64,000 bases of DNA, from contig JAJYUZ010000002.1 in assembly GCA_021792255.1 (NCBI GenBank), positions 224,001-288,000 on the forward strand. Reading direction: 5' to 3'. The notes under the pieces were generated by a model. That model was given only the letters and a program-made list of their open reading frames with translations, was not told the DNA's origin and ran no database searches. A program made the position numbers and the translations under genes. This document shows, piece by piece, positions 1 to 64,000 of the stretch; position 1 is the stretch's first letter, and every line of letters starts with the position of its first letter. The stretch comes from Thermoplasmata archaeon (GTDB taxonomy: Archaea > Thermoplasmatota > Thermoplasmata > Thermoplasmatales > GCA-001856825).

Positions 1-56
1 AGCACTCAGGCTAATCTCGAATGATCAATTCTAAAAGGTTGAAGGATAATGATAGA

Positions 57-125
57 ATGGACTGGTCGGAGTATAATTGCTAACTGCTGGAGCTCGAACA
101 ATAACAGTTCCAATGCACTATTGTA
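57..125 (+). repeat. Degenerate direct repeat, copy 1 (partner at 2741-2809), left of mer cassette
   Basis: atggactggtcggagtataattgctaactgctggagctcgaacaata vs atagaccggtcggaatatacttgctaactgctggaactggaacaata: 41/47 identical by hand alignment, weaker similarity for ~20 nt more. Confidence 0.85.
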
Positions 126-197
126 TCCAAAATAAATTACGATGTTGTTTGTAAATAGCTGAACGAGATGTTTAACCCTTCGTACTCGTGTAATTTT

Positions 198-572
198 TTA
201 TCTGACTACATTAATTATAGAATCGAGAACATCATCCACTCTCCTAGCGAGTTCTTCCAGTCCATTATACTGAGAGAAAAGCTCTGCTGCATTCTGCACG
301 GCCAGGTGCGTTTTCTCACTTTCTTCATAGATGTAGATCCTCAAGGGTGGAACTATTCCTGCCCTTAAATCGTGGTCAAAAATTTCCTTAGCAAGTTTCG
401 GGTGGAAAACTTCAATGATTTTGTTTCCGCCGATTTCAAAGCCAATTTTCCTCAGATTTGCTTGGGCATCTATGACTGAAACTACCTTCAGCCCATTTTG
501 TTCCACAGATTTTTCAAGAAGCTCAACTGTTTGGTTGAACCCAAATTTTGAGATTTTTTCTTTTACTTTCAT
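198..572 (-). CDS. DUF302 domain protein, last gene of mer operon
   Basis: F..TV..L...V...GL.V...ID...L and P.RIYIYE pattern typical of DUF302; likely start MKVKEK at 572, 5 nt after the merA stop. Confidence 0.75.
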   Translation of the reverse strand: MKVKEKISKFGFNQTVELLEKSVEQNGLKVVSVIDAQANLRKIGFEIGGNKIIEVFHPKLAKEIFDHDLRAGIVPPLRIYIYEESEKTHLAVQNAAELFSQYNGLEELARRVDDVLDSIINVVR

Positions 573-577
573 GTACT

Positions 578-2017
578 TCACTCCACGCAACACGCCATCT
601 TGGACAGGTCCCTGATAAATGATTGTGCTGCAAGTTTTATCCCCTCGGATATGGAAGGGAAGATGTGGCTTGTGGCAATGATGTCGTCTATGGTGTAACC
701 ATTCTTGACAGCATATGCGCCCTCTGTTATTATGTCTGTCGCATTTGGAGCAATGATATGCATTCCCACTACCCTGTTGTCCTTTGGGTCGACAGTGATC
801 TTTATGACGCCTTCAGTTTCTCCCATGATGCTTGCCTTTGTAAGATTCTCCAGGGAGAACACTCTGCAGGAACACGATCCGTTCTTCTTTGAGAACTCGC
901 TCTCTGTCATTCCAACGCCTGCAACCTGCGGGCTGGTGAATACTGCCCATGCCACCGAGTCGTAATCGATCTTTAGATTTTCGCCGAACATGTTGCTCAC
1001 GGCTATGACACCTTCTCTGGCGGCCAGAGTTTCGAGGAACATTTTTTTGGAAACACAGTCTCCTGCGGCATAAATTCCAGGTGAGGATGTCTTCATTTTA
1101 TCAGAAGTGATTATTTGTCCTCTTGAATCAGTGTTTACACCGGCAGTCCCAAGGTCCAGATATTCTGTGTTGGGCTGTCTTCCGGTTGCGACTATGATTT
1201 CCTGAGCTTCTATTTTCTCCTTCCCCTTGTGGGTTATGACATCAATATATTTCCCGCTTCTAGATGAGCTTACGGCACTAACTCTTGCTCTCAGGAAGAA
1301 TTTCATACCTTCCTCCTCCAGGTGCTTTTTCATGACTGAACCTATCTCAGGCTCAGTTTGTGGTAGAAGGACATCGAGCGCCTCAATCACCGTTACCTTT
1401 GATCCAAAATGGAGGAGCGCCTGGCCTATTTCAAGACCAATGGCCCCTCCACCTATTATTGCAATTGATTCAGGAAGATCTTTGACGTCCCATATGGTAT
1501 CGCTTGTCAGAAATCCTGACTCATTCAAACCTTCGATGTTTGGAACTGCTGGATGCGATCCTGTTGCAATGAGGATATTTGATCCTGAAACCACTGCAAC
1601 CTCAGATCCATCAGAATCTGATATCATTATGGTCTTTTTATCCACAAATTTCCCCAGACCTGCGAAGAGCTTCACGTTCCTGTAGTTCTCAATCACCCTT
1701 ACATATTTTGAATCCCTTGCGTGTGCAACGTAAGATCTCAGGCCATTCATAACTTTAGCAAAATCATATTTGACTTCCGTTGGGTGTATTCCTGCCATTT
1801 TTGGGTGTTCTGGCTTGAAAACTGAATGAGAGGCCTCAAGCAGATATTTTGATGGAACGCAACCTACGTTCACGCACGTTCCTCCCAATGGCCCCGTGCC
1901 GATCATCGCTATGGTCATCTCTCCGTTGCTGAGCTCTGAGGCCTTTATTGCAGCGGAAAATGCCGCCGCCCCTCTTCCAAGTATTACTAGATCGAATTTT
2001 TGTTGATCACCGATCAA
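578..2017 (-). CDS. merA: Mercuric reductase
   Basis: Redox motif GGTCVNVGCVPSK, GGGAIG dinucleotide motif, C-terminal vicinal Cys pair (MACCVE). Confidence 0.93.
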   Translation of the reverse strand: MIGDQQKFDLVILGRGAAAFSAAIKASELSNGEMTIAMIGTGPLGGTCVNVGCVPSKYLLEASHSVFKPEHPKMAGIHPTEVKYDFAKVMNGLRSYVAHARDSKYVRVIENYRNVKLFAGLGKFVDKKTIMISDSDGSEVAVVSGSNILIATGSHPAVPNIEGLNESGFLTSDTIWDVKDLPESIAIIGGGAIGLEIGQALLHFGSKVTVIEALDVLLPQTEPEIGSVMKKHLEEEGMKFFLRARVSAVSSSRSGKYIDVITHKGKEKIEAQEIIVATGRQPNTEYLDLGTAGVNTDSRGQIITSDKMKTSSPGIYAAGDCVSKKMFLETLAAREGVIAVSNMFGENLKIDYDSVAWAVFTSPQVAGVGMTESEFSKKNGSCSCRVFSLENLTKASIMGETEGVIKITVDPKDNRVVGMHIIAPNATDIITEGAYAVKNGYTIDDIIATSHIFPSISEGIKLAAQSFIRDLSKMACCVE

Positions 2018-2030
2018 ATCAGCTCACCCT

Positions 2031-2264
2031 TCACTGATCCATGAGCGTCGCCTTGTAGTGAGATGGCTTGGAGAAGACTCTGTTCTTAAGGAGATCTTCG
2101 GGGTTTATTTTTTCAAGATCGATAGTAACGTCGCCAGTGCCATCATTCAGAGAAACACCAACATCCAGCACACCGTTCTGGGCCATCAACCCACGACTCA
2201 CTGTTGCAACACATTCATCGCAGGTCATCCCATAGATTCGAAGTTTTGCTTTTCCTGCTTTCAT
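2031..2264 (-). CDS. Heavy-metal-associated (HMA) domain metallochaperone
   Basis: GMTCDEC motif in a 77 aa protein directly upstream of merA. Confidence 0.9.
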   Translation of the reverse strand: MKAGKAKLRIYGMTCDECVATVSRGLMAQNGVLDVGVSLNDGTGDVTIDLEKINPEDLLKNRVFSKPSHYKATLMDQ

Positions 2265-2350
2265 GGTTTCAGCATTATTCTTAGTTATTAATACAGCAAA
2301 GTAAACTTTTTTTTACCTGTCTTGATTCAAAACTTGATGAGGTGTGATCA

Positions 2351-2722
2351 ATGGGATCCAGGGAGGATATGAGACTACACAACAAGAAAAAGGCCTGTAT
2401 GATTGAATATATGGGAACAACTGTATGTATTGACCCATCCTTGCCATTTCTAAACGTCATCGGCAAGAAATATACCATGATGATCTTGGGTGTGATAGGC
2501 AATAGGGGGAGCAGAAAGAATTTCAATGAAATAATCAGAGATATTCCATTCTCCAGCACTACAATAATTTCCAGAAGATTGAAGGAACTTCAGAACTTTG
2601 AGTTAATCCAGAGGGATGAAGACAACAATGGTGTTTCTTACTCACTTACTGATTTTGGAAAAAATGTAAGGGAGAGTTTGCTGCCTTTCCTCAGGATGGT
2701 TGAAAATACTTTACAAGATTGA
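2351..2722 (+). CDS. HxlR-family winged-helix regulator divergent from mer operon
   Basis: IGKKYTMMIL...NFNEI...ISRRLKEL...V.YSLTDFG pattern; two N-terminal Cys. Confidence 0.85.
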   Translation: MGSREDMRLHNKKKACMIEYMGTTVCIDPSLPFLNVIGKKYTMMILGVIGNRGSRKNFNEIIRDIPFSSTTIISRRLKELQNFELIQRDEDNNGVSYSLTDFGKNVRESLLPFLRMVENTLQD

Positions 2723-2740
2723 GTTAATGGTATTTGGGTC

Positions 2741-2809
2741 ATAGACCGGTCGGAATATACTTGCTAACTGCTGGAACTGGAACAATAGCTATTTTGATGG
2801 ACTATCGCA
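2741..2809 (+). repeat. Degenerate direct repeat, copy 2, right of mer cassette
   Basis: Aligns with 57-125 in the same orientation. Confidence 0.85.
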
Positions 2810-3235
2810 ACAGGCCCAACAGAATATTTTTTTATTCTCAATCGAACCCATGAACCCACCTATCCTTTGTCATATTTTCAAGGGCTCTTTATCTGCTATT
2901 GCCGAAGAGAATAGCTGTCTTTTATCGAAATTTTACGGGTTCTTTGTGGATCTGCGGTTCGATAGCCTCATAACCCAACCAAGTTCAAGCATCTGCCCTT
3001 AGCTTTGTACCTCCTTGATGCATGGATTAACGTAGCTGCAGAAGAACCACGAATTCAACCCCACATTCAAATTTCCATAACGTGGTGATGCTACACCAAG
3101 AGATTCTCCCATAAAGGTGGGTTTAAGAAAAAGAAAACGGCTGTTTTGCAAGCTATTGGACGGAGGGCAAGAAACTATTTAGCCTGCCTAAATCGCTAAG
3201 AACGTATTTATAGAGAGAAATTTATCTTAAACCAT

Positions 3236-4375
3236 ATGTCCAACTTTCTGGTTCTTGGCGGAGCCGGGGATATGGGTTCCGCAGTTGTGAGGGACTTGGT
3301 TTTTAGCAAGGTCGAAAGCGTAGAGATAGGGGACTTTAACAAAGGAGGAACCAATATACTGGTTCGCGAACTCAAGAATTCCAGAACTGACGTAAAGGGC
3401 CTTTTTGTCGATGCCAGTAAAAAGAAGGAACTTGTCGAGGCCATAAGTCGATCAGACATCGTGATTAATGCGGTTGGACCTTTTTACAAGTTTGAAAGCA
3501 TGATTGTGGATGCGGCAATTGAAGCTGGCAGAGACTATGTCGATATATGCGATGACTACGATGCAACTCTGCAGGTGATGAAAAAAGAGAAGGAGATTAA
3601 GAGGGGGAAATCTAGAATTCTAATTGGCATGGGTTGGACTCCAGGCATCACCAACGTCCTATCAAGAGCCGGTTATGAAGAGCTAGATAGCACATCGGAT
3701 ATCAACATCGGGTGGAGTGGTAGTGCCGCTGACTCTTCAGGCATCGCTGTTATCTCACACGTGTTTCATGCAGTGACGGGTGACGTGCCCATGTATCTGG
3801 ATGGTAAATTGGAATATGTTCCTGCAAGACAGTTTAAGAGAGAGATAGAGTTTCCAGAACCGATCTCCAAGCTAGAGACATATTTTGTCGGTCACCCCGA
3901 ACCTATTACAATTCCCAGATTTCTGAAGGGAGTCAGAAACGTCACTCTTAGAGGCGCACTAGTGCCAGATTGGCAGAATCATCTCGTAAGTCAGTTTGCA
4001 GATATAGGTCTCACAGAGGACAAGGTGATAAGAGTCGGAAACTTAGAAGTGTCGTCTAGGGATTTCTTAGCATCTTTTGTCCATCAGACTATGGAACAAT
4101 TTAAGAGCGGAGGTGCAGAAGTGTCCGGTTTCTGGGTAGAAGTCGTGGGGATGAAAAGAGGAAAAAAGACCGTAATTGAGTACAGCGGTGCAGACAAAAT
4201 GCAGAAGCTTACAGGTTGGTCCGCAAGCATCGGTGCTCAACAAATTATAAAGAACAAGAACCTAAGACCGGGATTATACGCTCCTGAAGGGGCGATTGAC
4301 CCTGCTAGCTTTTTGCAGCAATTGAAAGTCCGAAACGTCGCGGTCAAGAAAATAATCAAAATCCAGGAGAACTGA
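3236..4375 (+). CDS. Saccharopine dehydrogenase-like oxidoreductase
   Basis: LGGAGDMG Rossmann motif, INAVGPFY, YVDICDD, GMGWTPGITN, HPEP. Confidence 0.85.
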   Translation: MSNFLVLGGAGDMGSAVVRDLVFSKVESVEIGDFNKGGTNILVRELKNSRTDVKGLFVDASKKKELVEAISRSDIVINAVGPFYKFESMIVDAAIEAGRDYVDICDDYDATLQVMKKEKEIKRGKSRILIGMGWTPGITNVLSRAGYEELDSTSDINIGWSGSAADSSGIAVISHVFHAVTGDVPMYLDGKLEYVPARQFKREIEFPEPISKLETYFVGHPEPITIPRFLKGVRNVTLRGALVPDWQNHLVSQFADIGLTEDKVIRVGNLEVSSRDFLASFVHQTMEQFKSGGAEVSGFWVEVVGMKRGKKTVIEYSGADKMQKLTGWSASIGAQQIIKNKNLRPGLYAPEGAIDPASFLQQLKVRNVAVKKIIKIQEN

Positions 4376-4400
4376 TCCATACTGGGGTAGTGAACTAGTC

Positions 4401-4859
4401 TTGCTCAAATTCGGCACACAAGAATTCTTTGACAGTCTGAAAGACGTCCTAAACAAAGATATGAAATTTAGGGAGCTAGGGAAGGGAAGTTACAATGCCA
4501 CGGAACTGATTGTCATAAAGGACTTGGGAATAGGAATATGGCAAAAGACCGTCGATGGCGAAGTCTTGTCGTTTACTCTTTTGAAGAAATGTGAACTCAA
4601 GGAGCTCGAAAGTTCGGCTGACCTTGTTTACTACGTTGACACTTATGAAGCAATGGTAAGGATAAGTACGGGGCAAGAGAGTTTTGTAGAGCTTGTAATA
4701 AGCGACGAGATAGTTTTCAAGGGATCGATGAAGAAGATAATGAGCATTCAAGGCCCATCTGAAAGGATGGAGTTCTTACTGAAGGATTTGACAAAGAAAA
4801 TAATCATTCCTACCAGAATCCAGTACCAGAAATGGCTGAGCGGCAGTGGGTACTTATGA
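4401..4859 (+). CDS. SCP2 sterol/lipid-binding-like protein
   Basis: F.T.EF...L...LN.D start and G......V...I.FKG.M.K.M C-terminal pattern shared with the next gene. Confidence 0.55.
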   Translation: MLKFGTQEFFDSLKDVLNKDMKFRELGKGSYNATELIVIKDLGIGIWQKTVDGEVLSFTLLKKCELKELESSADLVYYVDTYEAMVRISTGQESFVELVISDEIVFKGSMKKIMSIQGPSERMEFLLKDLTKKIIIPTRIQYQKWLSGSGYL

Positions 4860-5266
4860 AATCACTAATGTTTTCCGTTGAATGGTTTGAAAAGTTTGGG
4901 GAGAATCTTAATTCAAATGAGAATTACAAGAAATACGCTGCAGATTGGGAAGGCGATATTGCCCTAATCATAAGAGGAGACGAAGGATCGTCTTTCTTTC
5001 GAAAGGGTGAAACGAAAAATGTGAGATTGAATCTCTATCACGGAAAGTGCAATTCGATAAGTTTTCCGGCTTCTGTCAGTTTCAAAGACGTGCCATACCT
5101 CCTGGAGAGCACGGCGACTACGTGGGAGCGCATACTCACAGGTAAAGTCAACGTGGTAACGGCTCTATTGAGAGGGGAAGTAAAGGTCACCGGAAATGTA
5201 AAAAAATTGATGAAGTACGTCAATGCTGCACAGGAGTTGGTAAGGTCTGCACAGGGAATCAATTAG
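4856..5266 (+). CDS. SCP2 sterol/lipid-binding domain protein
   Basis: FS.EW......LN.N..Y...AA.WEGD and W..IL.GK...V.ALL.G..KV.G...KLM signature; ATGA overlap with the upstream gene. Confidence 0.8.
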   Translation: MKSLMFSVEWFEKFGENLNSNENYKKYAADWEGDIALIIRGDEGSSFFRKGETKNVRLNLYHGKCNSISFPASVSFKDVPYLLESTATTWERILTGKVNVVTALLRGEVKVTGNVKKLMKYVNAAQELVRSAQGIN

Positions 5267-5311
5267 GTTGGTGAGAATACGACTATCGATAGAGAAGAAG
5301 AACTTAGAAAG

Positions 5312-5641
5312 GTGTTAGTTGAATTTAGGGAAAAAGTGAATCAAAATGAAAAAGTCCAGAAGCTCATTAGGAAGTGGAGCACGTCAGTTCTGATGTGGAG
5401 CAAGGATCTGAATACTGGATTCGTTCTACAAGTAGAGTATGGAAAGATAACGGAAATGAAGAAAGCTGACAGTATCGATGAGGGCAACGTGAGAGTAGTG
5501 AGTGGCACGGAGACGTTGCTCGACATGTTCAGAGGGAAGGAGAACATAGTTCATCTTTATATGGATGGAGTTGTTGAAACATTTGGATCCGAAAAGGATC
5601 AGATAGTCTTAGATGCGGTGGCGAAGATTTTATGGTCTTAA
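5312..5641 (+). CDS. SCP2-like protein
   Basis: L.V..GKI...G..ETL.DMF.GK......Y..G.V...G pattern; start uncertain (frame open from 5267). Confidence 0.6.
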   Translation: MLVEFREKVNQNEKVQKLIRKWSTSVLMWSKDLNTGFVLQVEYGKITEMKKADSIDEGNVRVVSGTETLLDMFRGKENIVHLYMDGVVETFGSEKDQIVLDAVAKILWS

Positions 5642-6948
5642 CACTCAATCGAAGATTGAAATTCACGAGACTGGTTGCCATAACGATGGGTACCCCTCTT
5701 GCGTCTTCCGTGTTCCTGAGCATAACAATAATGGTACTTATGGTTGGTTCTTTGATCAACCTAATATTCTCAGTCATAATATCCACGGCCGTAGTCATTC
5801 TGGTTTCCCTGGCGTATGGTGAATTAGTAAGCATATATCCATCCGCGGCTGGTAACAGGATTTTCCTCAAGAAACCGATGGGAAACACTTTGGCTCTCTC
5901 TTTATCGGTGATGTGGGTGATAATAATCCTTGGGGCCGCAGGTATCGAAGCGTACATGGCAGGCAACGTACTGGGCTACGTTGTCGGTATACTCCCTCCA
6001 TTTTTCTGGTCCATCTTAATCCTCAGCGTGGTCGTCCTGATAAACATCGTCGGTGTTGAAATTTCTGGAAATTTTCAAATGTTTATAACATTCTTTGTCA
6101 TTGTTTCACTCATCGTTGTTTCGGTATATTCGATATTTTTCGTAAGTAATGCTCCTCCCGTTGGATTTGGCAGCTTGAACTGGCTTTCTGTGTTTTCTGC
6201 CAGCGCTGTCTCCATTTACTTTTTCATAGGTTTTGGTAGGGTCACCACCTTGGGGGAGGAGGCTATAGACTACCGGAAGGGTATTCCCAGGGCTATGCCT
6301 TTAGGTATCTTTTTCATAGGCATCACTTTCATCCTTGCTTCAGTAGCGATATTTGAAAGGGTGCCCATTTCTGTTCTTCAAAACACCGTCATTCCTCAGA
6401 TCGTTCTTGGGAATTATATACTGACTGGAACCAAACTTCCCATCTTGATTGGCATTATCAGCATAGTCATGAGCTTTAGTGCATTTAATGCCGGTATCTT
6501 AGGAACTTCGAGGCTTGTATATGCGCTAGGAAGAGAAGGAGTGTTTCCAAAGTTCTTAGGTAACATTCACAAGAGGTTTCTCACACCATACGCCTCTTTG
6601 CTGTTCCTCTACGTTGTTGTCATGATTATTACTGCAGTAGTTTTCTTCACCAAGAACTACTCAGCAATCGTGCTCATAGCAGCGGCCTTTGATTCCTTTA
6701 TGTATGCCTTTGTCAGCTACAGTGCACTGTGGCATAAGAGAAAGTTGAAGAAGCAGGAGATTCCATTTGACGTAAGGGGTGGGACCGTCATTTACATTGT
6801 CATCACAGCAATATTCATGCTGCTCGGCATACTTCTTCTGCTAACATCTACAGCAGAGGTTGCCATAGTGGTGATAGTTGGAGTCTTTGTACTTTCACTC
6901 CTCTACTACTACCTGTACAAGTCCGGGAGATTGGGGACGAGAAGGTGA
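5632..6948 (+). CDS. APC-family amino acid/amine permease
   Basis: ~12 hydrophobic segments, YGEL...YPSAAG, SRLVYALGREG.FP. Confidence 0.9.
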   Translation: MVLTLNRRLKFTRLVAITMGTPLASSVFLSITIMVLMVGSLINLIFSVIISTAVVILVSLAYGELVSIYPSAAGNRIFLKKPMGNTLALSLSVMWVIIILGAAGIEAYMAGNVLGYVVGILPPFFWSILILSVVVLINIVGVEISGNFQMFITFFVIVSLIVVSVYSIFFVSNAPPVGFGSLNWLSVFSASAVSIYFFIGFGRVTTLGEEAIDYRKGIPRAMPLGIFFIGITFILASVAIFERVPISVLQNTVIPQIVLGNYILTGTKLPILIGIISIVMSFSAFNAGILGTSRLVYALGREGVFPKFLGNIHKRFLTPYASLLFLYVVVMIITAVVFFTKNYSAIVLIAAAFDSFMYAFVSYSALWHKRKLKKQEIPFDVRGGTVIYIVITAIFMLLGILLLLTSTAEVAIVVIVGVFVLSLLYYYLYKSGRLGTRR

Positions 6949-6993
6949 GTTAATTCCAAGACACTTTGACTGCAAATGAGAATTCGGTTCAAA

Positions 6994-8259
6994 TTATTGG
7001 GACTGAGCTAGAGATTCTCTCTTTCTTTTCCACCAAGCGCCGTAAGGTCCAGCCAAACCTGACGAGGAAACAGACCCGTATGATTTCTGAAGTTTGCCAA
7101 GGTGTTCTGAGTCTATTTTTCCAATGCCGTTAAGGATCTCTTCGTATTCTTCTGTCGCCAAGTTATCTCCCGACAGCCATTTTCTCCTTATCGTCCCTAT
7201 ACTATTGATTATGTGCTCTTGCTCATCATCTACGCTGTGCATTTCATCTAAGTATGAGGCACTTCTTGATTCCTGATATTTCCGATGGATCAATTCAGAC
7301 TTTAGCCAATAATTTTGATCATAATTGAGCCAATATGTTCTTTCCTCAGAGAACAGTATAGGTTTGTACAAGGAAATGCAAGGGTTAGACGAGAAGGTCG
7401 ACCAGACGATAGATCTCTTCTCGCCGATTTCCACTACCATTGAATTAACTGTTTGGAACCTCCTCGAGAGTGGGCCAGCGTGCATACAGATATCGCCGTT
7501 GGATCCGAGTTTCGGATGGGTCCAATCTCCATCGTGATGTCTTAGTGTCTTAAAGAAGTCTCCTAATTCGATCCCACCTGACTCACTATTCAGACTGTCG
7601 GTAGTAAATTTCGATCTCTCAAATCCTCGACCCAACCTAGTATACAAGAAATCTTCTTTGTACGAAAAATTGTGCGATTTTCCTATGTCCGCTTTCTCGC
7701 TCTCTCTTTCGCGAGCTACGCTGTTCGAAATGGTATCAAATCTATTCACCTCTCTTAAGAGATATTCACTGCCAATGATGTACAGCTCAAGTACTCGTTT
7801 ACCGTCTGATATCAGGAAAGAATTATTGTAGTATTCATCCTTAAACTGATCATTGCTTCCCCCCTGTCCATATTTTTCGAGGTACTCTACTATTGTGTGG
7901 GCTGCAGAAAGGGAATCTTTTCCTCTCTCGAGACCTAATCGTAGCAGGTCCATTCCAAGTAGACCATTCTTTTTATTTTTGGGATTAGAGAAAATCGCCT
8001 CGTTTCCTATTGCGACGCCCTTTTCGTTTACTCCCATCTCCGCGCCCCACATCCACAGGGGCCTAGAAATGAGTATTGCATTCACATCTCCTTCACATTC
8101 TACCTCGATGTGAGTCGCATTCATTCTACCTTCTCTTGACATTCTTGGATAGAACTCCACTACCTGAATCTCATTTGGATCTCTATCGCTGTTTTTTCCA
8201 AATAGACCGACCTTTGGATCGCCATTATTCTTGGGAAGGCTGCACAAAGTATCGCACAT
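6994..8259 (-). CDS. Peptidase C69 / secernin-like Ntn hydrolase
   Basis: MCDT N-terminal nucleophile, GKNSDRDPNE, WGAEMGVNE.GV.IGNEA. Confidence 0.9.
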   Translation of the reverse strand: MCDTLCSLPKNNGDPKVGLFGKNSDRDPNEIQVVEFYPRMSREGRMNATHIEVECEGDVNAILISRPLWMWGAEMGVNEKGVAIGNEAIFSNPKNKKNGLLGMDLLRLGLERGKDSLSAAHTIVEYLEKYGQGGSNDQFKDEYYNNSFLISDGKRVLELYIIGSEYLLREVNRFDTISNSVARERESEKADIGKSHNFSYKEDFLYTRLGRGFERSKFTTDSLNSESGGIELGDFFKTLRHHDGDWTHPKLGSNGDICMHAGPLSRRFQTVNSMVVEIGEKRSIVWSTFSSNPCISLYKPILFSEERTYWLNYDQNYWLKSELIHRKYQESRSASYLDEMHSVDDEQEHIINSIGTIRRKWLSGDNLATEEYEEILNGIGKIDSEHLGKLQKSYGSVSSSGLAGPYGAWWKRKRESLAQSQ

Positions 8260-8417
8260 CCTAGTCATACCATTTTATATGCACTATTATTCTTTTCTAA
8301 CAGCTACCCGATGAAATGGAAGTTTGAATAATCAGAATCTATGGTCGATAGAGAGCGCTTAGAATTAGCGACGTCAACCTCACTTGCACTTTCAAGATAA
8401 AGAAAAGGAATAAAAAC

Positions 8418-9356
8418 ATGGAATGTGATAAGCGAGCAAAAATGAACAAGAATCTAACCTACGCTCAGGTGCATTCCCATTCTAAATTTTCAATAAACAG
8501 TCTAAGCGGAGAAGGTGTATTCCACAGATTTGTCTGGCCTTTTGAAAGAATGATAATGAAGGTACTGATGAAAAGTCCAAAGGAATTATTGAAAATGGCT
8601 AACAGGAGGGGCGTGGACTTTGTAGCAATCACAGATCACAACAACGTACCAGTGATCAAAGGAAGCAGTGAATTTCTGATAAGTGGAGAAGAGTGGGGAC
8701 AGAAAAAAGGACACTCTAATTTCATTAACATTGACTCGCCAATAGATCCCGAATGTGGATACTTTAAGGGGATCGAGTCGAGCAACCCCAAAGATTTTTC
8801 AGAAGCCGCCAAGGAAGCCAAGACGAGGGGGGCTCTTGTGTCGATCAACCATCCGTTTAAGACGAATGCGTGGTTCTGGGGCGAAGAAAGCTACGCACTA
8901 GCCGACGGAATCGAAATATGGAATGGCGACTGGGGCGAAGAAAATCAGAAGGCATTGGAACTCTGGCAAAAACTACTAGTTCAAGGTCTGAAGATATGGT
9001 GTTTTGCTGGAAACGATTTCCACGTGAATCATCTTTTCAATATAGATTCCCAGGTTCTGGCTCTTAGGGGTGTGGAGTCAAAATCTTCACTAATTTCGAA
9101 CCTCAGGAGAGGAAATTTTTCTATTACAAAAGATACCCATAGTCCCGTCGTCTTTCTCAATCACGACTTATCGTATTCTATTATAAATTATAAGGAATCG
9201 ATTGAACTTCGAGCAATTTCATCAGAGCGGACCGAACTGATAAGTAGACCCTCCAAAGAGGGAATCTTTGAAAAAAATAGGTTTAAAAACTTTGTAAGAC
9301 TAGAACTTTGGGAAGATGGCGGTCCTCTAAGTTTTTCTAATCCAACATTCCTATGA
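8418..9356 (+). CDS. PHP-domain metallohydrolase (CehA/McbA-like)
   Basis: HSHS, AITDHN, INHP, EIWNG, GNDFH metal motifs. Confidence 0.85.
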   Translation: MECDKRAKMNKNLTYAQVHSHSKFSINSLSGEGVFHRFVWPFERMIMKVLMKSPKELLKMANRRGVDFVAITDHNNVPVIKGSSEFLISGEEWGQKKGHSNFINIDSPIDPECGYFKGIESSNPKDFSEAAKEAKTRGALVSINHPFKTNAWFWGEESYALADGIEIWNGDWGEENQKALELWQKLLVQGLKIWCFAGNDFHVNHLFNIDSQVLALRGVESKSSLISNLRRGNFSITKDTHSPVVFLNHDLSYSIINYKESIELRAISSERTELISRPSKEGIFEKNRFKNFVRLELWEDGGPLSFSNPTFL

Positions 9357-9444
9357 TCTGCTCGTATGAAAGATACATTTGAACGTCATTAAATATCAAA
9401 GCGTATCTTCATTTAATGTCACATAATGAAAGGTACTAGACTCA

Positions 9445-10740
9445 TTAAAGTTGTCCCTCCCTCGAAATATCGATTTCATCTGCCCTTGTCTTCATAATGT
9501 TTCTGAATTTAGCTACGTCTTTTGGCATGGTGAATATAAGCATTGTAAACACTATGCCGCACACCACCCAGGTCAGAGAACTGATGACAGTAATCGCATA
9601 CTGCAAAGAAATCGCCGTGGCTATAACTCCAGCCAAAAATGGCCCTACTGAGCTTCCCGCGCTCCCGAAAAAATTGAGATAAGCAGTTGCACTCCCCCTA
9701 AGTTCAGGCTCCGTTATGTCCATCACTGCTGCATTCACGCTGGGTCCAGCCATTGGTATTTCGAAGGCGGTAAAAATTCCAAGCACAAAAAATCCTCCGA
9801 AAGTAGGAGAATACATTGTAAGATAGATAAGAAGTGCAGACATGAAGACGACTACCGCACCAAGAATTGCCCTTCCGCTTGGAGTCTTTTTGAACAAATA
9901 ATCGCTCAAATATCCTGAAACGACATTTCCCGCAACCATCGCGAGTATCCATACCAACATGACTATTGTTATAGTGAAATCTGAAAGGCCCCTCCCCAGC
10001 GTCATGTACGTTATGATCCAAAAGCTGATGGTAAACCAAGGGAAAACTCCGAAAAACCCCTGAATGAACAGGAGAAGCAGAGATCTGTTCTTCAGAATCT
10101 TCCACAGATCCGATAGTTTTACCTTGTATATATCCGAAGTGAGTTTACCCTCAAGTTCTGGTTCAGCAGCTCCTCGAGGGACTTCTTTGACCAGCAGAAA
10201 TATCAGGACTCCAATCACGATACTTAGCCCCGCGGTGATAAAGAAGGAGTATCTCCAATTTAATCCGAGTCCAATTATTGTGAGAGGTATGATGATCCCA
10301 AGAAGATATCCTATCGGACTCGCTGCATTTATGAATCCCATTGCCCTTCCCCTGCTCTTGGGTCCAAAATAATCGGCAGTGAGAGTGTAGACGCCGGAAG
10401 GGGTAGGATAACCAATGGCGGTGAACATCCTGGTTATGAAGAATTGCGAGAAGACTCCAGAAAGTGCGTTTAGCCAAGTACTCGACCCAAGGAGTAAAGC
10501 TAGGAGACCGGTGAGAAATTTCCTCGAATATTTATCGTACCAGTATCCCCATAATGGGTAAAGAAGAGTTGATATTATGAGAGTGACGGAAAAAAGGAGA
10601 CCCAAAGTGACGTAGCTTACGTGAAATTCCCGGATCAGCTCCGGGTTTACCGCAGAAATAATGTACGTGTCAGCAGCCTGTATAACTAGAAAGGCTGATA
10701 AAACAGCAACGACCAACCATTTGTATCTGCCCTTGTCCAT
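9445..10740 (-). CDS. MFS transporter
   Basis: 12 TM, G...DKYSRK motif A, RG.A.G repeats in both halves. Confidence 0.9.
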   Translation of the reverse strand: MDKGRYKWLVVAVLSAFLVIQAADTYIISAVNPELIREFHVSYVTLGLLFSVTLIISTLLYPLWGYWYDKYSRKFLTGLLALLLGSSTWLNALSGVFSQFFITRMFTAIGYPTPSGVYTLTADYFGPKSRGRAMGFINAASPIGYLLGIIIPLTIIGLGLNWRYSFFITAGLSIVIGVLIFLLVKEVPRGAAEPELEGKLTSDIYKVKLSDLWKILKNRSLLLLFIQGFFGVFPWFTISFWIITYMTLGRGLSDFTITIVMLVWILAMVAGNVVSGYLSDYLFKKTPSGRAILGAVVVFMSALLIYLTMYSPTFGGFFVLGIFTAFEIPMAGPSVNAAVMDITEPELRGSATAYLNFFGSAGSSVGPFLAGVIATAISLQYAITVISSLTWVVCGIVFTMLIFTMPKDVAKFRNIMKTRADEIDISREGQL

Positions 10741-10831
10741 TCCTCTGTATATTTTTTAGCCAGTATAAACTCTTTTTTATGAAATCTTCAGGATTTGTTC
10801 AGAACATTGACTTTCTGACATACCAAGAACA

Positions 10832-11224
10832 TTGAAAGCGCAATACATTCTTATAAATAAAGGGAATATAAAGGAGGTCAGCTTGCCAATTCAATACATC
10901 AAAGATAGTTTCAAGAAAATTGGAGAGCGAGAAATAGAATTCAAGATAAAGAACACAGAGGGTTCTGCAAGAGTCAGTGTATCGCCTTCTATATTCCTAG
11001 ATGATGTGGACGTCACCAGTCAAACTTCGATCGGTACAAAAGATGGGGGATTCATGAAAATCGAACAGAACATGGACTTGAACGTTCTCCTAGGAGGCTC
11101 AATTACACTCAGAGCGACGCTGGAAAAACCAATTGAAAAAGGGAGCCATATGGTAAAGGTTGACATAAAAGTGAACTGGCCGCTATGGACCAGTTTTGTC
11201 TCTGAATTCAAGATAAAAGCGTGA
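10832..11224 (+). CDS. Hypothetical protein (beta-rich, soluble)
   Basis: 130 aa ORF filling the gap between the MFS and GH4 genes; TTG start; no family recognised. Confidence 0.6.
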   Translation: MKAQYILINKGNIKEVSLPIQYIKDSFKKIGEREIEFKIKNTEGSARVSVSPSIFLDDVDVTSQTSIGTKDGGFMKIEQNMDLNVLLGGSITLRATLEKPIEKGSHMVKVDIKVNWPLWTSFVSEFKIKA

Positions 11225-11227
11225 ACT

Positions 11228-12601
11228 TTACCTAAAGTGTTTTGCCATTGACTCGTTCTCGTCCAACAAAAGCAGGGCATTCACCACTTGCTCTGCCTGT
11301 TCATCATTTTTCGTACGAGGATCAGCCATCAACCACTCGAGCATTGTTTCTTTCCCCCCCTCCAGGAATGCTTCTAACGTCCATTCCATTCTTTGGACTC
11401 TGGGGCGTATTGAAAAATTCAATATCCTTATAGGAAGTCTCTTCCCAGTTTCAGCGTGGATTCCCCTTTTATCCAACAGTGCCGGCACCTCGACTGCAAC
11501 ATCGTCCGGGATGCCTTCGATTTTGCCTTTATTCATTACGTTTACCTGATGTGTACCTCCGACATCACTGCTCAGTGAGGTTATAAGAGGTACCACCGGT
11601 TCGTTACTGATGCCAGCCGGGAAGAGACGATAAAGGGGGGCAGCAGCGTTTTCCAATGCATTCTTAATCATGCTAATGTTCCTATCTTCCATATCAAGAT
11701 AAAATTTCCATCCTTCAGGAGAATCAAAGCCACCCGCTCGCCCGTACCACCTCATCTTTGTCTTTAGATTTCTGTGGTACTTCCATGTACCGCTCCTTAC
11801 CGTATCGCCTACAGGGACCAGTCCGTATTCCTTGTACATATCCACCATTGCTGGGGACATCTGCATGCCGAGTGGGTTTGACTTCGATGCTTTCAACCAG
11901 TCTTTGTAAAATGACCGATATTCTTTGTCTATCCACTCATTGAAAATTGGATACGCATCCTCTTTTCCTCTTTTGAATCTGGTCATCCAAATGGTGTGAT
12001 TCAGACCAATTGATTCGACCTCCATATCGTTTTCATTGAGTCGTAAGGAACCTACGATGTCCCTGTAGTCCAGATGGCCATGGCACACGCCTACCAAATT
12101 TAACCTCATTTGTCTTCCTATGAGGGTTGTAAGCTCGAAAACGGGATTTGAAAGTTGTATGAGCCAAGAACTGGGGCTCAACGACTCTACGTCTTCGGCT
12201 ATATCCATAGCCAATTTGAACTGATAATAACCCCATATGGTGTGGTAGTCGGAGACCATGTTCCACTCCACGCTATTTATTCCCCTAAAATAGCCAAACT
12301 TTTCCGAAATTGTCCTCATTTTTTCATAATATTGGTGTCCCCCAGCCATTGCAACATTTAGTACAAAATCTGAGTCTCGTATTGCCTCTCTCCTATCCGT
12401 GGTCTTGTAGAATTTGATATCGAACCTTACCTCCGAAGAGTACCTAACGGCAAAATGGTAAATGGTGTCAAGGCGCTCTTTGTCTACGTCCATCAAGTAA
12501 ATTTTGCTTCCTCTCATCTCGGGAGTCAAACAAAGATCGTGAATCAAAGTCGAACTCCAAAACAGGCTACCTGCCCCGATAATCGCAATTTTTAAAGTCA
12601 T
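11228..12601 (-). CDS. Family 4 glycoside hydrolase (NAD+/Mn2+-dependent alpha-glycosidase)
   Basis: KIAIIGAGS, SNPV, GVCHG, GLNH, .VEVPA. Confidence 0.92.
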   Translation of the reverse strand: MTLKIAIIGAGSLFWSSTLIHDLCLTPEMRGSKIYLMDVDKERLDTIYHFAVRYSSEVRFDIKFYKTTDRREAIRDSDFVLNVAMAGGHQYYEKMRTISEKFGYFRGINSVEWNMVSDYHTIWGYYQFKLAMDIAEDVESLSPSSWLIQLSNPVFELTTLIGRQMRLNLVGVCHGHLDYRDIVGSLRLNENDMEVESIGLNHTIWMTRFKRGKEDAYPIFNEWIDKEYRSFYKDWLKASKSNPLGMQMSPAMVDMYKEYGLVPVGDTVRSGTWKYHRNLKTKMRWYGRAGGFDSPEGWKFYLDMEDRNISMIKNALENAAAPLYRLFPAGISNEPVVPLITSLSSDVGGTHQVNVMNKGKIEGIPDDVAVEVPALLDKRGIHAETGKRLPIRILNFSIRPRVQRMEWTLEAFLEGGKETMLEWLMADPRTKNDEQAEQVVNALLLLDENESMAKHFR

Positions 12602-12792
12602 TCTCTACCACCTTCTTCGATCGTCCTCTCTTTCCGATCAACTCGCACACTAAACGTCGTCCCTCTTTCAAGTGATGCCTTTGAGGTCACTTGAATTCTA
12701 ATCAGATCTTCAGGCGATGCTAGAATGAGTGTGTCTTCGCTCTGTTTAGCGTCTGCAAACCAAATTTCGTCATTTGTACCGCCTGCGCTCAT
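12598..12792 (-). CDS. Small hypothetical protein coupled to the GH4 gene
   Basis: 64 aa ORF with ATGA overlap to the GH4 start. Confidence 0.4.
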   Translation of the reverse strand: MSAGGTNDEIWFADAKQSEDTLILASPEDLIRIQVTSKASLERGTTFSVRVDRKERTIEEGGRE

Positions 12793-13020
12793 TGTATTTC
12801 AATTTCTTTTTATTTGATATTCTTTTTCCTCGAGAGATCTAGGCGCTGAGAAAGATCAGAAAGTCCTAGTGGAAAGATTCAACAGCGCTTATATGTATGC
12901 TGTTCGGGAGAGACTTATAAAAAACGAATACAAGTGGCTCATTTCGAGACAGAATGCGGTTCACATCTTGGGCTATTCAAACCAACAATCGCCTCCTGCA
13001 TCATACATAAGAATCGCTCG

Positions 13021-14451
13021 CTAATCTATTGGAAGTCCCTTACAGATTCGTTCGTAGGTCTCTGCTGAATTTCTCTTCCTTCTCTCCTTCGTGCGATAAT
13101 CCACTTCGTACAGTCCGAATTTCATGGAATATCCGCTCGCCCATTCAAAATTGTCGAAAAGAGTCCAGTGGAAATAGCCCTTTACGGGTACTTTGTCTAT
13201 TTCAATAGCTTCCTGGAGAGCCTTCAAATGGTCGACGATATACCTTTTCCTCTTTTGATCGTTCGAATCCGCTATGCCGTTTTCAAGTATGTACAGAGGT
13301 AGTTGGAATCTGTCATATATCCATTTCAAAACTGGTCTCATTCCTTCCGCATAAATATCCCACTTGAAGTCGTTGCAATCCTCACAAGGAAGGACCTTCA
13401 TGGGAAGAGCCCCTGCATACAACTCTTCTTCAGAATATTCTACTCTCATTCTTGTATAGTAGTCAATTCCAATATAATCTGATCCACCGAAATTAGCTAT
13501 CTTCTCATCTGGAGTTCCTGAAAGATTGTTATCAAATTCACCTCTCAACGCAGCATTCAGAATCCATTCGTTGTTGAGGTATCTAGCTGTATTCGCAACC
13601 TCTCTGTCTTTTTCACCGCCAGTTACTGGCTCAAAATATGGGGGGGCGGTTCCAATTCCTACCTCTTTGCCCGTGTATTTCTTGAGTGTCCTGAATCCCA
13701 AATTATGGGCGAATGCGAGATTTCTTTCTACTCTAAATGCCAATGGTATATTCTCGAGTCCGGGAGGAAAACCTGCGCTCTTACCGAAAACGTAGCCGTT
13801 CGTAGCGATAACCTCTGGTTCGTTTATTGTCTCCCAAGCATCGACCTTTGTACCTAGGGTCTCTGAAACAAAATAGGAATATTTTGCGAATTCCTCAACA
13901 GTTTTGATGTCAAGCCATCCTCTTTCCTTCGCATTATCTAGGTCTCTGTGACACTTTACCGGCCTATGAAGCCATAATGGAAGAGGCCAGTGATACAGAG
14001 TCATAAACACCTTTAATCCGATGGAATGAGCATAATCTATCATTTTCTTATAGTGATCCAAGGCGTCTCGGTTCGCCGTCGACTTAAGTTGGCTGAGAGT
14101 AGTTCCAGTAGGTGAAAAACTCAGGGGTTCTCCTTTCTCATTTCTCTTGAACTGTCCATCCACAGCAGAGGTATCATCGCTGAATATCCTGGCCCACTCA
14201 ATACTCATTCTTAGGGAGTCATTTCCAAGAGACTTTGCCAGTCTCATATCCTCCTCATACAGATCCCAGAAACCATCTCCTTCTTGCGGCTTATCCCCAG
14301 AGACCAGACCTTCCTTGATGATTTCTTCACTGTTCGTCCATTCAAACCAATCTGTCCCACCAAAGTTGGAGGCTTCAGAGCTTCCCATTTCAGTCTGAAA
14401 TGCTGAAATTGCAGTTCCCCAGCTAAATCCCTTCGGAAACTTCAGTTCCAT
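13021..14451 (-). CDS. Family 1 glycoside hydrolase (beta-glycosidase)
   Basis: FP.GF.WG.A..AFQ.E, INEP acid/base, ENG nucleophile, DNFEWASG. Confidence 0.95.
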   Translation of the reverse strand: MELKFPKGFSWGTAISAFQTEMGSSEASNFGGTDWFEWTNSEEIIKEGLVSGDKPQEGDGFWDLYEEDMRLAKSLGNDSLRMSIEWARIFSDDTSAVDGQFKRNEKGEPLSFSPTGTTLSQLKSTANRDALDHYKKMIDYAHSIGLKVFMTLYHWPLPLWLHRPVKCHRDLDNAKERGWLDIKTVEEFAKYSYFVSETLGTKVDAWETINEPEVIATNGYVFGKSAGFPPGLENIPLAFRVERNLAFAHNLGFRTLKKYTGKEVGIGTAPPYFEPVTGGEKDREVANTARYLNNEWILNAALRGEFDNNLSGTPDEKIANFGGSDYIGIDYYTRMRVEYSEEELYAGALPMKVLPCEDCNDFKWDIYAEGMRPVLKWIYDRFQLPLYILENGIADSNDQKRKRYIVDHLKALQEAIEIDKVPVKGYFHWTLFDNFEWASGYSMKFGLYEVDYRTKERRKRNSAETYERICKGLPID

Positions 14452-14584
14452 AGAACTCAATTCCTTTCAATGATATGAAATTGTTTCAAAGATGGAGATA
14501 GCTCTCGTGATACGAGTGGGGTCGGAAAGAGGGGTTGTTTAATGCAGCATTCACGATATCACTGATGTCAACTTTCTCCGAGAT

Positions 14585-16165
14585 TTATTTTCCTGACCGA
14601 CTCATTAGTGCTCGAACAAGGAACGCAGAAGAACCCGGAAAGTGGATGCCTGTGTGACATTTCCCATCGTTTTCGTCTATCGTCTCACAGCTAAGTCCAT
14701 CATCTAGCGGTATCCCTTCCAATATGTTTTTGTCGGTCAGACCAGACAGCACCTCAGTAACGTAAGAATGAACCCATGGGTGTTTGACGTGTCTGTTACC
14801 GATGCCAGAGAATCTTCCTTCTACCTTGTACTCATTCTTGTTTGATTTGATCCAGTCAAAGGTATTCTTGAATATTCTCGACTCTCTATCGACGAATCCC
14901 AGAAATGGAAGGAGGAGTAGAGAACCGGTGGGATCATCGTAAAACTCGTTGTTTCCATTCAAATCAGTGGAATAGCAGAACATTTCATTGCTTACCATCT
15001 CTTTCATAATGTCTTCTCTTATCTTGTCGGAGTACTCCAGGTACGACTTGTCCAAAAGAAGTTCCTTGATTCTAGCCCCATACGTCCTCATTGAGTACCA
15101 TAGCGCAACGTTATTGAACGTAACATAGGGATAAGTCACGGGGTCATCAGAGCTGTTAAGGTCAGTACTGTATAAGTGGTATTGATCACTCTTCCTTGTA
15201 ATAAGCGCATCCATCAAATGACTTGCCCGCACAACGGAGTCTTCAGGTTCAATCACTTTATGGGCAATTGCCCTCTCGAGAGCAATGAAATAGTATGACA
15301 GCTGATCGAGCTCAAAACCATCGTACAAAATTCTACCGTCCAGATAGAGTGCGTGCGTACCCTTGTGATTCCAATATTTCTTCAGCAGCAAAGAGAGTAG
15401 TTCTTTGGCTCTGGCTGTATCATATCTCTCTATTATCGGTAGAACCCAGAAGACGAAATCCCTAGCCCAGAACCCACTAGACACATAATATTTTGGACTC
15501 TTTGAAGCCATTATGCAGTTGTCCTCCTTGTCTATGAAGATTGAGTTTGAGTTGAAGATTGACATCAGGATATTGTCTCTTGTGACCTTGTCCTTTACTC
15601 CGTTGAATCTATCCATGAATTTGTTCGTCTCTGTTTCAAGACTATTCACTCCAATTCTTGAAAGATGTATGGTGTTCAGAACTGCTCTATCTGGTGTGTC
15701 TCCGATGCCGATAAAATAGCCATTTTCGTCCCTTCTGAACGCAATAGAAGGAGTGCCGTTCCCTGTAGCGACGTAGTAGGCTGGAGAATCTGACCAATTT
15801 ACCTTCAAGGTCTCAACGGTCATTGGTATCTCCCAAAATATCTTGTAATAGGCCTCAACCTTCAACTTTCTAAATACTGGAGTACCAATGAAAAAACCGG
15901 GTCTATAAGGAGGTACGATTATTTTCACATCTTTTTCTTTCGAACAATTTTCGATCCACCCTACCCCTCTAAAGTCGTTTTCGGAGATGAATCTGCTAAT
16001 CTTGAAGCACACAAGTGAGGATGCGCTTTCAATCGGGAAACACAGCTCAAGTGTCCCACCTCGAAGGACGATGGAAAGGAAATAATTGGCAGTCACTCTA
16101 TAATTCTGTTCAACGACGCTATCTGGAGACGTTACCACCATTCTTCTGGAAAAGTTATAACTCAA
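14585..16165 (-). CDS. (alpha/alpha)6-barrel glycoside hydrolase, GH125-like
   Basis: W.RD, FELD, SDDP, DDP.GSLLLLPFLG resemble GH125 motifs. Confidence 0.65.
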   Translation of the reverse strand: MSYNFSRRMVVTSPDSVVEQNYRVTANYFLSIVLRGGTLELCFPIESASSLVCFKISRFISENDFRGVGWIENCSKEKDVKIIVPPYRPGFFIGTPVFRKLKVEAYYKIFWEIPMTVETLKVNWSDSPAYYVATGNGTPSIAFRRDENGYFIGIGDTPDRAVLNTIHLSRIGVNSLETETNKFMDRFNGVKDKVTRDNILMSIFNSNSIFIDKEDNCIMASKSPKYYVSSGFWARDFVFWVLPIIERYDTARAKELLSLLLKKYWNHKGTHALYLDGRILYDGFELDQLSYYFIALERAIAHKVIEPEDSVVRASHLMDALITRKSDQYHLYSTDLNSSDDPVTYPYVTFNNVALWYSMRTYGARIKELLLDKSYLEYSDKIREDIMKEMVSNEMFCYSTDLNGNNEFYDDPTGSLLLLPFLGFVDRESRIFKNTFDWIKSNKNEYKVEGRFSGIGNRHVKHPWVHSYVTEVLSGLTDKNILEGIPLDDGLSCETIDENDGKCHTGIHFPGSSAFLVRALMSRSGK

Positions 16166-17141
16166 TTTCTATCACTCCCTCTTCGTACTTCAGTAATTTA
16201 TCGGAAACCGATTCTCTATCAACACCTTCTCTCACATCATATCCCGGAATACTTAGTATTGATTGGAACCCGGTCGATGGTAGATTTCCGATATAAGACA
16301 TCTTTGTATCTGTCTCTTCCGCCTTCTTAGTTATGCTCGACTGTCCCTCAAATCTTACTTCAAACAGATCGCCAACCATCATCGGATTAATGACGTATCC
16401 GACCTTACCAATTCTCTGAGCTATGTAATAAGCAGAGTCCATCCATTCTTCTGGTTGCCATCTTCCGTTACCGAGTACACAATTCCACTTTCCTGGGTTT
16501 GCATCCGGCTGGATAATAATGTCAGCATCTTCTAATCTTGATAGATATTGAGGCATAAAGGCGTCCAGACTGATGGCAATACCAATATTTTTACTACCGA
16601 GCTTGAAGGGAGTTGTCTGTGAAATTTTTCCTCTAGATATTCCAAGATCTAACTCCATCGAAGTAAGAAAGACCTTATCCTGTTTAAACAAAAGCTTTCC
16701 TGAAGTACCGAACACAAAGGCTGAATTGTAAACCCTTGCTTCAGTAAATTCCCCACTTTCTCCTTTCCTTAAGAACGGGGGCATGTTGTTACACGAAAGG
16801 GTGTAAACGGAATATTTCCTGGATAGTGAACTGAACAAATCGTAGAATTCACTAATGAACTTGCTGGTAAGGGACAAGAATATTGCAGATGTGAAATTTT
16901 GAATCTCTTTCTCCGTTGCAATAGCGTTGATCACATCTTGATTTCTCGAATATAGAACCCGCATAGCCTCGACGGTAGAGTGGGCAGTCAAGCCTGAGAA
17001 GGCAGTCAAAAGTCCTATGTCTTCAGGAAATATTATAAAATCCCCGGGATCAGTTTTCCTGTAAAAATTTTCGACGTGAGCTGAGAAGTTTTCCTTGAAA
17101 TCGTTGTCGTTAATTTCAAATTGGACCCCAATTAACCGCAC
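16155..17141 (-). CDS. Carbon-nitrogen hydrolase (nitrilase superfamily) with Ser at the nucleophile position
   Basis: IFPE, YNSA, QDK, IGIAISLDAF, F.GQS. Confidence 0.8.
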   Translation of the reverse strand: MRLIGVQFEINDNDFKENFSAHVENFYRKTDPGDFIIFPEDIGLLTAFSGLTAHSTVEAMRVLYSRNQDVINAIATEKEIQNFTSAIFLSLTSKFISEFYDLFSSLSRKYSVYTLSCNNMPPFLRKGESGEFTEARVYNSAFVFGTSGKLLFKQDKVFLTSMELDLGISRGKISQTTPFKLGSKNIGIAISLDAFMPQYLSRLEDADIIIQPDANPGKWNCVLGNGRWQPEEWMDSAYYIAQRIGKVGYVINPMMVGDLFEVRFEGQSSITKKAEETDTKMSYIGNLPSTGFQSILSIPGYDVREGVDRESVSDKLLKYEEGVIEIEL

Positions 17142-17198
17142 AATTAATATGTCATTCAGAATTTAAATACTTTCTTGATGCGATCAAATGGAATGTGA

Positions 17199-18158
17199 TC
17201 ATTTTACGACTTTCGAAAGCTTTGAAGGTTTATCTGGGTTAAGACCGCGATAAATTGACGAGTAGTAGGCGAATAACTGTCCAAATATCAATAAAAGAAT
17301 TGACCAGGTTACTTCGTTAATTTTTGATATTCCATATTCCTCTTTCATAAAATCAGTAACATCCAACACACTTTTCGCATATTGGTTTAGATCCTTTTCC
17401 ACCTTGTTGTCTCTAGAAAACATGAAGACCGACCAGTTCTTATCAAGGATCTGTTTCGGGCCATGGAGGAATTCCCTGGTAGGGAAAGCGTAAGATATCG
17501 CGTTGCTTGTCTCCATTAATTTCAAGGAAGCTTCAAGCGCGACTGGGTAGAGTAATCCTGAGCCAAGAAATACAGTATTCGCGGTCGATCGTTCCGCAAG
17601 GCGTCTGATTGCTGTGTCCTTACTGATAATCATTCCTGCATACCTTTCGATGTCACCCATTAGGGCGTCAAGATTCTCATTCTTTCCATGCAAAGCAATC
17701 TTCAGAGATACAAGTAGCTGCGACAAATGGGACTTTGTAGCAGCAAGGGATTCCTCTTTTCCCACGTCAGTATTTATCTTAAAATCGGATCTCTTGTCTA
17801 GTTCTGAATTCGGAATATTTGTGATACCAATGACTCTTGCCTCAACCCTCTTAAGCTCTTCAACTGAATTTATAGCGTCAACGCTCCCTCCGGATTGGCT
17901 GAATACAATCGCTGCCATTTTAGGTCCCTTCTTGAGAAATAGTTGATCCGTCTCGCTGGAAAAGACTGGAAAGCAGCTCTGTCCAGTTCTGTTAAGAAGG
18001 ATTGATAAATACAATGCTGCGTGATAACTGGTTCCATTACCAACGGCATAAATTACATCGGATTCAGCAAGAATTCTGAGAATATTTTCAAAATTATCAA
18101 ACTCTTTTGCCTTGTAATTTTCTACTATAGCTGATTCTGACCTGATTTCCTCCAGCAT
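17199..18158 (-). CDS. Double-SIS-domain protein, likely isomerizing glucosamine-6-phosphate deaminase (GlmD-like)
   Basis: GNGTSYHA, SQSG, E..LAATKS, E..LKL.E, EFLHGP, NPDKP.KLSKVV; no glutaminase domain. Confidence 0.8.
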   Translation of the reverse strand: MLEEIRSESAIVENYKAKEFDNFENILRILAESDVIYAVGNGTSYHAALYLSILLNRTGQSCFPVFSSETDQLFLKKGPKMAAIVFSQSGGSVDAINSVEELKRVEARVIGITNIPNSELDKRSDFKINTDVGKEESLAATKSHLSQLLVSLKIALHGKNENLDALMGDIERYAGMIISKDTAIRRLAERSTANTVFLGSGLLYPVALEASLKLMETSNAISYAFPTREFLHGPKQILDKNWSVFMFSRDNKVEKDLNQYAKSVLDVTDFMKEEYGISKINEVTWSILLLIFGQLFAYYSSIYRGLNPDKPSKLSKVVK

Positions 18159-18517
18159 GAAATGCATGAGAACTGAATTTGCTTCTTCTTATATTCCTTT
18201 CCTTCTATGACACTTTTGCTCCTCATATATTCTTTAAAAATATGTCCGAATAGTCTCCTTTCTATGCTTTCTGACGGGTACCTGGATTTGCACTCATTAT
18301 ATGACAACTCACACCAAGGCAGTGACCAAAAGTCACCATTTCAATTTGAAAAACGCGTGCTGCGCTAACTAATATAAATTCGCATAAGAACTTAGCATCA
18401 AAAGCTCACTCTCCAGCTCAATGATAAGAAATTCTCAAGAGATATGCTCGCCAAGAGCCATTTAGGCAGACTGAAATTCAAGTAAGGTTTAAATTATTTC
18501 GTCTTTTTCATATTTAG

Positions 18518-19270
18518 ATGGATTTTTCTGAATACCTGAGAAAAATTGAATTAGATGACACACGGAAAAATCTACTACTACAATCGAAAAGAATAGTGAC
18601 ATTTGCTCCCCATCCCGATGACAACGAACTGATCGCAGGAGGTTTTATTGCGAGTAAAATTCGGGAGGGGTCAGAGTTTTTTCTGATTGTAGCGAGTGAT
18701 GGAAGGAAGGGTAGTAAGTCAATAGGGGAAGAAGAGTTGAAAGAGATCAGAAAGAAGGAGCAGGAGAGTGCACTGGCAGTACTAGGCTCAAATAACATCA
18801 GATTCCTTGGTTACAAAGATTCAGAGGTACCGCAACCTTCTCTTTTGAGAAATGATGTGATCAAGATAATTCGTGAACTCTCACCAGACTTAGTCATAAC
18901 AGTCGATCCCTACCTTCTCTACGAATCACATCCAGATCACGTCAACGTGGGCATGGCAGTACTCCAGTCCGTACTCTTTGAAGAATTTCCAAATATTGGA
19001 GAAGGGAAAACAGTCAAGAGCCCTAATGTTGCCTTGGGCTTTACGTACAACCCTAACGTGATTCTTGACTGTACAGGTACAATGGATAAGAAGATTTTAG
19101 CAATAAAAGCCCATAAGTCCCAGTTTACGGATGATTCTTCTATCGATTTGGTCAAAGGGATTTCTGCTCTCTATGGTCATAGGGTGGGAGCTCAATTCGC
19201 AGAACCATTCAGGGTGCTACTTCCTCACGAATTGCACATCAATATTCTAGGAGGGATGAATCCATGGTAG
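18518..19270 (+). CDS. PIG-L family deacetylase (diacetylchitobiose deacetylase-like)
   Basis: PHPDD and HPDH zinc motifs, DP...YE.HPDH, H.SQF. Confidence 0.88.
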   Translation: MDFSEYLRKIELDDTRKNLLLQSKRIVTFAPHPDDNELIAGGFIASKIREGSEFFLIVASDGRKGSKSIGEEELKEIRKKEQESALAVLGSNNIRFLGYKDSEVPQPSLLRNDVIKIIRELSPDLVITVDPYLLYESHPDHVNVGMAVLQSVLFEEFPNIGEGKTVKSPNVALGFTYNPNVILDCTGTMDKKILAIKAHKSQFTDDSSIDLVKGISALYGHRVGAQFAEPFRVLLPHELHINILGGMNPW

Positions 19271-20631
19271 TTTCGGAACCAGTTCCCGATAAGGAAAGCG
19301 TAAATAAACGAAACCCAGCGAAATCCTCGACAGTCTCAGGTTCCCTGCCAATGAAGTTAAAGATACTCTACAGCTTCGGTCAGATGGGAGTAAACATACC
19401 GACGTACTTCTTCGTTTATCTCTGGGCGATTTATTCCCCACATGGAGGGACGCAGTTGATTCCACCTGCCCTCCTTGGGACCGCATTTGGGGTTGGAGTA
19501 ATAGTCCAAGCAATTGCAAATCCGTTCATTGGAAACCTAAGCGACAAGTTAAAATGGAAAATGGGAAGGAGGAGGCCATTCATACTGATAGGTGCGATTC
19601 CGCTCGCAATCAGTTTTATGCTCCTTTTCAGACCGATATCCCAAAACCAATTTTCGAATTTTGTGTATGTAGCCGCTGATTTTGCACTGTTTAATTTCCT
19701 TTACACTTTTGTAGTTCTGCCGTACCTTGCAATGATTCCCGAAATTTCTTTGAACTCTGACGATAGAGTAAAACTTCTAAGCGTAAGTTCGTATTTCAAC
19801 GTCTTTCCCACCATACTGATACTTTTTCTTACAGGGATCTTACTGGAAAAAGGGTACTCTTTCTTCGTAATAGGAGCGGGTGTATCCATCCTCATCGTAA
19901 TATCATTCTTCGTTCCTCTAGTGGCGATACGAAGAGAAAGATTCCAATCTCTGTCTCCCCAATCGTTCAAACTTCCCGAGGCCATTTCCAGTACCTTCAA
20001 GAATAGAACTTTTCTGATTTACGTGTCGTCATATGTGTTTATTATTTTTGGAATGTATGCTTTCGTGAACGCCCTAACCTATTATACAGGCATAGTCATC
20101 CTTCCAGGAAGTTCCGTACAGGCTTATTCTAGTTTTTCCTCTTACATTCTTGCGATTGTATTCATTTTCCTAGCAATTTTCTCTGTCGTCACGATGAAAC
20201 TGTCAAAGAAGTTAACAAAAAAGAGAGCGATGATAATACTTTCTTCCATACTTGCCTTAGGGATGTTACTTCTCGGAATTATACCTTCAAATCCTTCTAT
20301 GGAACTGTTGATTCCGATGTTGGCAATAGTAGGACTGGGGGCGACCGCTCCGATAATCCTCACTTACGCAGTGCTTTCAGACATAATAGATGAAGACGAG
20401 ATCAGAACCGGATACAGAAGAGAAGGAATGTACTTCGGAATCCAGGGATTGATAGAGAGAGTACCATATGCGCTCTCTGGAATGTTCGTGGGTTGGTACT
20501 ATTCGGCTTTTTATCTTCCGACATCTTCTCAAATGACGATTAGATACATTCCATTCATAGCGGCTTTCTCGACGGTGATAATGGTAGTAATATTCACAAG
20601 AGTACCACTAAAAGAGAAACTCAAGGGATAG
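19264..20631 (+). CDS. GPH/MelB-like MFS sugar transporter
   Basis: G.LSD.....GRRRPF, PY.A..PE, D..D.DE..TG.RREG.Y.G. Confidence 0.9.
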   Translation: MVVSEPVPDKESVNKRNPAKSSTVSGSLPMKLKILYSFGQMGVNIPTYFFVYLWAIYSPHGGTQLIPPALLGTAFGVGVIVQAIANPFIGNLSDKLKWKMGRRRPFILIGAIPLAISFMLLFRPISQNQFSNFVYVAADFALFNFLYTFVVLPYLAMIPEISLNSDDRVKLLSVSSYFNVFPTILILFLTGILLEKGYSFFVIGAGVSILIVISFFVPLVAIRRERFQSLSPQSFKLPEAISSTFKNRTFLIYVSSYVFIIFGMYAFVNALTYYTGIVILPGSSVQAYSSFSSYILAIVFIFLAIFSVVTMKLSKKLTKKRAMIILSSILALGMLLLGIIPSNPSMELLIPMLAIVGLGATAPIILTYAVLSDIIDEDEIRTGYRREGMYFGIQGLIERVPYALSGMFVGWYYSAFYLPTSSQMTIRYIPFIAAFSTVIMVVIFTRVPLKEKLKG

Positions 20632-20944
20632 AAGATTCGGCGCAGCATAAACTCTTTACAGACAACTTGAGATAGAAACTGCGTGGAATAGCGAGACGAA
20701 TTTAGCACCTTAAATAATAGACAAAAACAGCGGACTAAGGATGTCTGTAAGGGGTCTTGGACAAATAGCTGGGAGTGAGACACCTCTGGCTGGGATTGTG
20801 TCATAGCGTAGGGGAGGAACAAATATTGGAGTAAGTACTCAAATTCCAGTTTAGAGGAACAGCTGTGAATAATTCCAAAAGGTGATCTGACTCGAAGAAA
20901 AATAGATGCTGATGGTTAAATATTTGTCACGCGTTTCATTAATC

Positions 20945-22108
20945 ATGAATGACGGATTCAATACCCGAGCTGTCCAGTCAGGGGAGTTTAGGGACAAAAG
21001 AATTGGAAACGTTACTACCCCCATTTTCGAGACGTCAACTTTCTACAACCCGAATCCCAACGAATCTGCATACACAGATCACACCAGAAACAAACCATAT
21101 ATGTACACGAGATGGGGAAATCCGACGCTCGAATCCTTGGAGAGGAAATATGCATCACTAGATGCTGTTGAGGAGTCACTTTCATTTTCCTCCGGAATGG
21201 GGGCTATCACATCTTCGGTTCTTTCACTGCTTAAGAAGGGCGACAGGCTCCTCTCCGTGAAGGAGCTCTACGGGGAAACGTTCGTTTTCTTCACGAGATA
21301 TCTGCCCTCTATCGGCATTGATGTCGACATAGTCAAATTGGACGAGATGAATTCAGGGAATGTCAACTTGAACGGTTATGTGGGTCTATATACGGAATCT
21401 GTAGTGAATCCGACTCTCGGAGTTTGCGATATCCAGCTACTTGGTAAAATGACGAATGAAGCTGGAATCCCGCTATTTGTAGACGCAACGTTTGCTACTC
21501 CATATAATCAGAATCCATCAAAACTGGGGGCTGCTTTCACGCTTCACAGTGGAACCAAATATATTGGAGGGCATAGTGACATTTTGCTGGGACTTGCCGG
21601 CTTCGAAAGGAAGAACATGGAAGCAGTCTGGGGAAAGAGAAAACTGCTTGGAGCTTCTCCGGATCCGATCCAAGCGTATCTGGGACTCAGAGGGTTAAAA
21701 ACGCTGGGACTGAGGATGAAAGCTCACAACGAGAATGCTTTTGAAATAGCCAAGTTCTTGTCGGACCACAAAAGAGTTGCAAAAGTTCTATACCCTGGTT
21801 TGGAAGGATTTGCGTATAACAAGATAGCGAAGAGAAACTTGACTGGTTTCGGAGGCATGGTCTCTTTCGAACTTGCAGGAGGTTTGAATTCAGCCAGAGA
21901 CATGGCTAAGAAACTCAGGCTCTTCTCCTACGCTCCGAGCCTCGGAGGAGTAGAATCTCTCCTCACCCTTCCTGCTGAAACTTCTCATCTAAGTCTGACT
22001 CCAGCGGAAAGAAAGGAGGCAGGGATAGCCGATGGTCTGGTTAGAATGTCCGTCGGGATCGAGAATAAAGAGGACCTTATAGAGGATCTCAAGATCGCAC
22101 TTGGATGA
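20945..22108 (+). CDS. Cys/Met metabolism PLP enzyme (cystathionine gamma-synthase/lyase family)
   Basis: YTRWGNPT, FSSGMGAI, DATFATP, HSGTKYIGGHSD, SLGGVESL. Confidence 0.92.
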   Translation: MNDGFNTRAVQSGEFRDKRIGNVTTPIFETSTFYNPNPNESAYTDHTRNKPYMYTRWGNPTLESLERKYASLDAVEESLSFSSGMGAITSSVLSLLKKGDRLLSVKELYGETFVFFTRYLPSIGIDVDIVKLDEMNSGNVNLNGYVGLYTESVVNPTLGVCDIQLLGKMTNEAGIPLFVDATFATPYNQNPSKLGAAFTLHSGTKYIGGHSDILLGLAGFERKNMEAVWGKRKLLGASPDPIQAYLGLRGLKTLGLRMKAHNENAFEIAKFLSDHKRVAKVLYPGLEGFAYNKIAKRNLTGFGGMVSFELAGGLNSARDMAKKLRLFSYAPSLGGVESLLTLPAETSHLSLTPAERKEAGIADGLVRMSVGIENKEDLIEDLKIALG

Positions 22109-22112
22109 GCAA

Positions 22113-23477
22113 TTAACTCTGATCAAGCTTGAATTCCGTGCCCACTTCTTCAAATATTTTCTTCTCTCTCTCAACTGCCACTGACAGACAACACTGTTTC
22201 GAGCTCTCGTATCCATTTTCTCCAAGTCTATCCGCAGCGTTGCCTATTGCTTTAAGGATCATTTCAGCGGCAGTTTCGAAATCTCCAGAAGGGAATACGT
22301 AACCATTTGAATCGTTCACGACGAGTTCACTGACCCCCGCTCCACTGCTGACGACGGCAGGCTTCTTGTTAGTCCATCCTTCTAGAACTGTTATTCCAAA
22401 TCCTTCGAGGCTCGAGGTGAGTAAGACGACTGATGCCAGATTGTAAGCAGCTTTTAGCTCTTCCCGAGAGGAATGACCAAGGAAAATCACGTTTTCCACT
22501 AGGTTTAACTCTTTCACAAGTTTTTCAAGCTCTGATTTCCAAGATGCCCCTTTCCCAAATCCAAGACCGCCCCTAGAAGACGAAGAAAAACTGCCATTTC
22601 CTATTAATGCAAGCTTCATTTTTGCTTTCTTGCTCGCAATGGCAAATGCCTTTATCCCAACGTCTTGAGACTTTATTCTGTCCATTCTTGCTACTATTAT
22701 TACTAATTTCTCATCTTCCTTGAGACCTATCTTTTTCCTCAGTTTTTCGACTTCTTCTGTTTCAGCAGGGTTAATCCAGTCTTTGGGATCGATGTAGGGG
22801 TAAAGTTGGTATGCTCTTCCTCTGTAGTCCGATTTGATTAATCCTTCTAGGTCCCTTCTTGTGCTAACAACAACTGCATCGAAACTTTCCATGCCCTTCA
22901 CTACTATTCTTCTCGCAAACTTACCCATTTTCTCTGGTACGAATGGAATGTGCCATCTTAGGACAGCAGGAGCTGCTGGACCTATGGCCGTACCAGTCAT
23001 TAGAAGTTGGAAGTCCTGGACATAAAATAGGTCTATGTCCTTTATATATTCGAACATCTTCTTTGCGTTTTCCCAGTTATAGGTCGCGTATGCATTGAAT
23101 TCATCCTGGGTAAATCTTGTCTTTCCGACACCGTGAATCTCTGACCACAAACCCTCCTTGAATATTGTGTAATTTCTAAGAACTCTTTCATCTATTTCGA
23201 CGTGAGAGATCATAAGGTTGCCTATGGAGAGGCGTGGCGGGTAGTTTATACCAAGAGAGACCCATATAACTCTGTCGAGAAATCCATCTTCCAGCATGCT
23301 CTTAACAGCAGGATAAAGCATGTTGGTTACTCCGCCCGGAGTGAACTCGTAATCTAAACCTTCTTCCAGACTCTGAATATCCAATGGGTCTGAAAGATTG
23401 CCATATTTCTCCAAGAGATCTTCGTAGCTCAGCTTAAATCTCACTACTGGAGTTTGGCTATCAACACAGATTTTCAT
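22113..23477 (-). CDS. GT4 glycosyltransferase
   Basis: GGV N-terminal loop, ARMD..K, EGFG.TVLE. Confidence 0.88.
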   Translation of the reverse strand: MKICVDSQTPVVRFKLSYEDLLEKYGNLSDPLDIQSLEEGLDYEFTPGGVTNMLYPAVKSMLEDGFLDRVIWVSLGINYPPRLSIGNLMISHVEIDERVLRNYTIFKEGLWSEIHGVGKTRFTQDEFNAYATYNWENAKKMFEYIKDIDLFYVQDFQLLMTGTAIGPAAPAVLRWHIPFVPEKMGKFARRIVVKGMESFDAVVVSTRRDLEGLIKSDYRGRAYQLYPYIDPKDWINPAETEEVEKLRKKIGLKEDEKLVIIVARMDRIKSQDVGIKAFAIASKKAKMKLALIGNGSFSSSSRGGLGFGKGASWKSELEKLVKELNLVENVIFLGHSSREELKAAYNLASVVLLTSSLEGFGITVLEGWTNKKPAVVSSGAGVSELVVNDSNGYVFPSGDFETAAEMILKAIGNAADRLGENGYESSKQCCLSVAVEREKKIFEEVGTEFKLDQS

Positions 23478-23824
23478 CTGCTATAAATAAGAGAATTTAT
23501 TAAAAGGTTATCCCCACTTCTTAATCGAAATGTAGGTTTCGATGCTTTGATTGACTCGTAAGAGTCGTCGGAAACCCTATTTGCCCTCAAATTTTGTAAA
23601 TTTTTTAGGGTGGCCCAACTTTAATGAGAAGCTTAGGAGTCGTGGTACATTTAACGAAGTTCGGTTTGGTTTGATCAAGAACTGCCATCACGTAATTGGC
23701 CCCTACTCCTATCTCCGCGGGACTGAAAATATCCGTCAACCCGACTATTGAGTCGGAATATAATAATTTGAGTCAAGCTGCACTCTGAAGGTAAAGTTCT
23801 TTAGAGTAAATTGTTTGATACGCT

Positions 23825-24577
23825 ATGTGCAGGATGGTGCTGCTTTGGGGAGATTTCGAGAACGTTTTTGAGCCATTTTTCAGATCACTCTCGGACGTCG
23901 CTGAAAATGACTCCCTTGCAAGAAATGATAATGAACCACTTTCCCACAAAGATGGTTGGGGGATATTGAATATTTCAAAGGAAAGAATAAAACTCGAACG
24001 CTACGGAAATCCGCTAACTCTCAGAGTCGACCCTCCCGATACAAGAAAGGGTGTTGCCATAATACACGCTAGAGCAGCCGCAAAAGGAGAAGGAATGGGA
24101 ATACTGAACGCTCATCCATTTCATTTACAGGACGAAACTTATGATGTTTACATCACTCACAATGGGTGGTTTGACAAGTACAAAATCAACGAGTTGCTGA
24201 AACTAGGCTCGGTCAAGAATATGAACGACTCCGAGGTGTTCTTGAAGCTCGTAATGACCCAAAAAGGACCAATAGAAAACAGAGTCAGGACTGCATTAAA
24301 GCTATCGAGGAAGAATGGTTATATGAAGGGGGGAGCGAACGTCTACGTGGTCAGCATTAAACGGGGGACGAACAAAGTGTCCATAATTTACCATACCGAT
24401 ACCAGTCAGGAAAAAACTTATGGCGAGTACAACAAGTTGTATCTCATGAAAGGTAGGACTTGGACCGGTGTCACCTCTAGCAGCTTAAGACTATCCAGGT
24501 ATTTTCCAAAAAAGATAGAAATAGAAGAGCTCAGGAGGGGAAAAATCTACACTGCCAAAATGGAGCTTTCTAATTGA
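23825..24577 (+). CDS. Class II glutamine amidotransferase-like protein
   Basis: MCR start, H.DGWG, HAR.A, N.HPF, HNG, DSE. Confidence 0.88.
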   Translation: MCRMVLLWGDFENVFEPFFRSLSDVAENDSLARNDNEPLSHKDGWGILNISKERIKLERYGNPLTLRVDPPDTRKGVAIIHARAAAKGEGMGILNAHPFHLQDETYDVYITHNGWFDKYKINELLKLGSVKNMNDSEVFLKLVMTQKGPIENRVRTALKLSRKNGYMKGGANVYVVSIKRGTNKVSIIYHTDTSQEKTYGEYNKLYLMKGRTWTGVTSSSLRLSRYFPKKIEIEELRRGKIYTAKMELSN

Positions 24578-24954
24578 ACGTTTTCGATTCACCTCCCTAA
24601 ATATGCAGAAAACTGCTCAACTCACATTAGTAACCTCAAATCTTTCAGGGAGGAGACGCCTGGAAACAAAACCGCAAATGAAAACATAGCTAGAACAGGT
24701 TGAGCCCCGCACATGCTGAAAGACTCTTTGAATTTGAATCACTACAGTGCCGATCCAGAAAGGCACAATTAAAGATCTAGCGGTCTAAGAACTGACCAAA
24801 ACCCTCGGTACGATAAAGGTGATGATTAAGACGGATCAAAGCAGGGAGTGAAATATATCTCAAATTCTACCACTCAAAAATCTGTTTCAGGCATCCAGTC
24901 AATTATCTGACCACGCGATGAAAAATATATATATCGGAATTCTAAAGATAAGTA

Positions 24955-25569
24955 GTGCTAAACGACGATTTCTGGGATTATTTTGAAGACAAAGGTATTC
25001 CTGAATCCGAGGTCAATAGATTGCTCGAAGAGAGTAAGATAGTAGTGCAGTATGAGAGAAGTATGCTAAAGAATGGAAGATACTGGCAGATTTCAAAGGA
25101 CGAGGTCAGATCCATATATTCAATTATTAGACAGAGAAAGCCAAAAATAGTGATTGAAACGGGCATGGGTTCCGGGGTGTCCACAACGAGCATTCTTTCG
25201 GCACTTAAGCACGAGGGGAAATTGATTAGCATAGATCCAGGGATTCCATACGGGAAGGGAGACAAGGAAGTCGGTTTCATCATACCGACTGAACTCAGAT
25301 CCAATCTAGAATACGTCAAGGGTACGTCTTCAGAAAAGCTGAAAGAGGTCTTAAGTTCCTTGCAATCACTCGACGCATTCTTTCACGACTCTGATCATTC
25401 TTACGATAATGTAATGTTTGAGTTGAATTGCGTCTGGTCAAAGATAAGATCGGATCCTCTCATGCTGATTGATAATTATGACTGGTCGGAGGCCGCCAAA
25501 GATTTTGCAAAGAAGAAGCACTTAAAGCTGAGAAACCTTGCAGATGATCTTGCACTTTTATCTAAGTGA
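24955..25569 (+). CDS. Class I SAM-dependent methyltransferase
   Basis: IETG...GVST, SID, F.HDS.HSY. Confidence 0.85.
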   Translation: MLNDDFWDYFEDKGIPESEVNRLLEESKIVVQYERSMLKNGRYWQISKDEVRSIYSIIRQRKPKIVIETGMGSGVSTTSILSALKHEGKLISIDPGIPYGKGDKEVGFIIPTELRSNLEYVKGTSSEKLKEVLSSLQSLDAFFHDSDHSYDNVMFELNCVWSKIRSDPLMLIDNYDWSEAAKDFAKKKHLKLRNLADDLALLSK

Positions 25570-25590
25570 AATTGAATCTCAAGTACCAGT

Positions 25591-26364
25591 CTACCGTGCT
25601 TCCAGGAAATCGAGTGAATCGGTCAGTTCTCTTACGTCGTCGTTGATACCAGATAACCAGTAGAAGTCCTGAATGATTCTGGACCTAATGACGTTCAGAT
25701 TTTTAGATTTGTAGCTGCGGAATTCAAATGGTGGACTTGTTCTTAAGAGGATCAGATTACTCGCTTTTCCCTTGTACACCGCCTTCTTTTTTCCAGTGAG
25801 TAGTTCTCTCCATTCTTCGTCCGATACCTTCCCCTCGCTCCTCCTTATGATCGTCTCTGCAGATATCCTCACGAAGTTCCATGAAAAAGACATTCCTTCA
25901 AAGAGAAGAAGGGTGTGAGTTTTCTTTATCAAAAACAGAACTCTCGAAAGTACCACCTTTTTCGCGGGGTCTCTTGAAAACGAAGTAAGTTCGCCACTCA
26001 AAAACTCTCTAATGGTCTTCTTCAACGACGTCTCATTCAGGGCCCTGTCACAAAAATAGAGGTATTCTTTTTTGAGGGACCTCCTAAGGTTTACAAAATT
26101 GTCGGTCTCATAGTACCCTCTAACCGCAATTCCTCTTATCGAGTCCACTATCTTGCAGACTTTCTGTGAATCTTCGTGCTGTACTTCTATAATGGAAGAA
26201 GATGATCTAACATGAGAGTCTGTCCTCGAAGAGCCATATATTTTCTTTATACCGATGGGTGATAGTGCTTTCAATATTTCTCCCTGAACAGTAGGTAAGT
26301 TGGGCTGGATCTGGAAACCGTAAAACGATTCATCGTAGGCTATCTTGAGTAAGCAGTATTTCAT
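25591..26364 (-). CDS. truA: tRNA pseudouridine(38-40) synthase
   Basis: IAYD...F.GFQ.QP...TVQG, SRTD..V, G.SF....VR; GGAGG RBS before ATG at 26364. Confidence 0.85.
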   Translation of the reverse strand: MKYCLLKIAYDESFYGFQIQPNLPTVQGEILKALSPIGIKKIYGSSRTDSHVRSSSSIIEVQHEDSQKVCKIVDSIRGIAVRGYYETDNFVNLRRSLKKEYLYFCDRALNETSLKKTIREFLSGELTSFSRDPAKKVVLSRVLFLIKKTHTLLLFEGMSFSWNFVRISAETIIRRSEGKVSDEEWRELLTGKKKAVYKGKASNLILLRTSPPFEFRSYKSKNLNVIRSRIIQDFYWLSGINDDVRELTDSLDFLEAR

Positions 26365-27229
26365 CTCGATACCTCCTTGATAGTTTGTCGGCATATTTCG
26401 TTTGGGGGAAATGGGGCTCACTCTCCAGTACTTTTATGCACTCTTTAAGACTCATTCCAAATCCCCTAGAAACGATGTATTTTCCCATCTTCTCACCAAT
26501 CTTCTTGGTACCCAAAAAGATGCCATTTCCTTTCTCCGTACCTAGCAGCAAGCTCTTTGCAAGACCAATCGTTGCAGAATTCTTTGTAACCCCGACTAGA
26601 GTTGCGACGCCTCTCTGGTCCCTATGAAGAATTCCGTTTCCATCTATCACGTTAATCAAATCTGTCTTGACCAAGGATTCAAAAATCTCACCTTCTCTTA
26701 AATAGAGATAATTTGGAATGTATGGCGATCTTGTCTCTTTTATAGAAATCTCGTAACTGATGGGTTCCTGAAAATCCACGGCGACTCCCACAGCTAATCT
26801 TCCCTTATAGGATACGTCCATAGCTCTCAACCCTCCCGAGTGTTCCACTCTCTTGTTGATGTCTATCCTGCCTATTTCTTCCCTAAATCTCTTTAGTGGA
26901 AAATTTGATTTGAATTCTCCGAATCTTACCTTGTCAAGATTCTCCACCTTCCCTCTGGAAATTATGATACCATCTCTTTTGAGCCTTCGTACCTTTTCCT
27001 TGACTCCGTCTGGATTGGTATAACCACCAAGAGTACCATCTGACATAATGACCCTGTAGCACGGATAGGTGTCAGGATACTGATTCTCAGAGAGCATCTC
27101 TCCGACCGCTCTCGAAGCTATTACGTCTCCTAGCTGACGTGCCATGTCCCCATAGGTAGATACAAATCCTTCAGGGATCTGAGCAAGAAGCCTGTAGAAT
27201 TCTTCGTAAATGTCAGGCTTGCTGATCAT
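26330..27229 (-). CDS. O6-alkylguanine-DNA alkyltransferase fused to endonuclease V (AGT-endoV)
   Basis: IP.G.V.TYG, RAVG, PCYRV, then DVSY, YIP..L.LRE, DGNG.LH, IG.AKS. Confidence 0.9.
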   Translation of the reverse strand: MISKPDIYEEFYRLLAQIPEGFVSTYGDMARQLGDVIASRAVGEMLSENQYPDTYPCYRVIMSDGTLGGYTNPDGVKEKVRRLKRDGIIISRGKVENLDKVRFGEFKSNFPLKRFREEIGRIDINKRVEHSGGLRAMDVSYKGRLAVGVAVDFQEPISYEISIKETRSPYIPNYLYLREGEIFESLVKTDLINVIDGNGILHRDQRGVATLVGVTKNSATIGLAKSLLLGTEKGNGIFLGTKKIGEKMGKYIVSRGFGMSLKECIKVLESEPHFPQTKYADKLSRRYRDEILLTQDSLR

Positions 27230-28136
27230 TAATGCTAACTTCCATCTCCATCAGTTCATCTGCGGCTGTCACATTTGGAAAAATTGACCTTGCCTCTTCG
27301 ACTATTGGTCCTATGTCGATGTACCTTGGACTGAAATGAACCAAGACGAGTCTCTTAGTATTGGAATCTCTAGCTTGAATACCCGCATCTTTTCCAGTTG
27401 AGTGACCATAAGATATTACTTTGTTTTCGTTGCTCTTTTCTCCCGTGGACTCGTGAATCAGAATAGTGGAATTCCTGAAAAAATTTGTAAGGCTTTCGTC
27501 CTTCCTCGTGTCTCCGGAATATGATATTTTCCTTCCCTTTCTGACTCCCGCCGAAATGTCTTCGAGACGGATCGTCTTTCCGTTCACCTTAACGGCTCCT
27601 TCTCTTCTTATCTTTTCAAGCAGATTTCTTGGAACCTTCTGTTCTTGAATCTTTGCTTCTTCCAATTTCGCATAGTCCCTTTCAATCAAAGAATAGCTTA
27701 GGGCTGGAATGGTATGATTTGCCTTTGCATAGGCGATGGAATAGTCTCCGAAGTCCAGTGATGAATTTCCCCTCAGTTCTTCAATCCTGATTTCGAAATT
27801 TAGCGAGTAGTATCCTATCGACAACAGATTTCCCAGCACGGTTGATGCACCTACGGGACCGTAAATTTCAAGTGGATCTGTTCTTCCATAAAAGCTCATA
27901 GTCTGTATTAGTCCCGGCAACCCGAGAAAGTGATCGCCGTGGAAGTGAGTTATGAAAATTCTTTTTATCTTCATCAGCGAAAGAGAACTCTTCATCAGGG
28001 ACGTTTGAGTGCTCTCTCCACAATCAAAGAGAATAGCTTCGTCGTTGATCCTTATTCCAATGCTGAGGGTATTTCTTTGAGGCGTTGGCCACGAACCTCC
28101 TGTCCCCAGAAAATAGACTCTAATGGAGGATATCAT
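27213..28136 (-). CDS. rnz: Ribonuclease Z
   Basis: LGTG...PT..RN, THFHGDH, SGDT, HES, HST, H.SPRY. Confidence 0.95.
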   Translation of the reverse strand: MISSIRVYFLGTGGSWPTPQRNTLSIGIRINDEAILFDCGESTQTSLMKSSLSLMKIKRIFITHFHGDHFLGLPGLIQTMSFYGRTDPLEIYGPVGASTVLGNLLSIGYYSLNFEIRIEELRGNSSLDFGDYSIAYAKANHTIPALSYSLIERDYAKLEEAKIQEQKVPRNLLEKIRREGAVKVNGKTIRLEDISAGVRKGRKISYSGDTRKDESLTNFFRNSTILIHESTGEKSNENKVISYGHSTGKDAGIQARDSNTKRLVLVHFSPRYIDIGPIVEEARSIFPNVTAADELMEMEVSINDQQA

Positions 28137-29227
28137 CCTGATCTACCGAGTATCTTGAGTTCTACTTCGTTCATCTCTTCTGGGCTGCTCTTGGTTCTTG
28201 GTCTAGAGGGGAGGAAGTGACAGTCACACGATGAGGTATCAGAAAGGAAGATGTCGAAAGCTCCAATTTTCTCCGAAAGTCTTTCGATTTCGATCTTGTC
28301 AAACCCGATTAGCGGTCTGAATACTGGGATATTGACCTTCTCCTCTATTGTATTCAGGTTATCGAGGGTCTGACTTGCCACCTGACCTAAATCCTCTCCT
28401 GTTATAATCGCTTTCCCTCCGATTTCCCTTGCATAGTTTTCTCCCTCCTTGTACATCTCTCTCTTGCAGAAGATGCACGTCCACCTTTGCTCCTTGCTCT
28501 TCCTGAGTTCCATCACAGTCTTCCCGATCATTTTTCTATGGTCCATGACCTTAATCTCAATAGGATAGGGGGAATACTGTTCCAGCAGTTCTTTGTTCCT
28601 GAATACCTTCTCGAGAGTTCTGGAACTCTGAAAATAGTGAATAAGATTCAGTTCCATTCCCCTCTTCATCATCATATACGCAGCTACAGGGGAGTCGATT
28701 CCCGCAGATATCAGAGCAACACCCTTGCCCTGGGATCTAACTGGCATTCCACCTACTCCTTGAACTGTCACTTCGTAAATATAAGTAAATCTCGATCCAA
28801 TGTCAATTCCTATATTCTTCTCATAGTTGAATAGGTCCACCTTCGCTCTGGGATTCGCATCAAGAACTAATTCGCCAAGTTTAGCAGAAAACTCTTGTGA
28901 AGTGATCGGAAAATTCTTATCTCTCCTATTAACGGTGACTCGAAAACTCCCATTGACTTCGATTCTCACCACTCTCTTCACTATTTCTTCGACGCTGGAT
29001 GGTATCCTCTCCACGGCAGAAAAGGAGGAGATGCCAAATATTTTTGATAGCAAATGATCTACTCTTTCTTCTGATTCGACTATCAATCTGGATTCTTCCG
29101 TGTTCACGCGACCCTTGACAGAACTTTCGTTCAGTTTTGCCATGATATTTCTCGCAAGAAGCTCCTCGAAATAGTTCCTATTATCACCTTTAGTACCTAT
29201 TTCTGAATATCTGACGAGGGTTAGCAC
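28133..29227 (-). CDS. thiI: tRNA 4-thiouridine synthase (THUMP + PP-loop)
   Basis: RY.EI..KG.NR, SAGIDSPVA, GQVASQT, RPL.G.DK.EI. Confidence 0.92.
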   Translation of the reverse strand: MLTLVRYSEIGTKGDNRNYFEELLARNIMAKLNESSVKGRVNTEESRLIVESEERVDHLLSKIFGISSFSAVERIPSSVEEIVKRVVRIEVNGSFRVTVNRRDKNFPITSQEFSAKLGELVLDANPRAKVDLFNYEKNIGIDIGSRFTYIYEVTVQGVGGMPVRSQGKGVALISAGIDSPVAAYMMMKRGMELNLIHYFQSSRTLEKVFRNKELLEQYSPYPIEIKVMDHRKMIGKTVMELRKSKEQRWTCIFCKREMYKEGENYAREIGGKAIITGEDLGQVASQTLDNLNTIEEKVNIPVFRPLIGFDKIEIERLSEKIGAFDIFLSDTSSCDCHFLPSRPRTKSSPEEMNEVELKILGRSG

Positions 29228-29407
29228 AAGGGTCTAAAGTATCCTATTTTATCAATCTTTCTTAGTTCTCTCACGCACTCGAAGTCACGAAAGAACCTAT
29301 TAAATCCATCGCCGTTGTCGGACCCAAGAATCGACATTTTTTCGACACGATTTGTTTTAAAAATCTCAAAATAAAGATTAATAGTGACGGCGCATATAAG
29401 CTAGAAA

Positions 29408-30019
29408 ATGATTCTCTCCGATGAGTTTCTACACATAACGATAGAACTTTTTGTCGTAGTAGACCCATTTGCTGCAATGATTATGTTCATAACCTTTGCT
29501 CGGGGGGAGACAGAAAAGGAAAGGATGAGACTAGCCAATGACGCCACTATATCGAGTTTCCTGATTCTCCTTTTCTTCGCGTTTGCAGGCTATTATATTC
29601 TCCTCTATTTTGGAATATCTATAGCGGCTCTGGAGATCGCTGGAGGTATCCTGATACTATTGACGAGTATAGAAATGGTCACCGAGGGAGACAAACCTTC
29701 AGGGAAAAAAGGTACGGGTGTGGAGGGATCTGAAAAGAGAGATGTCGGAATAGTTCCCCTGGGAACACCACTGCTGGCTGGACCAGGAGCAATATCACTG
29801 GTCATACTCTTAATGCACGATTACAATCCAGTACTAGTGGTACTGGCAATAGTTGTGGTATCTGCTATCACCTTCATTCTCTTCCTTTCTAGCTTTTACA
29901 TTTACAAAATTATAAAAGAGAAGGGAGCGAGGGCTCTCACAAGAGTTTTCGGTATTTTGGTCGCAGGATTTGCCGTTCAATACATACTCACTGGAGCGCT
30001 TCATTTTTTTAACCTATGA
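29408..30019 (+). CDS. MarC family membrane protein
   Basis: VDP, AGG, VPL..PL.AGPG.I, R..G. Confidence 0.92.
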   Translation: MILSDEFLHITIELFVVVDPFAAMIMFITFARGETEKERMRLANDATISSFLILLFFAFAGYYILLYFGISIAALEIAGGILILLTSIEMVTEGDKPSGKKGTGVEGSEKRDVGIVPLGTPLLAGPGAISLVILLMHDYNPVLVVLAIVVVSAITFILFLSSFYIYKIIKEKGARALTRVFGILVAGFAVQYILTGALHFFNL

Positions 30020-30060
30020 ATTGTCCCAGTTTATTAACAAGGTAGAATTATGGTAATCTA

Positions 30061-30657
30061 ATGAGCGTCATCAAGGCAGATATCGCGAACGTGCAGACCA
30101 TTGTAGACGCGATGGCAAGAGGACCAGTGGTTCTGCCGACCGAAACCCTATATGCCTTGGCGGTTCCGATAAGCAACAAATCAGGTTACGATGCGGTGTA
30201 CAAGCTCAAGAACATAAAAATGCAGACAGCGAGTCCTATAGGCTTCTACGGTCTGAGAGATATGGAAAAATATTGTGTGATGGACGAAGGCGCAAAGAAC
30301 ATAGTCAGGAAGATTTTGCCAGGTCCGTTGACGCTTATTCTGAGGTCTAAGATGGATGCTCACTGGGTGGTGAATGAACGGATTGCAGCAAGGATTTCCT
30401 CAAGTCTGCTCGTGAGAGAGATCGTAAGGAAAGTCGGACCCATCACTCTGGTTGGAGCAAACATAAGGGGATTCAGATCTTCATCAAACCTTCAAGAAAT
30501 AATCGGACAGTTCGGGAACAAAATAGATCTCTATGTCAATGGAGGAGAGATCAGCGGTATTCCTTCCGCTATCTACGACTATACGATAAAGAAAATGCTG
30601 AGGGACGGAGTGATCACCCTCAAGTCGATAAAGGAGGCAGAACGTGGAATACGATGA
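30061..30657 (+). CDS. YrdC/TsaC (Sua5 N-domain) family protein with degenerate motifs
   Basis: PTET.Y.L, PGPLTLIL, R.G.I retained; KxR and SAN altered. Confidence 0.8.
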   Translation: MSVIKADIANVQTIVDAMARGPVVLPTETLYALAVPISNKSGYDAVYKLKNIKMQTASPIGFYGLRDMEKYCVMDEGAKNIVRKILPGPLTLILRSKMDAHWVVNERIAARISSSLLVREIVRKVGPITLVGANIRGFRSSSNLQEIIGQFGNKIDLYVNGGEISGIPSAIYDYTIKKMLRDGVITLKSIKEAERGIR

Positions 30658-31507
30658 TTATGTTCAGTCGGGAAAGGTAGCTTCAAAGGCAAGACGGGAA
30701 GGATACAAAATGATAGAGGAAGGCTTTGAGCTCAGAAAGCTTGCGGATTATCTCGAAGACCTCATAAGGAGCGAGGGAGCAAATATAGGATTTCCCGTCA
30801 ATCTTTCCATCAACCACGAGGCAGCGCATTTTACCCCTGCCCCGGATACCGACGTGAGGTTTCAGCAAGGAGATCTGGTAAAGCTTGATCTGGGTGCGGA
30901 GATAAACGGATGTCTAGCAGATACGGCAGTGTCGAAAGAAGTGACTACCGATAAATGGACAAGCCTCATAAAGGCATCCGAAGAGGCCACGGAAAACGCA
31001 ATCAAAAAGGTGAAGGTAGGGGCCTTAACCTCTGAAATAGGAAGGGAAGTGGAAGCAACGATCAAGAGATATGGATACAACCCAATTTACAACCTCACCG
31101 GTCACACTCTTGAAAAATATGTACTTCACGCAGGCACTCCTTTTCCAAATTATGACGATGGATCAAGGGTCAGATTGTATCCCGGAATGACGTTTGCGAT
31201 TGAACCTTTTGCTACAACTGGTAAAGGAAGGGTCAAAGGTCTTGAATTTGGCAACATAATGCTCTGCCTGAAAGAGGACTCGGAGGACTCAATGAAGACT
31301 CTTAGGAAAGTGTCAAGAGGTCTACCATTCTCGATGAGGGACGCAGCAAGAACCTTTGAGAATTATGACTATGTGATAAAAGAGGCCCAGAAGAAGAAGT
31401 ATCTTTATTTTTATCCCATACTGAAAGAGACCAAGGGAGAAATGGTAGCGCAAACTGAACACTCCATCTTTCTAAGAGAAGACGGCCCAGTCATAACAAC
31501 TTTGTAA
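30644..31507 (+). CDS. map: Methionine aminopeptidase type II
   Basis: FPVN.S.N..AAH.T, KLD.G, DTA, GH, AIEPF, Q.EH. Confidence 0.95.
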   Translation: MEYDDYVQSGKVASKARREGYKMIEEGFELRKLADYLEDLIRSEGANIGFPVNLSINHEAAHFTPAPDTDVRFQQGDLVKLDLGAEINGCLADTAVSKEVTTDKWTSLIKASEEATENAIKKVKVGALTSEIGREVEATIKRYGYNPIYNLTGHTLEKYVLHAGTPFPNYDDGSRVRLYPGMTFAIEPFATTGKGRVKGLEFGNIMLCLKEDSEDSMKTLRKVSRGLPFSMRDAARTFENYDYVIKEAQKKKYLYFYPILKETKGEMVAQTEHSIFLREDGPVITTL

Positions 31508-32072
31508 CCTGTCTGTCCACTTCAGCGTACAGCTGGTCCAAGCTCCCGTTGCTGTCCACGTACACAAGGTTGTGTATCTTTCCCTTAAGGCTGTAATAAA
31601 GATTTTGGACTCCCTCAAGGTACTCCTTCTTCTCAAACCTTGATGCTGCTCCTCGCCTCATCACTCTTCGAAGTGCTATTTCAACGTCACAGTACAGCAC
31701 GAATACGTGAGTGGGCAATACGGGAAGCAGTTTAGCAGTGCTTACAAAGAACTCATAATAGTGGTCCACATCTTCAAACAGCCTGCTCAGGTAGTATCCC
31801 TGATAAGCGTAGCTGGAATAGAGCGATCGATCAGATACGACATTTCCCGGACTCTTTTTATCCCTCAGCATGACCGCCCTGTCCGCCATGAATAAGAAGA
31901 AATCAGTCACAGGATCCCAGTTGTTTTCGGATATCAGTGAACCAATACGACCTGTGGACGGCTCCTGTACAACGGAGAAATTAAACTTCTCAACAATGTG
32001 TTTAGCGACATACGTCTTTCCTGTTCCGTCAATTCCTTCAATCGCGAGATAGATGCTAGAAGAACGAGTCAA
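31491..32072 (-). CDS. tmk: Thymidylate kinase
   Basis: EGIDG.GKT P-loop, EP, ADR, SDR...SS.AYQ. Confidence 0.92.
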   Translation of the reverse strand: MTRSSSIYLAIEGIDGTGKTYVAKHIVEKFNFSVVQEPSTGRIGSLISENNWDPVTDFFLFMADRAVMLRDKKSPGNVVSDRSLYSSYAYQGYYLSRLFEDVDHYYEFFVSTAKLLPVLPTHVFVLYCDVEIALRRVMRRGAASRFEKKEYLEGVQNLYYSLKGKIHNLVYVDSNGSLDQLYAEVDRQVTKLL

Positions 32073-33066
32073 TGCTACGTTGCACCCCCTGCTTCCTGGC
32101 TTCTTTCACTCTGTTCAGGGCCGATGTGACTCTTTCCTGTGCGAAGTCGTGGCCCGTTACCAGAATGTCAATCACTTTTTGCTCATTCAGTTCCGGTATC
32201 CTTATGTGTCCAGGATCTACCACTTCAGGATTCAAGAAAATGTTCCTAATCTCATCGTAATTCTCTATCTTAATATTGGATATGTTTTTTAGCGAACCAT
32301 TCTTTTTTATTAGTTGATATGCCTTCTTGGGTCCAATCCCCTTTACGCCATCATTAAAATCGGTACCAATAAGAATCCCCATGTCTATCAGCTGTTCCCT
32401 GGTGATTCCCAGCTTCCTGAGAATTTCATCATTCACTATTATCTCGGGCTTCACATCGATTAACCTGCCAGTTCTTCCGTATCTTCTCTTTCCGCTAATA
32501 GTGAGATTCCTGATAAGGCGTGGAGAGCCAAACAAAAGTGAATCGTAGTCTTGAGATACGGCGGAATAGACGGATCCAAGTCTGCAGAGAAATGAGGCCT
32601 CTGCCTCTCCCTCCGAGGGGGCATCTATGACCGCTATTCCTATGGAGTTGAGAAGTTCTTTGGACTCGGAAATCATCTCCCCAGTGAGTCTAGAAGTCCT
32701 GGACGCAAAGCTCTTCGCACGCTCATAATCTCCCATCGCCAATGAGAGACGGTATTCTTCTTCCGCCTTCTCCTTCAGCGCGATTCTTTCTTTTATTGTC
32801 TTATCTTTTAATGCTGGAGGCTTCCCATCGAAAACGTAAACTGGTATGACGCCTGTCTCCAAGAGACTAATGTTTCTGTAGAAGAGTCCGGAGAGGTGCG
32901 AAGTTATCTTGCCGTGTTTATCCTTTAGAGGACTGCCGTCGTACTCCCTTATATTGCTCAAGAACTGGTATATAACATTGAAAGCGTCTATTGCCAGCAT
33001 CCTTCCCTTGAGGGTCTTTAGATCGACTTCGCTCGATTCGAGCAGAGAAGAAATGTCTACTCCCAT
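32056..33066 (-). CDS. fen: Flap endonuclease 1
   Basis: MGV, YQFL..IR..DG, EGEA, SQD.D, GTDFN, C-terminal PIP box Q.SIDSFF. Confidence 0.97.
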   Translation of the reverse strand: MGVDISSLLESSEVDLKTLKGRMLAIDAFNVIYQFLSNIREYDGSPLKDKHGKITSHLSGLFYRNISLLETGVIPVYVFDGKPPALKDKTIKERIALKEKAEEEYRLSLAMGDYERAKSFASRTSRLTGEMISESKELLNSIGIAVIDAPSEGEAEASFLCRLGSVYSAVSQDYDSLLFGSPRLIRNLTISGKRRYGRTGRLIDVKPEIIVNDEILRKLGITREQLIDMGILIGTDFNDGVKGIGPKKAYQLIKKNGSLKNISNIKIENYDEIRNIFLNPEVVDPGHIRIPELNEQKVIDILVTGHDFAQERVTSALNRVKEARKQGVQRSIDSFF

Positions 33067-33098
33067 CTGATTTATATAAGGAAATCAGGCTAAAAAAC

Positions 33099-33767
33099 CT
33101 ATTCAATTCCCTTTTCGGTAATGATGAACGAGCATTTCACATCTTCTGAAATACTCCTATGTTTGACAACGACAAGCTCTCTCCTCCCACCGCCGAGTTT
33201 CTGTAACCTGAAAATTGCCTTCGCTATGTGTGATAACGCGCTTCCTCCAACCGGCTGCGCTTCGCTAGTGGTCCTGTCCATATAGACCTGGTTGACGAGA
33301 ATCACAGGAATGTTCTTGGAGAGAGCTATGTTGTTTAGCATCTCAATCTGTGTAATGAGGGTGTTGGAAGTCTTCTTCCTGAGTTCTGCCCTTATCTCTC
33401 TTTCTACACGATAGTGAACGGTTATAGTGTCAAAGACAAGAAGGGCTACGTCGCTCATCGATTGGATTAAGTTAATAATTTTTGGAACCGATTCCAGCTG
33501 TTCTTCGTAACTCCTTATCCTGAAGAACTTTAGGTTGGAAAGAGAAGACTCCTCACCAGTCATTTGGGAGATCCTCTCAGTCGAAACTCCTTCAGTATCG
33601 ATAAATATTACCTTTCCGACTTCGGTAGACTTGATTGACGTAAAAAGGACTAGATTTGTCTTTCCAGATCCCGGCTCTCCATAAATCTCGGTTATTATCC
33701 CTTTCTCAAAGCCACCCTCGATGCATTTGTCTAATCGTGCTAAACCCGTGGAAAGTCTATCTTTCAT
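33099..33767 (-). CDS. radB: DNA repair and recombination protein RadB
   Basis: GEPGSGKT, IDTEG, NQV, KHRS basic patch; no N-terminal domain. Confidence 0.92.
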   Translation of the reverse strand: MKDRLSTGLARLDKCIEGGFEKGIITEIYGEPGSGKTNLVLFTSIKSTEVGKVIFIDTEGVSTERISQMTGEESSLSNLKFFRIRSYEEQLESVPKIINLIQSMSDVALLVFDTITVHYRVEREIRAELRKKTSNTLITQIEMLNNIALSKNIPVILVNQVYMDRTTSEAQPVGGSALSHIAKAIFRLQKLGGGRRELVVVKHRSISEDVKCSFIITEKGIE

Positions 33768-34381
33768 TTTAGGTCTTTCAGAACTCTGGTCAGTTCCCGA
33801 AGGTCGTTACCACGTACTATGCAATCCACAAAATCAAAGTCAGAGTCGGAATTAAAAAGTATCGAATAATCTGAACTCTTGAACATATCCTTGTCCCACT
33901 CTGAATCTCCTACTGAAACTTTCTTACCGTCGTACTTCTCCAGGAATCGCCCCTTTTCATGCGGGTTCACGATTGCTTTTCCTCCCTTAAGAACGTCCTT
34001 TTCGAAGACCAAGGCGTTGGAGTATATATCATCGAGGTCAAAATATTCCCTCGCCTTTGAAACAATGACGTCTATACCTCCAGAGATGGCTATCTTGTTT
34101 CCCTTGAACTCCTTCAGAAACTCCCTGAGATACTGAAAGTTTGGATTGGGCGCTATATCATTTGCGATCTTCTGAAAATCACTTCTCGTTATCTCTCTTT
34201 TCTTTCCAAGCCACAAGTTCACGTCACGGTCGATGAACTCCTGGTACTCTATGTCGCCATTCAAGAAAGCACGAAGCGATTCCTCATTTTCTACTCCGAA
34301 ATAATTATGAATAGTGTTCCAGCTGCTCTTTGGTTTGAGAAGCACTCCGTCGACATCAAAAGCAATGAGGGAAGGCCGCAT
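33764..34381 (-). CDS. HAD-IB phosphatase (phosphoserine phosphatase-like)
   Basis: FDVDGVL, ISGG, K, GDS..D. Confidence 0.85.
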   Translation of the reverse strand: MRPSLIAFDVDGVLLKPKSSWNTIHNYFGVENEESLRAFLNGDIEYQEFIDRDVNLWLGKKREITRSDFQKIANDIAPNPNFQYLREFLKEFKGNKIAISGGIDVIVSKAREYFDLDDIYSNALVFEKDVLKGGKAIVNPHEKGRFLEKYDGKKVSVGDSEWDKDMFKSSDYSILFNSDSDFDFVDCIVRGNDLRELTRVLKDLK

Positions 34382-34422
34382 TGTTATGGCATAATTACTG
34401 GCTATAAGAATTTGCTATGAAG

Positions 34423-34546
34423 TGGAGGCGGCGAACCGCATTTCCCATGCCCTCGCGGAACACAGTACGCGTGCGGAACGTGGACGGGCTTAACCTTCGG
34501 GTTCGGAATGAGACCGGGTGTTTCCCCGTCGCTATGGCCGTCAACC
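34423..34546 (-). rRNA. rrf: 5S rRNA (unlinked)
   Basis: Minus strand GGCCATAGC...GAAACACCCGGTCTCATTCCGAACCCGAAGGTTAAGCC...GTACTG...GCGAG...GGGAAA; ~123 nt. Confidence 0.95.
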
Positions 34547-34593
34547 GACAAGACATAGGGAAAGACTATTTTATTCTTTCTTTTCCTCTGCAC

Positions 34594-35448
34594 TTAGACT
34601 CGAACGAAGGTATTCCTTAGCGTTCCCAGGCCTTCAATGCTCACATCCACATTGTCCCCGGGCTTCAACCAGTGGTCTTCTTTATCCTCCATTCCCAGTA
34701 TCACGCCCTCTGGAGTTCCGGTCGAGATAACGTCTCCTGGTTCTAGTGTCAAATAACGTGAAATGTACGAAATGAGCTTGCCAACCGAGAATATCATGTT
34801 AGCAGTGTTGGAGTCCTGTCTGGTCGATCCATTTACCATCGTTTTGATCCAGAGATTCTGCGGATCCTCGATTTCGTCTCTCGTCACGATGGATGGACCA
34901 TTTGGATAAAAGCCATCGAGAGTTTTTCCAAGGAGATATTGAGAGGTTCTGAACTGTAATTCCCTCGAGGATACGTCATTTCCTATGAAATAACCAAAGA
35001 CGTATCTTTCGAAATCGCTACCTACGTCCTTTGCAAGTTTACCTATGATCACTCCTAGTTCACCCTCGTAATCCACCTTAAGATCAGACCCAAAAATCTT
35101 GATCTCATCTAAATGACCCGCAAGTGAATTAGAATATTTGCTGAAAAGGACTGGATATTCGGGCTTCTTTTTTCCTGTCTCCTCTATGTGCGACAGATAA
35201 TTAAGACCGACGCAAATGATCTTACCGGGATTACCGACTACGGGGGCGAATCCAAAGTTCTTTGACTCCAGATAAGAATAGTTCCCCTTTTTCAATTCTT
35301 CTTTGATTCGAGAAACTTGGGCAAAAACATCGGCCAGGTCAGTTTCGTTTTCCCGTTTGTTCAACAGTTCAGCCACTGAAACGTACTTTCCTTCAACCTC
35401 TACTGCTAAGGTCACTTTGCTACCAACTTTCAGACGAAAGAATCTCAT
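34594..35448 (-). CDS. Fumarylacetoacetate hydrolase family protein
   Basis: ICVGLNY..H, DYEGEL, NDVS.R, GK..D, GD.I.TGTP.GV. Confidence 0.93.
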   Translation of the reverse strand: MRFFRLKVGSKVTLAVEVEGKYVSVAELLNKRENETDLADVFAQVSRIKEELKKGNYSYLESKNFGFAPVVGNPGKIICVGLNYLSHIEETGKKKPEYPVLFSKYSNSLAGHLDEIKIFGSDLKVDYEGELGVIIGKLAKDVGSDFERYVFGYFIGNDVSSRELQFRTSQYLLGKTLDGFYPNGPSIVTRDEIEDPQNLWIKTMVNGSTRQDSNTANMIFSVGKLISYISRYLTLEPGDVISTGTPEGVILGMEDKEDHWLKPGDNVDVSIEGLGTLRNTFVRV

Positions 35449-35594
35449 GTAATTCAATGACTTAGTGCGTTCAAGATATAGAAATCATCGAGAACTGAGT
35501 AAATTGCCGGTCAGATCGCTGGTTATTTTTAATGAATTGAGATAAGAAAATAAGAAAAACTCAACTCAGTAGGTACTCATCTCTACCGAATTTA

Positions 35595-37253
35595 CTACAG
35601 CCTCTTCCTCAATTCATCCTTCTGTGCTTTTCCAACGGGATTTCTTGGGATGGAGGTCACCTCTTCCACTCTCTCTGGCCACTTGTATATTGCAACGTCA
35701 TTAGCCTTCATGATACCCTTAATTTCATCAAGTCCTAGCTTCTCGCCAGGCTTGGGAACGACAAAAAGACAGACTTTTTCTCCGAGTACCTCGTCAGGCA
35801 GAGGAACGGCAGCAGCATCAGCTATTCTCGGATCCCTCTTTGCAATGTCCTCAATTTCTGCGGAACTTATGTTGAAACCTCCTCGAATAATGATATCTTT
35901 CAGTCTATCAAAAAAGGATATCCTGTCGTTAGACACGATGGTGAACAAATCACCCGTATGGAAAAATCCGTCTTTGTCGAACACGTGACTTGTCAGATTG
36001 GGCTGATTGAAGTATTCTGGAATTGTGAATGGGCTTCGGAAGCATAGCTCACCAATGCTACCTATTTTAGTGGTCTCTTTTCCCGTGTCCGGATCCACTA
36101 TCTTTGTTTCCGTCGCCTTGAAGAAGGGTATATCTTCCATCTTTCCCGGTCCAGGCCAGGGAAAGCTTCTTGCTCTATCCGAGAGATCCCGGACACTGTC
36201 TTTAGTAGAGAAAAGTCCTGTCCCTTCATTCTGCCCCCATACGTTGATCGACTCTATCCCCCATCTCTTCTTGAATTCCAGGAAGGTCCATGGAGGTGGG
36301 GGAGCCGATCCTTGAACGAAAAATTCCGTTGCCTTCAAGTCAAACTTATCCACGTCCGGATGCTTGAGCATCGCCACTGCAACGGCAGGTGGGGCAAGGG
36401 TAAAGTTGACCTTTTCCCCTACCAGCTGTTTGAGGTACAAAACAGGGTCGAATGGGTGGTGAAGGACAAAGGTTCCCGATACCATCAACCAAGGAACGAC
36501 TCCCACACCTATTCCCGTCATATTTACAAGGGGTGCTGGATTCATGATGATAGCGCCATCGCTGAGGATTCCGCCCTTGAATTCTTTCCTGTAAAAGAAT
36601 CTCAGAAAACCCCAGTTGTTGTGGCTCATAGGACACGCCTTTGGTTCCTTCTCGGTCCCCGATGTCCATTCTATTACGGCGACATCGTTTCCCCGAATTT
36701 CGTTGGTAGCTCTGTCCAGATCGGATGAGACTGGCTCATTTTTCATTGCTTCTCTAATTTCTTCAAGGGAGAACAAGTAGAGGCTTTTCGAGCTCCCAGT
36801 GTCCAGATTCTTAACCATATCAAGATGGTCAAAGTTTTTGAATTTTGTTGAAACAAAGGCCGAAGCCCTTGTGGTCTCCACGACGCTCTTTAGTTCGTGC
36901 GACCTCCACTGCATTGGCACGGGAGAAATTATCCCCCCAAACCGCCACACTGCCAGATAGGTTATCAGTAGTTCGTTTATGTTCGGTAGCTGAATTACCA
37001 CCACTTTGTCCTTTGTTAGACCCTTACGCAGGAAAAAGGAAGAAAGTCTGTCAACCCTTTCATTAAGTTCATGGTAGTTTATCCTTTCGGGCTTTATCCC
37101 AACAAGATCTTCCTTGTTTGGAGGATCCACTATTGCAGTCCTGTTCGGATTTCTGGATGCGCTCTCAAGAAACCTTCCGATTAGCGTCCTGTCGTCCCAC
37201 CATCCTTCCCTGCTGTATTTTTCGGCCCTCTCTTTTGAAACAAGAACAACCAT
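35595..37253 (-). CDS. AMP-dependent acyl/aryl-CoA synthetase
   Basis: TSGT...PK, WG..EG, F.TGD, DR.KD.I.RGG, P....GK. Confidence 0.92.
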   Translation of the reverse strand: MVVLVSKERAEKYSREGWWDDRTLIGRFLESASRNPNRTAIVDPPNKEDLVGIKPERINYHELNERVDRLSSFFLRKGLTKDKVVVIQLPNINELLITYLAVWRFGGIISPVPMQWRSHELKSVVETTRASAFVSTKFKNFDHLDMVKNLDTGSSKSLYLFSLEEIREAMKNEPVSSDLDRATNEIRGNDVAVIEWTSGTEKEPKACPMSHNNWGFLRFFYRKEFKGGILSDGAIIMNPAPLVNMTGIGVGVVPWLMVSGTFVLHHPFDPVLYLKQLVGEKVNFTLAPPAVAVAMLKHPDVDKFDLKATEFFVQGSAPPPPWTFLEFKKRWGIESINVWGQNEGTGLFSTKDSVRDLSDRARSFPWPGPGKMEDIPFFKATETKIVDPDTGKETTKIGSIGELCFRSPFTIPEYFNQPNLTSHVFDKDGFFHTGDLFTIVSNDRISFFDRLKDIIIRGGFNISSAEIEDIAKRDPRIADAAAVPLPDEVLGEKVCLFVVPKPGEKLGLDEIKGIMKANDVAIYKWPERVEEVTSIPRNPVGKAQKDELRKRL

Positions 37254-37333
37254 ACAATGAATATTAACTTCCTCAGGTTAATATCTTTTTGTGCGGCTAA
37301 CTTCTCAAGACATTCCCAATATTTAGAGTGGAT

Positions 37334-39298
37334 TCACTTACCCGTCCACCTTGGCTTTCTCTTTTCAAGGAATGCTTTCTGTCCTTCTATAAAGTCGTTA
37401 GAGGAAACCAGGCCCGTAAGTGCCCTTTCACCTGAGGAAATGTTTTGGGAGAAGTTATTTTTAACTCCATTCAGAGTTTCCTTGATTTTTTGAGATGAGA
37501 GGGGTGCAATCTTAGAGAATCTATCTGATAGCTCATTCATAATCACTGCAAGTTGCTCCTTGGGTACGACTATGTCGACGATACCGAGTTCCATTGCTTC
37601 ATGAGCAGAAAATGACTCTCCTGTAAGCGCGAACCTGCCAAGCTTTCTGCTGATGGCTCCGACTCCATACGATGAGGCAATTGGTGGCATTGCACCTATC
37701 AGACCTTCGGGCAATGAGAAGACTGCGTCTTCGCTAGCCACTACTACGTCTAGAAGCATGTTGATTTCACACCCTCCTCCATAGGCCAGTCCGTTGACCA
37801 GTGAGACCACGGGTTTCGGGTAGTTCATGATCTTGTTGATGAGAGGATGTGCATGCTTTTCCATCCAGGCATCTGCATCTTCCGGCCCGTTCCAGTTCTT
37901 CATCATTTCGATATCATCTCCTGCACTGAATGCCCTGCCATTTCCCGTTATGAAAACTGACCGGACACTATCATCTTTAACGGCGTGCTCAAGACCATCC
38001 AGCATGCCCTTCCATGTAGCCTCGTTTAAAGCGTTCAATCTATCCGGTCTGTTGAGCATAAGCAGCACAAAATTTTCCATTTTCTTGTAATTCACTGGAC
38101 CAAACGTTGTCTCCTCAAATTTCCATCTCTTGAAACCTTCTCCAGTTTTTCTACCCAGTTTCTTTCTATCCAGCATCTCTAGAAGGAGAGGGTCAGGATC
38201 ATACCTGGACTCATCATAAGCGGAATGTCTCTTGTTCAGAACATCAACAACTTCGTCAAGTCCGAATTTATCGGCCATTGTAAATGGTCCGTCAGGCCAG
38301 TTCATTGCCTTCGTCATAGCCTTTTCGACATCCTCCATGCTTGCCACTCCATTCCTGACGATCCAGGCAGCCTCATTAATTGCCAGACCGACCAATCTTA
38401 CTGGATTAACTCTGTACATCCCCTCTGTCGGAATCAGTGGCGGACGTTCATACAAGTTCGGCCCAGAATATTTATAAAAACCTTCACCGCTCTTCATTCC
38501 AATTTTTCCCGATTCAACTTTCTCTTTCAATATACTAGATGACCTTGTATTGAATCCTCTGCTGATAAGTTCCTTGTTGGCTAGGTAGGCTGTATCGATG
38601 CCCACAAAATCTAGAAGTTCACACACACCCATGGGAAAATTTAGTCTGAATCTTACCATTGCGTCAAGGTCTTCTTTCTTCACACCCTCCTCTAGAAACG
38701 TCATTGACTCCGTGATTACCCTATCATTCAGTCTGTTTATTACAAATCCCGGTACGTCCTTCTTGACGATTACATAATCTCTTCCAAGTGCTCTCACAAG
38801 GTCCTCTGTCCTTCGTACCGTGGCATCACCCGTTTTGTCACCCCTTATTATCTCTATGAGAGGCATCATAACAGGAGGATTCGAAAAATGAAGGCCAATG
38901 AACCTTTCCTCCTTCGTGGTCATGGATGCAAGTTCGGATATTGGAATGGTCGAAGTGTTTGAGGATATTATGCAATCTTCAGCGATGACTTCACTAAGTT
39001 TTTCCAACACAACCTTCTTGACACCTGAATCTTCTTTGACGGCTTCGATTAAATATTCTACGGACCTCAAATCTCTCAGGGTGGTGGTCGTTCTTATTCT
39101 GGAAAAGATATCGTTCGTGGCTTCTCTCAGGACTTTCTTCTTTGAAAGACTCTCAAGACTCCATTTGATTTTCTGCCTAGCGTTTGAAAGGACTTCATCA
39201 CTGATATCAGATAGAAGAACATCGAATCCAGCAATGGCACAGAGTTCAGCTATCCCATGACCCATAACTCCAGCGCCTACAACTCCGACTCTTTTCAT
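37334..39298 (-). CDS. 3-hydroxyacyl-CoA dehydrogenase / enoyl-CoA hydratase fusion (archaeal order)
   Basis: GAG.MG.GIA, SNTS, HF.NP, duplicated C-domain, then crotonase NRP...NAL, FSAG.D, GGG.E. Confidence 0.93.
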   Translation of the reverse strand: MKRVGVVGAGVMGHGIAELCAIAGFDVLLSDISDEVLSNARQKIKWSLESLSKKKVLREATNDIFSRIRTTTTLRDLRSVEYLIEAVKEDSGVKKVVLEKLSEVIAEDCIISSNTSTIPISELASMTTKEERFIGLHFSNPPVMMPLIEIIRGDKTGDATVRRTEDLVRALGRDYVIVKKDVPGFVINRLNDRVITESMTFLEEGVKKEDLDAMVRFRLNFPMGVCELLDFVGIDTAYLANKELISRGFNTRSSSILKEKVESGKIGMKSGEGFYKYSGPNLYERPPLIPTEGMYRVNPVRLVGLAINEAAWIVRNGVASMEDVEKAMTKAMNWPDGPFTMADKFGLDEVVDVLNKRHSAYDESRYDPDPLLLEMLDRKKLGRKTGEGFKRWKFEETTFGPVNYKKMENFVLLMLNRPDRLNALNEATWKGMLDGLEHAVKDDSVRSVFITGNGRAFSAGDDIEMMKNWNGPEDADAWMEKHAHPLINKIMNYPKPVVSLVNGLAYGGGCEINMLLDVVVASEDAVFSLPEGLIGAMPPIASSYGVGAISRKLGRFALTGESFSAHEAMELGIVDIVVPKEQLAVIMNELSDRFSKIAPLSSQKIKETLNGVKNNFSQNISSGERALTGLVSSNDFIEGQKAFLEKRKPRWTGK

Positions 39299-39509
39299 AA
39301 TGAAAGCACAAATGATGCATTGTTTCCTGCGATATTAACGATTTTGGAGCCGTTATATTGGTCGATTACGATGGCGCGAGATCCTGGTTTAAGGAGAGGG
39401 AAGATAGGGAAAGAACATGAAAATGTGCAATGTGGTTTTCCGAAGAGTAGCCAGTGCAAATCTGAAAAAGCACAGGAACGCTTAAGTAACCATCGGGATT
39501 TTAAAATTC

Positions 39510-40691
39510 ATGAAGAGGGAAATTTCAGAGGCTTACATTATTGATTCCATAAGAACTCCACTTGGAAAGAGAAATGGATCACTGAAAGATGTACATCCAG
39601 TAGATTTGCTTGCCGGTCAACTGAATGCGGTAGTCGCGAGAAATGGAATACAACCTGAGGCCATCGAGGACGTGATAATAGGCTGCGTTTCTCAGATAGG
39701 GGAACAGGGTGCTAATGTTGCAAGGAATGCTGTTCTTTCTGCTGGATTTCCTGAATCGATGCCCGGAACGACCGTAGATAGGCAGTGTGGTTCCAGCCTT
39801 CAAGGTATTCAATTTGCAGTTCAGGGGGTCCAATCAGGGTTCTATGATCTAGTGATAGCAGGCGGGGTAGAATCAATGAGTCGCATTCCGATTGGTAGCA
39901 ACATATCTCCGGACAAAAACCCAATTACGAAGAGTATCGGAGAAAGATACTCCCTAAATGGTCAATGGTTCAGCCAAGCGTACGGTGCGCAGCTCATTGC
40001 CAAGAAGTATGAATTTAAGAGGGAAGAACTAGATACATTCAGTCTTAGGAGTCATCAGCTCGCCGCCAAGTCGCGGGATCATTTTCGCAAGGAGATAATA
40101 CCGGTCACTGTAACCGGTAATTTGGGAAGCGAAGCCAAAGTGACGGAATTAGATTTTGACGAAGGAGTCCGTCCTAACACAACACTTGAGAAAATGATGA
40201 GTCTGCCTCCAGCTTTCAATGGACTCGATCTCATCACTGCGGGAAATTCCAGTCAGATAACGGACGGTGCTAGCGTCACACTGATAGCCTCGGAAAGGGC
40301 GGTAGCAAAGTATGGTCTTAGGCCTCTTGCAAGATTCCTTTCTTTCTCGGTTGTTGGTGTAGATCCCATTACAATGCTTACAGGCCCTATACCTGCAACC
40401 AGAAAGGCGCTGGACAGGGCTGGGGTAACGAAAGAACAGATAGATGTCTTCGAGGTCAACGAGGCATTTTCTCCGGTACCTCTTGCTTGGCTTCATGAAT
40501 TCGATGTTCCAATCAATAAGCTGAATCCTCACGGAGGGGCAATTGCGTTAGGGCATCCGCTTGGGGCGACGGGCTCCCGTCTCGTCGCTACAATCCTGAA
40601 TGGTCTTCGATCTTCGGGAGGAAAGTTAGGTCTGATAGCAATTTGTGAAGGCGGTGGTATGGCAAATTCGGCAGTTCTGGAATTAGTATAA
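39510..40691 (+). CDS. Thiolase (acetyl-CoA C-acyltransferase)
   Basis: RQCGS, NEAF, GHPLGATG, CEGGG. Confidence 0.95.
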   Translation: MKREISEAYIIDSIRTPLGKRNGSLKDVHPVDLLAGQLNAVVARNGIQPEAIEDVIIGCVSQIGEQGANVARNAVLSAGFPESMPGTTVDRQCGSSLQGIQFAVQGVQSGFYDLVIAGGVESMSRIPIGSNISPDKNPITKSIGERYSLNGQWFSQAYGAQLIAKKYEFKREELDTFSLRSHQLAAKSRDHFRKEIIPVTVTGNLGSEAKVTELDFDEGVRPNTTLEKMMSLPPAFNGLDLITAGNSSQITDGASVTLIASERAVAKYGLRPLARFLSFSVVGVDPITMLTGPIPATRKALDRAGVTKEQIDVFEVNEAFSPVPLAWLHEFDVPINKLNPHGGAIALGHPLGATGSRLVATILNGLRSSGGKLGLIAICEGGGMANSAVLELV

Positions 40692-40965
40692 CCAGTCCAA
40701 TAAGAGGAAGAAGGATTATTATTGAAAACAGTTCCCTCTTCCACTATCTTCTAACCAGCACACGGAAGTCAAGTCCGACCTAATGTGATGGATGCGAAGA
40801 TAATGCCTGCTAGCAGTATCAGATGATTCCGGATAAAAGTTCGAACACATTTTATGATGATAGCGCCATACGTATCAGCAACTGCAATATTCCGTTCATT
40901 TCTGGCTGAAAGAGAGCTTAAGAACTCATTCGCTTGAATGCGTGATTTTGAAACAACCAAAGCGG

Positions 40966-40990
40966 TATGGACTTGTCCGAGTTTATACCG
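40966..40990 (-). repeat. Decayed copy of tRNA-Pro 3' end (putative att site)
   Basis: tatggacttgtccgagtttataccg vs 47579-47603 tatgggcttgtccggatttgaaccg, 20/25 identical, same orientation. Confidence 0.6.
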
Positions 40991-41363
40991 ATTCAGGTAT
41001 AAGTCCTTAACAAAAAAACCCTCCTTGACTAAACGTTACTCTAAGTCCCGAAGGTACGATGATCATTAAAAACAGCGTATGAAACCCTTTTAAGCTAGGA
41101 AAGAATTGGATGGTTCGTATAGGGAACTGAAATTTCAAAAAAGTAGCTTAAGTCCGTGGACTGCAGATAACCCAGCAACGAATCACGACATAATTAAGCC
41201 ACATATGGTTTGACTTGAGTTTTTTCGGATATTTGTTGTCTTAATCCTGGGTGATAATGGCCGCAAAGGAATCTCCCATAACCATGAAACACTTTTAGGG
41301 CATCCTGCATTTGGAGAGTTTTACTGATTTCTCGTAAAACTATCATTTATAAATAAGTAAATT

Positions 41364-42281
41364 ATGATTATTATGTACGTATCCATGACATCCGTGACAT
41401 ACCAGATCAGTGACATGGAAAAAACCATACTGAAGACGATCTCTGAAGAAGAGGAGATATATGGGTACGACCTCTGGAAAAAACTTTCACTGAAAGGGAT
41501 AAAGTGCCACACAAACCATCTCTACGTTGTTCTGAAAGAGATGGAAAAAAAAGGTATTTTAAAAGGAAGATGGGTGAATGAAGGCGGACATGGCGGTGCA
41601 AAGAGACATCTTTATTCCATAGGAAGTAAAGGGAGAGAAGCTATCAATTCCAGTCTAAAGGATTCCCTCAATCTTCTCATGACGGGCTACTTGAATCATA
41701 TGCGTCAGGTGAAGGACTTTTCAGGATTTGTCAAAGTCTTGATACAGGCATCAACTCAGCTCAGCCTACCTGTTCCAGCCGAAGGAGATCGAATAGTACT
41801 CGCTGTTCCCTATCACGATCCTCTCACATGTTATCAGCTTATTTTTTCCATGACTGACTCCTTCCCTCTTAGCTCTGTTTACCTCGTAACACCGCCCAAA
41901 ATGGAAATTTTTGAGCGGAGATCAAATATGACAGTGCTTCACGGGTGGAGATATGATATGCCCCTTAGGGATGGATTTGCAGATTTCGTAATTCTAGAGG
42001 GTATACCTTCTCAAGCTTCAGAGGAGGAAACGGTAAGAGAGTGCTGTAGGGTCTTACGAAAAGGAGGGAACTTCGTTGCTCAAATCAAGAATACGATGGT
42101 AGAAGAGAAAGTACCGGAATTTCCCTTTTTCTCCGAATACGTGGAAATGTTGTACTATGAGCTCTTTGAGCAGGATAGAAAGGTGAGCATTGAGAAGATG
42201 AGAACGATGCTATCAAAACATTTCGTGGGGGTAAGGGATATTGACATAAATGGAACAACGATGTTCTACGGGAAGACCTGA
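41364..42281 (+). CDS. PadR-type wHTH fused to a degenerate methyltransferase-like domain
   Basis: YGYDL...LY..L..ME..G.L...W......Y.I...G.E; C-terminal MPLRDG.AD.V and E..RVL..GG. Confidence 0.75.
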   Translation: MIIMYVSMTSVTYQISDMEKTILKTISEEEEIYGYDLWKKLSLKGIKCHTNHLYVVLKEMEKKGILKGRWVNEGGHGGAKRHLYSIGSKGREAINSSLKDSLNLLMTGYLNHMRQVKDFSGFVKVLIQASTQLSLPVPAEGDRIVLAVPYHDPLTCYQLIFSMTDSFPLSSVYLVTPPKMEIFERRSNMTVLHGWRYDMPLRDGFADFVILEGIPSQASEEETVRECCRVLRKGGNFVAQIKNTMVEEKVPEFPFFSEYVEMLYYELFEQDRKVSIEKMRTMLSKHFVGVRDIDINGTTMFYGKT

Positions 42282-42586
42282 CACCCAAATATTAACTCAG
42301 GCAATCATTTTAACTTCAAAATTTTAAGCTGTTTCCTGAAATTTGGGAGAATTAGAAACATTCGCAGCGGCTTGAAAGAATTCTATACAATCAGAATTTC
42401 ACTACTCGGACGACTATTTTTTTAAATGATTCAAGCAGGGTGAATTTGGTTGAAGAGTAATCTGTGTTTCTTGCAAAACCATTCATTCAGACAGCACATA
42501 TGTAAGTCTATCGTACTCTGTGGCGTTTACTTATCAGGTTAATAACTACAAAAGAGTATAAACCTTGAAAATAGGAGAGACGGAAA

Positions 42587-43027
42587 TTGGAAAGTTCAAC
42601 TAAGGGGAACGACACAAATGGCAAACAAATACGGGCGGCAAGCGGTCAACTTATCGGGGACGGCAACATCGAGATTGCAGGAGCAGTTTTCGTTATGATA
42701 GTCTTTGGAATTATCAATGTTGTCTCTGCGGTTCAGTTCATGTATTTCTTCGGTTTTCATGGGCTTGCTCAGACGGGTATTCCAACTAGTATTGTTTTTG
42801 GGGCTTTGCTCTTTGTATCGGCTTATTTTGGTTTGAAATTTAAATTGTGGGCATTCGTGGTCCCGATAGTTCTAGGTGCGATAGACATAATGCTTACACC
42901 GGTTGTTGATGGCTTCAACAATAACATCCCTGTTTGGGATACTATCTTACTTGTAGCTGGATTCTTAACTTTTTACACAAGTTTTCTGGGATTAGTGAAA
43001 GTGCGATCACTACACTACCAGACTTAG
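42587..43027 (+). CDS. Hypothetical 4-TM membrane protein
   Basis: Four hydrophobic segments; AGGAG upstream of TTG. Confidence 0.7.
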   Translation: MESSTKGNDTNGKQIRAASGQLIGDGNIEIAGAVFVMIVFGIINVVSAVQFMYFFGFHGLAQTGIPTSIVFGALLFVSAYFGLKFKLWAFVVPIVLGAIDIMLTPVVDGFNNNIPVWDTILLVAGFLTFYTSFLGLVKVRSLHYQT

Positions 43028-43488
43028 GAAATTATATTTGGCTTAATTAATGAATTAGTACTACAATCTCGTTCTTATTACTTGAACAGAAGTTCCTTCA
43101 AGAAATGGAATACTCGATCGCAGAATTAGTAGAGTGGGCTTCACTAATTTTTCAGTTTCTAGTAATCTATAGAATATCTAACAACTCAATGGATTGTGCC
43201 CGTATCTCCTCCGGAATCAGCTCATCTTAAAAGGTAAAAGGATGGCGTAGCAGAAGGTATATTACAGGAAACAATCACAGGTTTCGAACTAGTTAAATCC
43301 AAGGAACTAGAGAGATATAATTGAAACGATGATGGGACCTAGATTGAAAGGAGGCGGAAATAAGGTTCAATTGACGGACAAATAATTGGCCTATATGTAA
43401 TCAGAACGTACTGATATCTCCTTACATACGACGTTATAAACGAGCTGGAATTGATATTTTAGCAGCAAGACTGCAGGGATTGTGAAAG

Positions 43489-43962
43489 ATGCCAAAATTT
43501 ACGAAGAGTATAGATATTTCAACATCCCCGGAAAGGGTGTTCGATTTTGTTTCCAAACTTGATTCTACAGAATATGCAAAGCTCAACATGATAGAGATGA
43601 AGGTAGAAAAGATCACTAAGGGAAAGACTGCAAAGGGAACAATATTCCATTTCTCAAATAAAGTACCAGGGATGTCTAAGAGTCTTGAACAGGACTCAGA
43701 AATGTTAGAGTGGGATCCTCCAAAGAAGTTTACAACAATGGTCAAGAATGGGCCTCTCAAGGGGACAACGTTTGAATACAAGGTAGAAGAAAAGGGGAAT
43801 GGAGGGACTAAATTTAAGGGGACAGTTGATTTCAAAATGAACGACAGCCTGGAGGGAATCTCTGAAAAAGATGCGTTTCAGCTACTGGATAAACAATGGG
43901 ATGAATTCGTCAAGAGGCTGAAATCCGTCCTTGAGAAAAATAAGGAAAATGACAGACAATGA
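43489..43962 (+). CDS. SRPBCC (START-like) ligand-binding protein
   Basis: S.DI...PE.VFDFV, G..F, EWDPP..F, L..LK..LE. Confidence 0.85.
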   Translation: MPKFTKSIDISTSPERVFDFVSKLDSTEYAKLNMIEMKVEKITKGKTAKGTIFHFSNKVPGMSKSLEQDSEMLEWDPPKKFTTMVKNGPLKGTTFEYKVEEKGNGGTKFKGTVDFKMNDSLEGISEKDAFQLLDKQWDEFVKRLKSVLEKNKENDRQ

Positions 43963-44497
43963 GGCGGAAATAATGGAAAAAGGTTCGTTTCAAATTGGTC
44001 AATTGTATGGTAGGCGGTTTATAATAATTTCCCTTATCTACTTCATAATAGGCACTACCTGGATGGGACCTATAGGGACGATCTTGCCAGGACCATCAGG
44101 TGTGGCAGGAAATGTTTATGATACTGCGCACTGGCATGTTGTTTTCGTGGGGTTTCTTGCATTCTTTATTCTCGGCTCCCTATATTACACCGCACCAAGG
44201 TTGGGTGGGAAGGATATGTACAGCAAAAGGCTTGCGTCCATTCACTTTTGGGGTTCAAACGTGTTGTTCCCAATGGCAGTTGTACTTTTCACGTGGATTG
44301 CGTTCGCTTTCGAGAACGTACTGAACTCGCCAACATTCAGTGTTTCTTCCATGCCTTCATCATTACTCTTAACATACTTCACTGTGCTCATCATAATGTT
44401 TGTAGGAATAGGACTTCAGGGTGTCATGGCTTACAACGTTTTCATGACCTTGAGAACTTTACTTCCAAGACAAGGAGAGCATGCAGTCACCAGATGA
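43949..44497 (+). CDS. Small membrane protein resembling the C-terminal helices of heme-copper oxidase subunit I
   Basis: AHWH....GF......G.LYY..PRL.G...YS.RLA..HFW; only ~4 TM. Confidence 0.7.
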   Translation: MTDNEAEIMEKGSFQIGQLYGRRFIIISLIYFIIGTTWMGPIGTILPGPSGVAGNVYDTAHWHVVFVGFLAFFILGSLYYTAPRLGGKDMYSKRLASIHFWGSNVLFPMAVVLFTWIAFAFENVLNSPTFSVSSMPSSLLLTYFTVLIIMFVGIGLQGVMAYNVFMTLRTLLPRQGEHAVTR

Positions 44498-44870
44498 ATC
44501 AGCTTTCCACAATAGAAATGAAGAGTTCATTGAGAAGATAAGTCGCTACTCCGAATTCGTGATTTCGGATGAAATAAGCTATGTCCACAGGAAGGCTAGG
44601 ATTTTGGGAGATGATGAGAAATTATTCTACGAAGTGCTGAATGCACTCTCCAACAAACTGCTAGACCCAATCATAGAATCCTTAAGAATAGGGGGCTCTC
44701 AGGACAATTTATTCGCAGAGAATTTAAGTGGGATAATCGACCGAAGATATCCTGAATACTTTAGGGATGTGGAAATTGAATTCCCTGAATCCGAACACCT
44801 AACAGCCGAGTTTGGGTCCAGAGAAGGCCGCAAAACGACGTTTCCCAATGGAACCGATGGTAGGGAATGA
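44481..44870 (+). CDS. Hypothetical protein resembling the glutamyl-tRNA reductase dimerisation domain
   Basis: Helical E.....E.....K ... L.NKLL.P....LR pattern; overlaps both neighbours. Confidence 0.45.
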   Translation: MQSPDESAFHNRNEEFIEKISRYSEFVISDEISYVHRKARILGDDEKLFYEVLNALSNKLLDPIIESLRIGGSQDNLFAENLSGIIDRRYPEYFRDVEIEFPESEHLTAEFGSREGRKTTFPNGTDGRE

Positions 44871-45352
44871 ACTACGTATCTCTTATATTACTCTGGCTCC
44901 ACGTGTTTTTTGTAGTACTTTGGTTAGGAGGATTTCTCTTTCAAATTATAGTCATATTTCCTGCGCTATCTTCCCTTTCCTCTCAGGGTAGAATGGAACT
45001 ATTTCAGAAGGTTATTGGCAGGGGAGAAAGAGTGTTTGTGCCTGTTATGGGTTTAACACTACTGTTTGGTTTCATCCTTCTGGTAGCTATGTTCGGGTTG
45101 AATCTTAGAATCCTTCTTAACTCGAGGCCCTGGATATATCTGATCTCTGGGGGTTTGCTTGGACTCATTGCGTTTCTAAAGTTTATTTTCATAGACAGAC
45201 GAGGGATAGTAGCCTTGACTTCTGGGAAGGGTGGAGAGGCAGCATTTTCTGGGTCGAGCAGACCGCCGCCATCAATGATAATCCTGCTTGTCATGCAGCT
45301 ACTGTTGTTGATGGGTGCCTTTACCCTTATGATAATAGGGGCAAATTTTTGA
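44867..45352 (+). CDS. CopD/DUF2269-like 4-TM membrane protein
   Basis: LHV....LWLGG..F...V..PAL N-terminal motif; ATGA overlap. Confidence 0.7.
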   Translation: MNYVSLILLWLHVFFVVLWLGGFLFQIIVIFPALSSLSSQGRMELFQKVIGRGERVFVPVMGLTLLFGFILLVAMFGLNLRILLNSRPWIYLISGGLLGLIAFLKFIFIDRRGIVALTSGKGGEAAFSGSSRPPPSMIILLVMQLLLLMGAFTLMIIGANF

Positions 45353-45593
45353 GTATTCCTAGAGAAATCGGAGAGGGTGTACTTTGTACCCCTTCCTTTT
45401 AACGGGCTTAAGCTCCCTCTTGCACATGTTCTAATCAGACGGTCATCACTTTCACAAGAAATACACATCTGAAAACCTCTTTCTGTATCCCCGTACTACG
45501 GGCCCCCCTCAAGTATAGTGAGCAACCTGAATATTCCGGAGAGTAGTTCTATAATTAAGGGGGAAATTATGTGAGCCTCTAGTCAAGCCCCTC

Positions 45594-46073
45594 TTATTGC
45601 CTAACAGGGTCAAGCGAGGCAGTCTCCCCCCGTCTTCCATTACCAGATTTAGATGACGACGTCCAACTCTTCACACTGAATATCGCCAGAAACACATCGA
45701 CCGGCAATATAGCGAAATCACTGAAATCAGGGCGTCCGCCGCCCATCAGGATTATAGTCGGTACAAGTATAATGAGGGTAACAGAATAGAAGGTGGAAGC
45801 GATTAAACCTGCCCTACTCCGCTTCCATGTAAAGTACATTATCGGAACCCAGACTGCGGCTGCAATAACAAAGCGTAGTACTAACAAAAGACTCGGCATC
45901 TGTTCATGCGGTAAGTACTCAGAAATAGAACCTGGTGAGAACATCACCACCAAATACCACGGAGCCAAGAGGAACTGCATCATGGCAACGAAAAACTGGA
46001 AAAAAAATGTAGCATGCAGCCAAGTTACATCTTGAGTGTATCGTCGTTGCAAGGTCTGAGCAGAGAACTCCAT
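45594..46073 (-). CDS. Hypothetical membrane protein
   Basis: Four hydrophobic segments. Confidence 0.65.
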   Translation of the reverse strand: MEFSAQTLQRRYTQDVTWLHATFFFQFFVAMMQFLLAPWYLVVMFSPGSISEYLPHEQMPSLLLVLRFVIAAAVWVPIMYFTWKRSRAGLIASTFYSVTLIILVPTIILMGGGRPDFSDFAILPVDVFLAIFSVKSWTSSSKSGNGRRGETASLDPVRQ

Positions 46074-46331
46074 TGTTCTTTCTCGTGTTTATGATCCAGC
46101 GCAATAAATTTGTTTGCCGAGAAAAATTCGGGAAAACGTCTGCTTGTTTCTATATTCATCGAAAGAGATCCTTGGCTGTAACTCTAACGATCGCATTGCT
46201 CAAAAGTGGCTTTCGTATTGACAATTAGAGAAAAGAGAAAGGCTAACAAAATTGAGTTCCTTTGTCGATCTATAGTATATCAAATTTAGTCATATTTATA
46301 ATCTTAATGTACATTTATTTGTGAAACTTGA

Positions 46332-47294
46332 ATGGATGATTTAGACATTAAGATACTGCGGGAATTCATTACAGATGTACCTAATAGGTGTCTTCAACCA
46401 GACGTTACGAAATCGTACATTGCAATATCGAAAAATGTGGGCACTACTGAGGATACGGTCAAGAACAGAGTGGATAAAATGTGCGAGAATGGGATACTCA
46501 GGGGATGGAAACTAGGGGTGAACCCGACATTGTTTCGGTATAGAACAGATTTCTTTTATTTCAGCACGTCTTCTTATAATGAAAAGGATAAAGTTATAGA
46601 GAAGCTCAAGTCTATATCTGGAGTCCTCTGGATTGTTGACTACCTTGGAACATTTGTGGGAGTACTCATATCTTCCAGAGATGAGAAGATGCTTGAAAGA
46701 AAGATGTTGCCAATATTTAGCGTTATTAGTTCTAAGTCATTTGTCCGTGTCAGCAACCAGTTCCCTGAGGTCAAGAAATGTTTGACGACCACAGATTGGA
46801 AACTAATCCGAAGCTTAATGAATGATCCTCGTAAGAAATATTCTGATATCTCTAATGAGCTAGGAATTTCCTCTAGAATGGCTCGAAGAAAATTGAAAAC
46901 GATGATTGAAGAGCATGCATTTTTTATGTTTCCAGATATCAATGTGAGGAAGATAGAGGGAAGGGTAGTAGTTACATACGCAATTTTTTACTCAGACGAC
47001 GTGGGCAAAAAGGAATCGGAGAAAAATTTACTGACAAAGTTTCGAAATTACTTTCTTGTCGCTCTACCCCCTGAAAATGCATACGCAGCCTATACATTCA
47101 TACTTCCAAACCTATCGATAGCCGACAGGATAATGGAATATGTGAATGCGTTGAATGGGGTTAGGACTTCTACCATGAGGCCAATCGTAGACTTTATAAA
47201 CCTCCTAGACAGGACATTTAATAAGGAAATAAGGCAGAAAACCGTAGTAACTCCTCTTTCTCATTCCGCTTCAGGGCATCCTAATCGTTGCTGA
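46332..47294 (+). CDS. Tandem Lrp/AsnC-type regulator (two HTH + effector units)
   Basis: MDDLD.KIL...S...I...G....TV.NR, second D..LI..L..DPR..YS.I..ELG.S. Confidence 0.85.
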   Translation: MDDLDIKILREFITDVPNRCLQPDVTKSYIAISKNVGTTEDTVKNRVDKMCENGILRGWKLGVNPTLFRYRTDFFYFSTSSYNEKDKVIEKLKSISGVLWIVDYLGTFVGVLISSRDEKMLERKMLPIFSVISSKSFVRVSNQFPEVKKCLTTTDWKLIRSLMNDPRKKYSDISNELGISSRMARRKLKTMIEEHAFFMFPDINVRKIEGRVVVTYAIFYSDDVGKKESEKNLLTKFRNYFLVALPPENAYAAYTFILPNLSIADRIMEYVNALNGVRTSTMRPIVDFINLLDRTFNKEIRQKTVVTPLSHSASGHPNRC

Positions 47295-47580
47295 GAGATT
47301 TGCCCTCTTAAACAAGCCTTTTGCTCTCAATACACTAGTTCCAATAACGCAACGATAACCGTTGATGGAGGCAAAACATTCAATTATGCAAATAAATCAT
47401 CAACTACTTTGCCCTGTACTTATTTCAAATCTGGCGCAAGATATCAGGTCATAATGAATGGAACAACAGTACCTTATTTCATTTCTGACGATGATATTAT
47501 CGCCTCTTTAAACGGCTGTTTTGAGGCAGTATCTTCGATTTGCTTTTAAATATGTTTTGGGGTTCAAATCTTCCTATATA

Positions 47581-47655
47581 TGGGCTTGTCCGGATTTGAA
47601 CCGGAGTCTCCGACTCCCGAAGCCGAAAGGATGGACCAATCTACCCCACAAGCCC
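47581..47655 (-). tRNA. tRNA-Pro(CGG)
   Basis: GGGCTTG/CAAGCCC acceptor stem, anticodon arm TCGGC-TTCGGGA-GTCGG, T arm TCCGG-TTCAAAT-CCGGA; no intron, CCA not encoded. Confidence 0.95.
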
Positions 47656-47704
47656 TTGTTGTGGAATTTCAAAGGATTTAAAAACGTTTACTCAATTCCA
47701 TTCT

Positions 47705-48403
47705 GTGAAGAGTAACAGATTTCCCTCTTCAGACGCCCTCATTTTTAACGTATCAGGAGAGATTGTTATGTCCAGCGACCCAGGCAAGACCATAAAGAAG
47801 TGGAGGGAAGAGTTCAACGTGACCCAGAAAGAGCTCTCGGCCAGAATGGGAATGAACACTTCGGTGATAAGCGACTATGAAACGGGTCGGAGAAAGTCTC
47901 CAGGGGCTCAATTCTTGAAGAGTCTGGTGACAGCCCTCGTTGAAATAGACGGAGAAAGGGGGAATCCGGTCGTATGGAAATATTCACTGGGTACAGAGAA
48001 AGACGTGATAATTGACATCAAGGAATTCTTCTACGACGTAGACATCAAAAAGTTCATCAGGATGATCGAAGGAAAAGAGGTCAGTCATCTGGATATCAAG
48101 AGAAGCATAAGGGGATACACGATTCTCGACTCTCTAAATGCTATACTTAAACTCACCTCCTTTGACTACTTTAGAGTATATGGCTGGACTTCAGAAAGAG
48201 CCCTATTTTTCACAAATGTCGAATTTGGAAGATCGCCCATGATTGCCGTGCGAGTCCATCCAATAAAGCCTGCGGTAGTTGTTTACATCAAACCAAAGAG
48301 GATAGACCCTCTTGCAATCAAGCTTGCTGAAATTGAGGGAATTCCGTTGATAACCACTGAACTCTCACCAAACGAAATTAAGGAAAAGATGAAGTCAATC
48401 TAG
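47705..48403 (+). CDS. Conserved archaeal XRE-HTH transcriptional regulator (COG1709-like)
   Basis: GEI.MS..PG.T.KKWRE, ISDYE.GRRKSPG, GRSPMIA.R. Confidence 0.88.
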   Translation: MKSNRFPSSDALIFNVSGEIVMSSDPGKTIKKWREEFNVTQKELSARMGMNTSVISDYETGRRKSPGAQFLKSLVTALVEIDGERGNPVVWKYSLGTEKDVIIDIKEFFYDVDIKKFIRMIEGKEVSHLDIKRSIRGYTILDSLNAILKLTSFDYFRVYGWTSERALFFTNVEFGRSPMIAVRVHPIKPAVVVYIKPKRIDPLAIKLAEIEGIPLITTELSPNEIKEKMKSI

Positions 48404-49326
48404 TTCAGCAATCTGTTCAGATACCAGTCGAGACTGAACTGAACTAGATCTGAATAGGTCTGCCCAGTTCCGATGTAGAGAATTGGTTTCTTCGTCTCCG
48501 AAAGGAGGGATATCACGCACCCACCCTTTGCATCAGCATCGATCTTGGTGACAATGTATCCGTTTATCCCAACGGCTTCATCGAACAGCTTTGCCTGAGT
48601 CAGTACATCAGTTCCCGATAGGGCATCGAGCGTGAGGAGAATCAGATCAGGACTTGAAATTCTCTTTATCTTCTTCATCTCTTCTAGGAGGTTCTTGTTG
48701 TTTTGCATCCTTCCTGCGGTATCGATCAGTACGACAGACTTTTCGATCTTTGAGGCGTGCTTTACAGCATCGAATGAGACCGCTGCAGGATCGCCTCCTG
48801 CCTGGTGCTTTATAACTTTCACTCCAATCTTTTCACCGTGGAGGGCGATCTGTTCTATGGCTCCTGCCCTGAAAGTATCGGAAGCAGCTATTACCACGTA
48901 GTATCCTTTTTCTTTGAAATTTTCAGCGATTTTTGCAATCGATGTCGTCTTGCCAGTCCCGTTCATACCCACGAACATCACGACGAAAGGTGACTTCTTG
49001 CTTGCCATCTCTACCAGGTCAATAGGTGTCACAGCAGCAATTTCCTTTAACGTAGTCCGGACAGCCTCCTTGAAGACTGCATTCCTATCGCCCTTCAACC
49101 TTACGCTCTTGTCGTCAAGTTTCTTCAGTAGTATGTTTGAGATCCTGTCCGCAACGGGCAGAGCGACGTCCGCCTCGATTAAAGAGATCTTGAGGTTTGC
49201 TGCGATCTCATTTAAGTCCTTGGAGGAAGTGCCAATGCTGTCCGCAATCCCGCCATCGTCTCTAGTTACCGTCGGAGTTTCGTCCTTCTTCGAGAGCCCT
49301 AGTTTTTCCTTGAGCTTTTCAAACAT
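48400..49326 (-). CDS. ftsY: SRP receptor FtsY
   Basis: G.NG.GKTT, DTFRAGA, DTAGR, TKIDADAKGG, G.GQ. Confidence 0.96.
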   Translation of the reverse strand: MFEKLKEKLGLSKKDETPTVTRDDGGIADSIGTSSKDLNEIAANLKISLIEADVALPVADRISNILLKKLDDKSVRLKGDRNAVFKEAVRTTLKEIAAVTPIDLVEMASKKSPFVVMFVGMNGTGKTTSIAKIAENFKEKGYYVVIAASDTFRAGAIEQIALHGEKIGVKVIKHQAGGDPAAVSFDAVKHASKIEKSVVLIDTAGRMQNNKNLLEEMKKIKRISSPDLILLTLDALSGTDVLTQAKLFDEAVGINGYIVTKIDADAKGGCVISLLSETKKPILYIGTGQTYSDLVQFSLDWYLNRLLN

Positions 49327-49330
49327 TCAT

Positions 49331-49735
49331 TCACTTTTTGTAAACTTTGTTTAAATAATCTTCTAACTGAGCGTACCTCTGCTGGAGATCTTCTTCCGAT
49401 TTCCGACTGCTCTCTAAGGCCTTTGCGGCATCATTTTTCCTCTCTTCCAAGATGCTGAGGGCATCTTTCACAGTGGCCTTTTTGTAGGCATTGGAGCCTA
49501 TATTCACCACGACTCTTTCCTTGTTCTTTACCTCTCCCTCTATATAGAGTCCCCTCCCGATTGGTATGAGGGAATCACCCTCTACTTGAGACATATTTTT
49601 CAAGAAGTCAGTCGTACTGACCAAATCCTGAAGAATTACGGCTAGAGACTGGATCTGTCCTTCTATCTCCTCTAACTGCTGTCTGATTACTTCCATGCTG
49701 TACACAATCTGGTCGATCTTTGCGTCCTGTGTCAT
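49331..49735 (-). CDS. pfdA: Prefoldin alpha subunit
   Basis: Coiled coils flanking LIPIG.G and V.IG hairpins; adjacent to ftsY. Confidence 0.9.
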   Translation of the reverse strand: MTQDAKIDQIVYSMEVIRQQLEEIEGQIQSLAVILQDLVSTTDFLKNMSQVEGDSLIPIGRGLYIEGEVKNKERVVVNIGSNAYKKATVKDALSILEERKNDAAKALESSRKSEEDLQQRYAQLEDYLNKVYKK

Positions 49736-50983
49736 TTATTCTCCTCCAAATTTTTTCTTAGAAACCATCAACGATTCTATCCCCGGCATGGGCTCACCAG
49801 CAAGATAGCTAATGAGGGCCCCCCCTCCAGTTGATATGTGGTCTATATCGCTCCCGTTAATGCCCATTTTCTCAAGGGCAGCAAGAGTGTGTCCTCCGCC
49901 GGCGACCTTGTAGCCCGAAGATTTAGCTACCATAGAGAAAATTTCCTCAGTGCCCGCTGTGAATTCCTCCAGTTCGAAGACTCCCATCGGCCCATTCAGC
50001 ATTATGGCATCTGAATTCTTAATCTGAGATGCATATGATGCTATCGTATCCACTCCAATGTCCATTGCAGGTAGATCCCTCCTGAAATCATCGATCTTGT
50101 AGTGCTTGACTTTTCCATTCTCATTACCCAGAAAGTCGATAGGCATTAGGATAGAATCCCCGTAACCCCCAAGCAAGATTTCGGCTTCCTTCAGAACAGC
50201 GTCGTAATTGCTTACTTCCTTCCTCAACACTTCCTCATTCTTCTTCCCTAGATCCATTCCATTCGCAGAAAGGAAAACGTGTCCAACGAGTCCTCCAGTC
50301 ATGACTTTGTCCAGTTTCCCTTCTTTTAGCATTTTGCCTATGATCTTGATGGAGTCGTCAGCCTTGGCACCGCCAAATATGCCAATCCTGTTCCTGCCTT
50401 TTATTGCAAAGAACCTCTCTATACCGAGGATTTCGTTCTCCATAAGCTTTCCAGCAATGTTTGGCATCATTTCACTGAAGCCTACAAGAGTTACGTTACT
50501 CCTATGAGCCGCTGCAAATGCATCGTTGACGAAGTACTCCGCACGACTCGCGAGGTTCCTGACTATGTGTGTCTTTTTCATCACTTCTAGCTTCTCTTCT
50601 GCCAGGACCACTTCTTCCGAAAAGAACCTCGTATTTTCCAGCATTAGGATGTCCCCAGGTTCAGAGGCATCTATCTCCTCTAAGGTCTGGTCGTCGAACA
50701 CTCCGTTCAGGAACTTTACCCTCCGCTTCAGCATGTTCGAAAGGTGAGAGGCATGGGCTCTCAGGCTTACGAAATCGTTCTTTCCTGGTCTACTCTGGTG
50801 GGCGAGAATAGTGACTTTCGACTTTGAAAGTGCGTCGATGGTCTCCTGGTGTGCTCTGAAGCGCGAATCGTCGAGTATGTTTCCAGTCTTGGGATCGATA
50901 GGAGAGTTGATGTCGATTCTCAGGAGAATGGACTTGCCTGCTAGGTCAAAATCGTTTAAAGTGAAGAAGGGAAGCTGGGTCAT
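49736..50983 (-). CDS. pgk: Phosphoglycerate kinase
   Basis: R.D.NSP, HQSRPG, LEN.RF, NDAF..AHR, NGP.GVFE, STGGGA. Confidence 0.97.
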   Translation of the reverse strand: MTQLPFFTLNDFDLAGKSILLRIDINSPIDPKTGNILDDSRFRAHQETIDALSKSKVTILAHQSRPGKNDFVSLRAHASHLSNMLKRRVKFLNGVFDDQTLEEIDASEPGDILMLENTRFFSEEVVLAEEKLEVMKKTHIVRNLASRAEYFVNDAFAAAHRSNVTLVGFSEMMPNIAGKLMENEILGIERFFAIKGRNRIGIFGGAKADDSIKIIGKMLKEGKLDKVMTGGLVGHVFLSANGMDLGKKNEEVLRKEVSNYDAVLKEAEILLGGYGDSILMPIDFLGNENGKVKHYKIDDFRRDLPAMDIGVDTIASYASQIKNSDAIMLNGPMGVFELEEFTAGTEEIFSMVAKSSGYKVAGGGHTLAALEKMGINGSDIDHISTGGGALISYLAGEPMPGIESLMVSKKKFGGE

Positions 50984-50996
50984 ACTACCTGATTTT

Positions 50997-52181
50997 TTAG
51001 TGCCTTAAAGCAGTTTCTGAAGTGCTCCTAATGTCTCTCCCGTTGACGATGACCCTCTCTATAGGATCCTCTCCGAATGTGTACCCGAGCCTGTTGAAAT
51101 GGTCCTTAAGGACTATTATGTTCGCCTCCTTTCCCGGATGGATAGAGCCCGTCTTGTCGGATAGAGAAAGGGAATGGCTCGAATTGATTGTACTCATGTT
51201 GATCAGATTCTCTATGGTGAAGGGAAACAACTGTCTGCCTAAGGCAATAGCCAACGGGAAAGACGTGATGTAGGTGTTTGGCGATATATCAGAACCCATC
51301 GCAAGCACTTTCCCACGACTCTTCATTTTCGAAAATATGGATACCCCTTTCCTCAGACTGATGGCAGTGAAAGGAAGAACTGTTATCGTGCTCTCTATCA
51401 TATCAATCTCGTCTTCTCTTGTCTCTATCATGTGATCGTACGATCTGATGTCCAGACCTTTGAAGAGCTTCACTCCATCCAGATTGCGCAGCTCGTTGAG
51501 GTGGATCCGTCCCGGTACACCAAGGGAGTTTGCGTGTTGAATTGCTTCCTTGGCAAAAGGAGGAGAAAACGCGCCTTCATCGACGAAGACATCAACGAAA
51601 TCTATACGTTTCCTGAATTCTTCGGTCATTTCCATAAACGTCCTGAGGTAAGAGGCTTCACTCATCCCCTTGGGAATAACGTGAGCAAGGAGCGTCTTCT
51701 TCATTCTCATCTTGAGATCCTTTTCTATTCTCTCCATAACTTTGAGCATCTTCTCTTCTGTTTCTGCGTCACCGCCATAACCAGTTTTTGATTCGAATAC
51801 GGCGGTACCATTTCTCATCATGCTGAGGACTCTCTCTCTCGATTCCTGATAAAGAATATCCTCGTCGCATTCCGTGGTCGCCTTAATAGTGCGATAGATG
51901 CCCCCTCCGCTCTTCAGGACGCCCTCATATCCCAGGGTCTTCTTCAGGTCTATCTCGTTTTCCCTCGTTCCGCAGAAAACCACGTGTGTGTGGGGATCAC
52001 TGAATGCTGGAATGACCCATCTGCTTTCTTTAGGTCCACCGGACGTCGGAGTTATGCTCTCTATCAACCCATTGGTTATCCTGATGTCCTGGTGCTCCAG
52101 GAACTCTAGCTCGTCAAAAGAAGATCCCGATGCGAACTTTTTGTTAAACGGAGATGCTATGTTTACGTTCTCAACGAGCAT
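50997..52181 (-). CDS. hutI: Imidazolonepropionase-like amidohydrolase
   Basis: DPHTH..F.G.R..E, GGGI..T..AT, E.K.GYG, DVF...GAF, H..E, GSD..P. Confidence 0.8.
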   Translation of the reverse strand: MLVENVNIASPFNKKFASGSSFDELEFLEHQDIRITNGLIESITPTSGGPKESRWVIPAFSDPHTHVVFCGTRENEIDLKKTLGYEGVLKSGGGIYRTIKATTECDEDILYQESRERVLSMMRNGTAVFESKTGYGGDAETEEKMLKVMERIEKDLKMRMKKTLLAHVIPKGMSEASYLRTFMEMTEEFRKRIDFVDVFVDEGAFSPPFAKEAIQHANSLGVPGRIHLNELRNLDGVKLFKGLDIRSYDHMIETREDEIDMIESTITVLPFTAISLRKGVSIFSKMKSRGKVLAMGSDISPNTYITSFPLAIALGRQLFPFTIENLINMSTINSSHSLSLSDKTGSIHPGKEANIIVLKDHFNRLGYTFGEDPIERVIVNGRDIRSTSETALRH

Positions 52182-53130
52182 TATTCAGGTATAGGTCCCT
52201 GTAACAAGAATCTGCCGCTATGGCACCATCAGATGCTGCCACCACTATCTGTGCAAAGGATCCTGCCACGTCTCCTGCAGCATAAACCCTTTCCACATTG
52301 GTCCTGCCGCTTCTGTCTATTTTGATGTACCCTCTGTCTGTAACTTCCACTCCTAGGCTCTTAGAGAGTTCCGATTGAGGTTCCAGTCCAACATAAATGA
52401 ACACACCGTCAAAACTTTCTTCGTATTCCTTGCCATTAATCCTGTCCCTGAATTTTACGGTCTTGACCAGTCTTCCTTCTCCTTTAATTTCAATGACCTG
52501 AACGTTTTGTCTGTAATCAATCCCCATCGACTGTATCTGTTTGACGTACGCGTCTTCACACATGTACCTAGGCATAAATTCAAAGATCTTCACTTCAGAC
52601 ACTATGTTCTTCATAGAAATCGCGGCAATTGCCCCCGAATTTCCTCCTCCTATTACGAGTACCTTCTTGTTCTTGTAGAGCCAACCATCACAGGTGCTGC
52701 AGTACGAGACTCCCTTCCCGTAGTACTCTTTCTCTCCGGGAATGCCTAGGTGTTTGTGTTTCGTTCCAGTAGCGAAAATGATTGCCTTTGAATGGAATTC
52801 TCCCTTCTCGGTTTCCAGCAAAAATCCGTTCTCCTTTCTGATGGAAATTACCATGTTGTTGTCAACTATCTTGGTATAGTTTCGTGCGTGCTCCAGGAAC
52901 TCTTTTGCCAGATCAGTTCCCGCGATCTCGGTGAATCCGAGATAGTTCTCAACTAGAGGTGCTTCCAGCGTCAATCCCCCAGCCGTAGTTCCATCGATCA
53001 CGACGTTAGAGAGTCCTGCTCGAGTCGCATAGACAGCCGCAGAAAGCCCGGCTGCCCCAGCTCCTATAATGACAAGATCAAAGTCTCTTTTTTCTAACTC
53101 TTGTCTCTCTTCTCCTAAGATGAGCTCCAA
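52171..53130 (-). CDS. trxB: Thioredoxin reductase (Thermoplasma type)
   Basis: G.G.AG, ENY.G, GVSYCSTCDG, GGGNSG, AAGD; TTG start at 53130 after GGGGGA RBS. Confidence 0.92.
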   Translation of the reverse strand: MELILGEERQELEKRDFDLVIIGAGAAGLSAAVYATRAGLSNVVIDGTTAGGLTLEAPLVENYLGFTEIAGTDLAKEFLEHARNYTKIVDNNMVISIRKENGFLLETEKGEFHSKAIIFATGTKHKHLGIPGEKEYYGKGVSYCSTCDGWLYKNKKVLVIGGGNSGAIAAISMKNIVSEVKIFEFMPRYMCEDAYVKQIQSMGIDYRQNVQVIEIKGEGRLVKTVKFRDRINGKEYEESFDGVFIYVGLEPQSELSKSLGVEVTDRGYIKIDRSGRTNVERVYAAGDVAGSFAQIVVAASDGAIAADSCYRDLYLNNAR

Positions 53131-53143
53131 TAGGAATCCCCCT

Positions 53144-54793
53144 TTACATCGGAGGCATTCCGCCCATACCTTCAGGGCCACCCATTCCCGGAGGCATGCC
53201 TCCAGGCGGGCCCTCGCTCTTTGATTTCCTAGATGAGATTACGTCGTCAATCCTCAGTATCATTGTTGCGACTTCGGTTGCGCTTTCGATAGCGTGACTC
53301 TTCACTCTGACCGGCTCTAATACGTTCTTCTTGAAGAGATCGCCGACAGTTCCGTCCATCGCATCAATTCCCACATTCTTGTTTCCTGTCTGGTGTTCCG
53401 ATCTCAGTTTGAGCAGCGAATCAATTGGATCCATACCTGCGTTTTCAGCCAGAGTTCTAGGGACTATCTCGAGTGCATTTGCGAATGTTTCAATGGCCAG
53501 CTGCTCTCTTCCGCCCACAGTCGGGGCATACTTCTTTAGTTGATACGCTAGCTCTGCCTCTATCGCTCCTCCACCCGTCACAAAAGATTGATCCTCAATT
53601 GCCACACCTACTACCTTGAGTGCGTCGTGGAGTGCCCTTTCAACTTCGTCTATAGTGTGCTGCGTCCCTCCCCTTATAAGAATTGAAACCGCTTTAGGAT
53701 ACTTGCATCCGGTGATGAAAGTCAACTTGTCGTCCCCAATCTTTCTCTCCTCGGTCTTCTCTGCGTTTCCCAGATCTTTCGAAGTAAGATCATCAAGATT
53801 TGTAACGATCTTTGCCCCAGTTGCTTTTGCAATCTTTTCCATATCGCTCTTCTTGACTCTCCTGACCGCATATATGCCTTCCTTTGCAAGGAAGTGCTGT
53901 GCAAGATCGTCAACTCCCTTCTGGCTCATTAGAACGTTTGCGCCAGACTTCTTGACTTTATCTACCATCGCCCTGAGGGTTTCTTCTTCTTGGTCGAGGA
54001 ATGCCTGAATCTTGGATGGATCCGTAATTTGAACCTTGGCATCGATCTCAGTTTTCTTGATTTCCAGACCGGAATCGATAAGTGCTATCTTAGAGCTCTT
54101 AACTTCATTCGGCATTCTCGGATGAACCTTTTCTTTGTCTATGACAACTCCTTCTATTAGCTCAGAATCTGTGATTCCTCCCCCGAACTTTTTCTGGATG
54201 AGTATGTTGTCAACATCCACAATCTTTTTTCCGTCTCTCTCTTCGACGATACTCTTGACAGCCTTCATTGCCATCTTTGCAAGAAAATCGGTCACACCAC
54301 CAACGTTCTTTCCTGTCATAGCGGTCAGTGCAACGTTCTTAAGAACTTCATCACTAATTTTCTTCTCAGATATGCTAGACAGAATCTCAGCGGTCTTATT
54401 GGACGCCAACTTATATCCGTTGGCTATGACGGTTGGATGGACGTTCTGATCTAGTAATAGCTCAGCCTGTTTCAGTAATTCTCCGGCAATAACCACTGCA
54501 GTAGTCGTACCATCTCCCACTTCTTGATCCTGTCCTTTTGCAATTTCAATAATCATTTTTGCGGTGGGATGATCGACATCCATCTGCTTCATTATGGTAG
54601 CCCCATCATTAGATATGGTAATATCTCCCAGCGAATCTACTAACATCTTGTCCATTCCTTTCGGGCCAAGTGCCGATTTGACTGTATCTGCAATAGCCTT
54701 GGCGGCCTCAATATTATTTCTTTGAGCATCTTTTCCAGATTCCCTGGTCGAACCTTCTTTCAAAACTAGGATAGGGATTTGTCCCGATAACAT
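53144..54793 (-). CDS. thsA: Thermosome (group II chaperonin) subunit, alpha-like
   Basis: LGPKGMDKML, GDGTTT, RIDD, GGM-rich tail. Confidence 0.95.
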   Translation of the reverse strand: MLSGQIPILVLKEGSTRESGKDAQRNNIEAAKAIADTVKSALGPKGMDKMLVDSLGDITISNDGATIMKQMDVDHPTAKMIIEIAKGQDQEVGDGTTTAVVIAGELLKQAELLLDQNVHPTVIANGYKLASNKTAEILSSISEKKISDEVLKNVALTAMTGKNVGGVTDFLAKMAMKAVKSIVEERDGKKIVDVDNILIQKKFGGGITDSELIEGVVIDKEKVHPRMPNEVKSSKIALIDSGLEIKKTEIDAKVQITDPSKIQAFLDQEEETLRAMVDKVKKSGANVLMSQKGVDDLAQHFLAKEGIYAVRRVKKSDMEKIAKATGAKIVTNLDDLTSKDLGNAEKTEERKIGDDKLTFITGCKYPKAVSILIRGGTQHTIDEVERALHDALKVVGVAIEDQSFVTGGGAIEAELAYQLKKYAPTVGGREQLAIETFANALEIVPRTLAENAGMDPIDSLLKLRSEHQTGNKNVGIDAMDGTVGDLFKKNVLEPVRVKSHAIESATEVATMILRIDDVISSRKSKSEGPPGGMPPGMGGPEGMGGMPPM

Positions 54794-54848
54794 CTAAATT
54801 TCACCCTAAAACGGTAATTCGTTCTTCTATATAAATGTTGTAAGCTCA

Positions 54849-54899
54849 GGTTCTGTTAATATGACGGTTGATAAATTTGGTTGTAAATTTTCGGTTGGT
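54849..54899 (+). repeat. Degenerate direct repeat A starting GGTTCTGTT (IS6-end-like); partner at 59910-59960
   Basis: 37/51 identical, ungapped; first 11 nt identical. Confidence 0.6.
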
Positions 54900-55039
54900 G
54901 AAAAGTGCAAAAGGAAACACAATTTGATTCTAAAGATAGGAGGGGCAACAAAGTGCGTATAAATCTATCAGAAACAAAAAGTCAGGGGCTTGAGTGTGAT
55001 GTCTGCCGTTTTCACGACCGAATAATCAGGATGCACCTT

Positions 55040-55408
55040 TCATGACTTCGAACTTAGAGTATGTTCCTTGGCCCTCACTAAATGTTTCAGTTTTATGAAA
55101 TATAATATAGCAGTCAGTATACTGCCGACAATCATAGATATCTGAAATGCAGCCATAAAATGCTCTCCACCTACTACTTGTGGTGTATCGAAAATTTTGG
55201 GGTTTCCGTTGTAGATCACGGGAAGCTCCCAATAAGCATGGAAATATGTCTCAAGAATGTAATTCACTCCTGGAAGATAGCTGTAATGAGGAGGGCCTAA
55301 CCCAGTTGTATAGACGAAGTCCCACAGTGCCACCAGATAGTACAAGATAGCTCCCTCTACGACTGCAAAGATAACAGTAACACTTACTATTTTATGAGAG
55401 CTTTTCAT
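55040..55408 (-). CDS. Small 2-TM membrane protein downstream of the G1 peptidase
   Basis: Two hydrophobic segments around a Tyr/Pro-rich loop; ATG 4 nt after the peptidase stop. Confidence 0.7.
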   Translation of the reverse strand: MKSSHKIVSVTVIFAVVEGAILYYLVALWDFVYTTGLGPPHYSYLPGVNYILETYFHAYWELPVIYNGNPKIFDTPQVVGGEHFMAAFQISMIVGSILTAILYFIKLKHLVRAKEHTLSSKS

Positions 55409-55412
55409 AGTG

Positions 55413-56711
55413 TCAAGAGCCTGAGCTCCCATATAAGTTATACTTGGAGTTTACCCATGTCATATTCGGTTCCATATATCCGCTTTGAGTCGTGATTGCA
55501 TCATTTATGTTTTGATTCACATTTCCCCACGATTGATTTAGTATGTATTTGTTGTAATATCCATTGTTCAGCAATGTGTTAAGGTTGCTATAGCCATTAA
55601 TAGTCAGGACTGATGGTGAAACAAAGGTAACTGCAGGACTAAATACGGCCAGTTGTGAGATTACATAGATCCCAGATCCGGCTTGATCCGTTTCCGGTGT
55701 TTCTATAATATACTGTGCATACTTAGGCGAATTGTAATATGGAGTGGTAACAGTGTAGGTGTAATAATTGTTCAGAGTAATAGCGACATATGTCGCGATA
55801 TCATTCGAATTGTAGACTATTGAAAATTCTATGCTTGTTCCACTTGAAGGAGCTGGCATTCCAGGATACCCCCCGGAGTAGGCAGGCGATGTTCCATTAG
55901 ACCAAGTCTGGTACCATATAGTATATGCACCCCAGTTATATCCTCCAGTCCATGAATCATACCAGAAGATTCTTTGGAATCCCGTTTGTACTATGTTTGT
56001 AGCATTAGAATTGCTTGGATCGCTGCCTCCAACATATGGAGAGATGCCGATCCATCCGTTCATTGCTTCATTATATCCCGATGGATGGGAAGAAAGTGTT
56101 ATAGAAGGGATCGTAAGGGAAGCAGTATTCTGTGTTATAGAATAACTTGGATCGTAACACTCATATCCAGCCCAGTTTTCGTTGTATTGGGTGGTTGAAG
56201 AGTATACAATTGGCCCCACTGAGATTTCTGGACCGTAGACTGTCTCATTCAAAGAGGAGTATCCGTAGGTATAACAAGTCTGATTTACGTTCCCTTGTAC
56301 AGTCATAACAAGATAAACGTTGTAACTTTGGTTCACAAAGTCATAGCTTTCTCCTTGAGTAAAGTAGATTTCATTATACTGTTCGTAGGAATTATAACCT
56401 TCCTGAAAGACGGCGCTATTCTCGATGTCGTGAAGAGCTTCTATAGAATCTCTCTCCAACGCACTAAGGGAATTGCTATATTTGAAATTCCACTCGTGAC
56501 TTACTGCCACTTCTTCTATTGCCAGTACACTAGAATTTGTAACGCCATCAGAAAGCGAATTGAAATTCAGTAGCGCATTGTAAGAAGTTGAATGTAGCCC
56601 ACCCTGTACACCTTCGGTACTGCCGAGCAATGAAACATTGACAGAAAGCATGACTAAAGAAATAAAAATGCTTATCATCACTTTCTTCTTGAAATTTTTC
56701 ATATTATCCAT
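55413..56711 (-). CDS. Secreted glutamic peptidase, family G1 (eqolisin/peptidase A4-like)
   Basis: Signal peptide (KKK + hydrophobic), long pro-region, NWAGY, WIGI, VQTG (catalytic Gln), AQYIIETP (catalytic Glu), many N-x-S/T sequons. Confidence 0.8.
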   Translation of the reverse strand: MDNMKNFKKKVMISIFISLVMLSVNVSLLGSTEGVQGGLHSTSYNALLNFNSLSDGVTNSSVLAIEEVAVSHEWNFKYSNSLSALERDSIEALHDIENSAVFQEGYNSYEQYNEIYFTQGESYDFVNQSYNVYLVMTVQGNVNQTCYTYGYSSLNETVYGPEISVGPIVYSSTTQYNENWAGYECYDPSYSITQNTASLTIPSITLSSHPSGYNEAMNGWIGISPYVGGSDPSNSNATNIVQTGFQRIFWYDSWTGGYNWGAYTIWYQTWSNGTSPAYSGGYPGMPAPSSGTSIEFSIVYNSNDIATYVAITLNNYYTYTVTTPYYNSPKYAQYIIETPETDQAGSGIYVISQLAVFSPAVTFVSPSVLTINGYSNLNTLLNNGYYNKYILNQSWGNVNQNINDAITTQSGYMEPNMTWVNSKYNLYGSSGS

Positions 56712-56955
56712 CCAAAATGACTATATTTCCATATCACTTAACCTTACCGGAGAATTAATTCAAAATAAGTGAATTAACTACCTTTAATCACTTAAAGTCG
56801 ACAAAAAGTTGTAAATATCGCTTCCTAAGACAATGGGTTTATTCAGACACACTTTTAGACTCTATAGTGTCGGGTTAAATCTTAAATGGTTTAGCAGGAA
56901 TATTCTTTGCAGATCGTTAGAATTTGATATTTAGTACTCGCTTTCTGGGACTACA

Positions 56956-57048
56956 ACTATCACCATTTTGTTATCACTAATTTGGACTGAAGGAAAAGCA
57001 ACGGTTGAATTGGACGATTGAAGTTAAAGATAACAAAATGGTGATAGT
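56956..57048. repeat. Perfect 20-bp inverted repeat with 53-nt spacer (MITE-like)
   Basis: actatcaccattttgttatc (56956-56975) and gataacaaaatggtgatagt (57029-57048) are exact reverse complements. Confidence 0.85.
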
Positions 57049-57195
57049 AATAACTCTTGAAATTACTTAGTTGATAGCCCTTAGCTCGTAACTTTGAGTT
57101 GATGGCTCTAAGCAGGTACTCTATTTTTCTAGGAACTTTGGAAAAATGAAAGAATTGAAAAAGAAATAAATAAAGTATAAAAATGAATCTTATCG

Positions 57196-59047
57196 TCAGG
57201 TCTTTATGTCTAGTAAGAAGCCGTTATCTATGAAATCATTAACCCCGTTTGTCACCACATCAAACACTTTGATTTGTTTTTCGACCATACTCACGGTAGA
57301 AACGTTAACCCAAGTGTTATTTACTGGATTGAACAGTTGATCTCCAACAGTGAGATTTTCAGGGTTTTTCAGCCAACCCGTAAAGGTGGAGTTTCTGATG
57401 TAAATGGGTTGATCAGTTGGGGTCAATAACAATGCGCCGCCATTTACGATTACCTCTTGAGATACTTCTGTCTTGTTGTTAAATAGAAGAGTTCCTATGA
57501 ACATACTTCCATTTTGAAGATTATACTCTTCAACTTTTCCCCCCTGTTTCAGGTCTTGAATTGGTATATAACCGTTTGGCGTCAGGATTAGACTTCCCCA
57601 GGCAACACAGCCTCCTCCAGAAGTAGAGACATCAACATAGAATTGACTTTGTGTGACGGAATAGTCATCAGTTACCGACATTGTAAGTCGATAACTTCCA
57701 GTGCTTGCACTACTCGGAACCTCAATATTGACGTAGAAAGAGAATGGCGGAGACCCGCTTGAAGGCACAAAGCCATAAGTCCAGCCATTAGGGAGGTTTA
57801 CCATACTGAGAAAGACATCACTGCCTCCACTATACGCCTGGTAGGTATTTCCATATATCTCGACGCCTGAGCCAGGAGAGACAGCTGTAGAACCTAGGTA
57901 GCCCGCGCCAAGATCCACTCCGATAGTGGACAAGAACCATTCATTGGCAATAGTTACATCGTTTCCGCTCGTTAGGACTCTAGTTGTGATATTTGATGGC
58001 AGCGGACCCGTAGAAAAGGCTGACCAACCAGATTCCGTATTCCCAGTAAAATTAAAGTTCCAATACGGCCAGTACTGAGTTGTGGTATCGTACACCTCTT
58101 CCCAGTCCGTGTAATCATAATATCCATCATACGTTGACTGTGCTACGAATTCAGTCCCTCCTGTATGATACCACTTTATAAAGATAGGATAGGGATTTAC
58201 GCCTTGTCCTGTGTATGCTGAAAACTCTACTGTGCCATTGCTATTCGTGCTCATTACAAAGGTATAATATTGGTTTTCTTCAAGGTTGTAAGCGTCAGGA
58301 TTGTAGACATAAGTTTGATTGGTCCATCCAACGGACCAAGTTAGCCCCCAAGAACCATAATCTCCAGAGAAACCAATCTGGTCATACGCATTGCTGTTAT
58401 CCCAAATGGAGAGGATTACATAATAGAAATCTGTTGGGGCCTGAATTCGATTCTGGGGTTAATATGGTGACCTGTACCTGAGTGAGCGTGGTTGAACCTC
58501 CCCATGATGCCCCTTCCACATATGAAACATTGGAAGAGTATCTAGGAGGAAAAGAGGCAGACGGAAAGCTGGCATTACTAGACACCGAAACTTTGTGCAT
58601 GGTAGGAGGAGGTAGGTTTCCGCTGTACGTACTGGGCGATGTGATATAATACTTGATAATAAGTAAAGTTACTTCTTTAGTACCTGACCATTCAATACCG
58701 ACGTAATTGTCTGGAGAGAGCCAAGTCTTAAGAGATGGGCTCGGTATACCACTGATGGATATAGAATAATTTGTTCCATTCGTTTCAACCACCCAACCCT
58801 TCAATCCCGTACCTGCAGGAGAATATAGGTTGACTCCAAATAATGTAAAACTCACAAAGTGAAAGATGAAAGTTTGTGTGGAAGTGGTATTCCCTCCGAG
58901 GAAAGATAATGCAAGAGTTACATTTTCAGAAAAATAGTTATTGAGATTCGGAGTGGCCCGATCGTTCGAATAAAGCGCTAAGCTCATAGAAGACGTTGCA
59001 GTTATAATAGAAACTATTATCACAAGACTTTTTAAGTTCATGTTCAA
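57196..59047 (-). pseudogene. Secreted protein with C-terminal Hint domain, split by a 1-nt frameshift near 58436-58458 (ORFs 58397-59047 and 57196-58254)
   Basis: Upstream ORF has a signal peptide; the downstream frame is open from 58458 (PTDFYYVILSIWDNSNAYDQIGF...) through to GGG|CVAWGS...LLDIKT; ~616 aa if repaired. Confidence 0.8.
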
Positions 59048-59085
59048 ACATCTCCTGCTTTAAATGAGTTGAACACATTTTACCG

Positions 59086-59106
59086 TTTCCCAGACAGTCT
59101 GGGAAA
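59086..59106. promoter_or_regulatory. Palindromic operator 1 between divergent Hint-protein and regulator genes
   Basis: TTTCCCAGAC-A-GTCTGGGAAA perfect inverted repeat just upstream of a TATA-like TTAAATA. Confidence 0.85.
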
Positions 59107-59137
59107 TCATTAAATACGGTTTATTTCTGGTATAGTT

Positions 59138-59668
59138 GTGAGGAAGGACGGCCTAGTCTTGGTTATCACGATAGGTATCTCTCTTGCGAACTCCATATTC
59201 TCAATAGTTTTCGTTTTGCTAATTCTCACTTCAAATATTCCACCAGTTAAGGGGTCGCCTGGAATGGTAAAGGTACCTGGTTATTCAGTTGCAGCAATTC
59301 CAATTTCAACTGCGGCACTTGGTTGGTTAATTATCTGCTATGAATTGATATCGCATAGAAAGAACGATATTTCGAAGATTCTGAGGAAAAGACTATCAGA
59401 AAAATGGGATAACCGAGCACTGTACGATGCATTTAGGGGGAGGGGCGGACCGAGAAGGCTTTCAATAATGGAGAGCTTGGGTACACCGAAGATGAGAAAT
59501 GAAATAGCCCAGCTCACTGGCACTGACTGGAAAGAGGTCGATAGGAATATAAGAATTCTTGAGTCAATTGATTTAGTAAGAATACAATACAACCACGGCA
59601 CGGTATCAGTATACGAATTAACTGGTAAAGGAAAAGAGTTCCTGAACCTTGTCGAAACAGAGATTTAG
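59138..59668 (+). CDS. Membrane-anchored (2 TM) ArsR-like winged-helix regulator
   Basis: Two N-terminal hydrophobic helices, then G..R..I...L..P....EIA......K.V...I..LE...LV......Y.LT.KG. Confidence 0.85.
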   Translation: MRKDGLVLVITIGISLANSIFSIVFVLLILTSNIPPVKGSPGMVKVPGYSVAAIPISTAALGWLIICYELISHRKNDISKILRKRLSEKWDNRALYDAFRGRGGPRRLSIMESLGTPKMRNEIAQLTGTDWKEVDRNIRILESIDLVRIQYNHGTVSVYELTGKGKEFLNLVETEI

Positions 59669-59909
59669 GCTCGGGCGTTTCGTTAAGGGGTTTCGCACGC
59701 TACTCTGTCACCTCCATTTGTTCGCTTTGAATGTACATTGTTGTAAGGGCCCAAGTGCAAGTCTTATGATAATCTAGACAACGGAGGATCTTTAGGTACT
59801 GCGCAACATACTTCTCTATTACCGTATCTTAATACAAACTTACTCAGCTCTTATCTCATAAGTTGATTTCCTATTAAATTAAGGGTGATACATGTCACAC
59901 CCGAAACAG

Positions 59910-59960
59910 GGTTCTGTTAACTTGCTGGATGCTGGACATGGTTGTTAATTATCGGATGCT
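59910..59960 (+). repeat. Degenerate direct repeat B (partner of 54849-54899)
   Basis: ggttctgttaacttgctggatgctggacatggttgttaattatcggatgct aligns ungapped with copy A. Confidence 0.6.
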
Positions 59961-60338
59961 ACCAAAGACATTAAAATTCGGATCTTAACCATAGAAACTA
60001 AGACAAGGCACTGGTTTAAATCATCAAAGATGTTTTGATTTTTAGACCAATTTTAAGAAAGGCAAATAATGAGCTCATCAGAAAGAGACCAATTTCTAAA
60101 GAAGAGTGATTCGTTGGTTTTGGCAGAGTTAGGAATATCAGCCTATAGGTCCCTAGTATTTACCGTCGTAAATCTCTCAATCACTATTTCAACAGCAAAG
60201 TCTTCACTGATGACTGGAACTGCGACAACATTTCTAACCATTCCTCTCGTATTCGATTTACTTGTTATTTCCTTTTGACGAGCACTAAGAGAGATAATTA
60301 GACTGAATGCTAAAACTGATTGATTTCTTCTTGTTGGC

Positions 60339-60650
60339 TTAACTGTAGCTAATTCTGCGATGTATCACTAGGACTACACCAGTTGCAGGGAGCAGGAATA
60401 TCAAGAAATCTAAAAATAATGCGAGAAAATCTATAACCCCTATGGTAAAGATAGCGTGATTGCCTTGATAAATTCCCCAAGCATAAGGAAAAGGAAAACC
60501 TCTCTGCCAGGTTGTCCAGAGAATCCCGGCTGTATGAACTACTTTAAAGTAGAGATAGCTGAGCAATGTTAGTCCCACTGAGATTAGAACAGAATATATG
60601 GTCAGCAAGAATGCCCTCCTATACTCTGTTTTTATCATTTTAACCTCCAC
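60339..60650 (-). CDS. Small 2-TM membrane protein downstream of the S53-Hint peptidase
   Basis: Two hydrophobic segments around a RGFPFPY loop; likely ATG at 60638 after GGAGGT. Confidence 0.75.
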   Translation of the reverse strand: MEVKMIKTEYRRAFLLTIYSVLISVGLTLLSYLYFKVVHTAGILWTTWQRGFPFPYAWGIYQGNHAIFTIGVIDFLALFLDFLIFLLPATGVVLVIHRRISYS

Positions 60651-60665
60651 GCCTCCTTTAATCTC

Positions 60666-62894
60666 TCAAGTCTTCACATCCAAAAGTATTCCATTAGCAA
60701 TGTAGCTGCTTCTGAGATATCCATCTTGGTAGAACAATTTGGACCCTTGGATGTCATAAACAGTGAAATTTCCATTGGTCATCTGTATTGAAGTGACTTG
60801 TATCCAAGTGTTATTTAAAGGATCAAATATGGCGTCTGATGTATTCAGATAACCGACCATTATCCATTCTACTGTTCCGTTTGAAAGTTTTACATAGATG
60901 GGTTGATCGCGTGCACCTGAAACGAACAGTAATCCGTTATCAATATTGATTATTGAATTTACGTTTGTGACATTAATTTCAGTAACTTCCTCTTCAACAA
61001 AGTTGCCTCCGATTGGATCATAGGAAAGTATTTGATCTCCCACTTTTAGATCTTGAACTTGGATGGTCTTGTTCAAAGAAGTCTGAATAAGAGTTCCATT
61101 CAAAACACAACCGCCACCACCTCCACTTGAGGTATAATAGTTGCGAAGGGCTTGAACAAAATTATATGCATTAACGCTGCCAATGCCAGTAACATAATCC
61201 CATCCGCTTCCCGCCGACATTCCGTTATTTCCAGTTGTTATGTCCGTGTATGCTCCTGACGAGTAGCCTATGCTGTAAATCCCTTTATTTATGAAACCGT
61301 AAACATCCCCCGTCCCATTGAGGTAAGTATCAGCTATTATACCTGCCATCATTGGAGTAGCGTAACTAGTACCATCTACACCGCCATAGAAGGTGCCATC
61401 GAAGTATACCACGATAGATGGCGCCGCGGCAAAAGAGATGTCCGGAATGTCTCTGTACCCATTGTTAGGCGCAACGCCACTTTGGTATGAAGGTTGGGAG
61501 AATATGGGATTATTAGTCACGTATCCTCTTCCACTTCCACTCCAGCCACTTTGGCCGCTGATATCTGAACTCGTCAAAGATAAAGTTACACCTCCAACTG
61601 CTATTGAGTTAGGGTCCAATGCAACCATATCTATGTTATTGCCACTTGACGAGTATCCATTGTCTCCTGTGGCAGCCACAATCGTAATTCCTTCAGTAGT
61701 TGCCTGAGCAAGAAAATCATGGATATTATCAACTTCGCTAGTACTTATGGAGTTGTAAGTTGGCGCAATGCTAAAGCTCATCACAACGGGAACTAAAGTA
61801 TTGACCATATAACTAAGCTCTTGATCAAATTCGTATTCGAATCCAGTATCCCCTCCAGATGGAGCGCTATAAATGACATCGTCGATAGTGGCGCCTGGAG
61901 CAATAGTACCTGCCCACTCAACGTCAAGAGTCTCCTCTAGACTAGCTCGATTATTCCCCCACGGTGGTAGCCCTCCTCCACCGATTATTATTTGCGTATC
62001 GGATGGATAATAACTCTGACCATTGTAGGTGTATTTTATGTTGTAATGTTCCCAGAAATTTTGGGGATCTGTCCCGTAATACCTCCAGTCAGGATAACCT
62101 ATCAATCCAATTGTTATCCACTTTCCATCATACCCATTTTGTAATAAAGGAGTAATATTGAAGTATGGGTTTATATCATAGGGGTTTGCCGTTAGCACTG
62201 TCTGTCCTGGTAAGCCCCCATAGACTTGATCCCACTCAGTATAAACAAATGGAGTATTATTTACTAACTCAGCTCCGTAATCGTTTAGACCACTGATTGT
62301 AGTTATCTCGTTGACTATGTTGTTTGGAATAATGGGATCATTGGAATTTGCATAAAAGTAGGTTCCATTGAGTTCATAATTGATCAAGGTAATTCTCAAT
62401 AATTGTTCCACGAATCCAGCTGTCTCTTCAAAGGAGATTTCTCTTCCGTTAGAGAAATTCATTTCTTTCACTCCAGAAGAACTCAGCCAGTCCTCCACAG
62501 AACTTATCGCGCCTGCCATTGGTCCAAATTTTGACATGAACTCAGATGGAGTCAAGAACTTGTGAAAGAGGCTGCTGCTTGTATTTGAAACTAACTGCGA
62601 ATAACTCGTTGCTGCAGAAATATCAATCGAAAGATATATTTCCAAAGATAGTTCAGTAGTATTGTTCAGTTGAGATAGGTCCATAGCTTGGGAAAGAAAA
62701 GGAAGAGTATCATTCAATGGCACTTCTAGTACCTCGTTTACCATGGGTGGGGTGCTTGTTCCGTCTAAATAGGATATCCCAGCTATTGAGGAGCTAGATA
62801 ACAAACTGAAAGAAATCGCTGATACGAGAACAAAAAGTCCGTACTTTTCAAAAATAGCTTTTACTAGGACTCTGAAATTCATACTTTGTATCAT
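60666..62894 (-). CDS. Secreted S53 (sedolisin/kumamolisin) peptidase with C-terminal Hint domain
   Basis: Signal peptide, pro-domain (FLTP.EF...FGP), E.TLDVE, A.GD.G, GTS.ATP, DIT.GNN and GWD.VTG.GS; then GGGGG|CV..GT.I...VYD...YIANG.LLDVKT. Confidence 0.92.
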   Translation of the reverse strand: MIQSMNFRVLVKAIFEKYGLFVLVSAISFSLLSSSSIAGISYLDGTSTPPMVNEVLEVPLNDTLPFLSQAMDLSQLNNTTELSLEIYLSIDISAATSYSQLVSNTSSSLFHKFLTPSEFMSKFGPMAGAISSVEDWLSSSGVKEMNFSNGREISFEETAGFVEQLLRITLINYELNGTYFYANSNDPIIPNNIVNEITTISGLNDYGAELVNNTPFVYTEWDQVYGGLPGQTVLTANPYDINPYFNITPLLQNGYDGKWITIGLIGYPDWRYYGTDPQNFWEHYNIKYTYNGQSYYPSDTQIIIGGGGLPPWGNNRASLEETLDVEWAGTIAPGATIDDVIYSAPSGGDTGFEYEFDQELSYMVNTLVPVVMSFSIAPTYNSISTSEVDNIHDFLAQATTEGITIVAATGDNGYSSSGNNIDMVALDPNSIAVGGVTLSLTSSDISGQSGWSGSGRGYVTNNPIFSQPSYQSGVAPNNGYRDIPDISFAAAPSIVVYFDGTFYGGVDGTSYATPMMAGIIADTYLNGTGDVYGFINKGIYSIGYSSGAYTDITTGNNGMSAGSGWDYVTGIGSVNAYNFVQALRNYYTSSGGGGGCVLNGTLIQTSLNKTIQVQDLKVGDQILSYDPIGGNFVEEEVTEINVTNVNSIINIDNGLLFVSGARDQPIYVKLSNGTVEWIMVGYLNTSDAIFDPLNNTWIQVTSIQMTNGNFTVYDIQGSKLFYQDGYLRSSYIANGILLDVKT

Positions 62895-62914
62895 GGCATC
62901 CAGTTCATTTATTG

Positions 62915-62937
62915 ATTTCCCAGAATTTCTGGGAAAT
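62915..62937. promoter_or_regulatory. Palindromic operator 2 between divergent S53-Hint and regulator genes
   Basis: ATTTCCCAGAA-T-TTCTGGGAAAT perfect inverted repeat just upstream of TTATATATA. Confidence 0.85.
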
Positions 62938-62968
62938 TGTTATATATAGATTACCGCTAATTTGAGCA

Positions 62969-63742
62969 ATGGGAAAAAGAAACTACGTCATTATTCTTCT
63001 ACTCACGTTATCAATAGTTAGTTCTGCATATTCCGTATTTCTTTTCCTAAGTTCATATTTTTCTCAGTCCATTTTTTTTGTTTATACTTCTAAGGCAATC
63101 CTAGCATATCCATATAACATACTTCCTGTATCCTCCGCAATGTTCGGCTGGGTCTTGTTAAGTTATCAACTGATTTACAATAATAGGAGACATATTGCTA
63201 CAATTATTAGAAAAGAGATTTCTGGTAAGTCAGATGATTGGACTATTTATTATGCCTTTAAGGGCAAAGGAGGTGCAAGGAGACTAACGATAATGGAAGC
63301 CCTAACCTCACCCAGACTGAGGAACGAAGAGGAAATGCTTAGGGAACTAGAACTCCCATACAGAGTCGTGATGCTGAGTTCAGGAGATATGGGTGTCAGA
63401 GATTTCAAGCAGTTAGATCTTGAGGTATTCATGCCCTACCAGGCAAAGTACAGGGAAGTAATGTCCAACGACAACTGTACGGACTGGATATCCAGGAGAT
63501 CTGGCATTAGACTTACTGACGCAGAAGGCAACAAGATCTTCGCTCATACAGTAGACGCAACAGGACTTGCAATTCAACGTACCATCAAGTCTATACTGGA
63601 AGTACACCAGAGGAAAGACGGGACTGTCCGTGTACCTGAGCCCTTGGTGAAGTTTACGGAATTCTCGACCATCAGAACAAGGATAAGAAATAAAGATGTG
63701 TTGACCCTTGATGATCAGCAGTCTTGGGATTCAATTCTTTGA
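62969..63742 (+). CDS. Chimeric ORF: truncated paralog of the 2-TM wHTH regulator fused in frame to a seryl-tRNA synthetase-like C-terminal fragment
   Basis: Residues 1-120 align with 59138-59668 up to RNE; then LELPYRVV...GD.G....Q.DLEV.MP.Q..YREV.S..NCTD...RR..IR...HT....LA..RT...ILE..Q..DG.V.VP..L. Confidence 0.85.
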   Translation: MGKRNYVIILLLTLSIVSSAYSVFLFLSSYFSQSIFFVYTSKAILAYPYNILPVSSAMFGWVLLSYQLIYNNRRHIATIIRKEISGKSDDWTIYYAFKGKGGARRLTIMEALTSPRLRNEEEMLRELELPYRVVMLSSGDMGVRDFKQLDLEVFMPYQAKYREVMSNDNCTDWISRRSGIRLTDAEGNKIFAHTVDATGLAIQRTIKSILEVHQRKDGTVRVPEPLVKFTEFSTIRTRIRNKDVLTLDDQQSWDSIL

Positions 63743-63999
63743 TACAGGACGTAAAATTTCCTATCGTTGAAATAGAACCTGACTATTCTGTAGCCCTTGA
63801 AAAAAGTCCTCAATTCCCTCTCTGTAAAGTAGTGATAATAGCTGCCGTCCTTATGGATGTATGTTCCTCTCTCTGATGTGCGGGTTTGACCCCAGTGCTT
63901 TCTCTGTGACCATATAGTCCTTTGGTCGCTCTCCAGGTACAGGTACCCTCTCAACCTCGTAACTCTTCTGATCTCTTCAATGTCCTCTCTGATTCGTTG
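63715..63999 (-). CDS. 3' part of a probable class I SAM methyltransferase (runs off the window edge)
   Basis: Frame open to the edge: EEIRRVTRLRGYLYL ... HYFTERELR..F.GY. Confidence 0.55.
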   Translation of the reverse strand, partial: QRIREDIEEIRRVTRLRGYLYLESDQRTIWSQRKHWGQTRTSERGTYIHKDGSYYHYFTERELRTFFKGYRIVRFYFNDRKFYVLYQRIESQDC

Positions 64000-64000
64000 A

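What the first reader, a model, noticed from the sequence alone, without database searches (positions are those of the whole stretch)
54849..63328. Candidate new system: repeated modules of secreted peptidase-Hint protein, palindromic operator and membrane-anchored wHTH regulator
Seen: the same architecture occurs twice. A secreted protein with a C-terminal Hint domain (57196-59047; 60666-62894) lies head-to-head with a 2-TM wHTH paralog (59138; 62969) across the same palindrome. The passenger domains are unrelated (G1-like versus S53), while the Hint, operator and regulator are homologous. A G1 peptidase and two small membrane proteins complete the island. Inference: a modular, membrane-sensed secretion system in which a shared autoprocessing tail releases or covalently anchors interchangeable acid proteases, for nutrition or inter-microbial antagonism. 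I do not recognise a described archaeal system with this layout.
Basis: partly seen in the sequence, partly recalled or inferred. Interest (0 to 1): 0.9.

Follow-up and report, generated by a model that had tools for sequence, protein, structure and literature searches.

The report
Acid-protease island with self-cleaving Hint tails
A strain-specific gene island of an acid-mine archaeon carries secreted acid proteases, two of them ending in an intein-like self-cleaving tail, next to rare membrane-anchored regulators with a conserved DNA operator; tail and regulator are separate modules that meet here, not one conserved system.

Summary
The features are real, but two are broken. The first Hint gene (57196-59047) carries a frameshift near 58440. 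The second regulator (62969-63742) loses its DNA-binding helix and is fused to a foreign seryl-tRNA-synthetase fragment. Contigs of 4 runs from 3 studies reproduce both defects.

The palindrome TTTCCCAG-N5-CTGGGAAA occurs exactly twice in the 1.59-Mb genome, once between each divergent gene pair.

The proposed linkage does not hold elsewhere. Of 31 homologous Hint-tail ORFs in 29 loci from 25 other genomes, 28 have at least 800 nt upstream. Only one, a same-genus orthologue, has the regulator and palindrome.

- **Regulator:** a rare family (37 proteins in 5.8 billion). It keeps the palindrome at its own promoter in 7 loci, but the partner varies: Hint-tailed peptidase-like genes, a 255-270-aa secreted protein, or an amino-acid permease.
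- **Hint tail:** a large Thermoplasmatota family (292 representatives at E<=1e-30). It always sits at the protein's end, starts with an invariant Cys after a Gly run, and usually has Gln where inteins have the block-B His. Its nearest solved relative is a bacterial intein-like domain.

Verdict: a 10.6-kb island of secreted acid peptidases that combines two independent modules. It is a new variant of known kinds and moderately interesting.

The parts
54849..54897 (.). Left edge of the strain-specific island, and copy 1 of a 49-nt direct repeat (73% identical to 59910-59958)
   Evidence: DNA homology to 5 of 5 same-genus genomes stops at about 54840-54860. The repeat was found, and there are only these two copies in the genome. 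Its role is unexplained.
55040..55432 (-). 130-aa small membrane protein (2 hydrophobic segments); overlaps the end of the G1 peptidase gene by 20 nt
   Evidence: There is no Pfam hit above cut-off and one paralogue on C11.
55413..56711 (-). 432-aa secreted G1 (eqolisin / Peptidase_A4)-type peptidase with an N-terminal hydrophobic segment
   Evidence: The protein itself has no Pfam hit. A 56%-identical relative, P0199, hits PF01828 at E 2.9e-9, which is 1 of 5 family members. Atlas feature score is 0.94, and the structural match to an aspergillopepsin-2 cluster has TM 0.71 by row.
56956..57048 (.). 28-nt inverted repeat (89% complementary, 37-nt loop) between the G1 gene and the first Hint gene. 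Homology to the G385 module begins inside it, at 56981.
57196..59047 (-). Frameshifted gene for a secreted protein: signal segment, N-domain, concanavalin-like core with conserved DQ[IV]G and YEEV motifs, Ig-like domain, then Gly linker and C-terminal Hint domain (57199-57609). The frame breaks near 58440.
   Evidence: The intact 614-aa orthologue is in G385, and NCBI names it 'Hint domain-containing protein'. The break is reproduced in contigs of 4 runs.
59086..59106 (.). Operator palindrome A, TTTCCCAGACAGTCTGGGAAA, 3 nt upstream of the TATA-like TTAAATA of regA
59138..59668 (+). regA: intact 176-aa regulator with two N-terminal TM segments and a C-terminal ArsR-like winged helix
   Evidence: Pfam HTH_20, HVO_A0114 and HTH_45 match at E 0.014-0.028, below cut-off. 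23 of 33 family members hit HTH_45. The family has 37 proteins.
59910..59958 (.). Copy 2 of the 49-nt direct repeat. It starts where homology to the G385 module ends (59909).
60339..60650 (-). 103-aa small membrane protein, 15 nt downstream of the S53-Hint gene
   Evidence: No Pfam hit.
60666..62894 (-). Intact 742-aa secreted pro-sedolisin (S53) with a GGGGG linker and C-terminal Hint domain (60669-61109; Cys596 is its first residue)
   Evidence: Pro-kuma_activ at E 2e-22 and Peptidase_S8 at E 2.8e-7. Kumamolisin-As at E 5e-16, with ExxxD, GDxG and GTS stretches aligned. The Hint domain is shown.
62916..62936 (.). Operator palindrome B, TTTCCCAGAATTTCTGGGAAA, lying between TATA-like boxes of both divergent genes
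62969..63742 (+). regB chimera: regulator residues 1 to ~120 (TM segments and the start of the winged helix, no recognition helix) fused in frame to the C-terminal ~135 residues of a foreign seryl-tRNA synthetase (about 63329-63739)
   Evidence: The serS part is at most 45% identical to serS in 20 relatives and 37% identical to the genome's own serS. The junction is reproduced in 4 runs.
63715..64000 (-). Start of the rest of the island (cut by the window end): SAM-methyltransferase gene, then a free-standing ThrRS editing domain and a DtxR-type repressor, up to about 65480

Best explanation
Window 54850 to about 65480 is a ~10.6-kb strain-specific, lower-GC island in an acid-mine Thermoplasmatales genome. 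It gathers genes for secreted acid peptidases and is partly decaying. Two independent modules meet in it.

**Module 1: a terminal Hint tail.** Inferred sequence of events: after Sec export, the ~140-aa C-terminal Hint domain makes an N-to-S acyl shift at the Gly|Cys1 junction. The resulting thioester is then resolved, most likely by water, so that the passenger is freed and the tail discarded. No splicing is possible, because nothing follows the domain and its end lacks His-Asn. The passengers here are an S53 sedolisin and a concanavalin-like, glutamic-peptidase-like protein. This tail belongs to a large Thermoplasmatota family found on many different secreted passengers.

**Module 2: a rare membrane-tethered regulator.** It is an ArsR-like winged-helix protein with 2 TM segments. 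Inferred: it binds as a dimer to the 8-5-8 palindrome that abuts the TATA/BRE region of its own promoter and of the divergent gene, and so controls both. Across genomes the regulator keeps its operator while the partner gene changes: Hint-tailed peptidase-like proteins, a 255-270-aa secreted protein, or an amino-acid permease. This points to a regulon for extracellular protein and amino-acid nutrition.

In this genome only regA and the S53-Hint gene are intact. Because the two operators have identical half-sites, regA probably serves both promoters.

Shown: anatomy, homologies, distribution, and the conserved operator position. Inferred: cleavage chemistry, DNA binding, direction of regulation, and the signal sensed.
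For: **Island**
- In 4 of 4 same-genus genomes examined, the thermosome gene is directly followed by the orthologues of window-coordinate genes 65484-67273.
- DNA homology stops at about 54850 in 5 of 5.
- GC is 0.39-0.41 inside against 0.46-0.48 in the 6 kb before.
- Window 56981-59909 is 84.5% identical to a block in G385 that sits elsewhere, beside IS66- and IS240-type transposase genes.

**Hint tail**
- A profile of 21 domains hits the bacterial intein-like domain 2lwy_A at E 6.2e-10. Inteins are further down the list.
- Invariant in those 21: Cys1, Gly24, Gln-Pro (aligned to the H-P of 'DHP' in 2lwy), Trp102, Val117 and Gly140; Asp119 and Asn139 are conserved in at least 90%.
- In 1.84 billion representatives there are 292 hits at E<=1e-30.
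- Among the best 150: 168 of 168 domain starts are Cys, and GGG precedes in 94. The tail after the domain is 0-4 residues in 141 of the 151 domain ends listed's cut tally. Block B is [DENK]QP in 141 of 169 domains and [DEN]HP in 21.
- Passengers of 21 full-length relatives differ: CarboxypepD_reg in 9, Pro-kuma_activ in 2, DUF2341 in 2.

**Regulator**
- 37 proteins in 5.8 billion sequences.
- 23 of 33 hit HTH_45.
- The stretch TDWKEVDRNIRILES is nearly invariant.
- The palindrome lies just upstream of the regulator's TATA-like box in 7 loci: regA, regB, G385, LL2.bin60, G303, G297 and L105.
- Partners: Hint-tailed genes or their remnant in 4 loci, and a 255-270-aa secreted protein in 3.
- The regC type has only a half-site or none, and sits beside an AA_permease gene in 3 genomes.

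**Both defects are real.** Contigs of 4 runs from 3 studies cover both sites with 0 differences.
Against: - No biochemical evidence exists for cleavage. The block-B His, important in most inteins, is Gln in both window copies, so activity could be weak or absent.
- The AlphaFold model of the full orthologue is poor over the Hint part (pLDDT below 50), so the fold was not confirmed by structure.
- Window proteins score below Pfam cut-offs for the Hint and HTH families.
- No DNA-binding or expression data exist, and no RNA run holder was listed.
- The three regA/Hint loci are orthologous, so the two Hint-regulator pairings in this window are the only independent cases. That could still reflect a local functional tie.
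- Several fetched loci end at contig edges.
- One Hint gene and one regulator are broken, so part of the island may be non-functional.
Confidence: 0.6

Rival explanations
1. One reading: Hint tail, palindromic operator and 2-TM regulator form one dedicated, modular system that senses at the membrane and releases or anchors interchangeable acid proteases.
For: - Two pairings with unrelated passengers lie 3.8 kb apart in this window.
- The regA/Hint pair moves as a unit: an 84.5%-identical block sits in another context in G385, beside transposase genes.
Against: - The regulator was found at 1 of 29 loci around 31 homologous Hint ORFs in 25 other genomes, even at E<=10, and the palindrome at that same single locus.
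- Only 5 of 401 genomes of the class have a full-length regulator, against 44 of 401 with a Hint match.
- Regulators with the operator face non-Hint partners in 3 of 7 loci.
Confidence: 0.08
2. The Hint tail does not merely release the passenger. Its thioester is attacked by a cell-surface nucleophile (a membrane lipid, glycolipid or surface protein), which ties the passenger's C-terminal glycine covalently to the envelope. This would be the Hedgehog cholesterol-transfer principle used as a sortase-free anchor in an archaeon that appears to lack archaeosortase.
For: - Strict terminal position, invariant Cys1 and a Gly-rich junction.
- Passengers are surface-type or secreted domains.
- No Exosortase_EpsH match in this 93.6%-complete genome, while the control genome rings.
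- Neither passenger shows another anchor beyond the N-terminal segment.
Against: - The domain ends the protein within 0-4 residues, so there is no adduct-recognition region like the sterol-recognition region of Hedgehog (feature as described in passages of PMC7765530).
- No acceptor is known.
- Secreted digestive peptidases work well when released.
- The absence of archaeosortase in an incomplete genome is weak evidence.
Confidence: 0.17
3. The tail is a degenerate, non-catalytic Hint fold kept as a binding, folding or oligomerisation module. It stays attached to the passenger.
For: - The block-B His is replaced by Gln in 141 of 169 domains.
- There is no His-Asn at the end.
- Pfam Hint models score below cut-off on the window proteins.
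Against: - Cys is the first residue in 168 of 168 domains, and it follows a flexible Gly run. That is hard to explain without chemistry at that bond.
- 21 of 169 domains keep His at the same place, so Gln and His look interchangeable there.
- Recalled, not read here: inteins lacking the block-B His are known to splice by compensating residues.
Confidence: 0.13
4. The repeated layout is only a decaying remnant of horizontally acquired DNA and has no present function.
For: - The first Hint gene is frameshifted.
- The same gene is frameshifted and has lost its Hint part in LL2.bin60.
- regB is truncated and fused to a foreign serS fragment.
- The region is strain-specific, with low GC.
Against: - S53-Hint, regA, the G1 peptidase and both small membrane-protein genes are intact.
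- The S53 catalytic stretches are conserved.
- Both operators are perfect palindromes.
- The sequence is held unchanged in runs of 3 studies.
Confidence: 0.12

Closest known systems
Bacterial intein-like (BIL) domains, e.g. the solved domain 2lwy
   Same: - It is the best solved match (E 6.2e-10).
- Both are small Hint domains without an endonuclease, with a Cys1 nucleophile.
- Both sit in variable secreted or surface proteins.
- N-terminal autocleavage is expected. BIL types and their cleavage are as described in passages of PMC7765530.
   Different: - This family is archaeal and lies at the very end of the protein, with nothing downstream.
- The block-B His is mostly Gln.
- The C-terminal motif is ANGxLLDxK, not His-Asn.
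Hedgehog/Hog C-terminal autoprocessing domain
   Same: The layout is the same: signal peptide, passenger, Gly|Cys junction, then a C-terminal Hint that removes itself through a thioester.
   Different: - There is no sterol-recognition region after the Hint (0-4 residues follow).
- No evidence exists for an adduct.
- Sequence similarity is closer to BIL domains and inteins than to Hog (one search lists no Hedgehog chain).
Inteins
   Same: Both belong to the same superfamily. Pfam Intein_splicing and Hom_end_hint hit 2 and 1 of 21 relatives.
   Different: There is no C-extein and no terminal Asn, the domain is not inserted in a conserved host protein, and splicing is impossible.
PT-HINT of bacterial polymorphic toxins
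   Same: There are weak Pfam PT-HINT matches (E 0.02 and 0.0027). Both occur on secreted multidomain proteins.
   Different: PT-HINT precedes a C-terminal toxin domain (recalled). Here nothing follows the Hint, and there is no immunity-like gene pattern.
ArsR/SmtB-type winged-helix repressors, and membrane-tethered one-component regulators of the ToxR/CadC kind
   Same: - The winged helix resembles ArsR-type proteins (6cda_A E 0.14; HTH_45 in 23 of 33).
- It has a palindromic operator at its own promoter.
- The DNA-binding domain is tethered to the membrane, as in ToxR/CadC (recalled analogy).
   Different: - The TM segments are N-terminal, with only about 15-30 residues outside the cell, and no periplasmic sensor domain.
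- The family is confined to Thermoplasmatota metagenome and MAG records and is uncharacterised.
Sedolisin (S53, kumamolisin) and G1 eqolisin acid peptidases
   Same: - S53: the pro-domain and catalytic stretches align with kumamolisin-As.
- G1: the 432-aa protein is tied to Peptidase_A4 through a close relative.
   Different: A Hint tail on a sedolisin was not found in the literature searches. The first Hint protein's passenger could not be placed in G1.

Membership tests
HINT superfamily (BIL-like autoprocessing domain) | Significant sequence similarity to known Hint domains | tested here: met
   The A4 profile hits 2lwy_A (bacterial intein-like domain) at E 6.2e-10, the Spl DnaX mini-intein at 1.4e-5 and MJ0781 at 3.7e-5. 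The single window proteins are below Pfam cut-offs.
HINT superfamily (BIL-like autoprocessing domain) | Nucleophile (Cys/Ser/Thr) as first residue of the domain | tested here: met
   Cys in 21 of 21 aligned domains and in 168 of 168 domain starts among the 150 best representatives.
HINT superfamily (BIL-like autoprocessing domain) | Block B Thr-x-x-His | tested here: not met
   Both window copies have D-Q-P where 2lwy has D-H-P. Gln is at this place in 141 of 169 domains and His in 21. The Thr is not conserved.
HINT superfamily (BIL-like autoprocessing domain) | Horseshoe Hint fold | tested here: inconclusive
   The full-length model has pLDDT below 50 over most of residues 474-614.
HINT superfamily (BIL-like autoprocessing domain) | Autocatalytic cleavage | not testable with these tools
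   Needs protein expression and mass spectrometry.
Intein | C-terminal His-Asn followed by a C-extein nucleophile; splicing of two exteins | tested here: not met
   The proteins end LLD[IV]KT directly after the domain. The tail is 0-4 residues in 141 of the 151 domain ends listed's cut tally.
Hedgehog/Hog domain | Sterol/adduct-recognition region C-terminal to the Hint module | tested here: not met
   Nothing follows the Hint module. The feature is as described in passages of PMC7765530.
PT-HINT polymorphic toxin | Toxin domain downstream of the Hint | tested here: not met
   The Hint is the last domain.
Peptidase S53 (sedolisin) | Pro-kumamolisin activation domain plus catalytic domain with the Glu/Asp, Asp and Ser stretches | tested here: met
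   PF09286 at E 2e-22, above cut-off. The alignment to kumamolisin-As keeps E-x-x-L-D-[VI]-E, G-D-x-G and G-T-S. The assignment of these stretches as catalytic is recalled.
Peptidase G1 (eqolisin, Peptidase_A4): 432-aa protein 55413-56711 | Match to PF01828 / G1 fold | tested here: inconclusive
   The protein itself has no hit. 1 of 5 family members (56% identical) hits PF01828 at E 2.9e-9. The Atlas structural match to an aspergillopepsin-2 cluster has TM 0.71 by row and 0.45 by query.
Peptidase G1: passenger of the first Hint protein | Match to PF01828 / G1 fold and a Gln-Glu dyad | tested here: inconclusive
   - 0 of 10 members hit PF01828.
- hhalign to the 432-aa protein's family gives probability 0.2%.
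- The core model (pLDDT 59) gives a concanavalin-like sandwich. The best match is 8pmu_A (Z 8.4, rmsd 4.3, 147 aligned), then neprosin 7zvc_A (Z 6.9) and aspergilloglutamic peptidase 1y43_B (Z 6.0, rmsd 4.3, 111 aligned), among many lectins and glycosidases.
- Conserved DQ[IV]G and YEEV motifs are only a lead.
Winged-helix (ArsR/HTH_45-like) transcription regulator | Match to wHTH profiles | tested here: met
   At family level, HTH_45 matches 23 of 33, DUF505 24 of 33 and HVO_A0261_N 13 of 33. regA itself matches only at E 0.014-0.028, below cut-off. The PDB ArsR match has E 0.14.
Winged-helix (ArsR/HTH_45-like) transcription regulator | Binding to the palindrome | not testable with these tools
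   Inferred from the conserved position next to the regulator's TATA-like box in 7 loci.

The most novel reading that the evidence does not exclude
The terminal Hint tail of Thermoplasmatota is a sortase-independent device for covalent attachment. The Gly-Cys thioester would be resolved by an envelope nucleophile (a tetraether lipid or glycolipid head group, or a surface protein), fixing secreted enzymes by their C-terminal glycine to the surface of cells that lack a wall and archaeosortase. The Gln-for-His change in block B would be an adaptation of the chemistry. That would be a prokaryotic counterpart of Hedgehog lipidation.
Probability: 0.15. Interest if true: 0.85.

Novelty: new variant of a known kind. 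Interest (0 to 1): 0.42.

Why it matters
Two points would interest specialists.

1. A large family of Hint domains is apparently undescribed in print. It sits at the very end of secreted archaeal proteins and mostly lacks the canonical block-B histidine while keeping Cys1. If the domain is active, this widens the known chemistry of the intein/Hedgehog fold and could supply acid-tolerant self-cleaving tags. It also raises the question of how wall-less acidophiles release or anchor exoenzymes.

2. A small family of membrane-tethered winged-helix regulators has a clearly conserved operator. That is a ready-made case for studying archaeal one-component control of extracellular proteolysis and amino-acid uptake.

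Tried and rejected
- **Rfam and tRNA scans.** An Rfam scan of 54000-64000 gave only two sub-threshold chance hits, and there are no tRNA genes in 50000-64000. No integration-site tRNA was seen.
- **The 49-nt direct repeat (54849 / 59910).** It has no further copies in the genome. It lies at the island's left edge and at the end of the G385-homologous block, but I could not show that it is an att-like site.
- **Third partial palindrome.** The site inside the S53 gene (62049-62067, 2 mismatches) and the 1-mismatch site at C6:356657 were taken as chance.
- **Structure.** The full 614-aa orthologue gave pLDDT 45.6, and its fold search was filled by the Ig-like domain 365-475. The 208-aa core gave pLDDT 59.1 and only middling, non-discriminating Z scores. 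No statement on the G1 fold is made from these beyond 'concanavalin-like'. No model of the Hint domain or of the regulator was made.
- **Profile comparison.** The first passenger against the 432-aa G1 family showed no relation.
- **Small membrane proteins.** The 103-aa and 130-aa proteins are not detectably alike (E 0.5), and no homologues lie beside Hint genes elsewhere.
- **Recurrent neighbours elsewhere.** The recurrent 250-290-aa neighbours of Hint genes in other genomes, and the 255-270-aa partner of the G303/G297 regulators, have no homologue in this genome.
- **Expression.** No RNA holder was listed. Contigs cannot show expression.
- **Literature.** Four full-text searches and a term search in the review PMC6098224 ('hint' 0, 'intein' 0) found no description of archaeal C-terminal Hint tails or of this regulator. 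I saw only search listings and abstracts for those searches, and passages of PMC7765530. Subscription journals are not covered, and supplementary files were not consulted.

Full report
**1. What is in the sequence**

The window is contig C6:224001-288000 of a 1.59-Mb, 11-contig genome that is 93.6% complete. Record titles of near-identical relatives call them Thermoplasmatales or Thermoplasmata archaeon MAGs. The DNA is held in mine-drainage, sediment and mine-tailings metagenome runs of 3 studies.

Between 54849 and the window end, one search lists these genes, in order:
- a 130-aa membrane protein (55040-55432, minus strand)
- a 432-aa secreted protein (55413-56711, minus)
- two adjacent minus-strand ORFs (57196-58254 and 58397-59047)
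- a 176-aa plus-strand ORF (59138-59668), here called regA
- a 103-aa membrane protein (60339-60650, minus)
- a 742-aa ORF (60666-62894, minus)
- a 257-aa plus-strand ORF (62969-63742), here called regB

**2. Check of the observation**

The two long minus-strand proteins end in homologous ~140-aa domains (32% identity, E 2e-16; alignment A1). The two plus-strand proteins are homologous over their first ~120 residues (35%, E 5e-25). Each has N-terminal hydrophobic segments.

The palindrome TTTCCCAG-N5-CTGGGAAA lies at 59086-59106 and 62916-62936.
- In the window, the pattern with up to 2 mismatches occurs 3 times against 0.28 expected, and 0 of 100 shuffles reach 3.
- In the whole genome the only two exact sites are these. 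One further site has 1 mismatch, and the reversed control pattern has none.

Three things differ from the description.

First, 57196-59047 is not one reading frame. The signal-bearing N part and the Hint-bearing C part are in different frames. Alignment with the intact 614-aa orthologue of the same-genus genome G385 shows one extra base near 58440.

Second, regB stops resembling the family after '...PRLRNE', before the recognition helix. It continues in frame as the last ~135 residues of a class-II seryl-tRNA synthetase (PF00587, E 3e-8). That fragment is at most 45% identical to the serS of any of 20 relatives and 37% identical to the genome's own serS on C11.

Third, both defects are real features of this population rather than slips of one assembly. 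Logan contigs of 4 runs from 3 studies cover both places with 0 differing letters and 0 gaps. Several of those samples may be the source of the MAG; run X9 is not flagged as such.

**3. The region is a strain-specific island**

DNA homology to all 5 same-genus genomes searched covers the thioredoxin-reductase and thermosome genes and stops at about 54850.

In 4 of 4 of those with the contig fetched, the thermosome gene is followed within a few hundred bases by the orthologues of genes that lie at 65484-67273 in window coordinates. About 10.6 kb is therefore extra here.

GC is 0.39-0.41 inside, against 0.46-0.48 just before.

The right part of the island, beyond the window, holds a methyltransferase gene, a free-standing ThrRS editing domain and a DtxR-type repressor.

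The block 56981-59909 (first Hint gene, palindrome, regA) is 84.5% identical over 2,934 nt to a block in G385. There it sits in another context, next to IS66- and IS240-type transposase genes. So that pair moves as a unit within the genus.

In a third genome (LL2.bin60, L104), the regA orthologue and palindrome are intact. The Hint gene there is frameshifted and has lost its Hint part.

**4. The Hint tail**

A profile of 21 domains (A4) finds the solved bacterial intein-like domain 2lwy_A at E 6.2e-10. Hint domains of ADP-ribosyltransferase toxins and several mini-inteins come lower in the list.

Invariant residues are Cys1, Gly24, Gln-Pro, Trp102, Val117 and Gly140; Asp119 and Asn139 are conserved in at least 90%. 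In the alignment to 2lwy, the Gln stands where that domain has the His of 'DHP', which is the block-B histidine.

Against 1.84 billion representatives, the profile finds 6,991 proteins at E<=1e-3, 1,073 at <=1e-10 and 292 at <=1e-30. Among the best 150:
- Every one of 168 domain starts is Cys, preceded by GGG in 94.
- The protein ends 0-4 residues after the domain in 141 of the 151 domain ends listed's cut tally.
- Block B reads [DENK]QP in 141 of 169 domains and [DEN]HP in 21; 7 have neither.
- 7 of the 150 proteins carry 2-6 copies.

In the class, 44 of 401 genomes have a match at E<=1e-3. In a phylum sample, 14 of 301 have one at E<=1e-15, including families of other classes.

Passengers of 21 full-length relatives differ:
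- CarboxypepD_reg-like repeats in 9
- the pro-kumamolisin domain in 2
- DUF2341 in 2
- Intein_splicing or Hom_end_hint over the tail in 3

Of 117 representatives that start with Met and are at least 300 aa long, 75 have an N-terminal hydrophobic segment by a crude hydropathy test.

NCBI already labels the G385 protein 'Hint domain-containing protein'.

Mechanism (inferred from the established chemistry of the superfamily, as summarised in passages of PMC7765530): an N-to-S acyl shift occurs at Gly|Cys1, and the thioester is then resolved. With no downstream extein and no terminal His-Asn, splicing and Asn cyclisation are excluded. The outcome is removal of the tail from the passenger. Whether water or another nucleophile resolves the thioester is open.

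**5. The passengers and other peptidases**

The 742-aa protein is a pro-sedolisin.
- Pro-kuma_activ matches at E 2e-22 and kumamolisin-As at E 5e-16.
- The E-x-x-L-D-[VI]-E, G-D-x-G and G-T-S stretches align. Their catalytic role is recalled, not tested.

The 432-aa protein gives no Pfam hit itself. Its 56%-identical relative hits Peptidase_A4 at E 2.9e-9, which is 1 of 5 family members. The Atlas points the same way.

The passenger of the first Hint protein has only 11 relatives. None hits Peptidase_A4, and it shows no profile similarity to the 432-aa family. Its models are weak.
- The core looks like a concanavalin-type sandwich. Glutamic peptidases (neprosin Z 6.9; aspergilloglutamic peptidase Z 6.0) appear among many lectins and glycosidases.
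- Its conserved DQ[IV]G and YEEV motifs resemble the Gln/Glu dyad of G1 enzymes as I recall them.
- 'G1-like' therefore stays a lead.

Each of the three intact or once-intact secreted peptidase genes examined is followed within 20 nt by a gene for a 98-130-aa protein with 2-3 hydrophobic segments. The three are the 432-aa G1, the S53-Hint and a G1 paralogue at C6:295632-296852. These small proteins are not detectably related to one another.

**6. The regulator and its operator**

The family is small: 37 proteins at E<=1e-3 in 5.8 billion, all 108-257 aa. In the class, 5 of 401 genomes hold full-length copies.

It is a winged helix. HTH_45 matches 23 of 33 members, and DUF505 matches 24 of 33. 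The stretch TDWKEVDRNIRILES is almost invariant.

Upstream sequences show the same palindrome, 2-4 nt before a TATA-like box about 22-28 nt ahead of the start codon. It occurs in 7 loci:
- regA
- regB
- G385
- LL2.bin60
- G303 (TTTCCCAGAGGTTCTGGGAAA)
- G297 (TTTCCCATAGAATATGGGAAA)
- the metagenome locus L105

The divergent partner varies.
- It is a Hint-tailed gene or its remnant in 4 of these loci. Three of those are orthologous.
- It is a 255-270-aa secreted protein without Hint or Pfam match in 3.

The third paralogue of this genome (C6:336630-337181) and its orthologues in G385 and G381 sit beside an amino-acid permease gene. They have only a half-site or none.

The operator therefore belongs to the regulator, not to the Hint genes.

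Read directly, the palindrome lies between the two divergent TATA-like boxes. A bound dimer would touch the BRE/TATA region of the regulator's own promoter and lie at or just upstream of the partner's. The direction of control cannot be told.

**7. Test of the proposed linkage**

I fetched up to ±9 kb around 29 strong Hint places in 25 other genomes of the class.
- Of 31 Hint ORFs found there, 28 have at least 800 nt of upstream sequence.
- A regulator HMM of 3 sequences (E<=1e-3) and one of 33 sequences (E<=10) each hit exactly one ORF, the same-genus orthologue in L034.
- The palindrome occurs only there too.

In several other genomes the Hint gene is instead followed by a 250-290-aa single-TM protein, which is absent here.

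**8. Reading**

The island is best seen as a horizontally acquired, partly eroded set of extracellular acid-peptidase genes. Two separable modules coincide in it: a widespread terminal Hint tail, and a rare membrane-tethered regulator with its operator.

In this genome the intact regulator (regA) stands next to the broken Hint gene. The intact S53-Hint gene stands next to the broken regulator. Since both operators share identical half-sites, regA plausibly serves both promoters.

The company of peptidases and an amino-acid permease suggests control of protein and amino-acid nutrition. The signal is unknown, and the extracellular loop is only about 15-30 residues long.

**9. Comparison and novelty**

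The tail works like BIL or Hog domains but fails two classical features: the block-B His and a C-terminal His-Asn or adduct region. It is archaeal and strictly terminal.

I found no paper describing it or the regulator. The library does not cover subscription journals, and supplements were closed.

It is a new variant of known kinds. The boldest reading still open is covalent surface attachment through the thioester. That fits the lack of an archaeosortase match but has no direct support.

**10. Limits**
- There are no expression data and no biochemistry, and the models are weak.
- Many MAG contigs are short.
- Same-genus loci are not independent.

Noticed in passing
window 62969-63742: regB is an in-frame chimera of a truncated regulator and the C-terminal ~135 residues of a seryl-tRNA synthetase. 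The serS part is at most 45% identical to serS of 20 relatives, so the fragment comes from a distant donor. The genome's working serS is on C11.
   Followed up: partly
window 55040-55432, 60339-60650; G000:C6:295329-295625: Three secreted acid-peptidase genes of this genome are each followed within 20 nt by a gene for a 98-130-aa protein with 2-3 hydrophobic segments. The small proteins show no detectable similarity to each other. They could be membrane partners, anchors or protectors of the peptidases.
   Followed up: partly
window 59524-59563: The 40 nt that encode the regulator's recognition helix are also held by a contig with 5- to 10-fold higher depth and different flanks in all 4 runs laid. 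A more abundant community member therefore carries a paralogous regulator with an identical stretch.
   Followed up: no
P0050-P0053, P0070, P0191; G629:C62, G493:C18: Some Thermoplasmatota proteins carry 2-6 internal copies of this Hint domain in ORFs of up to about 3,500 aa. They look like polyproteins that might cut themselves into several pieces.
   Followed up: no
L036, L045, L046, L050, L052 and others (downstream of the Hint genes): In other genomes the Hint-tailed gene is often followed on the same strand by a 250-290-aa protein with one N-terminal TM segment and many N-glycosylation-type motifs. At least 5 form one family, with 3 weaker relatives. There is no homologue in this genome.
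   Followed up: partly
window 54849-54897 and 59910-59958: A 49-nt direct repeat (73% identical) has only two copies in the genome. One lies exactly at the island's left edge, the other exactly where homology to the G385 module ends. Its meaning is unknown.
   Followed up: partly
L104 (LL2.bin60) 4272-5458: The orthologue of the first Hint gene is also broken in a third genome: it is frameshifted and lacks its Hint part. The neighbouring regulator and palindrome stay intact there, so this gene decays repeatedly.
   Followed up: yes
window-coordinate 64500-64922 (G000:C6:288500-288922): A free-standing archaeal ThrRS editing domain (PF08915, E 5e-26) is encoded inside the island, next to the serS fragment.
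   Followed up: no
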